A DNA stretch of 64,000 nucleotides from Planctomycetota bacterium (lineage in GTDB: Bacteria > Planctomycetota > B15-G4 > JADJEK01), in the NCBI GenBank assembly GCA_052034255.1, contig JBPOIU010000022.1, positions 7,354 through 71,353 of the forward strand, in the 5' to 3' direction. The first letter of the stretch is position 1; the number at the start of each line of letters is the position of its first letter. Of this stretch, positions 1 to 64,000 are shown piece after piece. Below the pieces are notes generated by a model. It worked only from the letters and a program-made list of their open reading frames with translations, did no database searches and had not been told where the DNA came from. Both the position numbers and the translations under genes were made by a program.

Positions 1-225
1 CAACAGGCCGCGCCACATGTAGACGCGCGTCACCGGCACGCCGTCGTCGACCGTCTCCTCGCGCCGCACCAGCGCGGCGTCGGCGCGATACGAGGGCTCG
101 AACGTGAACACGCGGACGTCGTGCCCGGCCGTGCCACGCAGCTTCAGCGCCAGGCGTTTCGCGTAGAGCTCGGTACCGGTCGTGTACTGCGGCGGGTATT
201 GGTGCGTGACGAACACGATCCGCAT
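1..225 (-). CDS. Glycosyltransferase family 4, N-terminal fragment; gene continues past the window start
   Basis: Minus-strand translation from the ATG at 225 gives MRIVFVTHQYPPQYTTGTELYAKRLALKLRGTAGHDVRVF, a typical GT4 N-terminus paralogous to the downstream GT4s. Its start overlaps the stop of the next gene (TGATG). Confidence 0.5.
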   Translation of the reverse strand, partial: MRIVFVTHQYPPQYTTGTELYAKRLALKLRGTAGHDVRVFTFEPSYRADAALVRREETVDDGVPVTRVYMWRGLL

Positions 226-1646
226 CAGCGTCGCCCCCCGGCGAAGTCGGCATAGTTGCGCAGCAAGTCGTTCGCGTTCTCGTGCACGGTTCGTACTCGC
301 GGTCGGGAGTCCGCCAAGCGCGCGGCGAGCCCTGGCTCGTGCGCGAGTCGGTGCAAGACCAACCGCAATGCATCGGCGTTTCCAGCCGGGAACAGGAGTC
401 CGTCGACCCCGTCCGAAACCGCCTCCTCGAGGGCTCCGATGCAGGACGCAGCGACCGGCAGTCGTGCGAGCCAACCTTCACGCAAGGTCAGACAGAACGC
501 CTCGTACCACAACGACGGCACGACCAGAGCGTCCAGGCCGGCGAGGATGCGCGGCAAGTCGTGGGCGCCGTACCGGCCATGGAAGGCGATTCGCTCGTGG
601 CCGGCCGTCGCCGCCCGGAGCTTCGCGCCGTAATCCGTGACCTCGTGCCAAGCGCCGGCTTCGCCCCAGACGTGGAGTTCCGTCGCCGGGTCCGCGAGCT
701 TCACGAACGCGTCGATCAGCACATGGACGCCCTTGGTCGGCAGTACCGAGCCGACGTAGCCGAAGCGGAAACGCGGCGACGGCGTGCGCGTGATGCCGCG
801 GAACGGAGCATCGTCGAGCCCGTTCTCGACCACGACGATGCGTTCGGGCGCGATGCCATAGCGCTCGAACACGAGCTTCGAATGGCGCGACGGCGTGATC
901 AGGCGCTCGACGCGACCGAGCAGCCCCCGCATCCAGGTGTGGTACTGCGCGAGTTGTTCCAAGTCCCGACGGTCGCGCTCCGCCTCCGGCACGTTCGGTC
1001 CGTCGCGGCCGAGGCCGAACCAGCCGCTCCACATCTGGGGCAGGCAAGTGGCACATCGCGCGACGTCGACGTCCTCGCACAGGAACAATTCGCGCGTCAT
1101 TCGTTGGCCGCGCGGACATCCCATCCAGAAGTCATGCAGTGTCATGACCACCGGCAAGCCTCGCGCGCGCGCCGCGTCGATGAGATCGGTCGACAGGCAC
1201 GTCAGATGATGGACGTGGACCACGTCGAACGACTGCCGCGCGAGTTCGGCATCGAACGCGGCGCGGATCGACGCGTTGCGCACGATGCCCGCGAAGTCGA
1301 CGCAGTCCGAGAAGCGGTAGTTCAAGCGCACGACCGCGACGCCGTCGACGCGATAGCGCTCGATCGCGAACTCCGGCCGAGTCGCGTCCGCGCCTCGCGT
1401 GAACACGACGACCTCGTGCCCGAGGCGGGCGTACTCGCGCGCCAGCGCGTGAACGTGGAGTTCGACGCCGCCGATGCTCTCCGGCAGGTAGGCCGCGGTG
1501 ACGAAGAGAATGCGCAAGGGAAGTCCGCTCGTCGCGGGTCGGGAAAGGCGCACAGCATAGACCGGGCCTTGCCCGCTCGCATGGCGTCGCTCGTCAGCCG
1601 CCGTCACCGCATGCGCGACCGAGCACGCGCTCCATGTCCGCCGCAT
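225..1646 (-). CDS. Glycosyltransferase family 4 (Cys4-insert paralog)
   Basis: The 473-aa ORF contains RILFVTAAYLPESIGGVELHVHALA, DVVHVHH, MTLHDF, a CPRG..C..CATC Cys4 motif, and a C-terminal GT-B domain. The true start is probably internal (GTG near 1553 or TTG near 1517), because the first ~40 aa are not GT4-like. Confidence 0.8.
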   Translation of the reverse strand: MRRTWSACSVAHAVTAADERRHASGQGPVYAVRLSRPATSGLPLRILFVTAAYLPESIGGVELHVHALAREYARLGHEVVVFTRGADATRPEFAIERYRVDGVAVVRLNYRFSDCVDFAGIVRNASIRAAFDAELARQSFDVVHVHHLTCLSTDLIDAARARGLPVVMTLHDFWMGCPRGQRMTRELFLCEDVDVARCATCLPQMWSGWFGLGRDGPNVPEAERDRRDLEQLAQYHTWMRGLLGRVERLITPSRHSKLVFERYGIAPERIVVVENGLDDAPFRGITRTPSPRFRFGYVGSVLPTKGVHVLIDAFVKLADPATELHVWGEAGAWHEVTDYGAKLRAATAGHERIAFHGRYGAHDLPRILAGLDALVVPSLWYEAFCLTLREGWLARLPVAASCIGALEEAVSDGVDGLLFPAGNADALRLVLHRLAHEPGLAARLADSRPRVRTVHENANDLLRNYADFAGGRR

Positions 1647-2934
1647 CGGTCGCGATCGACTTGACCGCCGGGATCGTCGCGCGCAGCCGATCCACCACCG
1701 CGGGATCGGCGACGAGGCGGAGAAGCACCGCGGCCAAGTCGGCGGGGTCCGCGCGTCGGAACGTCAGTCCGCCGCCGGAAGCGACCAATTCGCGCATCCC
1801 GCCGAGATCACTCGTGACCACCGGGACGCCGCACTGGAATGCCTCGTGGATCGTCAGTGGCGAGTTCTCGAACCAGATCGAAGGGACGACCAACGCATCG
1901 AGGCCCGTGAGGAAGCGCGGCGCGTCGCCGGGCGCCAACGGACCGGCGAGGTCGATGCCGGCTCCGGGCGCGATCGCGGCGCGCAAGCGCTCGACGTAGT
2001 CCGGGAACCAATCGAGCGCGCCATGGACGACGAGCGTCGCGCTGCCGCGCGGCAAGCGCTGGAACGCGTCGATCAGCACGTCGACACCTTTGTAGTCCGC
2101 GATCGTGCCGAGATAGCCGAGCCGCAACGGCGCCCCCGCACCGCGCGGCGCACGTGGAGGCGCGGACAGTGGCGGGAAGCCGTAGTCGCTGACGACGACT
2201 CTCGCCGCGTCGAGTCCGAGTCCGATCATCTGGTTCGCGAGGAATTGCGAGGGCGCGACGAACGTCTTCACCGCCGCGACGCCATCGCGCATCGCGAAGA
2301 ACCGCGTTTGCGCCGCGCGCGCGAAGTAGCGCAATTCGCCGAGAGACGCGAACGGATCGGCGCCATCGGCACCATCGGCGCCGTCCGGGTAGCGCTGGCG
2401 CTGGATCGGATACGGCGCGAGGCATTGCGCGCACGTCGCGAACGGGATCGGATCGCACAGGTTGCCGGCCGGATCGAGCAGCAAGCCCCCCCGCGGACAC
2501 GCGAGGAAGTACTCGTGCAGCGTCATGACGATCGGGATGCGCCGCGCGACGGCTTGGCGGATCAGGCCCAAGCCGAAGTAGACGAGGCTCTGGACGTGCA
2601 CCACGTCGGGGGCGACCTCGTCGAGCACCGCGCCGATCGCGGCATCCATGCGCCGATCGTCGTAGAGATCGCGGATGTCGTCGAAGTGGCGGTTGTAGAC
2701 GACTTCGTGGAACGGCAGCCCGTCGTAGACGCCGGTCGACAGCGCGAATTGCGGGCGATCGAGCCGCTTCTCCGTGAACACGACGCGGACGTCGTGGCCG
2801 CGCGCCGCGAGCGCCTTCGCGAGGTGGTAGGTGTAGATCTCGGAGCCGGCGCGATGGTCGGGCAAGAAGTCGTGGATGGCTTCGAGGATGCGCACGCGGC
2901 GAACTCCGAGGGCTCGATGCCGCGACCATAGCAA
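1594..2934 (-). CDS. Glycosyltransferase family 4 (Cys4-insert paralog)
   Basis: The 446-aa ORF contains RILEAIHDFLPDHRAGSEIYTYHLAKAL, DVVHVQSL, MTLHEYFLACPRGG..C..CAQC, and a GT-B C-domain. The exact start is uncertain; a GTG at aa 11 or 14 is possible. It contains a DGADGADGAD triplet repeat. Confidence 0.8.
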   Translation of the reverse strand: MLWSRHRALGVRRVRILEAIHDFLPDHRAGSEIYTYHLAKALAARGHDVRVVFTEKRLDRPQFALSTGVYDGLPFHEVVYNRHFDDIRDLYDDRRMDAAIGAVLDEVAPDVVHVQSLVYFGLGLIRQAVARRIPIVMTLHEYFLACPRGGLLLDPAGNLCDPIPFATCAQCLAPYPIQRQRYPDGADGADGADPFASLGELRYFARAAQTRFFAMRDGVAAVKTFVAPSQFLANQMIGLGLDAARVVVSDYGFPPLSAPPRAPRGAGAPLRLGYLGTIADYKGVDVLIDAFQRLPRGSATLVVHGALDWFPDYVERLRAAIAPGAGIDLAGPLAPGDAPRFLTGLDALVVPSIWFENSPLTIHEAFQCGVPVVTSDLGGMRELVASGGGLTFRRADPADLAAVLLRLVADPAVVDRLRATIPAVKSIATDAADMERVLGRACGDGG

Positions 2935-3087
2935 GCCGGCCTGGGAGTCCGACGGCTGGCACGCGAGGAACGCGCGCGCGGGGATCGCCGCCGAGCGGCA
3001 AAGCGCGATCGCGACATGCGCTGCGTACGATGCGCCCCACAGCGCCCGGTTCCAGAGTTGGTCCAGAGTCCGTCGGTTGGGGACGTC

Positions 3088-4476
3088 ATGCGTGCGTGGT
3101 TACGGCGCGGCCATCACGGTCCCGTCGGCGCTTTGTTTTGGATCGTCGCCACGGTGCTCGGGTGGCGCGGTGTGGAGCCGGTCGCGACGTACTTCTACGT
3201 CGCGGCGTGGTACCCCGCGCTGCTGGTCGTCGATGCCGCGACGGCGCGCAAGCGCGGCTGGTCGATGCTGTCCGACCGTCCGCTCGCGTTGTTCTGCCTG
3301 TGGGCGTGGTCGACACCGTTCTGGCTGTTCTTCGAGGTCGTCAACCTGCGCCTCGAGAACTGGTACTACGTCTTCGCCCCGGCCGACCCACTCGCGGGCC
3401 GCCTGTTCCTGATCGCGTCGTTTTCCACCGTGCTGCCCGCTCTGTTCCTCGTCGCCGATCTGCTCGACGCATACGGCTGGTTCGAGAACACGCGCATTCG
3501 CCCGTTGCCGCTGACCATCGCGACGCGCACATGGTGCTTCGTCGCCGGCGTGGCGATGCTCGTGCTGGTGTTCGCGCTCCCGACGCTCGCGTACCCGCTC
3601 GCGTGGGGCTTCCTCGTGCTCCTGCTGGAGCCGTTCAACGTCCAGCCGCGCTGGAACAGTCTGCTGCGCGACCTCGCGTTCGGGCAGCCCGGCCGACTGT
3701 TGCGCCTCGTCGTGGCGGGCCTCGCGTGCGGCGCGTACTGGGAGATCATGAACGTGCCGGCGCGCGCGCGCTGGATCTACACGATCCCGTTCTTCGACAG
3801 GACGCTCGGCGTCGAGATGCCGCCGCTCGGCTTCCTCGGCTTTGCGCCCTTCGCGCTCGAGGCCTACGCCTTCGTCCGCGCGCTCGAGATCCAAGGTCTG
3901 TCGGTGCCGTGGGAGTCCGGCCCTGGTCGAGCACGCCCGCTCGCACCGTGGTTCCGGCTGTTCGCCGTGCCAGCCGTGGTCACGGCCACGGCGCTGCTCG
4001 GCATTCGAGCGCTCGAGCGCTGGACGGTGGACTCCCGCCAGTCGACCACCGCGGAACTCCCGACCGTGACCGCGCGGGAGGCCCGGATCCTCGACCAGCT
4101 CGGGCTCGCCGACCCGCGCGACCTAGCCGTGATCGACGCCGCGTCGACGCCGTTGAACGCGACCGACCTCGCGAAAATCCTGTTCGTCGAGGACGAACGT
4201 GCCACGGACCTGATCACGCTGGCGCGGCTCGCCGAGTTCCGAGGCCTCGGAGCGCAGCGCGCGGCGCTGCTGTTTCGCGTCGGCATCCGGTCCGTGGCCG
4301 ACCTCGCCGCCGCCGATCCGGACCTGCTGCTCGATCGTTTGGCCGCGCTTGGTCCACCGTCGCGAACGGTTCGCCCCCAGCGGGTTCTGGGCTGGATTCG
4401 GGCTGCGCGCAAGGCCATACGTGATCGGGTGATCGGTCCGGATACGAGCTTCCGTTCCGAGGCCGATGCTCCCTAG
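3088..4476 (+). CDS. Polytopic integral membrane protein with C-terminal tandem helix-hairpin-helix (DUF4332-like) domain
   Basis: Start is at MRAWLRRGHHGPVGALFWIV. There are about 8 hydrophobic segments, including WYYVF and LFLVADLLD. The C-terminus reads LDQLGLADPRDLAVIDAASTPLNATDLAKILFV...FRGLGAQRAALLFRVGIRSVADLAAADP, which is HhH-like. It is divergent from the GT4 gene at 2934. Confidence 0.6.
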   Translation: MRAWLRRGHHGPVGALFWIVATVLGWRGVEPVATYFYVAAWYPALLVVDAATARKRGWSMLSDRPLALFCLWAWSTPFWLFFEVVNLRLENWYYVFAPADPLAGRLFLIASFSTVLPALFLVADLLDAYGWFENTRIRPLPLTIATRTWCFVAGVAMLVLVFALPTLAYPLAWGFLVLLLEPFNVQPRWNSLLRDLAFGQPGRLLRLVVAGLACGAYWEIMNVPARARWIYTIPFFDRTLGVEMPPLGFLGFAPFALEAYAFVRALEIQGLSVPWESGPGRARPLAPWFRLFAVPAVVTATALLGIRALERWTVDSRQSTTAELPTVTAREARILDQLGLADPRDLAVIDAASTPLNATDLAKILFVEDERATDLITLARLAEFRGLGAQRAALLFRVGIRSVADLAAADPDLLLDRLAALGPPSRTVRPQRVLGWIRAARKAIRDRVIGPDTSFRSEADAP

Positions 4477-4595
4477 AATCCCCGCCTCGTCCGTCGAGCC
4501 ATCCGGTTCGTCCACGATGCGGGGCGCTCACGCGCCGCGCTCCCGGACGTCGGTGTCGTGTGAGTCCTCTCCTCTCGATCGCAAGGACCCATCGC

Positions 4596-6104
4596 ATGAA
4601 GAGCTTCGTGAATCGTTTCCGGATCGCCGTGCCCTGCTTGTTCCTCGCCGTCGCGGCCGGTTCGGCCGACGCAGCGACGATCAACGTTCCGGCCAACTTC
4701 CCGACGATCCAAGGAGCGATCGACGCTGCGCTCCCGGGTGACACGATCGTCGTCGCCAAGGGTGTGTACGAAGAAGTCCTCAACATCCCGAACACGCTCG
4801 TCGGTCTGACGCTGCGCGGCAAGAAGGGTGCGATCTTGGACGCTCGGCCGGCCGGCGTGGACTCCGGCGCCGGCATCGTCGTCGTCGCGAACTCCGTGAC
4901 GGTGCGTGACCTCGTCATCCGCCATGCGGCGGACATCGTCAGCAACGACGGCGACGGGATCCGGGTGACCGGAACCGGCTTCATCGGCCGCAACCTGACG
5001 ATTCAACACTGCGAAGGCAGCGGCGTCGCGCTGGGCGGTACGGGCGCATTGCTCGACAACGTGACCATTTCCGGCACGTCCGATGGCGTCAACTTCGGCG
5101 CCGCGACCACGACGCTGCGTCGCGTGCGGACGAACGGAACGTCGTCGAACGGCATCGATGGAACGGGCGCCACGGCCGTGATCGACCGGTGCACCGTCCG
5201 CGACAGCGATGGATTCGCCATCGTGATCACGGGTGCCACGGCGACGCTGACGAAGAACACGGTGACCAACTGTGGTTCCACGGCGATCGTGATCACTGGC
5301 GCCGGCGCGACTCTGACGCAGAACACCGTGACCCTCTGCAACGACGGCATCTCCGTCGCGGGCAACAACGCCGCGGTGACCAAGAACAAGCTGCGCTCGG
5401 TGGACGGCACCGGCATCGCCCTCACCGGGGATACCGCCAACATCCAGTCCAACGTGATCGACGACGCCGACACGTGCGTCGCGATCCTCGGCAACGGCAA
5501 CTCGGCGATCGGAAACACCGGTCGACGCTCGGCGGAAGGCATCACGGCCGTCGGCACGACGAACAACGTCGGCGACAACGTGCTGCGCGACCAGTCCAAC
5601 GTCGGCATCTCCATCACGGGTGCGAGTTCCGGAACGTCGGTGATCGCCAACGACATCCGTAACTGCGTCGCCGAGGGCATCGTCTGCACGTCGGACACCG
5701 TGACGATCGCCGGCAACGCTCTGCGCGACTGCGGCACGTTCGATCTCGCGGCGCTAAGCGTCACGGCGAACTCGAACGACGTCACCGGCAACAACGTCCG
5801 CAACGCGCGCTCCGACGGCATTCGCGTGAGCGGCAACTCGAACTCGGTCGCGGCGAACGTCTGCCAATCGAACCTCGAGGACGGCATCGACATCGAAGGC
5901 GGCACGAACAACACGCTCAGCAACAACAACTGCTCGTCGAACTCCGCCGAGGGCATCGAGAACAACGGCGGCAACACGACGATCCAGAACTGCACGGCGC
6001 AGAAGAACCGCACCGACATCGCCAATGACGGCACGCTCGGCGCGTTCAACTTCAACGTGTTCACGACGGGTGGTCAGGCCACCGCGCCCGAAGTCGACGG
6101 CTGA
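4596..6104 (+). CDS. Secreted right-handed parallel beta-helix repeat protein (pectate-lyase / NosD-like fold)
   Basis: MKSFVNRFRIAVPCLFLAVAAGSADA is a signal peptide. About 20 periodic xxGxxIxGxxxTLTxNTVTNC coils follow, and the protein is rich in N, T and G. Its composition is unlike the high-GC artefact ORFs. Confidence 0.7.
   Translation: MKSFVNRFRIAVPCLFLAVAAGSADAATINVPANFPTIQGAIDAALPGDTIVVAKGVYEEVLNIPNTLVGLTLRGKKGAILDARPAGVDSGAGIVVVANSVTVRDLVIRHAADIVSNDGDGIRVTGTGFIGRNLTIQHCEGSGVALGGTGALLDNVTISGTSDGVNFGAATTTLRRVRTNGTSSNGIDGTGATAVIDRCTVRDSDGFAIVITGATATLTKNTVTNCGSTAIVITGAGATLTQNTVTLCNDGISVAGNNAAVTKNKLRSVDGTGIALTGDTANIQSNVIDDADTCVAILGNGNSAIGNTGRRSAEGITAVGTTNNVGDNVLRDQSNVGISITGASSGTSVIANDIRNCVAEGIVCTSDTVTIAGNALRDCGTFDLAALSVTANSNDVTGNNVRNARSDGIRVSGNSNSVAANVCQSNLEDGIDIEGGTNNTLSNNNCSSNSAEGIENNGGNTTIQNCTAQKNRTDIANDGTLGAFNFNVFTTGGQATAPEVDG
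5221..5352 (+). repeat. Intragenic tandem duplication of ~66 bp (two beta-helix coils)
   Basis: The segment atcgtgatcacgggtgccacggcgacgctgacgaagaacacggtgaccaactg is followed by atcgtgatcactggcgccggcgcgactctgacgcagaacaccgtgaccctctg at about 80% identity. Both encode IVITGA(T/G)ATLT(K/Q)NTVT. Confidence 0.4.
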
Positions 6105-6133
6105 TCCGACCGCTGCGCGAAGTGACGTGAAAC

Positions 6134-6168
6134 GGGGGCCGCTCTCGACGTAGAGCGGCCCCCTTTCG
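6134..6168 (+). terminator. Rho-independent terminator hairpin after the beta-helix gene
   Basis: The sequence gggggccgctc-tcgacgta-gagcggccccc forms an 11-bp GC stem followed by tttcgc, 30 nt after the stop at 6104. It lies between convergent genes. Confidence 0.5.
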
Positions 6169-6226
6169 CATCACATGTGGATCCGCCGCGGCGCGGAATG
6201 GACGGCGCGCGCGCCGACGAACGCGT

Positions 6227-7639
6227 TCACTTCGGCGGAGCGTCCACGCGCGCCCGCAGGGCGTCCTCGAGCTCGTGGATGCGCCGCCGCTGTTCGGCCA
6301 CGATGTCCTCCCACTTCTCGATGCGCACCAACTCCTGGAACGCCGTCTCGCGCCGATTCCATTCGTCGCGCAGACGTTCCGCGTCGTCGCGCACGGGTGG
6401 CGGAGGCGTCGGTCGCCGCAGCGCGTCGGCATAGATGGCTTCGAGCCGGGACGCGTGCTCCACGAACGTCGCGAGCCGCGGCCCTTCCGCCGTCCGCATC
6501 GCATCGAGCCGCCCCGGCTCGTCGACGAGCAGCGCGAGCTTCCGGGCGAGATCGTCCGCGTCGTTCGGCACGAACGTCAGCACGCGTCCGGTCGCCCGTT
6601 CCGCGAGAGCGCCCGCCGCCGCGGCGAGGATCGGAACTCCGAACAGCGTGGCCTCGTCGAGGATGAACGAGTACGACTCGCGCGCGAGTGTCGGGATCAC
6701 CGCCACGTCCATCGTCGCGCCTTCGAGGTCGGCGACGCGAAAGCGGCCGTGGAAGTGGACGTCGGAACCCTCGGCCAGGAGCTCCAGGCGCTCCTTGTAC
6801 TCCGGCGACGACGCTTCGCCATGCAGGTGGACGGCCAAGCGATCCCGCCGCGCGCACCGCCGCACGGCTTCGAGCAGCACGTGCGCGCCCTTCAGTGGAT
6901 GCAGATGGCTCCAGTACGCGACATGGAGTTTGCCGTCCGCCCCGCGGGCCGGCGCGGTCCGAGGCGTTTCTTCGAGCGAACCGTGCGGCAACGTGACGAG
7001 CTGCGCCGCGGTGTAGCCGAGCATGCGTCCGAGGAACGTCCCGTGCGACGTCGAAGGGGTGATCACGCACGCGGCGAGTTCGAGCTCGCGCAGCATGTCC
7101 GCGCGATAGCGGCGAATCGCCGCCGTGATCTCCGGGTCGCGTTGGAAGCGCCAGCGCGGCACGCACGTCAGGCACGCGTCCACGCTCATCGGCCGTTCGC
7201 ACGGCTCGTCGCCGTTCGTTCCCTTGAGCCGGAACACGCGCGGACAACTCGGATACAGATCGTGCGCGGTCACGACCGCACGGACTCCGAGGCGCGTCGC
7301 GATGGCGACCAGGTTCGTCGACAGCCGGATCCAATGATGCACATGCACGAGATCGGGGCGCAACGAGCCGATGTGGCGCTCGAACACCTGCGACACGCCG
7401 GGGTGGTACCCCTTGTCCCAGCGGTCGAAGTACAGGTCGTTGCGGTGCACGCGCGTGACCGGCACGTCGTCGACGACTCCGCGCTCGACTTCGAGGTCCT
7501 TGCGCCACTCGAGCGAGCCGGCGAACACGTGCGGCTCGTGGCCTGCGCGCCGTTGCTCACGCACGAGGCGCGCCACGTAGAGCTCGGTGCCGCCGATGAC
7601 TTCGGGCGGATAGCCGTGGACGACGTGCAAGATCTTCAC
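6227..7639 (-). CDS. Glycosyltransferase family 4 (Cys4-insert paralog) with C-terminal coiled-coil tail
   Basis: MKILHVVHGYPPEVIGGTELYVARLV, DLVHVHHW, VVTAHDLYPSCPRV..C..CLTC. The C-terminal ~70 aa are charged and helical (ERLRDEWNRRETAFQELVRIEKWEDIVAEQRRRIHELEDALRAR). Confidence 0.8.
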   Translation of the reverse strand: MKILHVVHGYPPEVIGGTELYVARLVREQRRAGHEPHVFAGSLEWRKDLEVERGVVDDVPVTRVHRNDLYFDRWDKGYHPGVSQVFERHIGSLRPDLVHVHHWIRLSTNLVAIATRLGVRAVVTAHDLYPSCPRVFRLKGTNGDEPCERPMSVDACLTCVPRWRFQRDPEITAAIRRYRADMLRELELAACVITPSTSHGTFLGRMLGYTAAQLVTLPHGSLEETPRTAPARGADGKLHVAYWSHLHPLKGAHVLLEAVRRCARRDRLAVHLHGEASSPEYKERLELLAEGSDVHFHGRFRVADLEGATMDVAVIPTLARESYSFILDEATLFGVPILAAAAGALAERATGRVLTFVPNDADDLARKLALLVDEPGRLDAMRTAEGPRLATFVEHASRLEAIYADALRRPTPPPPVRDDAERLRDEWNRRETAFQELVRIEKWEDIVAEQRRRIHELEDALRARVDAPPK

Positions 7640-9057
7640 GAACCGACCTCGCTGACGGGGTGCCGACCGACGAGCGCCATCAGTTCCTCCTCGACGCGAT
7701 CGACGTGCGCATCAAGCGTCAGCGGCTGCGGCGCCGCGGCGCGCATGCGCTCGATCACGGCACGGTCCTGGACGAAGACCGCGAACGCGCGGGCCAGCGC
7801 TTTGGCGTCTCCCGGCGCGAACAGCAGGCCGTCGACGTCGTGGCGCACGGCCTCGGCCATGCCACCGAGGTTCGACGCGACGACCGGCACGCCGGCGGCG
7901 CGGGCTTCTTGGATCACGATCGGAAAGTTCTCGAACCAGATCGACGGCACGACCAGCACGTCGATCTGCGCGAACGCCTTCGCCAGATCGCGGCGCGGCA
8001 CCGGGCCCTTCAGATCGACGTCGAGACCCTGCGCCAGTTGTTCGAGGCGCGCGACGTAGTCCGGGTAGTAATCGCGGCGTCCGAACACGAGCAGCCGGCC
8101 GTGGCCCTTCATGAAGCGCATCGCTTCGATCGCCACGTGGACGCCCTTGTGCGGCGCCAACGTGCCGATGAACCCGAACACGACGTGGTCGTGCTCGCGG
8201 CGCTTGCGCTCGGCGTGCGCGGGCATCTCGATCCCGAGCGGCAATACGTGGATCTTGCGCTTCGGCAAGCCGAACGCGGCCATGCCCTCGCGGACGGTGT
8301 TCGACGGCGCGAGGAATCGATCGACGTGGCGCGCGAGCGCGTGGAACGCCTTGTCGCGACGCTTGAACAACGGCGCGAACGAGTCCACGCGCGCACGACG
8401 CGCGCGATCCGCCTTCTCGTCCTGCGTCGCGCTCGGCGCGTCGCCGCCGCCGCGCACGAGCGGCAATCCGCGCAAGACGTCGACGACCGGCGCGAGATCG
8501 AAGCCCGCGACGTTCTTCGTCCAGCGGATCGCCGAGATCATGCGTTGCTGCAGCTTCGTTTGCGCGAACTTGAAGTCGGCCATGCAGTTCGCGCACTTCT
8601 TCGGCTCGGGGCCGGTGCAGACGCGCTCACCGTGTTCGAGCAATTGGCCGAAGCGCGCGCACGCGAGGAAGAAGTCGTGCAGGGTCATCAACACCGGGAT
8701 GCCGCGTTCCTTCGCGATGGCGGGCAAACCCATCGACAACAGCATCACGTGCTGCACGTGGACGACGTCCGGCCGGACGTCGTCGAGCACCACGCGGAAC
8801 TGACGCTCGACCTCGGGGTTCGCGAAGGTCTCGTCGAACGACGCGTAGAGCAGGTTGTTCGTCAACACGTGACACGGGATGCCGTGCCACTCGCGTCGCT
8901 CGAGCGTGTAGTTGTGCCGCGACAACACCTTCTCGGTGAAGAACAGGTGCACGTCGTGGCCACGTTGTTTCAACGCCCGCGCGATGCTGTCGGTGTAGAC
9001 CTCGGTGCCGGCCGAGTGTCGTGGCAAGAAGAAGTGCAGGACGAGCAGCACTCTCAT
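7636..9057 (-). CDS. Glycosyltransferase family 4 (Cys4-insert paralog)
   Basis: Start is at MRVLLVLHFFLPRHSAGTEVYTDSIARAL, which is aa 160 of the listed ORF; the upstream extension is a compositional artefact. DVVHVQHV, MTLHDFFLACARFG..C..CANC. ATGA overlap with the upstream GT2 stop. Confidence 0.8.
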   Translation of the reverse strand: MRVLLVLHFFLPRHSAGTEVYTDSIARALKQRGHDVHLFFTEKVLSRHNYTLERREWHGIPCHVLTNNLLYASFDETFANPEVERQFRVVLDDVRPDVVHVQHVMLLSMGLPAIAKERGIPVLMTLHDFFLACARFGQLLEHGERVCTGPEPKKCANCMADFKFAQTKLQQRMISAIRWTKNVAGFDLAPVVDVLRGLPLVRGGGDAPSATQDEKADRARRARVDSFAPLFKRRDKAFHALARHVDRFLAPSNTVREGMAAFGLPKRKIHVLPLGIEMPAHAERKRREHDHVVFGFIGTLAPHKGVHVAIEAMRFMKGHGRLLVFGRRDYYPDYVARLEQLAQGLDVDLKGPVPRRDLAKAFAQIDVLVVPSIWFENFPIVIQEARAAGVPVVASNLGGMAEAVRHDVDGLLFAPGDAKALARAFAVFVQDRAVIERMRAAAPQPLTLDAHVDRVEEELMALVGRHPVSEVGS

Positions 9058-10067
9058 GCGCGCCGTCCTGGCTTCAAGAAGCGCGCGACGCGCTCGGGCG
9101 TGACTGCCCGGCCGAGGAAGCCGTCCTTCAGCCCGATCCACTTCGCGACCGCCGCCCCCGCGCGGCCGCGGCTCGCGGCGACGACGAACGCGAGCGGCCA
9201 GGCGAGGACGTCGAACACGAACAGCCCGATCCAACCGCGGACGCTGCCGTGGCGACGCAGGAAGTGCACCGAGTTCACGGCGTTCATGTACTTGCGCGCC
9301 GCCGTGTAGCCGCCGCCCGTCGACGCGGACGCGTCGTGGACCGCGACCGCGCTCGCGACGTAGCGATTCTCGAAGCCCGCGCGCGCGGCACGCTGCCCGA
9401 ACTCGACGTCCTCCATGTAGCAAAAGAAGGATTCGTCGAAGACGCCCGCGCGCTCGAACACCGTGCGCCGCACGAGCAGCGCGGCGCCGGGTACGTAATC
9501 GACCGTCGAGTCCTCGCGGAAGCGGCCGTTCCACACCCGGCCGTGACCGCGCAGACGCGAGACGTTCTGTCGGTGGGTGACTTCACCACCCGCTGCCCAG
9601 ATCCGCCGCTCGGCGCCGGGCAACAGCACCATCGGCCCCACCACGCCGACGTGGTCGTCCGCGTCCAGCGCGGCCTCGAGGCGCGCGACGCAATCGGGGT
9701 CGACCTCGATGTCGTTGTTCAGCAACAGCACGCGGTCGGCGCCGCGCTCCAACGCCAGTCGGATCCCGAGGTTGATTCCGCCGCCGTAGCCGAGATTCGA
9801 ATGCGCGACGTGAAGTTGGACGTGCGGTAGCCGCGCCCGGATGCGCGCGACCGAATCGTCGTGCGAGGCGTTGTCGACGACCACGATCGCCGGCGGGCGC
9901 GGACGTGAACGCTCGACCGCGGCCACGCAACGCAGCGTGTGCTCTGCTCCGTTCCAATTGAGCACGACCGCGACGGTGCCGCCGCTGACCCGGGGTGCCG
10001 ACATCGGCCGCGAGTCTACACCCCGACCGCGGCGAAGAACGCGACGCCCTCGACGCCGATTCGACAC
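9054..10067 (-). CDS. Glycosyltransferase family 2 (GT-A)
   Basis: VAVVLNWNGAEHTLRCVAAV...IVVVDNASHDDS...LLNNDIEVDPDC...YMEDVEFGQRA gives the DxD and ED signature. A C-terminal amphipathic or TM tail is present. An alternative start is MSAPRVSGG at 10004. Confidence 0.75.
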   Translation of the reverse strand: MSNRRRGRRVLRRGRGVDSRPMSAPRVSGGTVAVVLNWNGAEHTLRCVAAVERSRPRPPAIVVVDNASHDDSVARIRARLPHVQLHVAHSNLGYGGGINLGIRLALERGADRVLLLNNDIEVDPDCVARLEAALDADDHVGVVGPMVLLPGAERRIWAAGGEVTHRQNVSRLRGHGRVWNGRFREDSTVDYVPGAALLVRRTVFERAGVFDESFFCYMEDVEFGQRAARAGFENRYVASAVAVHDASASTGGGYTAARKYMNAVNSVHFLRRHGSVRGWIGLFVFDVLAWPLAFVVAASRGRAGAAVAKWIGLKDGFLGRAVTPERVARFLKPGRRA

Positions 10068-10160
10068 GGCCCCACGATCGTCGGCCTCGCGCTTCCGGCG
10101 GTCGCTCGAGCGGCCGGGGTCAGGCTCGCGCCAGCCGAAGCGGCGAATCGTCCGAGCCGT

Positions 10161-11228
10161 TCACGGGACGAGCCACGAAACGCAGGCCCACCAGGCGCGC
10201 AGCAGCCCGGACAGCACGCGTTCGCCGAAACTGCCGGTCTTGCCGCGGTCGATCCGCGGCGAAAACGTCAGGTCGGGCGCCCCGAGCAGGCGGCGGTCGC
10301 CCTGCTTGCGGAACTTGGCGATGGCCTTGCGCTGGGCGCGGATCTCCGGGAACTGCGCGATCAGTGACGATTTCGCCTTCACGTATTCGCCCAGCGCGCC
10401 TTCGCGCAGCGCGAACACGACATACGCGAGCCCGAGCAACAGCAGGCCCGGCAAGGCGAGCACCAGCGTGCGCTTTCGATAGTTCTTCAGCACCACGCGC
10501 CAACGATTGCGCGAATGCAAGAACAGGCGTCGCGCTGGGTAGCTCGGACCGCCGCGGAACGAGATGCCGGCGGTGCCGGCCCGATGGTCGACCAACGCGT
10601 CCGGCAGCGCACGAATGCGCCAGCCCGCGAGCCGCAGTCGGTACGAAAGATCGTGATCCTCGAACAGGATGAAGAACGCCGGGTCGTAACCGCCCACGGC
10701 ACGCAGCTTCACCCGATCGACGAGCGCCGCCAGCGAGATGAACGCGTCGACGTCGGCGGCTTCGTGCGTACACCGATCGAGCGGCACGAAGAAATGGCGC
10801 AGCGCCATGACGCCCGCGTAGTGGAACGAGCCGCCGTCGTAATGCACGACGTCCGGTCGCGCCGCATCCAGCGCACGCGGTGCGGCCACCGCGACGTCCT
10901 GCTCGCGCTCGAACTCCAGCAGCAAGCGCTCGACACAGCCGTTTCGCACCAGCACGTCCTGATCGAGCTGGAACACGAGGTCGTGGCGCGCCTCGCTCAA
11001 CCCGACGTTGCGCGCCGGGCACGGACCATCGTTGGTCGGCATCCGGATCACGCGGACGCGGGGGAACTCGGCCGCCACCATCTCGGAAGTGCCGTCGGTC
11101 GACGCGTTGTCGACGACCAGGATCTCGGCGAACGGGAACTGCCCGGGCTGGTACAGCGACCGCAGACAGTCGCGCAGGTCGTCGCGACCGTTGTACGACA
11201 CGATGGAGACGGACACCGGGACGACCAT
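10161..11228 (-). CDS. Glycosyltransferase family 2 (GT-A) with C-terminal membrane anchor
   Basis: VSVSIVSYNGRDDLRDCLRSL...ILVVDNASTDGTSEM...FQLDQDVLV...FEDHDLSYRLRLAGW, followed by C-terminal hydrophobic segments LVLALPGLLLLGLAYVVFAL. Confidence 0.75.
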   Translation of the reverse strand: MVVPVSVSIVSYNGRDDLRDCLRSLYQPGQFPFAEILVVDNASTDGTSEMVAAEFPRVRVIRMPTNDGPCPARNVGLSEARHDLVFQLDQDVLVRNGCVERLLLEFEREQDVAVAAPRALDAARPDVVHYDGGSFHYAGVMALRHFFVPLDRCTHEAADVDAFISLAALVDRVKLRAVGGYDPAFFILFEDHDLSYRLRLAGWRIRALPDALVDHRAGTAGISFRGGPSYPARRLFLHSRNRWRVVLKNYRKRTLVLALPGLLLLGLAYVVFALREGALGEYVKAKSSLIAQFPEIRAQRKAIAKFRKQGDRRLLGAPDLTFSPRIDRGKTGSFGERVLSGLLRAWWACVSWLVP

Positions 11229-11231
11229 GCG

Positions 11232-14200
11232 TCACTTCACCGGCGGTTCGAAATCGGGAGCGCGGCAGACGACGCGGTGACGCAGGCAATACGGCAGCAT
11301 CGCGAGCGCCGCGAACGTCGCTTTGGTCGCGATCCACAAGCCACCCGGCGTCTGCTTCACGGCCTTGTCGATGCCGATCGTGCCGCTGGCGTCGTTGGCG
11401 TTGCCGCGCTTCAGTCCGAGGCCTTTCAGCCCGAGCACCCACGCCGCGCGGACGATCTGACCGATCGAGCAGTGCTTGAACGCGTACAGCCAGAAATTGC
11501 GCACGTGGAAATAGAGCGAGCGCTTGCCGCCCTTCATGCCGAACGGCGTCTTGTGGAACAGCTCGGCATCGGGGCACATCACGATGCGGTGACCGAGGCG
11601 CAGCACGCGACTCGCGAGATCGCGCTCGTTGCCGTAGATGAAGAAGCGCTCGTCGTAGTAGTCGGCGGCCTTCAGAACGTCGCTGCGCGCCAACGTCCCG
11701 CAACCGCGGAACGTCGCCATGTAGCGCTCGCGCTTCTCGGCCAGCAGGAACTCGGGCGGCATGCCGGGCTCGACGACCAACGACGACACCATCGCGGTCG
11801 AGTTCGGCTCCGCCAACATGCGGTCGTACAGGCGGCCGAGCCATTCGGGCGGCGCGACCACGTCGTCGTCCATGATCGCCGTGAACGGCTGCGTCGCGGC
11901 CTTCATGCCGAGATTGAACGTCTCGCAGGCTCCGGCCTTGTCGTGCGGCATCTCGATCAGCGTCACCTGCGGGAACTCGCGCCGGATCATCGCGGCGGTG
12001 CCGTCCTTCGACGCGTTGTCGACGACCACGATCTGCGCCGGTCGCGCCGTCTGCCGCGTCAACGCCAGCAAGTTCTCGCGGACGTCGGCGCACTTGTTCC
12101 ACGTCGAGATCACGCAACTGACCGGGACTTCGCGCGAGCTCGGGGCGGCCGGCGCGGCGGTTGGCGCGACGACATCGGTTGCCGAGGGGCGAACGGCGGT
12201 CGCACCAGCGACGAACGCTCGCGCGCGCGCGGCGAGTTCGGCCCACGCGAACAGGCGATCCGCGTCGATCTCGAGATAGGCCTCGGCCGCTTCGACGCCG
12301 CGCACGTCGACGTTGACCGTGCGCGCGCGATTCGCGGTCAGCGTCTTGTCGGTGACGTCGAGGTACGCGCGTTGGCTCGCGAACGCGTTCAGCGCGGCGC
12401 GCTTCTTCGGGAGCTGCGCCGTGACGTCGAGCAAGTACGACGCCGGCTGCGGCTCGTTCACTTCGTACAGCACGACGCGCGGGCGCATGCCGCTCTGCAA
12501 GAGCGCGTGCGCCGCGAGCCAGTACGTCGCGCGATGATCCGGATGGTGTTCCCACGGCGACGGCACGTACAGCACGTCGGGCCGCAGCGTTTCGAGCAGG
12601 CCGGTGAACCCGGACAGGAATGCCCCGTCGGGGCGCAACGCGCCATCGGGGAAGTCGAGCGCGTGGAACTCGGTGAGGCCGAGCTCGCGTCCCGCGGCCC
12701 GCGCTTCTTCCTTGCGCACCTCGGCGATGCGGCCGCGCTCCTTGCCGTCACGATCCCCGCCGGCGCCATCGGTGACATGGACGACGGCCACGCGATCGCC
12801 GCGTTGCGCGTGAAGACCCAGGGCTCCGCCCGCGCCGATGATCTCGTCATCGGGATGCGGCGCCAGCACGACCACCCGACCGCCGGGCACGCGCGCGAAC
12901 TCGGCGAGCGGCACGAACGTGAAGCGCGGATCGAACGGCGGGATTTCTTGCGGGGGCAGCGGGCCTGCGGACATCGGGGCGGACATCGGGGCGGTCGTCG
13001 ACGGAGGTGGCGAAGCGTAAAGGGCTTCCAACGTCACGGCATGGTCCGAAATCGCGAACCGACGCGCCGCGGTCCGCGCGCGGGCGGCCGCCAGCTCGGC
13101 CGGCCGCTGCAGCAGGCGCATGAGCAGGCGCGCGAGCGCGTCCACGTCCCCCACCGCGACCACGAAACCGGCGTCGCCGGCTCGCTCGGGCGCAGCGCCG
13201 CGGTCGGCCACGACCACCGGGATGCCGAGCGCGAGCGCCTCGTCGACGACCAACGAATAGGTCTCCGCAGCCGCGCTGAAGAACACCGCGACGTCGGTCT
13301 CCGCGGCGAGGCGCTGCAGTCGATCGGAGTCGAACGCTCCTTCGCGGACGACCTCGAGCGGGGCCAGGCGCTCGAGTCGGCCGAGCTGCTCGCGTTCGAA
13401 GACGGCATCCGTCGCGCGACCGAGCAACGTCAGTCGCAGCCGCGCCCGAACTTCCGCAGGCAGTCGCTCGAGCGCGTCGATCACCCGATCGACGCCCTTC
13501 ACGGGAGCGAGGTTGCCCCACCACGCGATCCGGAGCCGCCCCGCGGGATCGGCACGCCACGCTTCGGGATGGAGCGTGCGCGTCAGCCCGAGCGGCAACA
13601 CGTCGATCGGAACGACTTGCGGCAGGATGCCGGAATCGCGCAGCGTGCGCGCGGCCGCGGCCGACGGCGCCAACACCTCGTCGGCGGCGCGCAACTCGGC
13701 GTCGAAGAACGCGCGGCGCGCGAGCAGCTCCGCGCGCGGTCGCGCCTCGTCGCCACCGAATTCCGGCGCGCAACACGTCACGCAGCGCTCGAGCGGCACC
13801 GGCGTGTCGTCGCCGCAGAAGCCGCCGTCGTTCCGCACCATGAAGAAGCGCGGACACGCGGCGAGGAAATCATGCAGCGAGACGATGGTCCGCGCGCCGA
13901 ACGCTTTGGCGTCGGCGACCAGCGGACAGAACAGGTTCATGTAGTGATGGACGTGGACCACGTCGGGCGCGAATGCTCGCAGGCAATCCGCCCACCGCGT
14001 TCGGACCTCCGGCACCTCGAGGTGCGCCGAGAAGCGCGGTCCGCGATGCAAGACGCGCCACACGCGCACGCCGTGATGGGTCTCTTCGAGGACGCCGTCG
14101 CCGTCGCGCTCGCTGCCCGAGAACACCGCGACCTCGTGGCCGCGCGCCGCCTGTTCGACGACCAGCGCGGCGAGGTACGCCTCGGTGCCGCCGACGAACT

Positions 14201-14237
14201 CCGGCGGGAAGTTGTGGACCGCGTGCAGGATCCTCAT
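11232..14237 (-). CDS. Tri-domain fusion: GT4 glycosyltransferase - LmbE/PIG-L-type N-acetylglucosaminyl deacetylase - GT2 glycosyltransferase (1001 aa)
   Basis: One uninterrupted frame. aa 1-408 are GT4 (MRILHAVHNFPPEFVGGTEAYLAAL, DVVHVHHYMNLFC, SLHDFLAACPRFF..C..CVTCC). A Pro-rich linker with the tandem duplicate PMSAPMSA follows. aa ~440-690 are LmbE (VVVLAPHPDDEIIGAGGA, HPDHRATY). aa ~715-1001 are GT2 (VSCVISTWNK, IVVVDNASKDGT, DDDVV). The first 261 codons of the listed 1262-aa ORF are artefact and overlap the real LmbE gene in another frame. Confidence 0.7.
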   Translation of the reverse strand: MRILHAVHNFPPEFVGGTEAYLAALVVEQAARGHEVAVFSGSERDGDGVLEETHHGVRVWRVLHRGPRFSAHLEVPEVRTRWADCLRAFAPDVVHVHHYMNLFCPLVADAKAFGARTIVSLHDFLAACPRFFMVRNDGGFCGDDTPVPLERCVTCCAPEFGGDEARPRAELLARRAFFDAELRAADEVLAPSAAAARTLRDSGILPQVVPIDVLPLGLTRTLHPEAWRADPAGRLRIAWWGNLAPVKGVDRVIDALERLPAEVRARLRLTLLGRATDAVFEREQLGRLERLAPLEVVREGAFDSDRLQRLAAETDVAVFFSAAAETYSLVVDEALALGIPVVVADRGAAPERAGDAGFVVAVGDVDALARLLMRLLQRPAELAAARARTAARRFAISDHAVTLEALYASPPPSTTAPMSAPMSAGPLPPQEIPPFDPRFTFVPLAEFARVPGGRVVVLAPHPDDEIIGAGGALGLHAQRGDRVAVVHVTDGAGGDRDGKERGRIAEVRKEEARAAGRELGLTEFHALDFPDGALRPDGAFLSGFTGLLETLRPDVLYVPSPWEHHPDHRATYWLAAHALLQSGMRPRVVLYEVNEPQPASYLLDVTAQLPKKRAALNAFASQRAYLDVTDKTLTANRARTVNVDVRGVEAAEAYLEIDADRLFAWAELAARARAFVAGATAVRPSATDVVAPTAAPAAPSSREVPVSCVISTWNKCADVRENLLALTRQTARPAQIVVVDNASKDGTAAMIRREFPQVTLIEMPHDKAGACETFNLGMKAATQPFTAIMDDDVVAPPEWLGRLYDRMLAEPNSTAMVSSLVVEPGMPPEFLLAEKRERYMATFRGCGTLARSDVLKAADYYDERFFIYGNERDLASRVLRLGHRIVMCPDAELFHKTPFGMKGGKRSLYFHVRNFWLYAFKHCSIGQIVRAAWVLGLKGLGLKRGNANDASGTIGIDKAVKQTPGGLWIATKATFAALAMLPYCLRHRVVCRAPDFEPPVK

Positions 14238-14947
14238 GGCGTTCCGGCGCGTGCGTCCGGCTCGAGCGCGACGAATGCCTCGCCGTACGTCGCTCCCTTG
14301 TCGAGGAACACCGCGCGATACGCGTTCAGACCGGACACGAAGCGGCGGATGTCGGTGTGCTCGAGCTGACTCGGATAGCAGTCGAGCGCCGCCATCTTCG
14401 TGGCGTAGACGCGCGAGACGTCGACGATCCACGTCGCGCGCGACGCGCTCCAGACTTCGTAGCCGAAGGCGCGCGGCGGACGATCGAGTTGCGCGAGCAC
14501 GCGCTGCGTCAGCACTGCGGTCGTGTAGTGGTCCGAGTGCTGGTCGCCGAGATGCGGTGCGTAGACCACGTCGGGCGCGAACCGCACGAGCGCGTCCTTC
14601 AACCGCGGCAGGATCGCGCCGAGGTCGTCCTCGTGGACGCGGTAGTTGTCGGGGAAGCCCCAGAACTCCTGCGCGGCGATCCCGAGCACCTTGGCCGCCG
14701 CGCGCGCTTCGGCCTGCCGGCGCGCCGCGTACGCCGGCTTGTCCTCGCGCCCGGTCGGATCGCCCGACGTCCCGGCCGTCAGGAACAGCACGTGGATTTC
14801 GTCCCCGAGCTCCGCATGCAACCGGATCGTGCCTCCGGGTCCGATCGTCTCGTCGTCGGGGTGTGGAGCGAGCACGAGCACGCGACCCCGCGCAGGCGGC
14901 GCGCTCAAGCGGATCGGCGGAGCGGGAGGTTCGAGGTAGCGCGTCAT
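14234..14947 (-). CDS. PIG-L/LmbE family deacetylase (standalone paralog)
   Basis: VLVLAPHPDDETIGPGGTIRLHAELGDEIHVLFLTAG and the DQHSDHYTTA motif form the Zn-binding His/Asp pattern of the MshB/BshB/PIG-L fold. Its stop overlaps the ATG of the fusion gene (ATGA). Confidence 0.8.
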   Translation of the reverse strand: MTRYLEPPAPPIRLSAPPARGRVLVLAPHPDDETIGPGGTIRLHAELGDEIHVLFLTAGTSGDPTGREDKPAYAARRQAEARAAAKVLGIAAQEFWGFPDNYRVHEDDLGAILPRLKDALVRFAPDVVYAPHLGDQHSDHYTTAVLTQRVLAQLDRPPRAFGYEVWSASRATWIVDVSRVYATKMAALDCYPSQLEHTDIRRFVSGLNAYRAVFLDKGATYGEAFVALEPDARAGTP

Positions 14948-15110
14948 ACGGGCGAGAGCTTGGGCACTCCGAGGGTGGACGGCGGTCGTCGTGGACTTCC
15001 GAGGCCGCGCATCCCACCAAACCGTTCGAGGTCGTGAAAGAATCCCCCGCGAGCGGCGGAACGAGCGAGAACGGCGAGCGCGAGGAGGATGGTCGAGGCG
15101 ACTCCGAGAC

Positions 15111-15141
15111 CGTGAATCAATCGGATGGATTCACGTTTTCT
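15111..15141. other. Stem-loop abutting the GNAT gene stop
   Basis: cgtgaatc-aatcggatg-gattcacg is followed by ttttct on the plus strand. On the coding (minus) strand it is preceded by an A-tract and is not followed by a U-tract. Confidence 0.3.
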
Positions 15142-16154
15142 CAGTAGATGTCCGAGTCCCCCATCGTGAAGAACCAATGATCCTGCGCCCAGCGTTCGTC
15201 GAACTCCGGGCCGAACACACGGATGCAGAGGTTGAACGTCGACGGATCCGGTGCGAAACCGAGAGTGCGAAGCGTCTGCGCGAGGCTCGACCAGCCGGGA
15301 GCCCAGGTCTCCATGCGCGACTTCCCGGCATCGCGCGCGAGCATGGCCGCGCGTTGCGCAAGGCCGGCGACGGCCTCGCGATCCTCGCCCTCGACGATCC
15401 AGTCGACGAGCGGCGCGAGCGGTTTGTCGAACCACTCGGTGCGCAGCACCAGCACGCCGCGCAAGCGCCCCGCCGCGCGCGCTTCGAGCACGCGATAGCG
15501 GAACGACGGACAGCGGGAGTAGCGCCACTCGAGGTACGCATGATCGCGGCATAGCACCAGCGGCAGCTTCGCCATCGTCGCGTCGAACAACGCGTCGACG
15601 TCCGCTGGAATCGAGGCGACCTCGCGGACCTGGACCGCATCCCCACCCATCGGTCCGAGGTAGTCGATCCAGTCCTGCGCGAAGTCGCGGACCAGCGCGA
15701 CGACCGGCGTGTGGACCGGTCGGTAGTCGAGGATGCGCGTGCCGATGCGGAACGCCTGCGGATTCGGGAAGCCGTAGACGATGCGATCGCGATCCGGTCG
15801 CCCGTAGGCGTCGAAGAACGCGCGCGCGAGCGACAGGAACAGGCCCTCCTTCTTCAGCACGCGACGCCACGCCGGTGCGACGCAGGTGTCGACCGCTTGC
15901 GACCCGAGCATCGGCGCGCCGCGATCGAGCCATAGCGCCGGGATGGCCGTGTAGTTGCCGACGATGGCTCCGCTCGCGTCCTCGGCGACGAACGTGTGGT
16001 GCCCGTGCGGGTTGTGCGCGAACTGCCACTGCCAGTGCGCGAGCGTGCGCGGCGTGAACGTCGGATTGCCCTCGGCGAACACTGCGTTGAACAGCGCGAG
16101 GATCCCGTGTTCGTCGCCGGACCGATAGGGCCGGATCGTGAAGTCGGAGCTCAT
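15141..16154 (-). CDS. GNAT-superfamily acyltransferase, ~337 aa (two-lobe, MshD/Eis/FemAB-like size)
   Basis: Start is at MSSDFTIRPYRSGDEHGILALFNAVFAEGNPTF, aa 101 of the listed ORF. AWRRVLKKEGLF resembles the (R/Q)xxGxG/A motif. The C-terminus is NLCIRVFGPEFDERWAQDHWFFTMGDSDIY. It is a paralog of the gene at 17211. ATGA overlap with the kinase stop. Confidence 0.6.
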   Translation of the reverse strand: MSSDFTIRPYRSGDEHGILALFNAVFAEGNPTFTPRTLAHWQWQFAHNPHGHHTFVAEDASGAIVGNYTAIPALWLDRGAPMLGSQAVDTCVAPAWRRVLKKEGLFLSLARAFFDAYGRPDRDRIVYGFPNPQAFRIGTRILDYRPVHTPVVALVRDFAQDWIDYLGPMGGDAVQVREVASIPADVDALFDATMAKLPLVLCRDHAYLEWRYSRCPSFRYRVLEARAAGRLRGVLVLRTEWFDKPLAPLVDWIVEGEDREAVAGLAQRAAMLARDAGKSRMETWAPGWSSLAQTLRTLGFAPDPSTFNLCIRVFGPEFDERWAQDHWFFTMGDSDIY

Positions 16155-16993
16155 GCCAACGTCTTTCGGCCAGGGCCATCGCCCGACTTGCGCGCAGGCC
16201 TTTGCCACAGCGCGCGCCATTTCGCGCGCGAGCAGTACGTCGCCGCGCGCGCACCGCTCTCGCGCAACGCGAGCGCGCGGTCGGCGAATCCGGTCGCGTC
16301 GGGCGCGTAGGCGCGCAGGAACGCGCGCGCCGCTTCGTCGTCGGGCACCAACGCCGCGCTCTCGAATGCCGACAACACATCGGCGAGCGCCGCTTCGCGC
16401 GCCCGCACCGAATGATCGACCAGCACCCCCGACGGATGATCGATCCACAGCCATCGCGTGGCTTCGTCGCGCGAACGCACGCGCAGCAGGTTGCGCGGGC
16501 TCGCCGCCAGATGGAGGTAGCCGCCGTCATGCATGCGGCTCAGCGTGCGCGCGAACTGCAGCCGCCCTTCGTCGCGTCGTGCTTCCGGCGTGCCGCTCCA
16601 CAGCAGGATCTGCGCCAACGACTTCACGTCGCCCAGGTCCTCGAACGCGACCAGTTGGTCGACGACGAACCCGCGCGCGCGACGCTCGCCGTAGGCGATC
16701 GCGGGAACCACCGGCAGGCCGCGTTCGAACGCCGTCCGCGAGTTGTCGTACTCGCGGTGCGCGCGCGACCGGCTCCAGGGCGTCAATGCGTTGCGAGCGA
16801 ACGGCGGGCGATAGAGCTTCACGAACACGCGGGGCGCGGCGGGAGTCGGTTCGACCCACGCATGGAACGTGTTGCGCTCGCGCCGCCATTGCTTGACGGC
16901 GGGATGCTCGGGCACGAGCTCGCGCAACACGGCGGCGAGGCCGGGCCAGCGATCCGGTTCGGCGACGACCAGGTCCGGGAAGAGGGGCGGCAT
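16151..16993 (-). CDS. Kdo/WaaP-family (lipopolysaccharide/sugar) kinase-like protein
   Basis: Start is at MPPLFPDLVVAEPD. VFVKLYRPPFARNALTPW...FERGLPVVPAIAYGE...MHDGGYLHLAASPRNLLRV matches the protein-kinase-like fold of the KdkA/InaA/WaaP family. Confidence 0.5.
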   Translation of the reverse strand: MPPLFPDLVVAEPDRWPGLAAVLRELVPEHPAVKQWRRERNTFHAWVEPTPAAPRVFVKLYRPPFARNALTPWSRSRAHREYDNSRTAFERGLPVVPAIAYGERRARGFVVDQLVAFEDLGDVKSLAQILLWSGTPEARRDEGRLQFARTLSRMHDGGYLHLAASPRNLLRVRSRDEATRWLWIDHPSGVLVDHSVRAREAALADVLSAFESAALVPDDEAARAFLRAYAPDATGFADRALALRESGARAATYCSRAKWRALWQRPARKSGDGPGRKTLA

Positions 16994-17210
16994 GACGCGA
17001 GAGCTTCGAACTTCCACCGGCCCGCATCAACTGCCGGCTGAAAAAGACCGGCCCGACCGGCACGCGCTCCAGTGGCCCGCGGGCAACCGGGGGACGCGTC
17101 CCGCCTCGACCGGCCTCCGCGGTCCGTCGGCGGCCGAGCCAAGTTCAAGGCGCGCCGGAGTTCGTGACGATGGGCTTGAACCCACGCCGACGAAGGTCGA
17201 AGCTCCCCGC

Positions 17211-18242
17211 ATGACCGTGCCCTCCGAACAGCTCGTGATCCGTCCGTACCGCGAGGGCGACGCGCCGCGCATCCTCGCGTTGTTCAACGAGGTCTTCGCC
17301 GAAGGCGATCCGAACTTCCACGAGCGCACGCTCGCGGAATGGGAATGGGAGTTCGTCCACAACCCCGCCGGCGAACAGATCGTCGTCGCCGAGGAGCCCG
17401 GCACCGAGCGCATCGTCGCGCAGTACGCGTGCTTGCCGGCCTGGGCGAACTTGAACGGCCAGCGCGTGTGGATCGGGCAGGGCATCGACTCGGTGGTCCA
17501 CAAGGACTACCGCCGCGGGCTGAAGCGCGAGGGCGCGTTCCTGCGCACCGCGAAGTACTACTTCGACCACATCGGCATCGCCGACAAGAACGCGTGGGGT
17601 TACGGCTTCCCGAACAGCAAGGCGTTCGGGATCGGCGTGAAGCTGCTGAAGTACCTGCCGATCGCCGCGCCGGTGCCAACGCTGTTCCGCAACCTGTTCC
17701 AGTGCGCGAACGACGACGCCGTCGGGCGGCACCGCTCCGCGGACCTGCGCGTCGTCGACGTGCAGCGCTTCGACGCGTCGGCGGACGCGTTCTGGGCGCG
17801 ACTCGAACCGCTCTATCCGATGGCGATCCGGCGCGACGCCGCATACCTCAATTGGCGTTACCTCGACAATCCACTGGCGCGCTACGTCGCGTTGCGGCTG
17901 GTCGACGCCAATGGTGCGCAGCGCGGCGTCTGCGTGCTGCGGCCGGATTGGACCGGCCCGCCGATCCTCGCCGTCGCCGAATGGCTGGTCGAGCCGAACG
18001 ACGTGGTCGCGACGTCGTCGCTGCTGCATGCGGTGACGCAGTGGGCACGCGCGCATGGCCAACAACGCATCGAGGTCTGGGTGCCGCCGACGCACCCGCA
18101 GTTCACCGCGATCCAGGCCGAGGGCTTCGCGGTCGAGTCGTCGCCCTTCAACCTCTGCATCAAGATCTACCGCCCGGAACTGACCGAGGACTGGGTCAGG
18201 GCGCACTGGTACTGGACGATCGGCGACTCCGACGTGTTCTGA
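17211..18242 (+). CDS. GNAT-superfamily acyltransferase, ~343 aa (paralog of 15141..16154)
   Basis: MTVPSEQLVIRPYREGDAPRILALFNEVFAEGDPNFHERTLAEWEWEF...DYRRGLKREGAF...NLCIKIYRPELTEDWVRAHWYWTIGDSDVF is collinear with the minus-strand GNAT at roughly 50% identity. It is divergent from the kinase gene. Confidence 0.6.
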   Translation: MTVPSEQLVIRPYREGDAPRILALFNEVFAEGDPNFHERTLAEWEWEFVHNPAGEQIVVAEEPGTERIVAQYACLPAWANLNGQRVWIGQGIDSVVHKDYRRGLKREGAFLRTAKYYFDHIGIADKNAWGYGFPNSKAFGIGVKLLKYLPIAAPVPTLFRNLFQCANDDAVGRHRSADLRVVDVQRFDASADAFWARLEPLYPMAIRRDAAYLNWRYLDNPLARYVALRLVDANGAQRGVCVLRPDWTGPPILAVAEWLVEPNDVVATSSLLHAVTQWARAHGQQRIEVWVPPTHPQFTAIQAEGFAVESSPFNLCIKIYRPELTEDWVRAHWYWTIGDSDVF

Positions 18243-18312
18243 TCCGCACGAAGCCGCGCGCTCTCGCGGACCCCTTGCTTGCACACCGGGTTACCGTGGT
18301 ACCCTGCAACCC

Positions 18313-18735
18313 ATGGACCTCGCCACCGAACAGGGCCGCGGCTCCGTCGCGCCCGTACATCCGCTGCTCGCCCGCTTCCTCGACGGCGTCCCGCCGTGCG
18401 CTCCGTTCACGCATCGCGACCACGTCGAGGTCGCGTGGCGACTGCTCGAAGCCATGCCGCTCGAGCGCGCGATCGGCGTGTTCTGCGATCGCCTCCGGCG
18501 CATCGCGACGGCCGCCGGCGTCCCCCAGAAGTTCCACGCGACGCTGACGTGGTGCTACCTCGTGCTCGTCGACGCGCGTCGCGCGCAAGCTCAGTCGTGG
18601 GACGCGTTCGCGCGCGGCAATGCCGAGTTGTTCGACCGCACGCACCCCGCGGTCGCCCAGCACTACTCCCCGCAGCGGCTGGCCACGGACGAGGCCCGCC
18701 GCACGTTCGTCTTCCCCGATCGCCTGCCGCTTTGA
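18313..18735 (+). CDS. Hypothetical protein (140 aa)
   Basis: Protein-like composition (MDLATEQ...HRDHVEVAWRLLEAMPLERAIGVFCDRL...TLTWCYLVLVDARRAQ), but no recognisable family. Confidence 0.35.
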   Translation: MDLATEQGRGSVAPVHPLLARFLDGVPPCAPFTHRDHVEVAWRLLEAMPLERAIGVFCDRLRRIATAAGVPQKFHATLTWCYLVLVDARRAQAQSWDAFARGNAELFDRTHPAVAQHYSPQRLATDEARRTFVFPDRLPL

Positions 18736-18776
18736 GCGCTCGCGAGACCAGCTCCACCCCTTCGAGGACACGAGCC

Positions 18777-19064
18777 ATGCCCAAACGCGCCCGGACGAAA
18801 CCCGCAGCGAACGACGCGCCACGCGTCGTCGAGCGCATCCAAACCGGCCTCCGCATCGAGAAGCGGATCCTGAAAGTCCTGAAAGGTGTCGCCGAGATCC
18901 ACGATTTGACGCTCGGCGATCTGCTCGAGGGCATCGTGCTACATGCGTTCGCGGGCAAAGCGCCGTTCTCGAAGGAGACGTTGCAACAGATCGAGCGCTT
19001 GAAGGCCGTCTACGGACTCGACCTGACGGTCGCGGACAGCCACCGCTTGCGCGAGGCGGATTGA
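18777..19064 (+). CDS. Hypothetical small protein (95 aa), possible ribbon-helix-helix-like DNA binder
   Basis: MPKRARTKPAANDAPRVVERIQTGLRIEKRILKVLKGVAEIHDLTLGDLLEGIVLHAF... has balanced composition. A basic N-tail is followed by a strand-helix-helix pattern. Confidence 0.4.
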   Translation: MPKRARTKPAANDAPRVVERIQTGLRIEKRILKVLKGVAEIHDLTLGDLLEGIVLHAFAGKAPFSKETLQQIERLKAVYGLDLTVADSHRLREAD

Positions 19065-19259
19065 CCCGCGGTTGACTTGAGGCCGCCCGGCACGGGCAGT
19101 ACGGTCACGCCGCGTCGAAGTTCGCGCGGCGCGCATCGCTCGAGGGATTCTTCGGGGCGAGCCGGAACGGGCGGTCGCGCGCGGTGCGATCGCCGTCGTG
19201 TTCCGAACTGGCTCGTGCTGGCGATGCCGAAGTCCGCCGTCGTTCGAAGGGACCGCGTC

Positions 19260-21380
19260 ATGAGACTTCCACTCGCATTCGTGATGACGCTGGCGGTCGG
19301 CGCGCACCCGACGACCTTCGGCAACACGGCCCGCGACGAGCGCTTGGCGCTGCCGACCGTGGAAGCGCGCGAGGACGCGCTGAAGCAGCTGCGCGCGCAC
19401 TTCGCGACGGAGTACGCGGACACGTCAGCGGCGGGGCGCGCGGCGCTCGCGGCGACGTTGCTCGACATGGAGAGCGCGCTCACCGACGACCCGGTCGGGC
19501 GATACGTCCTCCTCGATCAAGCGCGCACGCTGTCCATCCAAGCGTCCCACGCGCAACGCGCCCTGGATGCCGTCGAGCGCCTGGCGACGAAGTACGTCGT
19601 CGACGGGCGCACCGAACGCTTCGAGACCGTGACGCAATTGTTGGCGAAACCCGACGCCGACCCGACGGCGGTCGCGAACGCGGCGTTCGCCAGCGCCGAC
19701 GAGTGCTTGCAACTCGGCGACGAGACCGGCGCGAACAAGATCACGCGCGCACTGGCTGAACGCCTGAAGTCGTCCCCGGATGAATCCCTGCAGTCGCGGC
19801 TCCGTGCGTTGCGCGCGACGGTGAACCTCCGCCTCAAGGTCCGCGCGTGGCGTACGCAGCTCGAAACGAAGCCCGACGATCCGACGACGAACTTCGAACT
19901 CGGCGCCCACGAGTGCTTCGTGCTCGGCGATTGGACCCGCGGCCTGCCGCGGCTCGTGAAGGGCTCCGATCCGAAGCTCGCCGCGATCGCGCGCATCGAA
20001 CTCGACGATCCTCGCTCCGCGGACGCGCAATTCGAACTCGCCGAGGCGTGGTTCAAGTACGCCGAATCCGCGCGCGAGGACTTGCGCGCCGGCTCCCAGC
20101 TGCGCGCCGCGTTGCGCTTCAAGAGCGCGGAGCCCGGCTTGACGGGTCTCCGCCGCCAGCTCGCCGCGGAGCGCTTGAAGAAGCTCGAAGCGACGAGCGC
20201 CAGCGCCCCCGCCGCTGCCGGGACCGACACCGATTCCGCCCCGAGCGACTCCGCGAGTACCGCGCGTTCCGACGACACGCCGTCCAGCACGGCACCAACG
20301 ACGCGAATCGCGATCCCCGCGAAGTACGCGAACCGCTCGCGCGCCGCCAAGCTGCCGACGGTCGCCGCCGCATTGACGTGGCTGCAAAAGCACCAAAGCC
20401 CAAGCGGCTCGTGGTCCGCCACCAAGTTCATGAGCAACTGCGTCGACGACGGATGCGTCGGGGAAGGTGTGTCCGAGCACGACATCGGCATCACCGCATT
20501 GGCGGTCCTCGCGTTCCTCGGGGCGGGCCACACGCCGACGTCCGGTCCGTACGCGCGCGAGGTCGAGGCTGGCTTGCGCTTCCTTCTCGCCCGGCAGGAC
20601 GCGAAGTCGGGCTGCGTCGGGACGATCGGCAAGCCGCGCGACTTCCTGTACGACCACGCGATCGCGACACTCGCGCTCGTCGAGGCGTACGGATTGACCG
20701 GCGCGGCCGAATACGAGAACGCGGCAAACGCCGGGGTGCGGTTCGTCCTCGCCGCGCGGAATCCGAATTCCGCGTGGCGGTACGACGTTCCGCCGACCGG
20801 TGAGAACGACGTCTCGGTCACGGGCTGGATGGTGCTGACGCTGTGCGCCGCGCGTGACGTCGGGATCACCGTGGACGACAGCGCCATCGTGGACGCGATG
20901 CGCTACATCGAGTCGATGACCGACGCCACGACGTGGCGCACGGGCTACATCACCAAGGGCGGCTACTCGGCGCGTGAAGCCGGAATGGCCGAACTCTGGC
21001 GCCCGGAATACACCGAAGCGATGACGGCGGTGGCGATGCTGTGCCGCATCGTCACCGGCACCGAGCCGACGCGTTCCCCGGCGCTGAAGGGCGGCGCCGG
21101 CCTCCTCCACGCGCAGTCGCCGAACTGGGAGCGTGCCGACTTCTACTACTGGTACTACGGCTCGCAGGCCATGTTCCAGATGAGCGCGGCCGACTGGCAG
21201 CGCTGGGAATCCAAGCTGAACACCGCGCTGCGGACGCACCAGCAGACGACTGGTTGCGCCGCCGGCTCATGGGATCCGCGGGTGGATCCGTGGGGACATC
21301 GCGGCGGCCGCGTCTATGCGACCGCGATCCTCTGCTTGTGCGCCGAGGCGCCGTATCGCTACGCGCGCGTGTTCAAGTGA
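19260..21380 (+). CDS. Secreted protein with prenyltransferase/squalene-oxidase-type alpha/alpha-toroid repeats
   Basis: MRLPLAFVMTLAVGAHP is a signal peptide. A ~350-aa helical, Ala/Glu-rich region follows. The C-terminal ~330 aa have a repeat signature (LTWLQKHQSPSGSW, ALAVLAFLGAGHT, LLARQDAKSGCVG, GVRFVLAARNPNSAWRY, DVSVTGWMVLTL, YYWYYGSQAMF). Confidence 0.6.
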   Translation: MRLPLAFVMTLAVGAHPTTFGNTARDERLALPTVEAREDALKQLRAHFATEYADTSAAGRAALAATLLDMESALTDDPVGRYVLLDQARTLSIQASHAQRALDAVERLATKYVVDGRTERFETVTQLLAKPDADPTAVANAAFASADECLQLGDETGANKITRALAERLKSSPDESLQSRLRALRATVNLRLKVRAWRTQLETKPDDPTTNFELGAHECFVLGDWTRGLPRLVKGSDPKLAAIARIELDDPRSADAQFELAEAWFKYAESAREDLRAGSQLRAALRFKSAEPGLTGLRRQLAAERLKKLEATSASAPAAAGTDTDSAPSDSASTARSDDTPSSTAPTTRIAIPAKYANRSRAAKLPTVAAALTWLQKHQSPSGSWSATKFMSNCVDDGCVGEGVSEHDIGITALAVLAFLGAGHTPTSGPYAREVEAGLRFLLARQDAKSGCVGTIGKPRDFLYDHAIATLALVEAYGLTGAAEYENAANAGVRFVLAARNPNSAWRYDVPPTGENDVSVTGWMVLTLCAARDVGITVDDSAIVDAMRYIESMTDATTWRTGYITKGGYSAREAGMAELWRPEYTEAMTAVAMLCRIVTGTEPTRSPALKGGAGLLHAQSPNWERADFYYWYYGSQAMFQMSAADWQRWESKLNTALRTHQQTTGCAAGSWDPRVDPWGHRGGRVYATAILCLCAEAPYRYARVFK

Positions 21381-21389
21381 CGCGCCGCG

Positions 21390-21944
21390 TCAATGCGGCG
21401 CGAGGGCCCGCTCGAGCCCGGCGACGTCGATCTTGACCATCTTCATCATCGCGTCGGTCGCGCGCTGGCGCGTCGTCGCGTCCGCGTGCTCGAGCAGCTC
21501 CATCAATCGCTTCGGGATGATCTGCCACGACACGCCGTAGCGGTCCTCGAGCCAGCCGCATTGCGTGGGTTTGCCGCCTCCCGCGAGCAGCGCGTCCCAA
21601 TAGCGGTCGACCTCGGCCTGGTCCTCGCACGCGACGAACGTCGAGTACGCGGCCGTGAGCCGGTAGTGCGGCCCACCGTTCAACGCCATGAACGATTGGC
21701 CGTTCAGCGTGAACTCGACGAGTTGCGCCGTGGACTTCGTGATCTTCGAGTTCGGGAAGATCGAGCAATAGAACTTCGCCGCATCCTGCGCGTTCGCTTC
21801 GAACCACAGGAACGGCGTGAGCGTCGGCGTCGCGGCGGTCGGTCGGGTCGTCACGGTTGACTCCTGCTCCTCGGGGAACGAATGGGGAACGAAAGGACTC
21901 GCGACGAGCGCGGCGAGGACGGCGCATCGAGGGAACGTGAGCAT
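21390..21944 (-). CDS. VOC-family protein (PhnB / 3-demethylubiquinone methyltransferase-like, glyoxalase fold), secreted
   Basis: Start is at MLTFPRCAVLAALVASPFV, a signal peptide. TPFLWFEANAQDAAKFYCSIFPNS...QCGWLEDRYGVSWQIIP is the PhnB-like signature. Confidence 0.65.
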   Translation of the reverse strand: MLTFPRCAVLAALVASPFVPHSFPEEQESTVTTRPTAATPTLTPFLWFEANAQDAAKFYCSIFPNSKITKSTAQLVEFTLNGQSFMALNGGPHYRLTAAYSTFVACEDQAEVDRYWDALLAGGGKPTQCGWLEDRYGVSWQIIPKRLMELLEHADATTRQRATDAMMKMVKIDVAGLERALAPH

Positions 21945-22095
21945 GATCGAGGTCTCGTTGGGGACAGGTTTTCCCCAAGTCGGCGCTGACGGCGACGGCT
22001 CGACATGCCGTTCCATGTTTCTCGCGAAGTTTGCCGAGCGCCACCACGGGCGCAGCGACCGCGACGCGCATCGCCGATGACTCTGAACGGCGTAT

Positions 22096-23352
22096 TCATC
22101 CGGTCACCATCCGGCGCGACTTCGCGATCAAGTACGCGTGCTCCGCGCGGTTCGACGTTAGCTGCGCCGCGACCTCGAACTGCTCGCGCGCGGCGTCGCG
22201 ATCACCTGCACGCTCGAGCAGATGCGCTCGCACGGCGACGAGCCGGTGATGCCGCGCGAGGCGCGGATCGTGCGCCAACTCTTCGAGCCGCTCGAGTCCG
22301 GCGCGCGGCCCCCGCACCATCGCCAGCGCCACGGTTCGATTCAGATGCGCCATCGGATTGTCCTGGAGCCCCACGAGCACGTCGTAGAGCGCGAGGATCT
22401 GCGGCCAATCGGTCGCGTCCGCGTGCGCGGCTTCGCAGTGGACCGCGGCGATCGCGGCTTGCACGGCGTAGATGCCGGGCGGCGCACGCGTCAAGGCCGA
22501 CGTGACCAACCCGACGCCTTCCGCGATCGCAGCTTGGTCCCAGCGCGTTCGATCCTGCTCGTCGAGCGGGATCACCTCGCCGCTCGAGCCCACGCGCGCG
22601 GCACGTCGCGCGTGCGTCAACACCAGCAGCGCGAGCAAGCCGTCGATCTCCGCGGACGGCGGCGACAGCCGATGCAAGAGCCGCGCCAGACGGATCGCTT
22701 CGAAACAGAGCTCGACGCGATCGAGACGGTCCGCGGCGCTGGCCGCATAGCCCTCGTTGAAGATCAGGTAGAGCACGTGCAAGACCGCGGGCAGACGCGC
22801 CGCGCGCTGCGACGCGTCCGGCCGCGCCAGCGCGTCGTCGGCTTCTTGCAGCGTCCGTTTCGCGCGCACGACGCGCTGCGCGATCGTCGCCTCGGGCGCG
22901 AGCAGCGCGCTCGCGATCGCCGCCGTCGACAGTCCTCCCACGGTGCGCAACGTCAACGCGACTGCCGAGGTCGCGGACAGCGCCGGATGGCAACAGAGGA
23001 ACAGCGCCACCAAGGCGTCGTCCTGCTCGATCGAGTCCGCGGAGTCGACGGCGTCGAGCTCGCGCATCGCGGTCGACTCGCGCGCGCTCACGCGGACCTC
23101 GCGAGCGCGTCGAGCGCGTTCGGCCGCGATGCGATCCGAGAGTCGGCGACACGCCACGCGATGCAGCCAACCGCCGGGATTGGCCGGAACGCCCGCGTGC
23201 GGCCATTGCAGGAACGCCGCGATCAACGCCTCTTGGACAGCGTCCTCCGCCGCGTCGAACGCGTGCCCGCGGCGCAACAACGCACCGAGCACGCGCGGCG
23301 CCAGCTCGCGCAGCGCGTCGTCCAGCGGCGCCAGCGGTGCTTCCGCACTCAC
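22096..23352 (-). CDS. ECF sigma-70 factor with long C-terminal extension (ECF42-like)
   Basis: GTG start overlaps the YCII stop (GTGA). Sigma-2 is LRELAPRVLGALLRRGHAFDAAEDAVQEALIAAF. Sigma-4 is LALFLCCHPALSATSAVALTLRTVGGLSTAAIASALLAPEATIAQRVVRAKRTL. About 230 aa of helical, TPR-like extension follow. Confidence 0.75.
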   Translation of the reverse strand: MSAEAPLAPLDDALRELAPRVLGALLRRGHAFDAAEDAVQEALIAAFLQWPHAGVPANPGGWLHRVACRRLSDRIAAERARRAREVRVSARESTAMRELDAVDSADSIEQDDALVALFLCCHPALSATSAVALTLRTVGGLSTAAIASALLAPEATIAQRVVRAKRTLQEADDALARPDASQRAARLPAVLHVLYLIFNEGYAASAADRLDRVELCFEAIRLARLLHRLSPPSAEIDGLLALLVLTHARRAARVGSSGEVIPLDEQDRTRWDQAAIAEGVGLVTSALTRAPPGIYAVQAAIAAVHCEAAHADATDWPQILALYDVLVGLQDNPMAHLNRTVALAMVRGPRAGLERLEELAHDPRLARHHRLVAVRAHLLERAGDRDAAREQFEVAAQLTSNRAEHAYLIAKSRRMVTG

Positions 23353-23744
23353 GCTTCGATCGGCGGCGCACCCGCGACCGCGCGCAACTCGATCGGGATC
23401 GCGAACGGCTTGCCGCCTGGACCCGGCGCGGTCGACGCCAACGCCGCGATCTCGATGGCGCGCGCCTCCGACGCGACGTCGACGATCCAGAAGCCGGCCA
23501 GGAACTCCTTCGATTCCGCGAACGGTCCATCGGACACGATCGGCGCGTCGGCCCGCGTGGCCTGGACCACCTTCGCGTGGTGCGGGACGTCGAGCCCTTC
23601 GGCCACGACGAGTTCTCCGGACTCCGTGAGTTTGCGGTTCAAACCGATCATGAACTCGATGTGAGCGCCGAACTCGGCCGGCGTCCAACTGCCGAGGGAC
23701 TCGAAGTTCGCGCGGGTGCATGACATCAACAGCATGTACTTCAT
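23349..23744 (-). CDS. YCII-related / DGPF-domain protein
   Basis: MKYMLLMSCTRANFESLGSWTPAEFGAHIEFMIGLNRKL...DGPFAESKEFLAGFWIVDVAS is the DGPF motif. It is the conserved genomic partner of ECF42 sigma factors. Confidence 0.75.
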   Translation of the reverse strand: MKYMLLMSCTRANFESLGSWTPAEFGAHIEFMIGLNRKLTESGELVVAEGLDVPHHAKVVQATRADAPIVSDGPFAESKEFLAGFWIVDVASEARAIEIAALASTAPGPGGKPFAIPIELRAVAGAPPIEA

Positions 23745-23787
23745 GGGGTCGACCTCCGATGGATGACGTGGTACGGGAACGAGGATC

Positions 23788-23814
23788 CGAACGGAAGTCG
23801 GAGCCGACCGCACG
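23788..23814 (-). promoter_or_regulatory. Candidate ECF-type autoregulatory promoter (TGTCGA-N17-CGAC) upstream of the YCII-sigma operon
   Basis: The minus strand reads TGTCGA tctcgtgcggtcggct c CGAC, about 45 nt upstream of the YCII ATG. GGAGG lies 10 nt before the ATG. The match to the ECF42 target motif is recalled from the literature, not computed. Confidence 0.25.
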
Positions 23815-23904
23815 AGATCGACATCGGCCCGCGGAAATTTCGCGTGTCGCCGCGCGCGACCGGCTGCGGCCGAGACCGCGGGTCCAACGGGTTGCCGCGG
23901 GGGG

Positions 23905-25029
23905 TCAGATCGGCAGCTTCGCGTCCGGGTCGTAGCCGGTCAGCTCGACGTAGCCGCGACCGACCACGCGCCCATCGCGCTTCACGGTGATCGGGCCTTC
24001 GAAGTACTCGATGCCGTCGACCAACACGCTCGCGTTGATCGAACGCGGCGTCACCGCTTCGATCGCGAACGACTCGTCGCCGACGCGGACGTCGAACCCG
24101 GTCGGATAGCGCGAGCCGTCGCTTGGCGGCTTGCCCGTGATCGTGAACTCGTCGCCGCGCAGCGCCGCGCTGTGGCCCGTCGCGTCGACCCACGTTCCGC
24201 TGGCGTAATCCACCGCGCCATCCGCGCGCCGCAGCACGTAGAGCATCAGATCGCGCCCGTCCTCGAGCTGGATGCTGAACCAATCCCAACCCACTTGGCG
24301 CTTCGCGAGTTGCCCGCTCGAGAACTCGTGATCCATCCAGCTGGAGCCCACCACGGCGAACTCGTCCCCGCGCCAGCGCACGCTTCCTCGCGTCGCCATG
24401 CGCGTGAACGACGCGTATTGGCTCGCGGCCGAGCCGTCCTCCGACTTCTTCGAGTACCCGCGCTCCCCATGCAGCACGACGGGTCGAGTCGGCTGCGTGT
24501 CGAGCGCGAACGCTACCCCCCGCGTGTCGTCGCGCATCGTGAACGCGAAGCCGTCGCCCTGTAGACGCAACTCCCAACGCCCGCTGGTGCCCGCCGGAGC
24601 CTTCGACCATGCGATGACCGGATCGGGCTCGCGCGGAAAGCCGCCGAGGTCTCCGGATGCTCGCCACAGCGTTTCGCTGAACACGTGCTCACCGGTGCGC
24701 AGGTCCGTGAGCGCTGCGTGCCCCATGACCAGTGCGTTCGCCGCCCAACGCGAACCCTCGCGCGCGGGCTGCGGGTCGATCCCGATGCGGAACAGCGTGA
24801 ATTGGTATCCGAATCGCGCGACGCCGGGCGCGTCGGCCGCATCGAGATGCCCCGTGAAGTACCACCACTCGGTCTTCGAGGTGTCGTGCGCGCGATGATC
24901 GCGCGGGAACTCGAAGACGTGGTCGGGTGACGCTTGGACCCACGGCGAGGTCGTCGACTCCTCGGCCGCGAAGCCTCGCACCAGGAATGCGAGCCCGACC
25001 AGCGCGAGCACGCCCCATCGCTTCCGCAT
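23905..25029 (-). CDS. AttH/CrtC-like (hydroxyneurosporene-synthase family) lipocalin-fold protein, secreted
   Basis: Start is at MRKRWGVLALVGLAFLVRG, which is only the C-terminal third of a listed 1209-aa artefact ORF. HDTSKTEWWYFTGHL...YQFTLFRIG...WMDHEFSS matches the AttH family. Its start shares 1 nt with the permease stop. Confidence 0.65.
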   Translation of the reverse strand: MRKRWGVLALVGLAFLVRGFAAEESTTSPWVQASPDHVFEFPRDHRAHDTSKTEWWYFTGHLDAADAPGVARFGYQFTLFRIGIDPQPAREGSRWAANALVMGHAALTDLRTGEHVFSETLWRASGDLGGFPREPDPVIAWSKAPAGTSGRWELRLQGDGFAFTMRDDTRGVAFALDTQPTRPVVLHGERGYSKKSEDGSAASQYASFTRMATRGSVRWRGDEFAVVGSSWMDHEFSSGQLAKRQVGWDWFSIQLEDGRDLMLYVLRRADGAVDYASGTWVDATGHSAALRGDEFTITGKPPSDGSRYPTGFDVRVGDESFAIEAVTPRSINASVLVDGIEYFEGPITVKRDGRVVGRGYVELTGYDPDAKLPI

Positions 25030-27581
25030 CAGACGTCCTCCCGACACAGCTCGGTCGCTGGCGCTCGACTCGCGCGCAAGGCCGGCACGATCGCCGCGGC
25101 GACCGCGGCCGCCAGCACGGTCGCGACTTGCGCGAACACGTCGACGCCGGGCGCTTCGATCGGGATCGTCCAACCGAAGTACGCGCGGTTGATCGCGACC
25201 ACGAGCACCCACGCCAACGCGAGTCCGCCGATGGCTCCGGGCACGAGGCCGAGCAATGCCAGCGCCACGCCCTTGCCGACCCACACGACGAACAGTTGCG
25301 CGCGCGTCGCGCCGAGCGATCGCAGCAGCGCGATCTCGGCGCGGCGCTCGCGCGCCATCACGAGCAACGCGAGCGTCACGCCGGCGACCGCGACCAGCAA
25401 GCTCATGCCTTGCAAGACGCCCGTGATCACGAAGGTCTGATCGAAGATCCGCATGCCGGCCGCGCGCACCGCGGCGCTGCTCGCGAACACGAGGCCGACC
25501 GCGGCGAACTCGGTCTGGAACGCCTCGGTCGCACGCTCGGCGTCGGAACCGGGCACGAGGTAGATCGACAGATCCGTTGGTGGCCCAGGTCCGAACACGC
25601 GCGCGTACGTTTCGAGGTCGAGCACCGCGGCGCCGAACTCCGACGTGTAGTCGTAGAACACGCCCTCGATCGGGAACCGGAACGCGCCACGCGCGGTCGT
25701 CAGCGTGAACGTGTCGCCGACGCCCAAACGCAGCGTCCGCGCCAGCGGTTCGCCGAGCAGCACGCCGCCGGCCTTCACCGCCGCGAACGCGGCCGTCGCG
25801 TCGCCGCCCGCGCGATCGGCGAACAGCGGAAAGCGGTGCTCGCCGCCTTCCAACGCGATGTCGACTCCGCGCACGCGGATGCGTTCGCCGTCTTGCCAGA
25901 CCAACGTGTCGCGCAAGCGATCGACGGCGCGCACACCCGCGGTCGTGCGGATGCGCGTGAGCGCCGCGTCGTCGATGCCGCCGGATTCGAGCCCCGTGCG
26001 ATGCCCCATGCCGGCGACGTACACGTCCGCCGAAATCGTCGTTTCGATCCACGACGCGACCGTGCGGCGGAAGCTCGACACCATCAAGGTGATGCCGAGC
26101 ATCATGCTGACCGCGATCGACAACGCGGCGACGGCGAACGACGCGGTCAACAGCCGCGCGCGCAAGCTCTTCACGCCGAACCCGAAGCCGAACGTCGTGC
26201 CGCGCACCGAGCGACCCGCGAGCACGACGACGCCCGGCGCGACCAACGCCGCCGCGACGAGCACCGTGAGGCCCAGCAGGAACCCGGCCGGTCGCCAATG
26301 CTCCGCGACGAGCGCGTACGTCGAGCCGCCAACGAGCAGGACCGCGAACCCAAGCACCGTGCTGCGACCCGCGTGGCGCGCGACCTCTTCGTGCGCCTGC
26401 CACGCGGCGAGCAACGTGCGCGGATCGCGTCGCGCGACGTCGATCGCGGGCCACGCCGCGCCAAGCCAGGCGCCGCCGAAGCCGACGAGTCCCGCCAGCG
26501 GCCACAGCGTCCACGTCGCATGCACGGCGGTGATCTCTTCCAGCAGGTAGAGGTTCGTCATCGTCGCGCTGATCGCGCCGAGATTGCCGCGCGCGAGCGC
26601 GAAGCCGAGCGGCAATCCGATCGCGATGCCGATCGCCGCGAACGCGGTCGCTTCGCCGACGATGAGCGCGACGATCTGCGCACGCGTGGCGCCGAAGCTG
26701 CGCAACACCCCGAACTCGCGCCTTCGCCGCGACAACATCGCCTGCGTCGCGCTGGTCACGAGGAACAAGCCGGCGAACACCGCGACGAACGACAACGCTG
26801 TGAGGTTCACGCGGAACGCTTCGAGCAAGCCGTCCGCGCGCGCGCGCTGTTCCGCGGTGGTCCGCACTTCGACTCCGACCGGCATGCGCGCCGCGAGCCG
26901 CGCCCGAGCCACGTCCGCATCGGCTCCGGCGCGCAGCTTCACGTCGATGCGTGAAACCCGACCGTCGAGGCCGAACATCGCCTGCACCTGCGCCAGATCG
27001 GCGAATGCCGTGCGCGGTGACAGCAGCGGCGACTTGCGCGAGAAGTCGAACACGAGCCCGAGCCGCAGTCGCAACGTCCGCGAGCCGCTCCGCACGTCGA
27101 ACGCATCGCCGCGCCGCAACCCGAGGCGCTCCGCGAGCGGCGCCGACAGCGCGACGAATCCCGGTGTCGACAGCGGCTGCCCGAGCTCGAGCGCGGGACC
27201 GACGACGTCGCCGGCGTCCAGCGCGCCGCTGCCGACCGCAGCGAAATCCACGCCGAACAACTCGAGCGGGACGCGCTCGTCGCCGCGCGTCGCGATCGCG
27301 ATGACGCGCAGATGCGGCCGCGCGCCCGCTACGTCGACGTCGTCGAGCGCCAGCGCCCACGCGGCGTCGTCGAACGTCGCTTCCGCACCGGTGATCGAGA
27401 GTTCGCAATCGCCGGACACGGCGTCGACGGACGCTTGGAACGCGCCGACCGCGCTCGTGTTCAACAGGCGGATGCTCGTCACCGACGCGACGCCGAGCGC
27501 AACGCCGACGATGCACAAGGCCACTAGCGACCACGACGCGCGCAGCTGCGCGAGCTCGGTCCTCAGGAAGACGCGGAGCAC
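25029..27581 (-). CDS. ABC transporter permease with two FtsX domains (YbbP/MacB-like, ~850 aa)
   Basis: GTG start is at VLRVFLRTELAQLRAS. There are two TM bundles, each with an RRREFGVLRSFGATRAQI / RRAEIALLRSLGATRAQL FtsX motif, and large periplasmic loops. Confidence 0.75.
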   Translation of the reverse strand: MLRVFLRTELAQLRASWSLVALCIVGVALGVASVTSIRLLNTSAVGAFQASVDAVSGDCELSITGAEATFDDAAWALALDDVDVAGARPHLRVIAIATRGDERVPLELFGVDFAAVGSGALDAGDVVGPALELGQPLSTPGFVALSAPLAERLGLRRGDAFDVRSGSRTLRLRLGLVFDFSRKSPLLSPRTAFADLAQVQAMFGLDGRVSRIDVKLRAGADADVARARLAARMPVGVEVRTTAEQRARADGLLEAFRVNLTALSFVAVFAGLFLVTSATQAMLSRRRREFGVLRSFGATRAQIVALIVGEATAFAAIGIAIGLPLGFALARGNLGAISATMTNLYLLEEITAVHATWTLWPLAGLVGFGGAWLGAAWPAIDVARRDPRTLLAAWQAHEEVARHAGRSTVLGFAVLLVGGSTYALVAEHWRPAGFLLGLTVLVAAALVAPGVVVLAGRSVRGTTFGFGFGVKSLRARLLTASFAVAALSIAVSMMLGITLMVSSFRRTVASWIETTISADVYVAGMGHRTGLESGGIDDAALTRIRTTAGVRAVDRLRDTLVWQDGERIRVRGVDIALEGGEHRFPLFADRAGGDATAAFAAVKAGGVLLGEPLARTLRLGVGDTFTLTTARGAFRFPIEGVFYDYTSEFGAAVLDLETYARVFGPGPPTDLSIYLVPGSDAERATEAFQTEFAAVGLVFASSAAVRAAGMRIFDQTFVITGVLQGMSLLVAVAGVTLALLVMARERRAEIALLRSLGATRAQLFVVWVGKGVALALLGLVPGAIGGLALAWVLVVAINRAYFGWTIPIEAPGVDVFAQVATVLAAAVAAAIVPALRASRAPATELCREDV

Positions 27582-28264
27582 GGCGCCTCCAAGCGACCGG
27601 AATGCAGTGTCAGCACGCGATCGGCGCGGGCGGCCAACTCGTGGTCGTGCGTGACGAACAGCAGTGCGGCGCCGCTGTCCTTCACCAGCTCGAGCAGCAG
27701 ATCCATCACGATCGTCGCGTTGCGATCGTCGAGATTGCCGGTCGGTTCGTCGGCGAGCACGAGACGCGGCCGCATCACCAACGCGCGACACAGCGCGACG
27801 CGCTGCTGCTCGCCCCCGGACAACACTCCGGCGGGAGCGTCACGACGCGGCAGCAGACCGACGCGCTCGAGCAGCGTCAGCGCCCTGGCTCGCGCCTCGG
27901 ATCGCGAAGCTCCGGCGATCGACGCGGGCAACAGCACGTTCTCGAGCACCGACAGATGCGGCAGCAGATGGAAGAACTGGAACACGAGTCCGATCGCGTC
28001 GCGCCGCAAGCGCGTGCGCGTCGCGTCGGGCAATGCCGCGAGATCGACCCCTTCGAATCGCACGTGCCCACGCGTCGGCACGTCGATGCCGGCGGCCAAG
28101 TGGATCAGCGTGGACTTGCCGCTGCCGCTGCGCCCGAGCAACGCGACGACTTGACCGCGGCCGAGTCCGAAACTCACGTCGTCCAGCACGGACGTCGTGG
28201 CCGCCGCCGCCGCGAACTCGCGGGACACGTGTTCGAAACGCAGCAAGTCGTCGTTTGCGCCCAT
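27563..28264 (-). CDS. ABC transporter ATP-binding protein (LolD/MacB-type)
   Basis: Walker A is GRSGSGKST. Signature is LSGGEQQRVALCRAL. Walker B is LVLADEPTGNLD. H-loop is FVTHD. Confidence 0.85.
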   Translation of the reverse strand: MGANDDLLRFEHVSREFAAAAATTSVLDDVSFGLGRGQVVALLGRSGSGKSTLIHLAAGIDVPTRGHVRFEGVDLAALPDATRTRLRRDAIGLVFQFFHLLPHLSVLENVLLPASIAGASRSEARARALTLLERVGLLPRRDAPAGVLSGGEQQRVALCRALVMRPRLVLADEPTGNLDDRNATIVMDLLLELVKDSGAALLFVTHDHELAARADRVLTLHSGRLEAPCSASS

Positions 28265-28330
28265 GAGTTCCTCACCACCATCGGATCAACGACCACCCGC
28301 GGCTCGTCGGTGGACGTCGACCCGTCGCCA

Positions 28331-29065
28331 TCAGACCACGGCGAGCGCCTCGGCCAAGGCGTCGGTGATCGCGGCAAACCAGCGCACGCGAACGGCAGAG
28401 GCGCGCGCGACGACGGCTTGATTCAGTTCGAGCTCGATCCCCGCGTACGCCGCATCCGCGAACGAACGGCGCGTCGCCGTCGTGAGCCCATCCGACACGC
28501 CGCGATACGGTTGGTTGAAGCGCACGCGCACGTCCGGGAGTCGGCGCACCAACGCCGCGCGCCACGTCGTCGCGAGGCGCCGTTCGAACCGCCGCCGCGG
28601 GTCGAACAACAGTCCGATGTCGACGCGGCGCGTCACTCCATCGAGGATCGGCGTGAACGAATGACATGCGACGTGCACGACGCGGCCCGCGCGGCGGTGC
28701 GCGCGCGCGAGCTCCTCGGCGACGCGGTCCCGATGGGCGCGCCAATGAGCGTCGAACACGCGCCGTGCGAGCGCCGCCGGCAAGTCCTTCGTGAACTCCG
28801 ACCACAGCCGCGGATGGTGGGCGGACCGATTGGTGTCGACCACCAGGCGCGACACGGTGGTCGCGACCAACGGAGCGCCCAGTCGATCCCGCAGCATGCG
28901 CGCCAACACCAAGGCCCCGGGGTCATGCCCACGATGCGATTCCAACACCGCCGCGGCATGCGCGAAGCGTGCGCGCAACGCCGCCGGAATGCGATGACCC
29001 GCGTGTTCGCAACTGACGACCAGCGCCGGCGCGCCGCGCGGCGACCGGCGGGAAACGGTCGTCAT
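28331..29065 (-). CDS. N-formylglutamate amidohydrolase (FGase)-family protein
   Basis: Start is at MTTVSRRSP. ALVVSCEHAGHRIP...LVVDTNRS...HVACHSFTP matches the FGase/HutG-like fold motifs. ATGA-type overlap with the GCS2 stop. Confidence 0.65.
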   Translation of the reverse strand: MTTVSRRSPRGAPALVVSCEHAGHRIPAALRARFAHAAAVLESHRGHDPGALVLARMLRDRLGAPLVATTVSRLVVDTNRSAHHPRLWSEFTKDLPAALARRVFDAHWRAHRDRVAEELARAHRRAGRVVHVACHSFTPILDGVTRRVDIGLLFDPRRRFERRLATTWRAALVRRLPDVRVRFNQPYRGVSDGLTTATRRSFADAAYAGIELELNQAVVARASAVRVRWFAAITDALAEALAVV

Positions 29066-30303
29066 GCGCCGTACTGCGTGCCGTGTTCGAGGCATTGCGC
29101 GAGCTCGCCATAGACCGCGCGCAACGTGCCGAGCGTCGGGTCGAGTCCCGTCACGCGCACGATGCGGCGCGCCAGAGGTCCGCGCTCGAGGATCGTCTTC
29201 AGTGCGAGCCGGACGTCGAGATTCTCCGTGGTCTCGACGATCACCTGCTCGGCGATCTGGCGCCAGACGTCACCCGCTCGAATCCGTTGCGCCCGCACAC
29301 CGAACGCGGCGAGCCACTCGTGGTCCTCGATGATCGCCTCGTCGGCGTCGCGCGCGCAGCGCAAGAACTGACTCGCGAGTCGTTCGGTCGAGAACGAGCG
29401 CAGGTGCGCGTCGTCGAGCCAACGACCAGACAACATCGCCTTCAGCGTCTCCACGGTGATCCACGCGATCGCGATGTCCGCGACTGGTGTCTCCTGCACG
29501 TCGAGCACGCGGATCTCGAACGCATCGCGCACGAAGCGCGCGATGACGCCGCGCGAATTGAAGAACTCGTCCTTCAGCGTGCCTTCGGGATCGAACGGCG
29601 CGGCGTCGCGCCAGATGCGCTCCAGGATCTCCGTGCGGTAGGCCTGCGGCGTGAACACCGCTTCGGGCACGATTTGCCCCGTCGCCGATGGGATGCGCGC
29701 CTGGTTCTTGCGGTAGACCTCGAGCCGGTTGTCGAGCCAACCGGTGCCGCGACCGTCGACGAACGGCGAACTCGCCGCGAGCGCGGGCAACAACGGCAGC
29801 ACGACGCGCAACGCCGCGTGCAGGCGGCCGAACTCCACCGCGTCTCCGAACGGCAGATTGACGTGGCAGCTCTGCAGGTTCGACCAACCGTGCCCGCGGC
29901 AGTCGAAGATGCGGTCGTAGGTCGCGTAGACCTCGCCGCTTCCGTGCGGCCACAACTTCATCTGACGCGACGGGTCCATCCACGGATGCATCGCCGACGG
30001 CAACAGGCGGGCGTTGTGCGCATCCAGCAGGCGCTGCATCTTCGCGAGCGACGTGTTGAACGCGCCCGGCAACGGCAGCAGGCTCGGCGCGGGGCCGTTC
30101 GTCTTCAGCTCGATCACATGCAGCACGAGTTCGTTCGACCACGCGATCGGCCCGTCCTCGTGATCGCCACTGAGATTGCCCGCGGCGGCCTCGAGCAAAC
30201 GGTCGGCGATCGGCGCGACGTCCAGCGTGTCGCGGTCGACGATCATGTACTCGAGCTCGATGCCGAAGCCTTCGAACAGGTGCAGCGGACGACGATCGCT
30301 CAT
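29062..30303 (-). CDS. Carboxylate-amine ligase, GCS2 family (YbdK / gamma-glutamylcysteine-synthetase-2-like)
   Basis: Start is at MSDRRPLHLFEGFGIELEYMIVD. HVIELKTNGP...HPWMDPSR...GWSNLQSCHVNLPF is the GCS2 signature. The upstream 210 codons of the listed ORF are artefact. Confidence 0.7.
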   Translation of the reverse strand: MSDRRPLHLFEGFGIELEYMIVDRDTLDVAPIADRLLEAAAGNLSGDHEDGPIAWSNELVLHVIELKTNGPAPSLLPLPGAFNTSLAKMQRLLDAHNARLLPSAMHPWMDPSRQMKLWPHGSGEVYATYDRIFDCRGHGWSNLQSCHVNLPFGDAVEFGRLHAALRVVLPLLPALAASSPFVDGRGTGWLDNRLEVYRKNQARIPSATGQIVPEAVFTPQAYRTEILERIWRDAAPFDPEGTLKDEFFNSRGVIARFVRDAFEIRVLDVQETPVADIAIAWITVETLKAMLSGRWLDDAHLRSFSTERLASQFLRCARDADEAIIEDHEWLAAFGVRAQRIRAGDVWRQIAEQVIVETTENLDVRLALKTILERGPLARRIVRVTGLDPTLGTLRAVYGELAQCLEHGTQYGA

Positions 30304-31790
30304 GCGAAGCTCCGATTGCGACGACGCTCGACGCGCTGCATCAGCACGCGCATCACGCGCAGATACAGCTCGTCCTTCAGCACCGCGTCCTCGACTCCCG
30401 CATCGATGTTCGGGTTGTCGTTGACCTCGATGACGTAGACCTTGTCGCCGATCTGCTTCAGATCGACGCCGTACAGCCCGTCGCCGATCAGGTTCGCGGC
30501 CTTCAGCGCCGCTTTCACCACCCGCGTCGGCGCGTGCTCGATCGGCAGCGTTTCCGCGCGACCGAACGTCTTCTGCTGCGACGCGGCGTCGCGCTTGACG
30601 ATCTGCCAGTGGCGCGTCGCCATGAAGTAGCGACACGCGTACAGCGGCTGGCGATCGAGGATGCCGATGCGCCAGTCGAACTCGGTCGGCACGAACTCTT
30701 GCGCCACGATCAGGTCCGAGCGTTCGAGCCACTCGTCGATCAACGCCTCGAGCTGTTCGCGCGTGTCGGCCTTCTTCACGCCTTGCGAGAACGCGCTGTC
30801 CGGCTGCTTCAGGATGCACGGCAAGCCGAGCGTCTCGAGCACGCGCTGCTCGTTGCCGCGATGCACGATCATCGTCTTCGGATGCGGCACCTTGTTGCGC
30901 AGCAGCATCTCGGCGAGGAACACCTTGTTCGAGCACTTCAGGATCGAATCCGGATCGTCGATGACGACCAGTCCTTGCGCCTTCGCCTTCTCCGCGAACC
31001 GATAGGTGCGGTGATTCACGCTGGTGGTCTCGCGCAGGAACAGCGCCTCGAACTCACCGAGTCGCGCGAAGTCGTCGGGATCGATGAAGTCGACGTCGAA
31101 CCCGACGGCCTCACCGGCCTTTTGGAACTTCTTCAGCGCGCGCTCGTCGCTCGGCGAATCCTCGGCACTGGCGTCGCACAGGATCGCGAGGTCGTAGCGC
31201 GTGTCGGTGCGCTTGCGCGCGGTGCGATGCCGGCACGCGAAGTACTCGCGCGTGACGTCGAACAGGAACGGGCGGTGCTCGATCGGCACTTCGACGTAGC
31301 CGATGAGGCTGATGCCGGTCATGCCCCAGCGCCCGGACTTCGGATGGCGCTCGAACTCCGCGCGCAGCAGCGGCGCCGCGAATTGCCGAAACAGCGCGGC
31401 GGCGAGCTCGTCGTGGCGCTTCGCGACGTTGCGACCGAAGTAGACGCTGAGCGTGAACTGGTCCGACTGGATCGGCGTCAGGCTCTTCTGGATCAGATCT
31501 TCGAGTTCGCCCGACACGACGCGGATCACGGCCGGCGACTTCAGCTCTTGGATGGTCGCGACGCTCGGGCTCGGCTTGTGCCCGCGCGCTTCGGCGAGCA
31601 GCGACACGTAGTAGCCGGCCTTCTGATACCGATACGCGCGGCAGAGGTTGAACACGCGCGTTCGCGGCAACTCCACGTACGCGGGATCGGTCAGGTAGTC
31701 CTTCGACGCGACGACGCGCGTGTCCGGCACGTCGAGCGGCCAATCCGAAGGATCGCGGACGACGATGAGATTCGGCGGACGAGCGTTCAT
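30300..31790 (-). CDS. RimK-like ATP-grasp amidoligase with ~200-aa N-terminal pre-ATP-grasp domain
   Basis: Start is at MNARPPNLIVV. The C-terminal half (LVVIDDPDSILKCSNKVFLAEML...PCILKQPDSAFSQGV...LIVAQEFVPTEFDWRIGILD...YGVDLKQIGDKVYVIEVNDNP) matches the RimK/GshB ATP-grasp signature. ATGA overlaps on both sides. Confidence 0.7.
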   Translation of the reverse strand: MNARPPNLIVVRDPSDWPLDVPDTRVVASKDYLTDPAYVELPRTRVFNLCRAYRYQKAGYYVSLLAEARGHKPSPSVATIQELKSPAVIRVVSGELEDLIQKSLTPIQSDQFTLSVYFGRNVAKRHDELAAALFRQFAAPLLRAEFERHPKSGRWGMTGISLIGYVEVPIEHRPFLFDVTREYFACRHRTARKRTDTRYDLAILCDASAEDSPSDERALKKFQKAGEAVGFDVDFIDPDDFARLGEFEALFLRETTSVNHRTYRFAEKAKAQGLVVIDDPDSILKCSNKVFLAEMLLRNKVPHPKTMIVHRGNEQRVLETLGLPCILKQPDSAFSQGVKKADTREQLEALIDEWLERSDLIVAQEFVPTEFDWRIGILDRQPLYACRYFMATRHWQIVKRDAASQQKTFGRAETLPIEHAPTRVVKAALKAANLIGDGLYGVDLKQIGDKVYVIEVNDNPNIDAGVEDAVLKDELYLRVMRVLMQRVERRRNRSFA

Positions 31791-32527
31791 GACGCGCGCG
31801 AGTTCTCCCGCTTGGGACGTACGACCAAGAGCACGGCGTCGTACGTCAGTACGCCGAGCAGGATCGATCCGATGACGCGATCGATGTCGACTTCGTAGTG
31901 ATGCGCTTTGCGCCGCATCGGGTTCTCGAGATACGGATCGGCCACGTGGACGACGCGATCGTCCGCGTCGTAGCCGGCGAGCACGACGAAGTGGCCCTGC
32001 GGCTCGCCGCGGATGTCGTCGGGCTCGTCGTCGTCGCCGTGCTCGCGCTTCGCGCGGTAGAGGAACGTCGACGACAGGCCGGTCAGGATCGGTTGCTTCT
32101 TCGTCAGGTACTTGCGGATCAGCGCCGGCGTCAGATCGACCAGTCGCAGGTCGCCGCCGCGATCGAGGAACTCGAGGTAGGCGCGGGTCGCGGCTTGGAG
32201 ACGCCGACCGCTCTTCACCGCGCGCTGGCGCATCAGCCGTTCGGCGATGTCGACGCGTTCGGTCGAGAACCACGTCGGATCGAAGACTTGCAGGTTGTAC
32301 GTGTACAGGATCGCTTCGAAGCCGCGCTCGAGCGCGTCGTTCGCGAGCAGCACCGCGAGCGTGCCGCCGGAGTCGAGCGTCCGCACGTCCCGGATCACGT
32401 CCTCGAGCTCGAGCTCGAGTCCGTAGTAGCGGTAGACCGCGTGCAAACACGTCGGCCCGCACGTGCGATCGTCGGGTTGCGGCAGGATGTCGAGGAGCAG
32501 GCGTTCGGCCATGAGGGGCGCGATCAT
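31787..32527 (-). CDS. Papain-like / C39-like cysteine peptidase-domain protein (ATP-grasp associated)
   Basis: Start is at MIAPLMAERLL. DRTCGPTCLHAVYRYYG is a putative catalytic Cys. GHFVVLAGYDADDRVVHVADP is the His..Asp. The same CxPTC / GHxxVLxGxD..DP pattern appears in the protein at 52442..53485. Confidence 0.5.
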   Translation of the reverse strand: MIAPLMAERLLLDILPQPDDRTCGPTCLHAVYRYYGLELELEDVIRDVRTLDSGGTLAVLLANDALERGFEAILYTYNLQVFDPTWFSTERVDIAERLMRQRAVKSGRRLQAATRAYLEFLDRGGDLRLVDLTPALIRKYLTKKQPILTGLSSTFLYRAKREHGDDDEPDDIRGEPQGHFVVLAGYDADDRVVHVADPYLENPMRRKAHHYEVDIDRVIGSILLGVLTYDAVLLVVRPKRENSRAS

Positions 32528-32583
32528 AGGCGCCGAGGCGCGCTCGTCGGTGCGTACGACCGACAGTTCCCACTGGGCCGCGA

Positions 32584-33534
32584 TCAACGCACGCGGGGAT
32601 CGTGGCGGCCGGAGTCGCGCCAAACTTCGTCGACCACGCGCCGGATCGCCGCCGTCGCGGCGGCCCGCTCGGCCGGCGCGGTCATCCGGCGTGCCGTCCG
32701 CCACCATTCCTCGGTGGCCCGCCAGGCCGTCATCAGCTTCGCGAGCACGAAACCGAACGGGCCGTACGCACGCTGGTAATAACGGGCCCGGTTCTTGTGC
32801 CATTCGAGCGCGAAGTCGCCGTAGCGCCGCGTCGACGCGCCGCCGTGATGCACGACACGCGCACCGGCCAGGAACCAGATCGAGAAGCCGCGCGCCACCA
32901 AGCGCCGGCACAACTCGACGTCGTTGAAGAACAGGAACAGGTCGGCGTCCAGCAAGCCGACTTCCGCGAGCGCGCTCTTACGCAGCATCAGCGCCGCGCC
33001 CGGCGGCTGGTCCACGCGACGGGTCGACAGGTGATCGAAGTCGGAGCAGAAGTACTGGTCGATGACGCGACGCAACGGCCAACGCTTGCCGAACCAGGTG
33101 TCGAAGCCGACGGCGACGGCGAGCGTCGGAAAGCGCATGCACGCGCGTTGGATCGAGCCGTCGACGTTGAACAACTGCGCGCCAACCGCGCCCACCCACG
33201 GATCGTCCTCGAGGAAGCGCACGAGCCGCGTCGGCGCGTCGGGCGCGACTTCGGTGTCGCTGTTCAACAGGAACACGAAACGGCCGCGCGCGGCACGGAT
33301 CCCGACGTTGTTGCCTTCGGCGTAGCCGACGTTGCGCGGGTTCTCGATCAGACGGACCTCGGGAAAGCGCTCGCGGACGCACGCCACGCTGTCGTCGGAC
33401 GAGGCGTTGTCGACGACGATGACCTCGCGCGACAATTCCGGATCGACCGCACGCACGCATTCGAGGCAGCGCACCAGCAGGTCGCGCGTGTTCCACGACA
33501 GGATCACGATCGACAGCAGCGGCGGAGCGCTCAT
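32584..33534 (-). CDS. Glycosyltransferase family 2
   Basis: Start is at MSAPPLLSIVILSWNTRDLLVRCL. VIVVDNASSDDS...LLNSDTEV. ATGA overlap with the upstream GT2. Confidence 0.75.
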   Translation of the reverse strand: MSAPPLLSIVILSWNTRDLLVRCLECVRAVDPELSREVIVVDNASSDDSVACVRERFPEVRLIENPRNVGYAEGNNVGIRAARGRFVFLLNSDTEVAPDAPTRLVRFLEDDPWVGAVGAQLFNVDGSIQRACMRFPTLAVAVGFDTWFGKRWPLRRVIDQYFCSDFDHLSTRRVDQPPGAALMLRKSALAEVGLLDADLFLFFNDVELCRRLVARGFSIWFLAGARVVHHGGASTRRYGDFALEWHKNRARYYQRAYGPFGFVLAKLMTAWRATEEWWRTARRMTAPAERAAATAAIRRVVDEVWRDSGRHDPRVR

Positions 33535-34700
33535 CCGAGAGCCTCGAACGCGATCGGGCCGGTCGAGTGCACCGACTTCGCGAACGTCACGTACGCGAGC
33601 GGCGCCAGCGTCGCGACGTCGAGCACGCGCACGAACCAGGTCGTGGCCTCGAGCGCGTTCCACGCGCGCTGCGGGAACTCGAGGCGCGTTCCGGTACCGA
33701 CGTGTCCGCCGCAGAACAGGAACGCCGGATCGGTCGCCAACTCCATGACCCAGGAAGTCGTGTGCGCCGGCAAATCGATCGCGAGTGGCTCCGTGCGCGG
33801 TCCGAGGTCGACGGGTTCGAGGAAGCGCCAACCTTGCCCGCGCGGGCCGTGCTTCGCGGCGTAGGCCTCGAGGCGATCGAACGCCCACGCCCCGAGCTTG
33901 CCGTAGTGCTTGCGGTAGTAGCGCCCGCGCGAGACGTGATAGCGGCGCTGGACTTCTTCGCGCAGCGTCCGCGCGCTCTGATCGAAGAAGTGGATCATGC
34001 GCGCCGCCGGCGCCAACACCACGCGCGCGCCGGCCGCGCGCACGCGCCGACAAAGATCCGCGTCCTCGAAGTAGAACGGGAACTCCTCGTCGAACGGCCC
34101 GAGTCGGCGCGCGAGATCGGCGCGCAGCATCATCGCGAAGCCCGAGATCATGCGGCAGTCGAATGGCTCACGCGCGAGCCACGCGTGCAGGAAGCGGCGC
34201 GAGCGTTGGAACGACGCGCGCTTCGCGACGCTCGGATGCACGCGTCCGAGCGATTCGGCGACGTGCAGCGACAACGTCGGCAGATCGTTCTGCGGCAGCA
34301 GGATGAACCGATCGGGGTCGAGGTAGCCGCGGGGACCGACCGCGCCGATGCGCGGATCCGAGCGCAGCACGTCGACGAACGCCGCGAGCGCGCCCTCGAG
34401 CACCAACACGTCGGGGTTCGACAACAGCACGAACTCGGCGTCGATCGACTTCATGCCGAGGTTCATGCCCGGGCCGTAGCCATCGTTGCGATCGTGGTAG
34501 ATCACGTCGACGCCGAGTTCGCGCAGCGGATCGAGCTCCGCGTGCTGATCGACCGGCGAGCGATTGTCGACGACGACGATCTGCAACGAGCCCGGCGCGC
34601 CGTCGCGCCCGGGGAACGACTGCGCGCGCAACGACCTCACCGCCGACGCCGTCAGGCGGCCGGAGTTGAAGTTCACGATCACCACGCCGACGTCGTACAT
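33531..34700 (-). CDS. Glycosyltransferase family 2
   Basis: MYDVGVVIVNFNSGRLTASAV...IVVVDNRSPVDQ...LLSNPDVLV...YFEDADLCRR. Confidence 0.75.
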   Translation of the reverse strand: MYDVGVVIVNFNSGRLTASAVRSLRAQSFPGRDGAPGSLQIVVVDNRSPVDQHAELDPLRELGVDVIYHDRNDGYGPGMNLGMKSIDAEFVLLSNPDVLVLEGALAAFVDVLRSDPRIGAVGPRGYLDPDRFILLPQNDLPTLSLHVAESLGRVHPSVAKRASFQRSRRFLHAWLAREPFDCRMISGFAMMLRADLARRLGPFDEEFPFYFEDADLCRRVRAAGARVVLAPAARMIHFFDQSARTLREEVQRRYHVSRGRYYRKHYGKLGAWAFDRLEAYAAKHGPRGQGWRFLEPVDLGPRTEPLAIDLPAHTTSWVMELATDPAFLFCGGHVGTGTRLEFPQRAWNALEATTWFVRVLDVATLAPLAYVTFAKSVHSTGPIAFEALG

Positions 34701-34722
34701 CGCAAAGCCGCGCAGATCGGGA

Positions 34723-35937
34723 TCAACGAATGTCTTCGAAACGCCACTCGTGATTCAGGGAGATCACGCCGACGTGTCCGGCTTGCGGCTGGATCACGAG
34801 CGGCAGTTCATTCATGCGGTGGTCGTAGATGTGCAGGCAGTTCTCGTCGTAGAGGTACCCGATCACCGTGAACTCGCCGTCGTTCAGGTCGACGCGCGGC
34901 ACCGTGATGAACGCGCGATGGCGGCCGCCCGGCGTCTGCGGGACCTTGACGCCGTCGTGCCCCGACGACGCCGCCGCGATCAACACGTTGTCCGAGCGCC
35001 AGATCGCGAAGCCGCAGTTGATCGGCGCAGTCCAGCCCTCGGGCACGTGGTATTCGAGGCGCATCACGAGCTTCTGGCCCGTGCGCGTCAGCGACACCGC
35101 TTCACCGCGTTCGTCGAGCAGCGTGACCGCGTCGAGCTTCGGCGGATTGCGTTCGGGCGAGATCGGCACGCCGCCGACCGCGAGCTCGGGCTCGTGCAGC
35201 AGGCTGCGTTCGTAGTTCGCGTAATTCGCGGTGACGGTCAGCGGATCGCCGCGCTGCTCGATCTTGCCCTGCTTGACCCAGATGACGTCGTCGCAGACCT
35301 GGCGGACGTCGTACAGCGAGTGCGAACAGAAGATGATCGTCTTGCCGCGCTTGCGGAAGTCGAAGATGCGGTCGATGCACTTCTTTTGGAAGTGCAAGTC
35401 GCCGACCGCCAGGATCTCGTCGATGATCAGTACGTCGGGGTCGATCGCCGTCGCGACCGAGAAGCCGAGGCGCATGATCATGCCCGACGAATACGTGCGG
35501 ACCGGCTGATCGATGAAGTGGCCGAGCTCCGTGAAGTCGATGATCTGATCGAGTCGCGCGCGCGTCTCCGCGCGCGAGAAGCCCATCACCGACGCGTTCA
35601 GGAAGATGTTGTCGCGGCCGGTGAACTCGGAATGGAAACCGGTGCCGAGTTCGAGCAGCGACGCGACCTTGCCGGCCAACCGGAACGAGCCGACGGTCGG
35701 CAGCGTGGTGCCCGCGAGGATCTTCAACAGCGTGGATTTGCCCGCACCGTTGCTGCCGATGATGCCGAGCGCCTTGCCGTGCGGGACTTCGAGGTCGACG
35801 CCCTGGAGCGCCCACACTTCCTTGTGGAAGCGCTTCTTGCCGAACGACAGACCCTCGCGGATGCGTTGGAACGGCGAGTCGTAGATCTTGTACTTCTTGC
35901 CGACGCCGCGCACGACCACGGCCAGATCAGAGCTCAT
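34723..35937 (-). CDS. wzt: Polysaccharide/O-antigen ABC exporter ATP-binding protein (Wzt/KpsT-type) with C-terminal carbohydrate-binding-like domain
   Basis: GIIGSNGAGKSTLLK, LSGGMIMRLGFSVAT and LIIDEILAVGD form the NBD. A ~150-aa C-terminal beta-rich extension follows. Confidence 0.85.
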   Translation of the reverse strand: MSSDLAVVVRGVGKKYKIYDSPFQRIREGLSFGKKRFHKEVWALQGVDLEVPHGKALGIIGSNGAGKSTLLKILAGTTLPTVGSFRLAGKVASLLELGTGFHSEFTGRDNIFLNASVMGFSRAETRARLDQIIDFTELGHFIDQPVRTYSSGMIMRLGFSVATAIDPDVLIIDEILAVGDLHFQKKCIDRIFDFRKRGKTIIFCSHSLYDVRQVCDDVIWVKQGKIEQRGDPLTVTANYANYERSLLHEPELAVGGVPISPERNPPKLDAVTLLDERGEAVSLTRTGQKLVMRLEYHVPEGWTAPINCGFAIWRSDNVLIAAASSGHDGVKVPQTPGGRHRAFITVPRVDLNDGEFTVIGYLYDENCLHIYDHRMNELPLVIQPQAGHVGVISLNHEWRFEDIR

Positions 35938-36853
35938 CGGCGAACCTCCCCTTGGTGGCGAGGAAGAACGCGTGGCCGGGGATGAACGTGAGCAGCGCCC
36001 ACAGCGCCATGACGAGCAGAGCGGTCCACGGCACGGCCGCGGTCTCGAACGTCAACGCGGCGCGATAGATCTCGACCAAGTGGAAGAACGGATTCACCTG
36101 CATCAGCCACGACCACTGCGCGAGGTTCTCCGCTTTGGTGATCAACTGCGCGGGGTAGACGATCGGCGTGGTGAAGAACCACAGCATCAGGAACAGTTGG
36201 ACGATCTGCGACGTATCGCGGATGAAGATGTTGAGCGCGCCCAGGAACAACCCGAGCCCGGTCGTGAACACGACCTGCAGCACGAGCGCCGGCAGGATCA
36301 GCCAGAAGTGCTGCGGCAGGCTCCCGAGCACGATCAGGCGCACGACGACGTACACGGCGAGCGCGATCAGGAAGTAGATCGCGTTGACGGCGACGGCGTA
36401 CAGCGGCAGCAGCTGCGACGGGAATGCGATCTTCTTGACCAAGTTGCCGTTCTCGAGCACGACGCCGGTGCAGCGCACGATCGACTCGGAGAACGAGATC
36501 CACGGCAGCAAGCCGGCCATGATGTAGAAGGCCGCGTGCGAGCGATCGCTGAGCACTGCGGCGTCGCCGCTGCCGCCTTCGAAGCGCTGCTGCAAGACCT
36601 CGACGAACACGAGGTAGTACACGCCGAACAGGATCAACGGGTTCAGCAACGGCCACAGGCGGCCGAGCAACGAGCCCTCGTAACGGGCTTTGAGGTCGCG
36701 CCATACGAACGACGTCACCAGCTCGCGGTGGCGCCAGGCGATGAACGGCAGCGACAGCGACTCGGGGAGCTTCACGATGGAATGGTGCTCGGAAAACGGG
36801 CGAGGGACGAACGCGAAGGGCGAGCAGACTACCAGCGTCCGCGTGCGCGTCAT
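35927..36853 (-). CDS. wzm: ABC-2 type polysaccharide exporter permease (Wzm/KpsM-type)
   Basis: 6-TM ABC-2 pattern: LLGRLWPLLNPLILFGVYYLVF...LLPWISF...IYFLIALAVYVV. An 11-nt overlap with the ATPase gene. Confidence 0.8.
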   Translation of the reverse strand: MTRTRTLVVCSPFAFVPRPFSEHHSIVKLPESLSLPFIAWRHRELVTSFVWRDLKARYEGSLLGRLWPLLNPLILFGVYYLVFVEVLQQRFEGGSGDAAVLSDRSHAAFYIMAGLLPWISFSESIVRCTGVVLENGNLVKKIAFPSQLLPLYAVAVNAIYFLIALAVYVVVRLIVLGSLPQHFWLILPALVLQVVFTTGLGLFLGALNIFIRDTSQIVQLFLMLWFFTTPIVYPAQLITKAENLAQWSWLMQVNPFFHLVEIYRAALTFETAAVPWTALLVMALWALLTFIPGHAFFLATKGRFADEL

Positions 36854-36979
36854 CCGCGAGGATCCCCCGCGAGCTTCGGCACTCTTTGCCGCCGGACTGA
36901 AACGAGCGTGCTGGACAGCTCGGCGAACGGCGAACCGATCGGTAGCCGATCGTGCGTCCGCTCCTTATGTTCCGCCCCC

Positions 36980-37831
36980 ATGCTGAACCAGGACCAGCCC
37001 CTCGCCGATGTCGTGTTCGTCGCGTTCGACACCGAAACCACCGGGACCGGCGCCGGAACGCGATTGCTCGAGATCGCCGGATCGCGCTTCGTGGGCGACC
37101 GGTTGGAGGGGACGTTCCAAACGCTGATCGACCCGGAGCAACCCATCCCGCCGGAGTCGACGGCGATCCACAACATCGATGACGCGATGGTCCGCGGTCA
37201 GGACAAGGCGCCGGAAGCCTTGCGCAAGTTCCTGGAGTTCGCCCAGGGAGCAGTTCTGATCGCGCACAACGCCAGCTTCGACGCATCGATGGTCGGCCTG
37301 GAACTCGGCCGGGCGAAATTGCCCGCGCCGTCCATGCCGATCCTCGATTCGCTGAAGGCGGCGCGCCGCTCGTACCCCGGGACATCGCATTCGCTGGACA
37401 CGTTGATCGAGACGGCCGGATTGCCGCGCCAGGACGCACGTCACCGTGCGCTCGGCGATGCCGAATTGGTGCGTCATCTCGTTCGACGTTTGACCGAGAT
37501 CCTCGGCGGCGACCGCACGCCGCTGGCGAAGTTCGTGGACTGCGCGGGAGGGATCGACACCTTCGAGAAATACCTGCCCGTCGAGCCCGCGCTGCCGTTC
37601 GCGTTGAAACTGCTGTCCGACGCCGCGCGCTCGCAGACGAAGGTGAACTTGCACCTCGACACCGGCGGCGCGAAGACGCTGCAGAAGATCGTCTCGCCGC
37701 GCCTGCTGTATTCCTGGTACGGCACCGACGTCCTCGAGGCGTATTGCCCCGATGAAGGGATCGTGAAGACCTTCCGCTTGGACAAGATCACGCGCGTCGA
37801 GAAGGGCGCGTCGAGCGGGTTCTTGTTTTAG
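36980..37831 (+). CDS. DEDDh 3'-5' exonuclease (DnaQ-like) with ~110-aa C-terminal extension
   Basis: Start is at MLNQDQPL. Exo I is VAFDTETTG. Exo II is LIAHNASFDASM. Exo III is HRALGDAELV. The listed ORF upstream is artefact. Confidence 0.75.
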   Translation: MLNQDQPLADVVFVAFDTETTGTGAGTRLLEIAGSRFVGDRLEGTFQTLIDPEQPIPPESTAIHNIDDAMVRGQDKAPEALRKFLEFAQGAVLIAHNASFDASMVGLELGRAKLPAPSMPILDSLKAARRSYPGTSHSLDTLIETAGLPRQDARHRALGDAELVRHLVRRLTEILGGDRTPLAKFVDCAGGIDTFEKYLPVEPALPFALKLLSDAARSQTKVNLHLDTGGAKTLQKIVSPRLLYSWYGTDVLEAYCPDEGIVKTFRLDKITRVEKGASSGFLF

Positions 37832-37868
37832 GCGGCGGAGCCGCCGGACTCACCAGGCCTGGCGCGGC

Positions 37869-37919
37869 GTGAACGAATCAGGGGTCGGACCCAGCGGGTC
37901 CGACCCCTGATTCGTTCAC
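37869..37919. terminator. Perfect 24-bp palindrome (bidirectional terminator-like hairpin) between convergent genes
   Basis: gtgaacgaatcaggggtcggaccc-agc-gggtccgacccctgattcgttcac, flanked by the imperfect inverted arms caccagg and cctggtg. There is no strong U-tract. Confidence 0.5.
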
Positions 37920-37990
37920 GTTTCGAGGCGGCTGCCGCCGCCTCGAAGCTACGCCGAACTCCACCTGGTGAAGGCGGCGGCTTCGCTGCC

Positions 37991-38311
37991 TCAATCCATG
38001 TCGAACGGGCGACGTGGCAATTCTTCGTCCGGGTCGATCTCGACCTTTTTCTTGGCGTCGTCGAACGCGCGGTCGAGTTTCTTCTTCTGATCCTTCAACG
38101 AGCGCAGCGCGTCGTCGAACGCGTCGGCTGGATCGGTGGCGCGCTTCTGGACCCGATCGAGCGCGTCGTCGAACGCTTTGACGTCACCCTTCTTGCGCGG
38201 CGGCGCCTTGGCCGGCCGCTCGGTCCCGTGGCGCACGACCTCGCCGGTCTCGAGATCGAGCAGGATCCAGCCTTTGCAGTTGGGACACGAGAGTTCGAAC
38301 TCGCGGCGCAT
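37991..38311 (-). CDS. Small zinc-ribbon protein (106 aa) with charged repeat-containing tail
   Basis: MRREFELSCPNCKGWILLDLETGEVVRHG is a Cys pair typical of a ribbon. The tail has AFDDA repeats (AFDDALDRVQKRATDPADAFDDALRSLKDQKKKLDRAFDDAKKK). It is the only protein-like part of the listed 545-aa ORF. Confidence 0.45.
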   Translation of the reverse strand: MRREFELSCPNCKGWILLDLETGEVVRHGTERPAKAPPRKKGDVKAFDDALDRVQKRATDPADAFDDALRSLKDQKKKLDRAFDDAKKKVEIDPDEELPRRPFDMD

Positions 38312-38467
38312 GTTCACCTCCGGTGCGACGCCCCGGATCGTAGGGACTCCGCCCGCCCGCGGTGAAATCGGCAGGCGTTGCTGGACGCAAGCTGAACGGG
38401 TACGACGCTGCTCCGTTGCTACGCCCTGACTTCGATCGAAAACCGCTCGTCCGACGAGGAGCGCCCG

Positions 38468-39631
38468 ATGACCGCAGACGAAAACGCTCCGCAGAAGAAG
38501 CGCCAGATCGTGATCCGGCCCTCGAAATGGCGGCTCGTGTTCTGGGGGTTGTGTCTCGCCGTGATCGGCTGGTTGGCGTGGGTCGGACCCTTCAGCGAGA
38601 AGAAGGACGCACCGTCGGCCAGCGATCCCATCGTGGAGTCCACGGTGACGCGCTATCCGGTCGCCGGCGACCAGCCCGGCGGCATCGACCCGACCGCCCC
38701 GCCGGTGCTGCGCATCGGCGTGATGAATCGAGCGGCCCACGCGGTGGTGCTGAACGCGCTCGAAGCGAACCTGTTCGCAGTGCTGCTGCAAGAGCACGGT
38801 CGCGTCGACAGCGAGATCTTCACGCGCGCGGCCGAGTTGGCGAACGCCGTGGACGCCGGCGAGCTCGACCTCGCATGCATGCCCTTGCGCGACGCGGTCG
38901 CGCTGGTCGCGAAAGGCAGCCCGGTGCGCGTGATCGCCGGCGCGGCCACGCGCGACGAGCAGTACGTGATCGGCAAGGGACTGACGAAGATCACGTTCAA
39001 GGACCTCACGTCGTACCGCTTCGGACTGGCCGATCCGCCCACGCTCGACGTCGCCGCGGTGTTGGGTCAAAACGTCGGCGCGGTCGAGCTGTTGTCGACG
39101 CAGGACGTGATCAAGGGACTCTCCGCGGGCACGCTCGACGCGGCGATCCTGCCCGAGCCGCACGCGTCGACGGCGGCGCTCGGGGCAGGAGCACGACTCC
39201 TGCCGGCGGAAGAAGTCGGCCCGGCCGGCGCCCTGACGTCGGGAGCGGTCGTCGTGGTGCGCGATGATGCAGCCACGCGGCTCGGCGAGACCCTGGCGCA
39301 CCTGCTGGAACAGCTCGAGTTCTCGCGCTGGCTCGTGACGAACGACCCGGTGACCGCGATCGACCGCGCCCGCACCTTTCTCGTGAACGCGGGCGTTCGT
39401 ACCCCCGACGGCTTCGTTTGGGAGCAAGCCGTGCGCAACGTGACGCTGGACACGGTCGTGCCGATCGATGCGCTGCGTTCGTTGGCGCGGCTGGCGAACA
39501 CCGACGACGCGCGCGCGCAGCAACGGTTGCTGAACGATGCGGCGCAGCGTGCTGCGCGCACCGCGTTCGAAGCGGCGCAGCACGAACCGACGCCCGCGCC
39601 CGACGACGCGAACGGCGACGGCGGGCACTGA
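38468..39631 (+). CDS. Membrane-anchored periplasmic substrate-binding-protein-like (NMT1/SsuA-like fold)
   Basis: An N-terminal TM (LVFWGLCLAVIGWLAWV) is followed by LRIGVMNRAAHAVVLNALEANLF...CMPLRDAVALVAKGSPVRVIAGAATRDEQYVIGKG, which is SBP-like. No cognate ABC genes are adjacent. Confidence 0.5.
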   Translation: MTADENAPQKKRQIVIRPSKWRLVFWGLCLAVIGWLAWVGPFSEKKDAPSASDPIVESTVTRYPVAGDQPGGIDPTAPPVLRIGVMNRAAHAVVLNALEANLFAVLLQEHGRVDSEIFTRAAELANAVDAGELDLACMPLRDAVALVAKGSPVRVIAGAATRDEQYVIGKGLTKITFKDLTSYRFGLADPPTLDVAAVLGQNVGAVELLSTQDVIKGLSAGTLDAAILPEPHASTAALGAGARLLPAEEVGPAGALTSGAVVVVRDDAATRLGETLAHLLEQLEFSRWLVTNDPVTAIDRARTFLVNAGVRTPDGFVWEQAVRNVTLDTVVPIDALRSLARLANTDDARAQQRLLNDAAQRAARTAFEAAQHEPTPAPDDANGDGGH

Positions 39632-39809
39632 TCGACGCCGCGGGACACGCGAGGGTCTCCGCGACGCGCGGTTCGCGCGCGAGCATCCCCACGCGCCCCA
39701 CCGCTCCCCGCGCGCGAGTGCGCGCTACACTCGGCCTCGACGTCGACCGACCTCGTTGCGGAGTGCCCGAGTGCTCGAACCCGCTGGACGCTCCCGCCCG
39801 CAGCTCGAC

Positions 39810-41045
39810 GTGACGCGGGGTTCGTATGCGCTCCCGCTCGCCTACGGCAGCGCGCTGCTGCTGCATTTGCTGTTCCTGAAGAGTCTGGTCTACCGCCTCG
39901 CCTTGCCCGATTTCGCGGTCGTCTTGGTCGCGGCGTCGACGTTCGGCGGGCTGTATCTGCCGACCGTCGTGCTGCAGGCCGCGTTCGCGCAGCACGCCGC
40001 GCGGCGGGACGGATCTACGCCATGGCTCGCGCGACTCGATCGTCTGCTCGGGGTCGGCTCGCTCGTCGCCCTCGGCTGCGGGCTGTGCATCGCGTTCGTC
40101 CCCGGTGTACGCACCGTCTTGCATTGGCCGCTACTGCTCGCGGCGGTCACCTCGCCGCTGATCGGCGCGTGGGCGGCGTCGACGCGCGTGGTGCATGGCG
40201 CGTTGCTCGGACACGAGCGCGAGCGTTGGTTCGCCGCGCTGACGATCGCCGAACCGGCGCTGCGCCTCGCGTTCGCGCTCGGATTGCCGCGTTGGTGCGA
40301 CGACGCCACGGCGGCATCGATCGCGATGACGGCCGCGCCGGTGATCACGTTGCTCGTCGGCCGCGCATTGCTGCCGCGCCGCGACGCCACGACACCGACG
40401 TCGAGCGCACGACGCCCGCTCGAGTTCCAACCGCGCACTTGGTTGACGCTCGCGTTCGCGGGGACGCTGTCGTTCATCGACGTCGTCTTCGCGAACATCC
40501 GGCTGCCGCCCGACGAAGCCGCGCGCTACGTCGGTTTGTCGGCGATCGCGCGTTTCCCCGAACTCCTCGCGGCGCCGCTCGCGCTCGCGCTGCTGACGCG
40601 GACGCGGTTGCGCGTGTTCACGCGCGATTCTCCGTTCCCCGAGCTGTGGCAGAGTCTCGGCAAGGTCGCATTGTGGCTCGCTGCCGCCGTCGCGTTCACG
40701 CATCTGCTCGGACGGGACATCGTGCGCCTGTTGCTGCAGACCGAGACCTTCGCGAGCGTCACACCGCTGCTGCCGCGACTCGTGCTCGGTCACGCGTTGA
40801 TCGCGTTCGCGCAGACGCTGCTGTTCTTCGGGATCGCGAACGGGGCCGTCGGCATGCCGTTGGTCCCGCTGACCCTGCTGTGGTCGTACGCCATGCTGCT
40901 CGCGGAACGCGGCACGACCGCCAGCCATTGCGCGTGGACGTGCGTGCTGATCGGCGCGCTCTCGGTGTTGTTCACGGCAATGGTCGTGATCGTGCCGCCG
41001 CTGCTCGCCGCACGTACGCGTCGAGGACCCCGCCCGGCCAAATGA
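39810..41045 (+). CDS. Polytopic membrane protein (~10-12 TM), possibly MOP/Wzx-like flippase or related; function unknown
   Basis: GTG start is proposed. Hydrophobic segments run throughout (LLLHLLFLKSLVY, AVVLVAASTFGGLYLPTVVL, LVALGCGLCIAFVPG, ...). The in-frame upstream Arg-rich portion of the listed ORF is excluded. Confidence 0.45.
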   Translation: MTRGSYALPLAYGSALLLHLLFLKSLVYRLALPDFAVVLVAASTFGGLYLPTVVLQAAFAQHAARRDGSTPWLARLDRLLGVGSLVALGCGLCIAFVPGVRTVLHWPLLLAAVTSPLIGAWAASTRVVHGALLGHERERWFAALTIAEPALRLAFALGLPRWCDDATAASIAMTAAPVITLLVGRALLPRRDATTPTSSARRPLEFQPRTWLTLAFAGTLSFIDVVFANIRLPPDEAARYVGLSAIARFPELLAAPLALALLTRTRLRVFTRDSPFPELWQSLGKVALWLAAAVAFTHLLGRDIVRLLLQTETFASVTPLLPRLVLGHALIAFAQTLLFFGIANGAVGMPLVPLTLLWSYAMLLAERGTTASHCAWTCVLIGALSVLFTAMVVIVPPLLAARTRRGPRPAK

Positions 41046-41072
41046 ACGCCGATCGCGCGGGCGCTGCGGCGG

Positions 41073-42542
41073 TCAATCCGCGGAAGCCGTCGCCGGATCG
41101 AATTGGAGCTGGTCGTTGAGGGCGCGGGCGCGCAGCGCTTCCACGTGGTCGACGGCCGCGCTCGTCCAAGCGAATGCCAGCGCATAGACGATCGCGAGCA
41201 TCCACAACATCCGCCGGGCACCGGCCAGCACGCCGCCGGTCGTCCCCCCCACGCCGCCGCCGAACACGAACGGCAGCGACGCCAACGGCAACGCGAGCAG
41301 CGCCGGATGCGGAGCGCCGAGCACGTCGAGGAAGTCATCGCCGCGATCGAACGGCCACGTGCGGGTCACCCCGAGGAACAGCAACGTCGCCATCGGCGCA
41401 GCCAAGGCGAGGACCGACGCCAACACCGGAACGGATCGCGAGCGCCGTGTGTTCTTCGCGGGCGGCGGCGGCGCTTGCCGGCGCGAGCGCAACGCGAACG
41501 CGAGCAGCGCGAATCCGGCGGCGCACAGGAACACGAGGTCGTGCAAGGCGCGCACGGGACGCGCTGCGTCGCCGCGCCCGAGTCCGGGAGGTTGGTCGGC
41601 GCCTGCGACCGTCGAATCACCGCGCCGCTGCGCGTCGGGGCGATTCGGGACCGGCGCCGCGTACGTCACCTCGGCCGCGACCCGCGCGTCCGAGCGCAGC
41701 AGCGTCGTCGCCGCCACGCGCTCGGCGACGCGGCGCAGGTCGGCGGTCGTCGACGCGCTCGGTGCGGCCAACGCGAACCGTTCCGCGAACGACCGCGTGA
41801 ACTCGCCGGGGCGCGTGCCCGGGCGTTGGAACGCGCGCCGCACGAGGAAGTCCCGAGCCTCGAGGTCGTCGACGCCGGCTTCGACCAACACGCGTTCCGC
41901 CGCCAACATGCGCCGCAGCGGATGTTCGTCGATCACGACGGCGCACGCGGCGCGCGTCAGCAGGTCCGCGGCTTCGGTCGTCCGCCCCGCATCGAACGCG
42001 GCGGCCGCGAGCACGAGCGGCACCGTGCCGTCGTCGGGATCGAGGTTCGCGTGAACCTGCGCGAGCGCGTCGAGGAGCGCTTCGTCCGCACGGTTCTGGA
42101 CCGTGTCGCTCGGCACCACCGCGGAGCGATGGTCACGCAACGCCGTGACGGCGAGTCCGAGGAACGCCGGCTCGTCGGGGAACGAGTCGCAGAACGTCAG
42201 CAGTTCGTCGAACGCGCGCTCGAATCCGTCGCCGATCAGGTTGGCGCGACCGAGGGCATTGGCCGCCCACGCCACCTCGGCGGCTCCGAGGCGCGTATTC
42301 ACGTCGCGCGCTTCGTCCCGCGCCAAGGATTCGAAGCGTTCCGCGAGTGCCGCGTAGCCCGCTTCGTCGTCCAGCGTCAACCGCTGGTGTCCGGGCGCGC
42401 AGGCGGCGAACGCGCGCTTCGTGGCCTCGTACGCGCGCGAGGCCGCCGACGACGCCAGCGCGAACGACGCGCCGACGCATGCCGCCAGGAGAACCCACCC
42501 GGCCGCGACGAAGCGGCGATCGCGCGTTCCAAAAGCTCCCAT
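41073..42542 (-). CDS. Hypothetical membrane-associated protein
   Basis: Start is at MGAFGTRDRRFVAAGWVLLAACVGA, a signal anchor. A soluble helical region follows, then C-terminal TM segments (LVFLCAAGFALLAFAL, VLASVLALAAPMATLLFLGV, MLWMLAIVYALAFAW). It is divergent from the cyclase gene. Confidence 0.4.
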   Translation of the reverse strand: MGAFGTRDRRFVAAGWVLLAACVGASFALASSAASRAYEATKRAFAACAPGHQRLTLDDEAGYAALAERFESLARDEARDVNTRLGAAEVAWAANALGRANLIGDGFERAFDELLTFCDSFPDEPAFLGLAVTALRDHRSAVVPSDTVQNRADEALLDALAQVHANLDPDDGTVPLVLAAAAFDAGRTTEAADLLTRAACAVVIDEHPLRRMLAAERVLVEAGVDDLEARDFLVRRAFQRPGTRPGEFTRSFAERFALAAPSASTTADLRRVAERVAATTLLRSDARVAAEVTYAAPVPNRPDAQRRGDSTVAGADQPPGLGRGDAARPVRALHDLVFLCAAGFALLAFALRSRRQAPPPPAKNTRRSRSVPVLASVLALAAPMATLLFLGVTRTWPFDRGDDFLDVLGAPHPALLALPLASLPFVFGGGVGGTTGGVLAGARRMLWMLAIVYALAFAWTSAAVDHVEALRARALNDQLQFDPATASAD

Positions 42543-42631
42543 ACGGCTGGCTATGCTACGCGGCCCGCGCGCACCCCGGAAGGCATGCGCGGCAGCGACC
42601 CGTGACCCGCGAGACGACGACACCCGGACCG

Positions 42632-44794
42632 ATGATCACGCTCACACCTACTCGCATCGGTCTCGTGCTCGGGGCCACCGCCGGCATGATCGCGGCTCTG
42701 CTCGGCCAGACGTCGCTGATCCAGCGCATCGAGGCCAAGCCCTACGACGTCCTCGTGTCCGCCTTCGCGCGCCCGGAACTCGGCGCGACGTCGCGCGTGA
42801 AGGTGTTGCTGTACACCGACGACGACGTGCAGATCTTCAAGCGCGAGTACCCGGAGCTGCGCTATCCGCCGCCGCGCTCGTTCTACGCGGACGTCATGGA
42901 GCAGATCCGCGGCATCGGCGTCGAGCCCGGCGCGTTCGTCTTCGACATCATCATGTCCGAGAGCTCGAACATCCCCGGCGACGACGAGGTGTTCGCGACG
43001 GCGGTCCGAAAGGCCGGCAACGTCGCGATGGCGATGGCCGTCTTCCCGCCGGGGGCGGCCGAGGGCACGACGCTCGATGCCGGAACGGACACGCCACCGG
43101 AACCGCTGCCCGCTCCCGCGCGCATCGAGCTCTACGGCGCTCCGGATGCGCTGCCGCTCGTGACCAATGCGCAGCTACCGATGCCGGCGGTGCAAGACGC
43201 CGTCGCCCGCTTCGGGAACGCGTACGTGAAGGTCGACCGCGGCGACCTGCTGCGCACGATGCCGATCGCGTTCCGTTACCTCGACACGATCACCCCGTCG
43301 CTGCCCGTCGCAGCGGTGATGGCGTATTCCGGCGATTCGTCGCTCGCGCTCGAGAAGCGCACGCTGCGCCGCTTCGCCGGCATCGACGTCCCGGTCGTCG
43401 ACGGCAAGCTGCTCGTCAACTTCCGCGGGCCGCGCGGCACGTTCCCCACGGCCTCGCTGACGAGCGCGTTGGCCCTGAAGCCGAGCGCTGCCGGCGAAGC
43501 CTGGCGCCAATCCCTGCGCAAGGGCGACATCGTCGTGATCGGCGCGAACGTCACCGGCCATCCCGACGTCCAAGCGACTCCGGTCGACGAGAGCCTCCCC
43601 GGTCCGGAGTTCATCGCGACCGTCATCGACAACCTGCTGCGTGGCGACGCACGGTCGCGATTGCCTGGTTGGTTGAACTTCCTGATCCCGATCGTGCTCG
43701 GCGCGACCGTCGGTCTGACCGCCGTGCTCGCGAGCCGCAAGCGTTCGGCGCTGGTGCTCGTCCTGCCGCTCGTGCTCGCCTATTTCGGCATCGTCGCGCT
43801 GGCGTTCGCGAACGGGTTGGTCCTCGACGTCGTGACCCCGTTCTCCGGCGCCGCGCTCGCCTACACCGGCTCCGCGCTGTACCTGTTCAACACCGAAGGC
43901 AAGAAGCGCCGTGAGATCCGGCAGTCGTTCTCGCGCTACCTCGCGCCCGAGGTGGTGACGACGCTCGAAGAACATCCGGAGCAACTGCGCCTCGGCGGCG
44001 AACGTCGCGAGATGACGATCCAGTTCTCCGATCTCGCGGGCTTCACGGGCTTCTCCGAGCGCATGAAGCCGGAAGAGCTCGTGACGTTCCTGAACGAGTA
44101 CCTGACCGCGATGACGGACATCATCCTGGATCACCAGGGCGTCATCGACAAGTACCTCGGCGACGCGATCATGGCGTTCTGGGGCGCGCCGATCCCGCGC
44201 GAGGACCACGCGCGTCTCGCGTTGTCCGCGGTCGCGCATTGCCAACAACGACTGCAGAAGTTCGTCGAGGAGAAGAGCCAGCTCGGCCTGCCGAAGCTGA
44301 TGGCGCGCACCGGCATCAACACCGGTCACGTCGTCGTCGGCAACATGGGCAGCAACCGCCGCTTCGACTACACGGTCATGGGCGATTCGGTGAATCTCGC
44401 GTCGCGACTCGAAGGCGCGAACAAGTTCTTCGACAGCATCGTGATGGTCACGGACGCGACGCTCGCCGCCGCCGGCGAAGGCGCGGCAATCGTGCGCCCG
44501 CTCGGCCGTTTACGCGTGAAGGGCAAGAACGAGCCGGTCGGCGTCCACGAATTGCTCGGAGCCGGCGGCGCCCTCGAGACGTCGCTGCCGGCCTGGGCCG
44601 CGACGTTTGGCGAAGGCCTCGCGCTGTTCCAGAAGGGCGAGTTCAAGAAAGCCGCGGCGACCTTCGAACGCAGCCACGCCGCGCGCCCGGGGGGCGACCC
44701 CGTCTCGCAGCGCTACATCAAGTTGTGCGAGGAGTACCGCGTCAAGTACGCCGCCGGCGACTTCGACGGCATCATCACATTGACCGAGAAATGA
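42632..44794 (+). CDS. CHASE2 sensor-domain adenylate/guanylate cyclase (class III)
   Basis: MITLTPTRIGLVLGATAGMIAALLG is TM1. A ~330-aa periplasmic CHASE2-like region follows, then 3 TMs. The cyclase domain reads MTIQFSDLAGFTGFSE...YLGDAIMAFWGAP...GINTGHVVVGNMGS...YTVMGDSVNLASRLE. Confidence 0.8.
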   Translation: MITLTPTRIGLVLGATAGMIAALLGQTSLIQRIEAKPYDVLVSAFARPELGATSRVKVLLYTDDDVQIFKREYPELRYPPPRSFYADVMEQIRGIGVEPGAFVFDIIMSESSNIPGDDEVFATAVRKAGNVAMAMAVFPPGAAEGTTLDAGTDTPPEPLPAPARIELYGAPDALPLVTNAQLPMPAVQDAVARFGNAYVKVDRGDLLRTMPIAFRYLDTITPSLPVAAVMAYSGDSSLALEKRTLRRFAGIDVPVVDGKLLVNFRGPRGTFPTASLTSALALKPSAAGEAWRQSLRKGDIVVIGANVTGHPDVQATPVDESLPGPEFIATVIDNLLRGDARSRLPGWLNFLIPIVLGATVGLTAVLASRKRSALVLVLPLVLAYFGIVALAFANGLVLDVVTPFSGAALAYTGSALYLFNTEGKKRREIRQSFSRYLAPEVVTTLEEHPEQLRLGGERREMTIQFSDLAGFTGFSERMKPEELVTFLNEYLTAMTDIILDHQGVIDKYLGDAIMAFWGAPIPREDHARLALSAVAHCQQRLQKFVEEKSQLGLPKLMARTGINTGHVVVGNMGSNRRFDYTVMGDSVNLASRLEGANKFFDSIVMVTDATLAAAGEGAAIVRPLGRLRVKGKNEPVGVHELLGAGGALETSLPAWAATFGEGLALFQKGEFKKAAATFERSHAARPGGDPVSQRYIKLCEEYRVKYAAGDFDGIITLTEK

Positions 44795-44906
44795 ACCCGA
44801 CTTGCGACGGCGTACGCGCGTCGGCGTCCACAACATGGAGTCAGCCGGTGCGCAACTCGGCCCGGTCGCGCTCTAGAATCCGCCCGCCTCGCTCACGGAG
44901 ATCTCG

Positions 44907-45407
44907 ATGAGTCCACGTCCCATGTTCTCCACGTTCGGCGCGGTCTGCGCCCTGTTGTGCATCGCGGGCGCGCTCGCACAGACCCCGGCGCCGACCTTCG
45001 CACCGGGCACCCAAGCCCGCGTCACGGTTTCGACCGCGGTCCTACGCGCGCAGCCGCGGTCGTTGTCGGCTTCCGTCAAGCAACTGGCGGGCGGCGACAC
45101 GGTCGAGATCATCGAAGCGCAGAGCCCGTGGTACCGCGCCCGCGCCCAGGGCACCGAAGGCTACATCCACGGTTCGGCACTGCTCGACGCGAAGTCGTAC
45201 AGCGTCGCCGTCGGTACCGGCGCGACCGGCGTGACCTACGCCGAACGCACCGCCGCGGCGCGTGGGTTCAACCCGAAGGTCGAAGAGCAGCACCGCAAGG
45301 ACGAACCGAACCTCGACGCCGGCTACGCGCGCGTCGACCAGATCGAAGCGAAGTCGACGACGCTCGAAGCGATCCTGTCGTTCCGCAAGCAGGGAGGGCA
45401 GAACTGA
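44907..45407 (+). CDS. Secreted SH3b-domain protein
   Basis: The signal peptide is followed by ARVTVSTAVLRAQPRSLSASVKQLAGGDTVEIIEAQSPWYRARAQGTEGYIHGSAL, a bacterial SH3 pattern. Its stop shares 1 nt with the next ATG. Confidence 0.6.
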   Translation: MSPRPMFSTFGAVCALLCIAGALAQTPAPTFAPGTQARVTVSTAVLRAQPRSLSASVKQLAGGDTVEIIEAQSPWYRARAQGTEGYIHGSALLDAKSYSVAVGTGATGVTYAERTAAARGFNPKVEEQHRKDEPNLDAGYARVDQIEAKSTTLEAILSFRKQGGQN

Positions 45408-46378
45408 TGAACACGCGCACCCTGTTGCTCGGTTCGAGTGCGATCGCGGCCGTGGCGTTGGTCGTCGCCGGTTGCGGCGGTGATGGAAGCGGGGGCGGCG
45501 GCCTGCTGAAGGGCGCCGGCGATCTCGCGACCGCGGTGACCGGTGACGAGCGGTACTCCGAGATCGGCGACACGCTCGCGCGCACGATCACGGACTACAA
45601 CGACCTGTTGCCGTCCGAGGAGCACTACATCGGTCGCGCAGTCGCCGCGCAGGTGCTGGTCGAACCGCGTTATCCCGTGCGTCCCGCGGATGCGCTGACG
45701 GACTACGTCGCGCTGGTCGGGCAGAACGTGGCGCAGAGCGTGGACTTCGTGCGCCAGACGTACAAGGGCTACCGCTTCACGGTGCTCGAGTCGGACGAGC
45801 TGAACGCGTTCGCGACCCCGGGCGGATTCGTGTTCATCACGACGGGACTGCTGAAGCAGACCCGGAGCGAAGACGAACTCGCGGGCATCCTGGCCCACGA
45901 GATCGCGCACGTCACGCTGAAGCACGGCCTCTCGTCGGTCAACCAGAGCAACTTCGTGCAGGCCGGCCAACTCGGGCTGAACCTCTACAAGGACGAGAAG
46001 TTCAAGGACGACCCGAAGAAGCGCGCCAAGTTCGAGGAGAAGCTCGGCGAGATCTCGAAGGTGTTCGGCAAGAGCTGCGACGAGGTCGCGTTCACGCTGC
46101 TGTCGGGCGGCTACGGCGCCGACAAGGAGCGCGCCGCCGACGAACTCGCGATCCGATTGGTCGCCGCGGCGGGCTACGCGCCGACCGCATTGTCGACCGT
46201 CCTCGATCGCCTGCCCGAACAGAAGGGCGCCGGGGGTTGGCTCGACACCCACCCCTCCGGCCATTCGCGCGCCGCCGATCTGCATGGCCAGGAAGGTGGC
46301 GTCGCCAGCGCCACGACGCCGGCCGCTGTCGCTCAGCGCACGCAACGCCATGCGGCGGCGCTGAAGGCCCTGCAATGA
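45407..46378 (+). CDS. M48-family Zn-metallopeptidase lipoprotein
   Basis: MNTRTLLLGSSAIAAVALVVAGCGG is a lipobox. NAFATPGGFVFITTGLL...LAGILAHEIAHVTLKH is the HExxH motif. A downstream Glu/His supplies the third ligand. Confidence 0.75.
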   Translation: MNTRTLLLGSSAIAAVALVVAGCGGDGSGGGGLLKGAGDLATAVTGDERYSEIGDTLARTITDYNDLLPSEEHYIGRAVAAQVLVEPRYPVRPADALTDYVALVGQNVAQSVDFVRQTYKGYRFTVLESDELNAFATPGGFVFITTGLLKQTRSEDELAGILAHEIAHVTLKHGLSSVNQSNFVQAGQLGLNLYKDEKFKDDPKKRAKFEEKLGEISKVFGKSCDEVAFTLLSGGYGADKERAADELAIRLVAAAGYAPTALSTVLDRLPEQKGAGGWLDTHPSGHSRAADLHGQEGGVASATTPAAVAQRTQRHAAALKALQ

Positions 46379-46509
46379 CGCATCGCAGCCAAAACCGCCC
46401 GCATCCCCGAACGCCCGCGGTTCGTACCTGATCCCGGCGCGCGGCTCGGCGATCCGAGGTCGCGCGCGAAGAACAAGCTCGCTCCTCGTTCGAAAGGAAT
46501 GGAGAAGAC

Positions 46510-47109
46510 ATGAATCGCAGACTCATCACCGCGGCGCTCGCCGGCCTGTCGCTCGTCGCGACCGGATCCGCTTTGGCGCAGAACCGCGGGAACAACGACG
46601 ATGCGGCCCGCCGCGCCGCCGCCGGCCGTAAGGCGCAAGCCGACAAGACCGCGGACGACGCCGCGCGTCGCGCCCAGGCCGAGCGCGCCAAGGCTGGCCG
46701 TGAGGCCGATCAAGCGCAGGACGAAGCCGCCCGCCGCGCGCAGGCCGAGCGTGAGAAGAATGCCCGCCGCGCCGACAGCGCCGGCGACACCGATGCCGAG
46801 CGTCGCGCCAACGCCGAGCGCGCGAACGGCGACGCCGAGACCAAGCGCCGTGGCCTCGAGCGCGCGCGGTTGGTCCATCAGCGCAACGTCACGCTGCGCC
46901 AAGCGAAGCTCGCCCGCCTGCGCGCCATCGCGACGCAGAAGAACGATGCCGAGATGCTGAAGCGGATCGAGCGCCTGGAAGCGAAGCAGCGTGAGTTGGA
47001 CCAGCGCCGTCGGCAGAAGCAGCAGGCCGACGAAGCCGAGCTGCAGCGCGGCGAGCCCACGCGCGAAGCGCCGGCCACGCGCGAGCAGCCGGCCACGCGC
47101 GGCAACTGA
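46510..47109 (+). CDS. Secreted highly charged coiled-coil repeat protein
   Basis: A signal peptide (MNRRLITAALAGLSLVATGSALA) is followed by ~22-aa repeats DDAARRAQAERAKAGREADQAQ / DEAARRAQAEREKNARRAD. GGAG lies 7 nt upstream of the ATG. Confidence 0.5.
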   Translation: MNRRLITAALAGLSLVATGSALAQNRGNNDDAARRAAAGRKAQADKTADDAARRAQAERAKAGREADQAQDEAARRAQAEREKNARRADSAGDTDAERRANAERANGDAETKRRGLERARLVHQRNVTLRQAKLARLRAIATQKNDAEMLKRIERLEAKQRELDQRRRQKQQADEAELQRGEPTREAPATREQPATRGN

Positions 47110-47144
47110 CCCATCATCACGATCCGAAACGGAGGAGATATCGC

Positions 47145-47366
47145 ATGAAGATCCGCAAGTTCGCGCAGGGCGTCGCCGCTGCGCTGGCGTTCCTGCCCCT
47201 CACGGCCTGTGAGAACAAGTTCTTCGAGAGCCCGGACGTGGACGTCGTCGTCCCGACCGAGGCGCAAGCTCAGGCCGAAGCGGAGCAGTCGATCACCGCG
47301 GACAACGCGTCCGCCGAGCTCGACGCCCTCGAGAAGGAAATCGAAGCCGACGCCGCCGAGAATTGA
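47145..47366 (+). CDS. Small acidic lipoprotein (73 aa)
   Basis: A strong SD (GGAGGAG) lies 7 nt upstream. MKIRKFAQGVAAALAFLPLTAC is a lipobox. The mature part is acidic and Ala/Glu-rich. Confidence 0.5.
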   Translation: MKIRKFAQGVAAALAFLPLTACENKFFESPDVDVVVPTEAQAQAEAEQSITADNASAELDALEKEIEADAAEN

Positions 47367-47555
47367 TCGGCGACGAGTTCGTCGAACCACACGGGCCGGA
47401 CGCCCCTGCGTCCGGCCCGTGTGCGTTTTTCGGCGCGCGTCCGACGCGCGGCGGTCGGAGCGGCAGGACAGCGCACTTCCTCGGCGTCTCGTGGCCGCGT
47501 ACTCTCCTGCGCCTCCCCCCGCCGAACTCGCAATCCGCAGGACATCGACGACCGG

Positions 47556-50399
47556 ATGACTCCCTCGAAACCCGCCGCCAAGGCGCCGACCTGGAGACGC
47601 TGGATCGCGGCCGCGCTCGTCGCCGCCGGCTGGCTCGGACTCGGCAAGGCGCAAGTCGACGTCGATGCCCCCAGTGAAACCTCGCATGCGCGTGGGACCT
47701 TTTGGAGCGCGCAAGACGCCGCTGGCGCGGGCTTGCGCGTACCGGCGAAGGACCGCGGGTTCGTCCTGACGCAGGGTCAGCGCATCCGCTTCGGACCGGA
47801 AGACGACGGAGTCCGACGGATCGACACGGTTCGCGTGCTCGCGGAGCGCATGACCGAAGCGTCCGCGCTCGACCTGACCGCGCGCGGATCCGAAGCCGGC
47901 CGCGTGCGCCTACGCCTGACGCCTTCGTACACGTGGGGTCTGGCGTTCTTGCGCGAGGCGAGCGGCGCGGCCCCGAAGAACCTCGCCCAACGCACCGACG
48001 TCGAACTCGCCGGTGCTCTGTTCCAGCCGGTCGAGCTGTCGTTGCGATTGGCCGAGACGGCGCTCGACGCCGAAGTGAATCGCGTGCCGCAGTTGCACTG
48101 CGAGCCCGTCGACGGAAGCGCCGGAGACCTGACGTTCGACGCGGCGACGGGCCCGGTGCGAGTCTTGCAGCTCGAAGTCTCGGGAACGCAGGGCCAAAGC
48201 CGCTTCACTTGGACCGATGACTTGAAGGCGCTCCCGGCCACCAGCGCGGTCGCGTCGTTCGCGTTCGGCCTCGGTCGTGGTGCGCTGGCGTTCGCGTTCG
48301 CCGCGGTCGTGTTGCTCGGTTTCTGCGGCCGACGGCCGGATCGTGCGGCGCTGGTCGCCGCGACGTTGCGGGCGGTCACGCTGCCCGCGCTCGCATGCGT
48401 TTCCGCATGGTTCACGACGTCGAGCGCGCCGCACCCGCCCGCCGCATTGCTGCTGTTGCTCGCGCTGCCGTCGTTTGGCTCAGCGCTGTTCGCGTTGCGC
48501 GCGGCGCTCGCCGTGCCGACGCCCGCCGAGCCGGCCGCGCGCCGCGTCCCCGCGGTCGTTTGCGTCGCGGTGTTCTTCGCTCTCACCGCGTTCGCGGCCA
48601 AGATCGAGTTCGCGCACGAAACCGCTCGCGTCGAACCCCTGCGCGAAGACCTGCGCCTGGCCGCAGCTGCGGACGACGGTCGCTTCGAATTGCGCGACGG
48701 GGTGCGCCTGAACGCGGCGACGCATCTCGCGGTCCGCAACGCGCATCGCGATTTCGCGTTGGATGGCACGGTGGCTCTGGCTCCGGGTGCCGTGCTCGAG
48801 GTCCGCGCGCGCAATCGGCGCGGCGAAGGCGTCGCGCTGTTGCTGTCGGCCGATCCTGCGATCGAGACGTCGTTCGTCCGCATCGAGGAAGACGCGCTGA
48901 CCCGCATCGGCACGCGCTCCGGCGCCGTGGCGGCCCGCGACGCGTTGCGCTTGCGCATCGATGCGCGCGGCCGCTCCTTCGAAGCCCGCATCGGCGACAC
49001 GGTGGTCGCTCGCGCCGAGGAAGTCCTGTTCCCGCGCGGCGATTACGAACTGCTCGCGATGACCGGCGCCGCCGAAGTCCGTGCGCTGTCCATCACGCCG
49101 GTCGAATCGTCGGCGCCGGACGCCGACCTGTCGTTCGCGCGGCTGCGAGCGGCAGTCGTCCCGTTCGTGCTGGCGCTGGTCACAGCCGTGCTGCTCGCCT
49201 TCCTCGCGCGCGGTTCGTTGCTGCACGGACCGGCCGGACTCGTCGTGGGTGCGGCGAGCACGGTGCCATGGTTGCTCACCCGGCTCGACGGCGAAGTCGG
49301 CGAAGCCGCTCGCGGCGGCACCGCCCTACTCGCGGCGGCGGCCTCCACGCTGCTCGTGTTCCTCGCCGGCATGGTGCGCGTGCGTGCGGCCGGAGTGGTC
49401 CGGTTCTATGCGGTGTTCGCGGTCGCGATCGGACTCGGGGCCCTGTCGTTCCGCACGTTGACGGCGCGCCACTGGCCCCCCGACGTCGCGCGCATGAATG
49501 CGTTCACGGCCGTCGAATGGGACGGCGACCGCATCGAGGGCAAACTGCTGCATGCGTGGCATCCGCTGCTGCGGCGCTGGAATCCGTGGGTCACCGACCA
49601 CCGCCTGCGGCGCAGTCATCACGAACTGCGGAAGCCCGCGGGAACGCGGCGCATCCTGTTCCTCGGGACGTCGAGCACGTTCGGCTACGGCACCCGCGAC
49701 GCGTATGGCGCTCTGCTCGGCGAGCGCTTGGCCAAGGACCCCGCGGGCGCACCGATCGCACCCGTCGAAGTGCTGATCGGCGCCTACCCCGGCTCGAGCG
49801 GCATTCGGCAATTCCACTTCCTCGAGCAGGTGGGCCTGCAGTTCGCTCCGGACATCGTGTGCCTGAGCCTCTACTACAACGATGCCCCTGGGCTCACCCA
49901 GTTCGACGAACCGGCGTACCTCGAGCGGATCCGTGCTCCGGAGTACCGGCGCTCCCTGTTCGACGACCTGCGGGTGCGCCGCGCGATCACAGCAGGTGAA
50001 CCCCGCTTCACGGCGATGAACATCGCGTACTGCAAGGACCCGACGAAGAGCCCGACGTGGGACCCGGCATGGGGCGAAGAGCCCGCGCGCATCTTCGAGG
50101 GCGTCCTGCGCCGCTTCGGCGCGCTGTCGCGCGAGCAAGGATTCCGCCTCGTGCTGATCAAGGAACCCGTGCGCGGCAACGGTCCACGCTTGTGGAAGCC
50201 CGAGTTCTACGCCGCGATGGAACGCGTCGGTCAGGAGTTCGGAGCCGTCGTCGTCGACCCGTCACCCGCTCTGCAACGTGCGGGCGGGGCCTCGCTGTTC
50301 ATGGACGAAGTCCATCCATTCGGCAGCGGCCATGCGGTGATGGCAGACGTCCTCGAGCCGATCCTGCGCGAGGAGCTGCGCCAGCTCGACGCGCGCTGA
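47556..50399 (+). CDS. Large membrane protein (947 aa): N-terminal periplasmic domain, multi-TM core with internal beta-rich insert, C-terminal SGNH/GDSL-type hydrolase domain
   Basis: Start is at MTPSKPAAKAPTWRRWIAAALVAAGWLGLG. TM clusters run from aa ~240-360 and ~560-680. The C-terminus has RILFLGTSSTFGYG (GDSx-like block I) and FMDEVHPFGSGHAVMADVL (DxxH block V). Confidence 0.55.
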   Translation: MTPSKPAAKAPTWRRWIAAALVAAGWLGLGKAQVDVDAPSETSHARGTFWSAQDAAGAGLRVPAKDRGFVLTQGQRIRFGPEDDGVRRIDTVRVLAERMTEASALDLTARGSEAGRVRLRLTPSYTWGLAFLREASGAAPKNLAQRTDVELAGALFQPVELSLRLAETALDAEVNRVPQLHCEPVDGSAGDLTFDAATGPVRVLQLEVSGTQGQSRFTWTDDLKALPATSAVASFAFGLGRGALAFAFAAVVLLGFCGRRPDRAALVAATLRAVTLPALACVSAWFTTSSAPHPPAALLLLLALPSFGSALFALRAALAVPTPAEPAARRVPAVVCVAVFFALTAFAAKIEFAHETARVEPLREDLRLAAAADDGRFELRDGVRLNAATHLAVRNAHRDFALDGTVALAPGAVLEVRARNRRGEGVALLLSADPAIETSFVRIEEDALTRIGTRSGAVAARDALRLRIDARGRSFEARIGDTVVARAEEVLFPRGDYELLAMTGAAEVRALSITPVESSAPDADLSFARLRAAVVPFVLALVTAVLLAFLARGSLLHGPAGLVVGAASTVPWLLTRLDGEVGEAARGGTALLAAAASTLLVFLAGMVRVRAAGVVRFYAVFAVAIGLGALSFRTLTARHWPPDVARMNAFTAVEWDGDRIEGKLLHAWHPLLRRWNPWVTDHRLRRSHHELRKPAGTRRILFLGTSSTFGYGTRDAYGALLGERLAKDPAGAPIAPVEVLIGAYPGSSGIRQFHFLEQVGLQFAPDIVCLSLYYNDAPGLTQFDEPAYLERIRAPEYRRSLFDDLRVRRAITAGEPRFTAMNIAYCKDPTKSPTWDPAWGEEPARIFEGVLRRFGALSREQGFRLVLIKEPVRGNGPRLWKPEFYAAMERVGQEFGAVVVDPSPALQRAGGASLFMDEVHPFGSGHAVMADVLEPILREELRQLDAR

Positions 50400-50459
50400 T
50401 CGCCGCGCCCGCGCTCCTCACATCCACGACGACACATCGACCGACTGGGCTCGCGCGGA

Positions 50460-51698
50460 TCACCCGCGACGGCGCGGAGCCTCGGTGCCCGCCGGAGGCG
50501 CGACGTAGCCGTTCTGCTTGCGCCATTCCGGCAGGTGGATCCAGCGCGGACGATCGAGCTCCGCCCGCCAGACCTCGGAGACGCGCGGGTTGTTGTGGAT
50601 CCGCGCGTCGCCCCACGTGGTCCATTCCTTCGTCTTGGTCCAGTCCACCGACAGCATCGTCACGCCCTTGATCTCGGGATGGGCGTCGAGGAAGCGCGAG
50701 AACGGCGTGAACCACGCGTCGCAGATCGCCTGCCCGCGAATGCCCTTCGGGTCGCGCTCGGCCGCCGGGATGTTCATGTTCAACGGCGTCGTTTCGCCGA
50801 TCAGCACCGGCTTGCGCTTCTCGCGCGCCATGCGCAGCAGCGTTTGCGTGATGGTGGTCTCGGCGGCGCCACGACCGCGCCCGGTGCGTGCCGCGCTGCG
50901 CTCGTCGAAGTGCTGCACCGCGAACACGTCGAGGCCGAGCCAATCGACCCACTCGTCGCCCGGGTACCAGCGCGGATTGCCCGCGGCGTCGTACTCCTCG
51001 AGCGCTTCGTCACCGCGCGCTTCGACGCACCAGACGAACGCGACGTGCTCGACGCCGACCGAGCGGAACAACTCGACGAACTTCCGATAGGCGCGCGGAA
51101 ACACGTAGGGATGCAGGCCTTCCCATTCGCCGTTCAATTCGCCACCGATGCGCAACAGCACCGGCACACCCTTCGACTGGATCATCCGCGCGGTCTGGAG
51201 CACCAGATCGTCGTAGAGGTTCGACTCGACGAACTCCTGGTCCTTCGCGGTCGAGAACCCGGCGACGTCCTTGTGTCGGAAGTCGATCGTCAAGTTCAGC
51301 GCTTGGCCGAGGTTCTTGGCCTGATCGAGCGTGCCCGCCAGGCGACGCAACGCCATGTTGTAAGGCCGGGTCCCGGGCAGGCTCATCCACATGGCGATTC
51401 CGACCGGGGCGCGCTCCGGCCCCGTCATGCGGGTGTACGTGGCGACCGCGTCGTCCTGGCCGACCGTGCCGCCCGCAAAATGCAGCACGCGCCCGTCCTC
51501 GGGTTCGAAGCGCGCGCGCGCCGTTGCGCCAGCGTGGACCGGGGCGCCACTGCCCGCACTGCCGCCGCGCTCGTCGACCACCGGATCCGTCGCGACGGAC
51601 GTGCAGGACCACGCAGCCGTGACCGCGGCGAGCAGAAGCGCGCTCGAGAATCCGCGCGATCGGCGCGCAACCTTGCTGGAAGTGACCATCGCTCGCAT
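50460..51698 (-). CDS. Glycoside hydrolase family 26-like (beta-mannanase-type), secreted
   Basis: A signal peptide is followed by LLRIGGELNGEWEG (acid/base Glu context, cf. RFxHEMNGxW) and VLIGETTPL (nucleophile Glu context). Confidence 0.6.
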   Translation of the reverse strand: MRAMVTSSKVARRSRGFSSALLLAAVTAAWSCTSVATDPVVDERGGSAGSGAPVHAGATARARFEPEDGRVLHFAGGTVGQDDAVATYTRMTGPERAPVGIAMWMSLPGTRPYNMALRRLAGTLDQAKNLGQALNLTIDFRHKDVAGFSTAKDQEFVESNLYDDLVLQTARMIQSKGVPVLLRIGGELNGEWEGLHPYVFPRAYRKFVELFRSVGVEHVAFVWCVEARGDEALEEYDAAGNPRWYPGDEWVDWLGLDVFAVQHFDERSAARTGRGRGAAETTITQTLLRMAREKRKPVLIGETTPLNMNIPAAERDPKGIRGQAICDAWFTPFSRFLDAHPEIKGVTMLSVDWTKTKEWTTWGDARIHNNPRVSEVWRAELDRPRWIHLPEWRKQNGYVAPPAGTEAPRRRG

Positions 51699-51803
51699 GG
51701 CAGTCCTTTCGTTCGGCTCGAATCCGTAGCACTCGACTCGGAGCGCCGCGGTTCCATCGGCTGAAGTATGCCTGGACGCGAGGCCAAGACGGTAACGGCT
51801 CCG

Positions 51804-52445
51804 TCAGCGGCGAGTGGACAACGCGCGCAGAGACTCGTCGGCGATCGGGTACCACGCCCAGTGCGGAGCGTCGAAATGCCACCACTCGGTCGCGAGGCCG
51901 GTGAAGCCCTGCGCGAAGAGCGCGCACTCGAGGCGCTCCCGATTCGCGCGCTCCTGTGGCGACGCACCCGCGTAGTCGCGGTGCGCGCGCGGCGTGAACT
52001 CGTCGTACGCGCTCGGCATCGGCAACGGGTTCCCGTCGCGATCGACGAGCCCGACGTCGACCGCCGCTCCACGGTTGTGGCGCGAGCCCTTGCGCGGATC
52101 CGCGACGTAGTCGGGATCGGCGACGACCGACCACAGCGTCCACTGCACCGACCACGGCCGATAGGCGTCGTACACGACGAGGTACAAGCCATCGCGCTCG
52201 AGATCGTCCTGCGCACGCTTCAGTCGCTCCGCGACGCTCGCGCGCAAGTAGGCCTCGGGCGCGTCGTAGAGCACGCGCTGCGTGAAGTTGTTCGCCGTCG
52301 CGTAGCGCATGTCGATCCGGATCCGCGGGTCGACGGCGGCGATGCGCACGAGCGGCTCGTCCCGCAGCGCTGCCGCGTCGAAGGCAGGGCAGACGCAACC
52401 GCCCGCGAGCGATGCGGTGAGCGCGAGTCCGACGGCACGCATCAT
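51804..52445 (-). CDS. D-alanyl-D-alanine dipeptidase (VanX / M15D family), secreted
   Basis: Start is at MMRAVGLALTASLAGGCVC. YRPWSVQ...GSRHNRGAAVDVGL...EWWHFD are the Zn ligands and catalytic motifs of VanX/DdpX. ATGA overlap with the upstream peptidase. Confidence 0.75.
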   Translation of the reverse strand: MMRAVGLALTASLAGGCVCPAFDAAALRDEPLVRIAAVDPRIRIDMRYATANNFTQRVLYDAPEAYLRASVAERLKRAQDDLERDGLYLVVYDAYRPWSVQWTLWSVVADPDYVADPRKGSRHNRGAAVDVGLVDRDGNPLPMPSAYDEFTPRAHRDYAGASPQERANRERLECALFAQGFTGLATEWWHFDAPHWAWYPIADESLRALSTRR

Positions 52446-53485
52446 CGCGCCGCCTGCTGCGGTCGCTCGAGCAGCACGTAGGCCACGCCATTGCGCTGGA
52501 TCCATACGCGTTCCAGATCTTCGGCACGATAGACGCATTGGCCGCGCTCGGCGGTTTCCGCGGCAGGGTCGTTGACGAAGAAATCGCCGTTCGCGTCGAC
52601 GCCCGTGAGCACGATCAAGTGGCCCTTCGTCGAGCGCATCGGACTGCCGCGCAGCGCTCCGTCCTCGAAGCCGATGCTGACGATCAACGGTTGGCCGAAG
52701 CTGACGATCGTCCGCGCGTCCTGGACGTCGGTGATCCGCGTCAGATACCCGGGAACTCCGAACGAGTAGGCCGCTTGGATCGCGTTCGGCCAATTGCCGT
52801 AGACGTCGTGCTCGGCGTCGTACGCGCGGCGCGCGACCTCCCGCGTCGTCGTCTCGACTCCGCGATAGCGGAGCACCATCGCCACGCACGTGGGCGAACA
52901 CACGCGCGACGCCAGCTTCGGATCCTCGGCGCGCTGACTGAGGTACGGCACCTCGAAGCGCTGGCCCTGCGGCGGTGGAGTGATCTTGCACGCCGTGGGC
53001 GAACCGCGTTCCACCGTGGTGTCGCTGAGACAGAGCGCCAACCGCGCGACCCGCACGGGCGCGTCCCCGAATGACGTCACTCGAGTCTGGATCGCCGTCC
53101 AGCGCGAGGGGCTCTTGAACACGTCGACGTCGACCGCACCACCCGCGAACGAGGTCACGGCATCGGTGGCGGGGACCGCGCCGCCGCGACCGAAGCGCAA
53201 CCACGGCGACCACGGACCGGGCGTGCCGTCGTCTCGATTCGCACGCACACGCGCATCGATCACGAATCCACCGTCGGCAGGAACGTCGACGTTCCACGAC
53301 AGCAGCGCTTCGTTGAACGGAGCCGCAGCGACGACGTCGCCGACGCCGTCCGCGTCGAGTTTCGGCGGTTCCTGGCGCACGAGCGCGTGCACGAACGGTC
53401 GAGCGGGATCCATCGCACCACCCATGTCGGTCCGTCCGTCGGCGAGCCCTGCGAGAAGCACGACGCTGCCGACGAGGCCGATCAT
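52442..53485 (-). CDS. Secreted C39-like (Peptidase_C39_2-type) cysteine peptidase-domain protein
   Basis: Start is at MIGLVGSVVLLAGLA. A ~170-aa beta-rich N-domain is followed by VPYLSQRAEDPKLASRVCSPTCVAMVLRY...KGHLIVLTGVDANGDFFVNDP, which carries the Cys/His/Asp. Confidence 0.6.
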   Translation of the reverse strand: MIGLVGSVVLLAGLADGRTDMGGAMDPARPFVHALVRQEPPKLDADGVGDVVAAAPFNEALLSWNVDVPADGGFVIDARVRANRDDGTPGPWSPWLRFGRGGAVPATDAVTSFAGGAVDVDVFKSPSRWTAIQTRVTSFGDAPVRVARLALCLSDTTVERGSPTACKITPPPQGQRFEVPYLSQRAEDPKLASRVCSPTCVAMVLRYRGVETTTREVARRAYDAEHDVYGNWPNAIQAAYSFGVPGYLTRITDVQDARTIVSFGQPLIVSIGFEDGALRGSPMRSTKGHLIVLTGVDANGDFFVNDPAAETAERGQCVYRAEDLERVWIQRNGVAYVLLERPQQAAR

Positions 53486-53588
53486 TCGAAAGCTCCGAAT
53501 CCGGCGCACACTGGGAAGGAATGGGTTCGGGACGCTGCGCAAGAAGATAGTGTCCGCACCCGCGCGACCGCCCTCCGTCGAGCGAAAC

Positions 53589-54347
53589 ATGATCGAACAT
53601 CGACCCACGTTGATCCGCGTCGAAGACCGTGCGCAGGCCGAGCGCGAGGCCGCCGCTCTGTTCTCCGACCTCGTGCGTTCGCGCACGAACTCCGGCGCCC
53701 GCGTCGTGCTCGGGCTCGCGACGGGACGTTCTCCGATCGGGATCTACGACCGTCTCGTCCAGCAACACGCCGCAGGCTTGTCGTTCCGGCTCGTGACGAC
53801 GTTCAACCTCGACGAGTACTGGCCGATCGAACCGACCCACCCAGCCAGCTTCCATCGGTTCATGCACGAGCGACTGTTCGATCGCGTCGACCTCCCGCGC
53901 GGACAGCGTCACGTTCCGCACGGCTGGTTGGACGAAGCTGCGATCGCGGGCCACTGCGCGGACTACGAAGCGAAGATCGTGGCCGCGGGAGGCATCGACC
54001 TCGCGTTGCTCGGGCTCGGACAGAACGGGCACATCGGCTTCAACGAGCCCGGCTCCGCGCGCGAGTCGCGCACCCGGCTCGTGACACTCGATCCGCGAAC
54101 GCGCGCCGACAACGCGGCTGCGTTCGCGCGCGCGGACGACGTGCCGCGACACGCGATCACGATGGGGATCGCGACGATCCTCGACGCGCGACGCATCGTG
54201 ATGCTGTGCTTCGGCGCGAAGAAGGCGCAGATCCTGAAGGCCGCGCTCGAAGGGCCGATCGCGAGCTCCGTGCCCGCGAGCTTCCTGCGCGAGCATCCGA
54301 ACGTGACCATCTACGCCGACCGCGACGCGACGACGCTGTTGGGTTGA
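53589..54347 (+). CDS. nagB: Glucosamine-6-phosphate deaminase
   Basis: MIEHRPTLIRVEDRAQAEREAA...VLGLATGRSP...TTFNLDEYW...LLGLGQNGHIGFNEPGS is the NagB signature. Confidence 0.8.
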   Translation: MIEHRPTLIRVEDRAQAEREAAALFSDLVRSRTNSGARVVLGLATGRSPIGIYDRLVQQHAAGLSFRLVTTFNLDEYWPIEPTHPASFHRFMHERLFDRVDLPRGQRHVPHGWLDEAAIAGHCADYEAKIVAAGGIDLALLGLGQNGHIGFNEPGSARESRTRLVTLDPRTRADNAAAFARADDVPRHAITMGIATILDARRIVMLCFGAKKAQILKAALEGPIASSVPASFLREHPNVTIYADRDATTLLG

Positions 54348-54383
54348 AGCGGTCCGGCGGGCCGTGCCTCCCGTAGCGAACGT

Positions 54384-56993
54384 TCAGGGGCCGTAGAACA
54401 GATCGAGTCCGTTCGTCGACGTCGCACCGGACGGCGCGCCGGGGTCGGCGACGAACGCCTGGTGGAAGAAGTGGAAGCCCGCCGCGGACACCGGCACGAC
54501 GTAGGGCAGCGTGAACTGGCCCGAGCCCGCCTCGCCCGTCCCACGCACCGGCACCGGCACGACGACCGCGAACGGGAACGTGAGGATCGAGAGGCCGACG
54601 TTCGGCTTGTCGACGAGGTTCGACTCGGCCAGACCGACGACGACGAGGCCCGCGCCCGGTCCGGCCGCACCGCGCAACCGCAGCTCCGCGTTCTCGCCGA
54701 CGCGGAATGGACCACTCGCGCCCAGCGTCGGCCGCATGCCCGCGCTGCCCGCAGCGGCCGCGCCGTACTGACGTCGCGAGCCCCCACCGTCCTGCGGCGA
54801 GTACGTCCGATTCAGCGTCTGCATCAAGCGCAACAGGTCGAGGTCGCCGTCGCCATCGACGTCGCGCAACACGGACGCGTCGCAAGCCATCTCGATCGGC
54901 GGCAGGTAACCGCTGTTGTCGGACTTGCGCAGGTTGATCAACGTCGTCGTGTTCGACCCCAGGATGCCCGGATAGCGAGCGATGTCGGTGAGCCCGTCTC
55001 CGTTCACGTCGCCCGCGACGACCGCGCGCACCATCGGCCCGGAGTTCATGTCGACCTCGCCGAGGCCCGCAAGCGGCGTCGTCGCCGTGAACGCGCCGGT
55101 GCCGTCGTTGATGAGCATCGCCGACTCCTGCCCGGCATTCGTGCCATAGGCGATCTCGGCGATGTCGAGATCGCCGTCGTGGTCGAAGTCCGCGACGGCT
55201 TCGATCCCGGACGCCGGCACGAAGAACGGGTAGGCCACCGCGGGCGCGAACGCTCCGCCGCCGAGGCCGAGCGCCGTGCGCCCGCGCATCACGAGGTCCT
55301 TGGTGCCGTCGTTGTTCAGATCGACGACGTGCGTGATGCGCGCGGCCATGGTCGGTCCGGTCGTGAACGAACCGGATCCATCGTTGAAGTAGAGGACGGC
55401 GTCCGCCGCGACGTCGGTGTCACCGTCGCCATCGAGATCGGCGACGACCGCGCGGTCGGACTCGAACGACACGCCGAACTGCGTGCCGGGCTGCGTGATC
55501 GGCACCGCGGTGCCGAACTCGCCGCCACCGGGGTTCCTCCACAGGTACATGCGGTACAGCCGGGCGACGGAGTCGTAGCCGCGCATCAAGCGATCGATCG
55601 AGCCGTCCCCGTCGACGTCGCCGAAGTACCCGTGGCTCGCCCAACTCACGTTCGCGGGCGGCGCCGGCAGGACCGGCATGAAGTCGGCGTACGTGCCCTC
55701 ACCGCCGTTCTTGCGATACGACCCGATCGGACCTTCGAACGTGGCTTGGCGCGGCAGGTCGACGTCGCCATCCCCGTCGAGATCGAACGTCGATCGCACG
55801 GTCGGGAGCCCGACCAACGCGCTGCTCGCGAGGTTCGTCGGACCGCGGATCGGTCCGCGCGCGTAGTAGACGCAGCGCCCCGCGACCAAGTCGACGTCGC
55901 CGTCGGCGTCGAGATCGGTGGCGCCCGCGATGTGCTCCGAGCCGACGCCGGGGAACGTGATCGCCGGCGCGAACGAGCCAGTCCCGTCGTTGATCGTGAT
56001 CTCGAACTTCGAGGCGCTCGAGTTCAGCGGCGGATCCGAGCCGCCGCTGCTGCAGCAGATGCCGTCGAGATCGCCGTCGCCGTCGACGTCCGCGAGCTCG
56101 GTCGCCGGCCCGCCGACGACCGGCGCTTCCATGACGAACGTCGACGCGCCCGTACGACGCAGCGTGACGTAGGTGTCGGGCATCGCTCCGAACACGACGA
56201 TGTCGTCGTCGCCGTCCCCATCGACGTCGCCGGTCGCGGGCATCGGCATCGCGACGTTCGGCACGAACGCCTGCGGCGTCCCCGGCTGGCCATTCGCGAC
56301 CGGGACCAGGACGAGGAAGTCGTCGACGAAGAACAACAGATCGGCCGCGCCGTCGCCGTCGACCTCGGTGACGTCGAACATCGAGAACTCGGCGCCGCCG
56401 AGGAAGGCCGTGTGCGTGATCGCCGGTTCGACGCCGAAGCCCTGATCGAGCCGGATCGAATAGCCGTGCAGGTGCGCGGTCGCGGGATCGTCGACGCCGT
56501 TGCCGTCGAAGTCCGCGAGCACGACCCCGCTGGGGATGTTCGCCTCCGTCCACATGGAGCGCACGGTCGGCGGAGCGGCGCCGTTGCTTTGATACACCGC
56601 GACGGTCGTGCCCGCGGTCACGATGAAGTCGCCGTTCGCGTTGCCGTCGACCGAGCCGACCGCGACATGGTTCGGCAACGCGTAGACGGTCGGTCCCACC
56701 GGTTGCATCACCGACCACGCTTCGACGAGTTTCGTGCCGTCGTTGATCCACCCGGTGACGATCGCGCGGTGGTTCGTGAACTTGTCGGGCCAAGCTCCGA
56801 CCGCATCCATGCGGCCGTCGCCGTTCAGGTCGACCAATGCTTGGTAGCGGTGCAGCGCGTCCAGTTCGACCAACGCGGCGTCGAACGACGCGCGCGACTC
56901 CTGCGCGGAAGCGGAGGTCGGTCCGACCGCCGTCGGCGCCCACAACGAAACGAACAGCAGCGCCACGAAACGCGAGTCGAACGAGCGGGTCAT
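54384..56993 (-). CDS. Secreted FG-GAP/VCBS-repeat (integrin-alpha-like beta-propeller) protein
   Basis: A signal peptide is followed by repeated DxDGDGxxD(L/I) Ca-binding loops (DVDGDGDLD, DLDGDGDVD, DLDGDGDTD, DFDHDGDLD). Confidence 0.75.
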   Translation of the reverse strand: MTRSFDSRFVALLFVSLWAPTAVGPTSASAQESRASFDAALVELDALHRYQALVDLNGDGRMDAVGAWPDKFTNHRAIVTGWINDGTKLVEAWSVMQPVGPTVYALPNHVAVGSVDGNANGDFIVTAGTTVAVYQSNGAAPPTVRSMWTEANIPSGVVLADFDGNGVDDPATAHLHGYSIRLDQGFGVEPAITHTAFLGGAEFSMFDVTEVDGDGAADLLFFVDDFLVLVPVANGQPGTPQAFVPNVAMPMPATGDVDGDGDDDIVVFGAMPDTYVTLRRTGASTFVMEAPVVGGPATELADVDGDGDLDGICCSSGGSDPPLNSSASKFEITINDGTGSFAPAITFPGVGSEHIAGATDLDADGDVDLVAGRCVYYARGPIRGPTNLASSALVGLPTVRSTFDLDGDGDVDLPRQATFEGPIGSYRKNGGEGTYADFMPVLPAPPANVSWASHGYFGDVDGDGSIDRLMRGYDSVARLYRMYLWRNPGGGEFGTAVPITQPGTQFGVSFESDRAVVADLDGDGDTDVAADAVLYFNDGSGSFTTGPTMAARITHVVDLNNDGTKDLVMRGRTALGLGGGAFAPAVAYPFFVPASGIEAVADFDHDGDLDIAEIAYGTNAGQESAMLINDGTGAFTATTPLAGLGEVDMNSGPMVRAVVAGDVNGDGLTDIARYPGILGSNTTTLINLRKSDNSGYLPPIEMACDASVLRDVDGDGDLDLLRLMQTLNRTYSPQDGGGSRRQYGAAAAGSAGMRPTLGASGPFRVGENAELRLRGAAGPGAGLVVVGLAESNLVDKPNVGLSILTFPFAVVVPVPVRGTGEAGSGQFTLPYVVPVSAAGFHFFHQAFVADPGAPSGATSTNGLDLFYGP

Positions 56994-57106
56994 GCGGGGG
57001 TCCTCCGGTCCGGCAGAACGGACGACGCGAAGCGTACGGGACAGCCTGTCTGGAACGAGCCACGCGTCGGCTTGAGCCCCTCCCTGCCCCCCGGTAGGGT
57101 CGCACC

Positions 57107-58885
57107 ATGCTCGATCCCACCCTCGCGACGTACGGCTTCACGTGGCTCGACTGGCTGGTGCTGATCGGGTACCTGACCCTGACGACGGTGCTCGGCGCCA
57201 AGCTCGCGGGCAAGAACACGACGATTCGCGAGTTCTTCCTCGGCGGCCGCAAACTCCCGTGGTGGGCGGTGGCGGGTTCGATCATCGCGACCGAGATCTC
57301 CGCGGTGACGTTCGTGTCGGTGCCGTCGGTGGTGTTCAAACCGGGCGGTGACCTGCGCTATTTCCAGCACGCGCTGTTCGGCGCGCTGTTCGCGCGCGTC
57401 ATCGTCGCGCTGGTGCTCGTGCCCGCGTACTACCAGCGCGAGATCTACTCGCCGTACGACTACATGGGCCACAAGCTCGGCGCCGCGGTGAAGAAGGTCA
57501 CGACCGCGCTGTTCTCGCTGGGCGGCATCCTCGCGCAGTCGTCGCGCGTGTACCTGACCGCGGTCGTGCTCGAGGTCGTGCTCGGTCCCTCGTTCTTCGC
57601 GCCGGTGCAGCAGGCGCTCGGCATCGACCCGGTCATCCAGTCGATCGTGCTGATCGGCGTCATCGCGATCGTGTGGACGTTGCTCGGCGGCATCACGACC
57701 GTGATCTGGACCGACGTGATCCTCTTTGGCGTGTTCTTCGTCGGCGCGCTGGCCGCACTCGGTTGCGTCGTGTGGAACCTCGATGGCGGCTTCGCGGAGC
57801 TGTTCCGCGTCGGTTGGGAAGCAGGCAAGTTCCGCTTGCTCGACTTCGACACCGACCCGACGAAGACCTACACGGTGATCGCCGCGGCGTTCGGCACCAC
57901 GCTCGGCAACATCGGCATCTTCGGCACCGACCAGTTGATGGCACAACGCGTGTTCTGCTGCAAGAACGCGCGCGACGCGCAGAAGGCGATGATCGCGAGC
58001 TGGCTCGGCAACGCCGTGACGTTGACCGTGATGTTGGTCGGCATCGCGCTGTACGCGTACTACGCGCAGCATCCGATGACCGGCGACACGCTCGCGAGCT
58101 ATCAGGCGAACACCGAGCGCATCTTCCCGATCTTCATCGTCCAAGTCATCCCGCCGGGTCTGACGGGTCTGATCATCGCCGGCATCTTCGCCGCGGCGAT
58201 CTCGAGCCTCGATTCGATCCTTGCCGCGCTCGCGCAGACGTCGTTGTCCGCGATCTGGCAACCGCTGCGTCGGCGCAAGCTCGGGCTCGGGCAAGACGAG
58301 CCGTTTCCTCCCGACGAAGACGTCAAACAGGTCGCGGTCGGGCGATGGTTCATCGTCATCGCCGGCGTGGTGCTGACCGCGGCGGCGATTGGCATGATCG
58401 AGGTCGCGAAGTCGTACAAGTCGATCCTGGACCTCGCGCTGGCGATGGCGGGGTACACGAGTGGCGCGTTGCTCGCGGGCTTCCTGCTCGCGTTCCTGCC
58501 GCAAGTGAAGGTCGACGGCTTCGGCTACTGCTTCGCCGCGCCGCTGTCGGCCGTGTTCGTCTACGCACTCGTATGGCACAACGACGCGAGTGCGTGGTTC
58601 TCGGGCGCGTGTGGATTCGTCGCGGTCCTGATCTATTGCGCCTGCTGCGCCCGCGGAGTGCGCGGAGCGAGCGTCGCGAAGCTGCCGTGGCTCGTGCTCG
58701 CGGTCCTGCTGATCCTCGCCGCGAATCGCTGGGGCACGTTCACGCGGATCGACGCCAGCACCGGCACGGCGAACGAAATCGCGATCGCATTCCCGTATCA
58801 AGCCCCGCTCGGCGCGTTGTTCGCATTCGTGTTCGCGCTCGTTCTCGGCAGACCACGTACCGCCGCCCTGGAGCCCGCACGATGA
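57107..58885 (+). CDS. Sodium:solute symporter family (SSF) transporter
   Basis: 13-14 TMs. REFFLGGRKLPWWAVAGSIIATEISAVTFVSVPS is the SSF N-terminal signature. ATGA overlap with the downstream gene. Confidence 0.8.
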   Translation: MLDPTLATYGFTWLDWLVLIGYLTLTTVLGAKLAGKNTTIREFFLGGRKLPWWAVAGSIIATEISAVTFVSVPSVVFKPGGDLRYFQHALFGALFARVIVALVLVPAYYQREIYSPYDYMGHKLGAAVKKVTTALFSLGGILAQSSRVYLTAVVLEVVLGPSFFAPVQQALGIDPVIQSIVLIGVIAIVWTLLGGITTVIWTDVILFGVFFVGALAALGCVVWNLDGGFAELFRVGWEAGKFRLLDFDTDPTKTYTVIAAAFGTTLGNIGIFGTDQLMAQRVFCCKNARDAQKAMIASWLGNAVTLTVMLVGIALYAYYAQHPMTGDTLASYQANTERIFPIFIVQVIPPGLTGLIIAGIFAAAISSLDSILAALAQTSLSAIWQPLRRRKLGLGQDEPFPPDEDVKQVAVGRWFIVIAGVVLTAAAIGMIEVAKSYKSILDLALAMAGYTSGALLAGFLLAFLPQVKVDGFGYCFAAPLSAVFVYALVWHNDASAWFSGACGFVAVLIYCACCARGVRGASVAKLPWLVLAVLLILAANRWGTFTRIDASTGTANEIAIAFPYQAPLGALFAFVFALVLGRPRTAALEPAR

Positions 58886-60126
58886 TCGCTCGCGCCGCGT
58901 TGCGCTGGATCGTTCTCGCATTGCCATGGACGACCGGGTGTGCGACGTCGGCATTCGACGAACCCACGCGCGCGATCTGGGTCACGCGCTTCGACACCAA
59001 GACCGCCGCAGACGTGCAAGGAGCGATCCGCAACTGCGCCGACGCCGGCTTCAACCACGTGATGTTCCAGGCGCGCGGCCATGGCGTCGCGCACTACCGT
59101 TCGGCATTGGAGCCCTGGGCCGACGAACTCGGCGGCGTCGACCCGGGCTACGACCCGCTCGACGTCGCGTGCCGTGAGGCGCATGCGCTCGGCATGAAGC
59201 TCCACGCGTGGATCAACGTGATGCCGTCCTGGCGCGGCACGACTCCGCCGACGAACGCGCGGCAGTTGTACGCGGCGCATCCCGAATGGCATTGGTTCGA
59301 CGCGAGCGGTGCGCGCCAGCCGCTGCGACCGAACTTCTACGTGAGCCTGAATCCGTGCCTGCCCGAAGTCCGCGCGTACTTGGTCGACGTCTGCCGGGAG
59401 CTCGTGACGACCTACCCGATCGACGGCCTCCATCTCGACTACGTGCGCTTCGTCGACGACCTCGATCCCGACCCCGACGCGTATCCGCGAGACGCGACGA
59501 CGCTCGCGCTCTTCCGCGCGGCGACGGGCCTGGCTCCCGACGAGGATCTCGCCACGTGGCGCACGTGGAAGGCCGAACAGGTCACGACGCTGGTGCGCGA
59601 CATCCGCGCGATGGTCGACGCGGAAGGTCGCGACGTCGTGCTCACGGCGGCGGTCGGATCGAGCCCCGAGGGTCCGCAGGACAAGCACCAGCGCGACAGC
59701 CGACGTTGGGTCGACGAAGGCTTGGTCGATGCCGTGTTCCCGATGAACTACACGGCCGACATCTCGCTGTTCCGCACGCGAGCGTCCGCGTGGGGCCACG
59801 CGACGCAGGACTCCGGCGTCGCGTTCGTCCAGGGCATCCAGATCGATCCCGCACGCAGCCTCGACGTCGTCGAGACCCAGCTCGCGTTGTCGCTGCGCGA
59901 GACGTCGCACTACTGCTTGTTCGCGTACGCGCATCTGTTCGGGCGCGACACGTCGCCCGAACGGCGCGAGCGCATCGTTCGCGCGGTCCGAGCGACGGCG
60001 ACGCGACGCGACGATCGAGGGGGCTCGAGCGTTTGGGGACTTGCCGTCGGTGCGAACGCGGTGTTCAGTTGGCAAGCGCCAGCCACCCACTCCGAGGACC
60101 GTGACGCTGCTGCCGTGACTCGCTGA
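58882..60126 (+). CDS. Glycoside-hydrolase-like GHL10 (family 10 glycosylhydrolase / DUF4015) lipoprotein
   Basis: Start is at MIARAALRWIVLALPWTTGC. FNHVMFQARGHGVAHYRS...GMKLHAWINVMP...DGLHLDYVRF resembles GHL10. It is co-operonic with the SSF transporter. Confidence 0.6.
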   Translation: MIARAALRWIVLALPWTTGCATSAFDEPTRAIWVTRFDTKTAADVQGAIRNCADAGFNHVMFQARGHGVAHYRSALEPWADELGGVDPGYDPLDVACREAHALGMKLHAWINVMPSWRGTTPPTNARQLYAAHPEWHWFDASGARQPLRPNFYVSLNPCLPEVRAYLVDVCRELVTTYPIDGLHLDYVRFVDDLDPDPDAYPRDATTLALFRAATGLAPDEDLATWRTWKAEQVTTLVRDIRAMVDAEGRDVVLTAAVGSSPEGPQDKHQRDSRRWVDEGLVDAVFPMNYTADISLFRTRASAWGHATQDSGVAFVQGIQIDPARSLDVVETQLALSLRETSHYCLFAYAHLFGRDTSPERRERIVRAVRATATRRDDRGGSSVWGLAVGANAVFSWQAPATHSEDRDAAAVTR

Positions 60127-60217
60127 GCAGCGGAGTCCGTGGCGGCGACCCCGATCGATCCGCCGCAAAGGGCAGGTCCCTTGGGCGTACCCCGCCCCCA
60201 AACGAATGAGACTTGCG

Positions 60218-61006
60218 TCAGATCCCGTCGGCGATGCCGTTCGCGATCGCCGTCGCGATCGTCTTGCGATACGCCTCGCTGCCGAGATTGCGCGCGTCGG
60301 TCTGGTTCGTGAGGTAGCCGCACTCGACGAGGATCGACGGTCGTCGGTGCCCGACCAGCACGCGGAAGTCGGCGCTGCGGACTCCGCGCGTGGCGATGCC
60401 CGACGCTTTCAGATTGCGCAGCACTGCCTCGGCCACGCGACGGCTCTGCGGGCTCGCGGAGCGCGCGACGTAGACCGTCGCGCCCGCGATCGACCGATCC
60501 TCGTGCGAATCGGCGTGCACCGACACGAGCAAGTCGGCCTTCGTCTTGTCCGCGGTCGCGGCGCGGCGATCGAGCTCGATGAACACATCCTTCGTGCGCG
60601 TCATCGTCACGTGCGCGCCGTGTTGATCGAGTTTCGTCGCCAGCTCCTTCGCGATCGCCAGCGTGATCGACTTCTCCGGGCTCTTCGACACACCTTGCGT
60701 TCCGGGATCCGTGCCGCCGTGGCCGGCGTCGACCACGATCGTCGCTCCACGCAACTCGCCGCGGCTCGCCGTCGGCGCCGGCGCGGGCGGTGTCGTCTTG
60801 CTCGGGGTCGTGACGGCGGGCGCGGGTTTGCTCGGCGGCATCGAGGTGACACTGGGCGCGGGCTTCTGCGGAGCGGGTCGGCTCGTGACCGGGACGTGCT
60901 TCGGTGGAGCGATCGTCTGGGTCGAACCGCAGCCGAGGACGCCGAAGCAAGCCGCGAACGTCACGACCAGCGCGCTTCCGTTGCGCAACACGGAACCCAG
61001 ACCCAT
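60218..61006 (-). CDS. N-acetylmuramoyl-L-alanine amidase (Amidase_3 / AmiC-type) lipoprotein
   Basis: Start is at MGLGSVLRNGSALVVTFAACFGVLGC. A Pro/Thr-rich linker is followed by IVVDAGHGGTDPG...LLVSVHAD...ILVECGYLTN. Confidence 0.75.
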   Translation of the reverse strand: MGLGSVLRNGSALVVTFAACFGVLGCGSTQTIAPPKHVPVTSRPAPQKPAPSVTSMPPSKPAPAVTTPSKTTPPAPAPTASRGELRGATIVVDAGHGGTDPGTQGVSKSPEKSITLAIAKELATKLDQHGAHVTMTRTKDVFIELDRRAATADKTKADLLVSVHADSHEDRSIAGATVYVARSASPQSRRVAEAVLRNLKASGIATRGVRSADFRVLVGHRRPSILVECGYLTNQTDARNLGSEAYRKTIATAIANGIADGI

Positions 61007-61186
61007 CGCGTCCACCCTCCACTGCGGCAATCCGCTTGCTCAAGGAATGCAGTCGATCGCGTCGAAATCGATCGCGGCGGCATGCCGCATGCATGCCCGA
61101 TGCGACGCCCATCGCGCCGCTCCTATAAGGGTTCCGGCACGCGCGAGCGAATGCCGTTCGTCCTATTCCTGGATCTGGAGTTCCCG

Positions 61187-63124
61187 ATGACCACCCACCA
61201 CGACAAGGAACGCCAGGAGGCGATGGACGTCGCCGAATCCGCGCGCGAACAACAGTGGAGCCATCCGAGCTTCGCCGCATCGTTGTTCGCCGGCGCATTC
61301 GACCCCGATCTCGTGTTCCCGTACCCCGAGCAGCCGGAAGCCGACCGCGCGAAGGGCGAGGCATTCGCGGCCGAACTCGAACGCTTCCTGCTGACCCATC
61401 ACGATGCCGAAACGGCCGACCGCGACGGCGTCATGCCGCAGGACGTCATCGACGGCCTGATCGAGATGGGCGCGTTCGCGCTGAAGATCCCGGAGAAGTA
61501 CGGCGGGAAAGGCTTCTCGCAAGCGAACTACAACCGCGTGGTTTCGCGCGCGGCGAGCTACTGCGCGTCGACCGCCGTGTGGCTCTCGGCTCACCAGTCC
61601 ATCGGCGTGCCAAACCCGCTGAAGATGTTCGGCAACGACGAGCAGAAGGCCCGCCTGTTCCCGCGCCTCGCGAACGGCGAGTTGTCGGCGTTCGCGCTGA
61701 CCGAGCCCGGCGTGGGTTCCGACCCGGCGAAGATGGAAACGCACGCGGTGCGTTCGCCCGACGGCAAGGGCTGGCTGATCTCCGGCAAAAAGCTCTGGTG
61801 CACGAACGGCCCGATCGCCGACATCCTGATCGTGATGGCGCGCACGCCGTCCGAGATGGTCGACGGCCGCGAGAAGAAGCGCATCACCGCATTCATCGTC
61901 GAGCGCGCGTGGAAGGGCATCTCGGTCGAGCACCGCTGCCAGTTCATGGGCCTGCGTTCGATCCAGAACGGCGTGCTCGTGTTCGAGAACGTGTTCGTTC
62001 CCGACGAGAACGTGCTGTGGGGTGAAGGCAAGGGCCTGAAGCTCGCGCTGATCACGCTGAACTCGGGGCGCTTGACGTTGCCGGCGTGCTGCTCGGGCGT
62101 CGCGCGCTCGGCGTTGCGCATCGCGCGCATGTGGGCCAAGGAACGCGTCCAATGGGGCGCGCCGATCGGCAAGCACGAGGCGGTCGCGCAGAAGCTCGCG
62201 TTCATGGCCTCGCACAGCTTCGCGATGGACTCGATCACCGAGTTCGCGACGGCGCTCGTCGACCGCGGCGACGCCGACGTGCGGCTCGAGGCCGCGATGG
62301 CGAAGCTGTTCTGCTCGGTGACGCTCGAGATGATCCTGAACGAACTGGTGCAAACGCGCGGCGGACGTGGCTTCGAAGAATCGCAGAGCCTGCGTGCGCG
62401 CGGCGAGACGCCATGGCCGGTCGAGCGCATGTATCGCGACGCGCGCATCAACACGATCGTCGAAGGCACGACCGAGATCCTGCACCTGTTCCTCGCGCGC
62501 GAAGCGCTCGACTTCCATCTGTCGAAGGCGGGCGATCTCGTGCTGAAGAAGCTGCCGTTCGGGCAGATGGCGAAGATCGCGGCCAAGTGCGCGGCGTTCT
62601 ATCCGTTCTGGTTCGTCAAGCAGTTCTTGCCGGGAGGCAAGCCCCTGCCCGACGGCGTGCCGTCCGCGCTCGCGGGTCACCTCGCGTTCGTGCGCAAGAC
62701 GGCGAAGAAGCTCGCGCGCACCACGTTCGTGAAGATGCTGCGCCACGGACCGACGCTCGAGCGGCGCGAACTGCTGCTGAACCGCGTCGTCGACGTCGGC
62801 ATCGAGCTGACCGTGATGTCGGCGACGTGCGCGCGCGCGACGATGATGCTGAAGAAGAACCCAAACGACGCGTCCCCGGCCGAACTCGCCGACTTGTTCT
62901 GCCGCATGGCGCGCCGCCGCATCGCGGTGGCGTTCGACGGCATGTCCGACAACGACGACCGCACGGTGGTCGCGGTCGCGAACGGCGTGCTCGAAGGCCG
63001 CTACGCGTGGCAGGAGTACGGCTTCATCGACCCGCTGGCCCGCGAGGAGATCACGAAGGCGAAGGACCGCGGCACGATCCCGGAGCGGGATGCGGCGGAG
63101 GCTCGCTCGGTCCCGCGTCGCTGA
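61187..63124 (+). CDS. Acyl-CoA dehydrogenase (large FadE-type with C-terminal extension)
   Basis: GGAG lies 8 nt upstream of the ATG (MTTHHDKERQ). SAFALTEPGVGSDPA...GKKLWCTNGPIAD...QTRGGRGFE are ACAD motifs. A ~170-aa C-terminal domain follows. Confidence 0.8.
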   Translation: MTTHHDKERQEAMDVAESAREQQWSHPSFAASLFAGAFDPDLVFPYPEQPEADRAKGEAFAAELERFLLTHHDAETADRDGVMPQDVIDGLIEMGAFALKIPEKYGGKGFSQANYNRVVSRAASYCASTAVWLSAHQSIGVPNPLKMFGNDEQKARLFPRLANGELSAFALTEPGVGSDPAKMETHAVRSPDGKGWLISGKKLWCTNGPIADILIVMARTPSEMVDGREKKRITAFIVERAWKGISVEHRCQFMGLRSIQNGVLVFENVFVPDENVLWGEGKGLKLALITLNSGRLTLPACCSGVARSALRIARMWAKERVQWGAPIGKHEAVAQKLAFMASHSFAMDSITEFATALVDRGDADVRLEAAMAKLFCSVTLEMILNELVQTRGGRGFEESQSLRARGETPWPVERMYRDARINTIVEGTTEILHLFLAREALDFHLSKAGDLVLKKLPFGQMAKIAAKCAAFYPFWFVKQFLPGGKPLPDGVPSALAGHLAFVRKTAKKLARTTFVKMLRHGPTLERRELLLNRVVDVGIELTVMSATCARATMMLKKNPNDASPAELADLFCRMARRRIAVAFDGMSDNDDRTVVAVANGVLEGRYAWQEYGFIDPLAREEITKAKDRGTIPERDAAEARSVPRR

Positions 63125-63136
63125 CGCGGGCGAACC

Positions 63137-63772
63137 TCACGGATACAGCCGCTCCACGAGCCAGCCGCGCCCTTTTCGCGTGTAACGGAACCGATCGTGC
63201 AGGCGGCTCGAGCGGCCTTGCCAGAACTCGACCGTGTCGGGCTTCAGCAGGTAGCCGCCCCATTGCGGCGGCGGCGGCACGTCCTTGCCCTTGAAGCGTG
63301 CTTCGGCGTCGAGCGCTTCGCGCTCGAGCGTCGCTCGATCCGCGAGCACCGCGCTCTGCTTCGATGCCCACGCGCCGATCTGCGAACCGCGAGGACGCGA
63401 GCGGAAGTACGCCTCGGTTTCCTTGCGCGACAGGCGCGCGACCTTGCCCGCCACGCGCACCTGACGCTCGAACGGCATCCAGTAGAAGCACAGCGCCGCG
63501 TTCGGGTTCGCGGCGAGGTCCATGCCCTTTTCGCTCTCGTAGTTCGTGAAGAACGAGAAGCCGTCGGCCGCGAGCCCCTTCAACAACACGATGCGGACCG
63601 AGGGCGCGCCGGACGCGTCGGCCGTCGCCAGCGCCATCGCGTTCGGTTCGATCGGATCGGTCGCGAGCCACTCGTCGAACCACGTGTGGAACTGGCGCAT
63701 GGGCTCGGGGTCGAGTTCGTGTTCGGCCAAGCCGCGATCGCGACAGTGCGTGCGCAGGTCGAGTTCGTTCAT
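63137..63772 (-). CDS. pdxH: Pyridoxamine 5'-phosphate oxidase
   Basis: Start is at MNELDLRTH. RIVLLKG...FFTNYESEKG...FYWMPFERQVRVAGKV...RLHDRFRYTR are PdxH signatures. Confidence 0.85.
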   Translation of the reverse strand: MNELDLRTHCRDRGLAEHELDPEPMRQFHTWFDEWLATDPIEPNAMALATADASGAPSVRIVLLKGLAADGFSFFTNYESEKGMDLAANPNAALCFYWMPFERQVRVAGKVARLSRKETEAYFRSRPRGSQIGAWASKQSAVLADRATLEREALDAEARFKGKDVPPPPQWGGYLLKPDTVEFWQGRSSRLHDRFRYTRKGRGWLVERLYP

Positions 63773-64000
63773 CACGCGGACTCCATGGCGGGGGTGCGCG
63801 AGCCTACTGCGCCGCGGAGGTGAACGCGCGCTTGCGACGAACGACCGCACGGGTGCGCGGGCGGGCCGGGTTCACGCTTGCGCGACTTCCCCGCGCGCGC
63901 ATGATCGCGGACCCGTCGTCGCGAGGCGTCCCGTGAGCTCCCCCACCACCATCGTTCGCCTGGACGCCGAACTCCTCGACGTCGACCTCACGGTTCCGTT

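Follow-up and report, generated by a model that had tools for sequence, protein, structure and literature searches.

Four genes on the minus strand, between positions 28331 and 32527, form a compact cassette of predicted amide-forming and amide-cleaving enzymes. In the window, the 64,000-nucleotide stretch of DNA analysed here, they lie in the order A-B-C-D. Gene A (31787..32527, 246 aa) encodes a stand-alone C39-like papain-fold cysteine peptidase, gene B (30300..31790, 496 aa) an RLAN domain joined to a RimK-type ATP-grasp ligase, gene C (29062..30303, 413 aa) a GCS2/YbdK-type carboxylate-amine ligase, and gene D (28331..29065, 244 aa) an accessory amidohydrolase of the FGase family, with the N-formylglutamate-amidohydrolase fold. 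Read from the sequence, the A/B, B/C and C/D junctions are each a 4-nt ATGA stop/start overlap, as the preliminary description of the locus had stated. We placed the start of D at 29065 instead of at the longest-ORF start, 29095, because this yields the ATGA overlap and agrees with the N-termini of homologues. For gene A, the second ATG at 32512 (241 aa) is the more likely start than the ATG at 32527 (246 aa), since MAERLLLDILPQ fits the family consensus MxxRLxLxILPQPDD.

The cassette lies between two groups of minus-strand genes. Upstream are wzm (35927-36853), wzt (34723-35937) and two GT2 genes (33531-34700 and 32584-33534), the second of them 56 nt from gene A. Downstream, an ABC ATPase gene (27563-28264) starts 66 nt past the end of gene D and is followed by genes for a MacB/FtsX permease (25029-27581) and an AttH/CrtC-lipocalin protein (23905-25029). 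Pfam assignments confirm the earlier placement of the operon beside a Wzm/Wzt polysaccharide module and an ABC/AttH exporter. No Rfam motif or riboswitch was matched in the whole window. A promoter and terminator scan was of little informative value: it returned zero promoter-like sites, and terminator-like sites were intragenic only and fewer than in shuffled sequence.

Domains and active sites

All four gene products score above the Pfam gathering thresholds, and their catalytic residues are invariant in homologues, which bears out the domain assignments first made from the sequence. None of the four reaches an NCBIfam equivalog cut-off, including those for RimK, GshB, GshA and HutG. No signal peptide or membrane segment is predicted in A-D, and all look cytoplasmic and soluble. 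PADLOC matched none of them and no relative lies on a viral contig, so a reading as anti-phage defence was dropped.

Gene A has the hallmarks of the Peptidase C39/C39_2 families of clan CA: family scores (Peptidase_C39_2, 2.9e-10; Peptidase_C39, 5.9e-6), a Gln-Cys...His...Asp set and a papain-like fold. Both peptidase motifs quoted previously, RTCGPTCLHA and GHFVVLAGYD, are present, and the protein is predicted to be an intact Cys/His/Asp enzyme. Its sole hydrophobic stretch is a core helix-strand element in the structure model. The nearest structural relatives are true peptidases that cleave peptides or proteins after Gly-Gly. A PCAT-type bacteriocin-processing role is not supported: A is a stand-alone protein, and a conserved ABC exporter or precursor ORF is absent from the 80 loci compared below.

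Gene B is a fusion of RLAN to the N-terminus of a RimK-type ligase, as in the RLAN-RimK cassette type. RLAN (PF14401, 1e-45, residues 30-177) extends over about residues 1-190, and a complete ATP-grasp domain (RimK, PF08443, 2e-9, residues 287-463) over about 200-470. The ATP/Mg motifs (K328, Q364-E365, D372-R374, D443 and E455-N457) do not vary among 14 sequences, and the catalytic set of a beta-strand Lys, QE, D-x-R and E-x-N aligns with LysX/RimK. B groups with the RimK/LysX clade, and its closest solved relatives are LysX/ArgX and RimK. It is not classed as RimK proper, scoring 22.8 bits against a cut-off of 331 for the RimK equivalog NF007764; it gains 63.5 bits against 143.4 for the rimK_fam subfamily model TIGR00768 and 64.4 against 275.6 for LysX.

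In the AF2 model, RLAN resembles a reduced ATP-grasp fold. Since hhalign pairs RLAN with the ATP-grasp half at a probability of 1%, with no sequence-detectable duplication, and a profile search of RLAN matched no solved structure by sequence, the likeness is a feature of the AF2 model alone. As modelled, RLAN would be a reduced and probably inactive ATP-grasp module.

Gene C matches GCS2 (PF04107) at 1.8e-27; the score is 96.9 bits (cut-off 21), and the match spans positions 1-277 of the 291-position profile. Near its N-terminus it has the family's metal-binding motif, G-x-E-x-E, with G14, E16 and E18 invariant; E16, E18, H62, E65 and many more residues are invariant or nearly so in homologues. 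A profile search of the PDB matched only plant GCL, at E 0.036. Gene D matches FGase (PF05013) at 1e-27 (98.2 bits, cut-off 28.9), and its profile finds Atu2144 (PDB 2odf, function unknown) at 4.8e-36. Nine of its residues are invariant: E20, H21, H44, D48, H131, H135, E161, E211 and E213. D is not called as HutG, since it scores 33.9 bits with the equivalog TIGR02017, over residues 20-100 only, against a cut-off of 278.75.

These scores argue against ordinary biosynthesis of glutathione or a close thiol analogue, with C as GshA and B as GshB. The pairing has some appeal, for GCS2 is the family of the cyanobacterial, plant and YbdK-type gamma-Glu-Cys ligases, GshB is itself an ATP-grasp enzyme, and both proteins match the gshA and gshB models weakly. 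Yet B, placed in the RimK/LysX clade, scores 19.8-43.9 bits with glutathione-synthase models whose cut-offs are 272-408 (22 against 299 for the GshB equivalog TIGR01380), and C reaches 32.6 to 56.9 bits against gshA/YbdK/EgtA cut-offs of 176 to 437, its best score falling to TIGR02050 (cut-off 176.4). Moreover, gshAB comes without two amidohydrolase-type genes or an extra 190-residue domain. We consider this reading very improbable, in keeping with the earlier view that the product is not glutathione itself.

Conservation of the cassette

Genes A, B and C form a core conserved across phyla. We compared 80 loci, the best 80 of at least 595 matches, drawn from at least nine phyla. Among these best 80, A lies upstream of B in 70 of 78 testable loci (69 by script, plus L040, where the genes overlap), 66 of 69 have C downstream of B, and D comes after C in 34 of 60. 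About 90% or more of the testable loci keep the order A-B-C, and they span at least nine phyla. Chance adjacency, which the preliminary description had named as the outcome that would undo it, is ruled out by the recurrence of this gene order at 80 loci in many phyla. The neighbourhood is that of the RLAN-RimK cassette type, in which GCS2 and a papain-like peptidase are the partners and FGase is optional. Of the four-gene set originally described, the A-B-C core stands; D is accessory, as it follows C in about 57% of loci and is missing from a relative that is 86% identical (L081). Where D is missing no substitute was recognised, the downstream genes being unrelated (GH57, sigma-54 activator, MscK, oxidoreductase, anthranilate synthase).

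The family is widespread and its arrangement varies. At least 595 relatives were confirmed among species-representative genomes, homologous protein clusters number more than 8000, and B shares about 56% identity from phylum to phylum. Cultured carriers are Legionella, Thiobacillus thioparus DSM 505, Nitrosomonas communis Nm44, Blastopirellula marina DSM 3645 and Tautonia. Legionella has a B-C-D arrangement, and the gene coupled to B in Azospirillum encodes a fusion of GNAT with a C39-like domain in place of GCS2 (see also PMC10318531). Distant RLAN-RimK homologues are solitary in P. aeruginosa, Aeromonas and Tistrella.

No other gene family travels with the cassette. When 4630 ORFs were clustered all against all, no family other than A-D occurred in more than 5 loci, and Pfam annotation of 116 flanking genes gave minor recurrences only. 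Occasional neighbours are GATase_4 Ntn amidohydrolases (4 loci, 3 phyla) and MFS transporters (3 loci, 2 phyla). Our search for conserved small ORFs (20-90 aa, at most 700 nt from the cassette) returned only shadow frames common to near-identical genomes, and no carrier, tag, LysW-like or Pup-like gene is conserved near the cassette in the 80 loci. A graspetide or other RiPP cluster was also discarded: no precursor ORF lies nearby, the gaps in the window are just 56 and 66 nt, and B belongs to the RimK/LysX clade.

The flanking genes represent lineage-specific synteny and lie outside the system. They are syntenic only in the close relatives L081 and L082, and at the 80 other loci none of their families adjoins the cassette. 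Had they belonged to one pathway with A-D, the cassette might decorate with amino acids the polysaccharide exported by Wzm/Wzt/GT2. That idea draws on the tight packing of eleven co-directional genes between 36853 and 23905, whose intergenic gaps lack terminator-like sites, and on the shared flanks of the two relatives. Against it stand the 80 other loci, an opposite-strand kinase gene that separates the GT2 genes from A in L081, and the cytoplasmic, soluble appearance of A-D. The comparative data largely refute it, and we give it next to no weight.

Proposed function

We tentatively propose, at slightly short of an even chance, that the cassette is a self-contained cytoplasmic module whose enzymes form and trim the amide bonds of a short peptide, based on glutamate and assembled from free amino acids. 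It encodes two distinct ATP-dependent carboxylate-amine ligases, C of the GCS2 family and B of the RimK-type ATP-grasp family, both predicted to be catalytically intact. Alongside them are two enzymes of amide-cleaving type, the papain-fold A and the FGase-fold D, also predicted to be intact. Each chemical step that follows is assigned from family membership. C would activate a carboxylate, most likely the Glu gamma-carboxyl, as an acyl-phosphate and couple it to an amine, giving a gamma-glutamyl-X dipeptide. B would next activate the free alpha-carboxyl end and append at least one residue, most likely Glu, as GshB does on gamma-Glu-Cys and as RimK, MptN and CofF do on Glu-terminated substrates. 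D would hydrolyse an amide in which glutamate is the amine part (N-acyl-Glu type), reversing the B step or recycling the product. A would cut the peptide, or transfer it through a Cys thioester, and so set its length or level. RLAN, as a reduced and probably inactive ATP-grasp-like domain, may hold the substrate or organise an oligomer.

Several observations support this build-and-trim scheme: the domains with their intact active sites, the ATGA coupling, the conserved A-B-C(-D) order, and the lack of any other conserved neighbour, small ORF, carrier or tag gene. The absence of predicted signal peptides and membrane segments agrees with it, as do the small-molecule type of the occasional neighbours (GATase_4, MFS) and the Azospirillum variant, in which a second ligase-type domain and a papain-like domain again lie beside B. 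Other observations weaken it. RimK-clade enzymes often target the C-termini of proteins or cofactors (RimK on S6, LysX on LysW), the closest structural relatives of A cleave after Gly-Gly, the roughly 56% identity of B between phyla is also compatible with a conserved macromolecular substrate, and no protein reaches a curated equivalog cut-off. The solitary RLAN-RimK homologues suggest in addition that B has no strict need for the product of C.

C-terminal protein tagging is the main rival, which we rate as unlikely, though only mildly so. Here the cassette would write and erase marks on a protein or peptide. B would add Glu to a protein encoded elsewhere, as RimK does to S6; C would join a Glu side-chain carboxylate to an amine, like the GCS-fold Pup ligase PafA; A would be a processing or de-conjugating protease, and D would strip terminal Glu. 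The nearest solved relatives of B (LysX/ArgX and RimK) act on protein C-termini, conservation across phyla is very high with RLAN included, and RLAN is possibly a protein-docking module. Iyer et al. reportedly proposed essentially this peptide-tag hypothesis in 2009. However, no conserved substrate, tag, carrier gene or small ORF lies beside the cassette in the 80 loci, GCS2 and FGase members of known activity use small molecules, and all four proteins lack a conserved acidic tail at the C-terminus on which the enzymes might act themselves.

A further alternative keeps the small molecules of the build-and-trim scheme and changes the part of A. The preliminary description had the peptidases trim or release the product, a role that would follow from family membership; by analogy, the papain-like enzyme may instead be an amide-forming transacylase, as such enzymes can be when paired with ATP-grasp ligases (PMC7183216). 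A would then act as a transpeptidase or transacylase through its catalytic Cys and pass the product to an amine, so that it is polymerised, as by phytochelatin synthase, or attached to another molecule. A is the tightest partner of B (70/78 loci, overlapping genes), the Azospirillum partner of B again has a C39-like domain, there of another family and joined to GNAT, and CtaD/CtaG of closthioamide and BtrJ/BtrH of butirosin are proven ATP-grasp/papain-fold transacylase pairs (PMC7183216). CtaG and BtrH, though, depend on thioesters of a carrier protein, which the cassette does not encode, and the best structural matches of A are true peptidases. We regard a transacylase role as quite improbable; hydrolysis and transfer by A are inseparable from sequence alone.

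A bolder and rather doubtful reading is that the cassette makes a novel, widespread low-molecular-weight glutamyl peptide (a thiol, osmolyte or oligo-Glu) or a non-ribosomal peptide tag, produced by two sequential ligases with A as a phytochelatin-synthase-like transpeptidase and RLAN as a degenerate ATP-grasp holding the acidic chain. If so, thousands of genomes of Planctomycetota, Desulfobulbales, Nitrospirota, Legionella and others would share an undescribed primary-metabolite or modification pathway.

Comparison with known systems

The cassette shares parts with several characterised systems. RimK, the S6 poly-alpha-L-glutamate ligase of E. coli and Pseudomonas, has the ATP-grasp clade and catalytic motifs of B, and each enzyme probably extends its substrate at a C-terminal carboxylate. 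B differs in its extra RLAN domain, its score (22.8 bits vs 331) and its partners, GCS2 and a C39-like peptidase, whereas the partners of RimK are RimA and RimB. LysW/LysX and the Pup ligase PafA with Dop, in which RimK-clade (LysX) or GCS-fold (PafA) ligases act on a small protein at its C-terminal Glu, are models for the tagging alternative; the cassette has no nearby LysW-like or Pup-like gene. CfmP fimbrial modification uses a TupA-like ATP-grasp enzyme and is not relevant.

Among small-molecule systems, the glutathione pathway with a phytochelatin-synthase-like peptidase (GshA/GshB, Alr0975) differs on three counts: the scores of B and C fall far below the gshA/gshB cut-offs, A is nearer the C39 than the C83 family, and the cassette has an FGase partner. 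In glutathionylspermidine synthetase/amidase, an ATP-dependent amide ligase and a papain-like (CHAP) amidase act on the same bond, so that synthesis and hydrolysis together determine how much of a small peptide conjugate is present. That enzyme is one bifunctional protein with a ligase of another family, and we draw the parallel as analogy with no claim of homology. In the butirosin pathway, a Glu is added and later removed. An ATP-grasp enzyme makes the addition (PMC7183216). Closthioamide (CtaD/CtaG) and butirosin (BtrJ/BtrH/BtrG) biosynthesis resemble the cassette in pairing an ATP-grasp ligase with a C39/BtrH-like papain-fold enzyme (PMC7183216); both are carrier-protein templated and use ATP-grasp enzymes of other clades, unlike the cassette, which has no carrier protein.

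The closest match is the predicted class of RLAN-RimK/GCS2/peptidase/FGase amidoligase systems, with the same domain set and neighbourhood and no essential difference. The prediction is also cited in PMC10318531 and PMC13419641. The literature we searched yielded no characterised member of the family and no report of a substrate or product. The cassette in the window is itself an ordinary member of an already-predicted class, and its domain set and neighbourhood uphold the earlier assignment to systems predicted by comparative genomics and biochemically uncharacterised. The source of Pfam PF14401 (RLAN) and of these gene contexts is Iyer, Abhiman, Burroughs & Aravind, Mol Biosyst 2009, who reportedly predicted the amidoligase systems from comparative genomics alone. 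The cassette is an orphan with at least 595 relatives, four genes and a core enzyme about 56% identical between phyla, found in culturable bacteria. Resolving it would give a new small peptide of the glutathione/NAGGN class or new protein-tagging chemistry of the RimK/Pup class. To the predicted class we add co-conservation figures (an A-B-C core, with D at about 57%), an ATP-grasp-like model of RLAN and variants from cultured bacteria.

Gene organization and predicted activities

The four genes under study form a compact cassette, arranged in tandem on the minus strand within a window of uniformly high G+C content (~65–72%). They encode A, a C39-like cysteine peptidase (31787–32527, 246 aa); B, an RLAN domain (PF14401) fused to a RimK-type ATP-grasp ligase (30300–31790, 496 aa); C, a GCS2 carboxylate-amine ligase (29062–30303, 413 aa); and D, an FGase-family amidohydrolase (28331–29065, 244 aa). 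The A/B, B/C and C/D junctions all read ATGA, so that stop and start overlap by four bases at all three, as the preliminary description had it. For D, a start at 29065 is favored over the longest-ORF start at 29095 by this overlap, by where homologues begin, and by the gene call made independently for a relative. A probably starts at its second ATG (32512), since MAERLLLDILPQ agrees with the family consensus.

All Pfam matches exceed the gathering score, bearing out the peptidase, RimK-like ATP-grasp, GCS2 and FGase assignments made earlier from sequence alone: Peptidase_C39_2 (2.9e-10) and Peptidase_C39 (5.9e-6) in A, RLAN (1e-45, residues 30–177) and the RimK ATP-grasp domain (2e-9, residues 287–463) in B, GCS2 (1.8e-27) in C and FGase (1e-27) in D. 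No NCBIfam model attained its curated cut-off with any of the four. B scored 22.8 bits against the RimK equivalog (cut-off 331), 63.5 against rimK_fam (143.4), 64.4 against LysX (275.6) and 22 against GshB (299); C reached at most 56.9 bits with the best GCS2 subfamily model (176.4), and D 33.9 with HutG (278.75). These scores place the proteins in separate subfamilies, distinct from RimK, GshA/B and HutG themselves. With B and C so far below the GshB and GCS2 subfamily cut-offs, plain glutathione synthesis is unlikely, in keeping with the original reading.

All four proteins look cytoplasmic and, judged by their conserved residues, active. Of 66 homologues of A, at least 97% keep Q17, C23, H179 and D197, and the Gln-to-Cys spacing of six residues is that of papain. 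Invariant positions in B (N288-K289, K328, Q364-E365, D372-R374, D443 and E455-N457) align with the ATP-grasp motifs of LysX and RimK. C retains an invariant G-x-E-x-E start (G14, E16, E18) along with many further invariant residues, and D has nine invariant positions (E20, H21, H44, D48, H131, H135, E161, E211 and E213); its nearest solved structure is Atu2144 (PDB 2odf, 4.8e-36), a protein without known function. We found no signal peptide or convincing membrane segment in A–D, and the sole hydrophobic stretch of A is a core helix-strand element in its structure model.

The RLAN domain is probably an inactive, reduced ATP-grasp-like module, as its predicted structure suggests. All 50 Foldseek matches listed for the RLAN model were ATP-grasp enzymes (E ~1e-3, TM ~0.5). 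The E-x-N motif is missing from RLAN, which also falls short of the length of a complete ATP-grasp. The similarity has no support at sequence level: a profile search found no solved structure for RLAN, and hhalign of the N-terminal against the C-terminal half of B gave a probability of 1%.

Conservation across genomes

The cassette genes travel together, by inheritance or transfer, without a conserved substrate gene. B has more than 8000 homologues. Scanning one genome per species gave at least 595 confirmed relatives, of which we retained the best 80 loci, spanning Planctomycetota, Desulfobacterota, Nitrospirota, Verrucomicrobiota, Gamma- and Betaproteobacteria, Acidobacteriota, Bacteroidota, Fibrobacterota, Myxococcota and others. 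Co-conservation, the check proposed in the preliminary description, was scored by tblastn with window proteins at testable loci: A lies directly upstream of B in 70 of 78 (69 by script, plus L040, whose overlap the script missed), C directly downstream of B in 66 of 69, and D after C in 34 of 60. Junctions are as a rule overlapping or short. B identity averages 56% between phyla and 60–64% within better-sampled phyla. Clustering all 4630 ORFs at the loci revealed no further conserved family in more than five, and small ORFs within 700 nt of the cassette show no conservation. Rfam returned nothing in the window, PADLOC did not match A–D, and we found no relatives on viral contigs.

The 116 immediate neighbors are heterogeneous by Pfam census, with minor recurrences. 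MFS transporters occur at three loci. GATase_4 (class-II glutamine-amidotransferase-like) Ntn amidohydrolase genes adjoin the cassette on the opposite strand at four loci in three phyla (L044, L052, L056, L058) and may supply an additional amide hydrolase. Alpha/beta-hydrolase (S9/S33 peptidase-like) genes of 380 to ~650 aa lie upstream of B at five loci of a single Planctomycetota clade (L024, L032, L062, also L035 and L038); at three of them a C39 gene could not be found, suggesting possible replacement of A.

Distant members from a plasmid collection (34–46% identity) carry reduced or variant gene sets. Legionella adelaidensis has B-C-D, annotated as RimK family protein, glutamate-cysteine ligase family protein and N-formylglutamate amidohydrolase, while in P. 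aeruginosa, Aeromonas and Tistrella B stands by itself. On replicon p1 of Azospirillum brasilense Sp7 (L086, 5772–8479), the gene for a 408-aa fusion of GNAT with C39-like DUF3335 directly abuts B (44% identical) upstream, and GCS2 is absent; this variant resides in a cultured, genetically tractable bacterium. GNAT-DUF3335 fusions have been noted, with citation of Iyer et al. 2009 (PMC10318531). These gene sets indicate that the bond of B with a papain-like enzyme is older than that with GCS2, and that a GNAT domain can stand in for the second ligase.

The stand-alone P. aeruginosa homologue (L085, 6938–8527; 46% identical) adjoins an Orn/Lys/Arg-decarboxylase-like gene, with ggt and the genes of the glutamate/aspartate ABC transporter close by. 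Judged by the order ggt-aatPMQJ-pagP it is probably PA1345, for which a putative CpxR box and the description hypothetical ATP-binding protein are listed (PMC12802237).

Genomic flanks

The flanks are local synteny. Pfam upholds the Wzm/Wzt and ABC/AttH neighbors described earlier: Wzm, Wzt and two GT2 genes precede A-B-C-D, and an ABC ATPase, a MacB/FtsX permease and an AttH/CrtC-lipocalin protein follow. These eleven co-directional genes, read in that order from 36853 to 23905 on the minus strand, overlap or are separated by at most 66 nt. Given this tight packing and the lack of any terminator-like site in the gaps, they may be transcribed here as a single long unit, even if elsewhere the modules have no relation to one another. 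Near-identical proteins come with Planctomycetota MAG labels.

The gene order is unchanged in L082, a relative at 94% identity. L081 (B 86% identical) keeps both flanks and lacks D, its ABC ATPase gene following the GCS2 gene by 32 nt, and carries an opposite-strand Ser/Thr-kinase plus FGE-sulfatase-domain gene between the GT2 and C39 genes. These differences (6663–9224 and 11497–12764) are recent gains or losses within otherwise syntenic DNA, and D is thus dispensable. The flank families occur beside the cassette in none of the 80 other loci; this, together with the kinase/FGE gene splitting GT2 from A, makes polysaccharide decoration unlikely. Divergent from Wzm lies a DnaQ/RNase_T-like exonuclease gene (37000–37831, plus strand), whose L081 homologue matches RNase_T and, weakly, a WYL domain.

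Proposed function and relation to known systems

The overlapping genes combine two ATP-dependent ligases, which differ from each other, with two enzymes of amidohydrolase type. By family chemistry, C would make a gamma-glutamyl-type amide via an acyl-phosphate, B would add to a free alpha-carboxyl end like GshB, RimK, MptN and CofF, D would hydrolyze an FGase-type bond, the amide on the N-terminal side of a glutamate, and A would cleave, or transfer, a peptide through a thioester. We tentatively favor a small peptide as the product: there is no tag or carrier gene alongside the cassette, occasional neighbors have small-molecule functions, and those GCS2 and FGase enzymes whose activity is known use small molecules. 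Modification of protein C-termini, the main rival, is possible but less probable; RimK and LysX act on such termini, A has structural neighbors among C39 and deubiquitinase-like enzymes, and conservation is unusually high. A variant casting A as a transpeptidase or transacylase instead of a hydrolase has the precedent of CtaD/CtaG (PMC7183216), and we consider it rather doubtful.

The preliminary description, an amidoligase operon that would make a peptide metabolite or C-terminal tag, was essentially right in observation and interpretation. A full-text literature search found no characterized member of the cassette family. Iyer et al. 2009 reportedly predicted RLAN-RimK/GCS2/peptidase systems. 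The cassette belongs to these systems, known as a class but biochemically orphan; it will not surprise a specialist, yet as an orphan pathway it is compact and widespread, and it can be tested directly.
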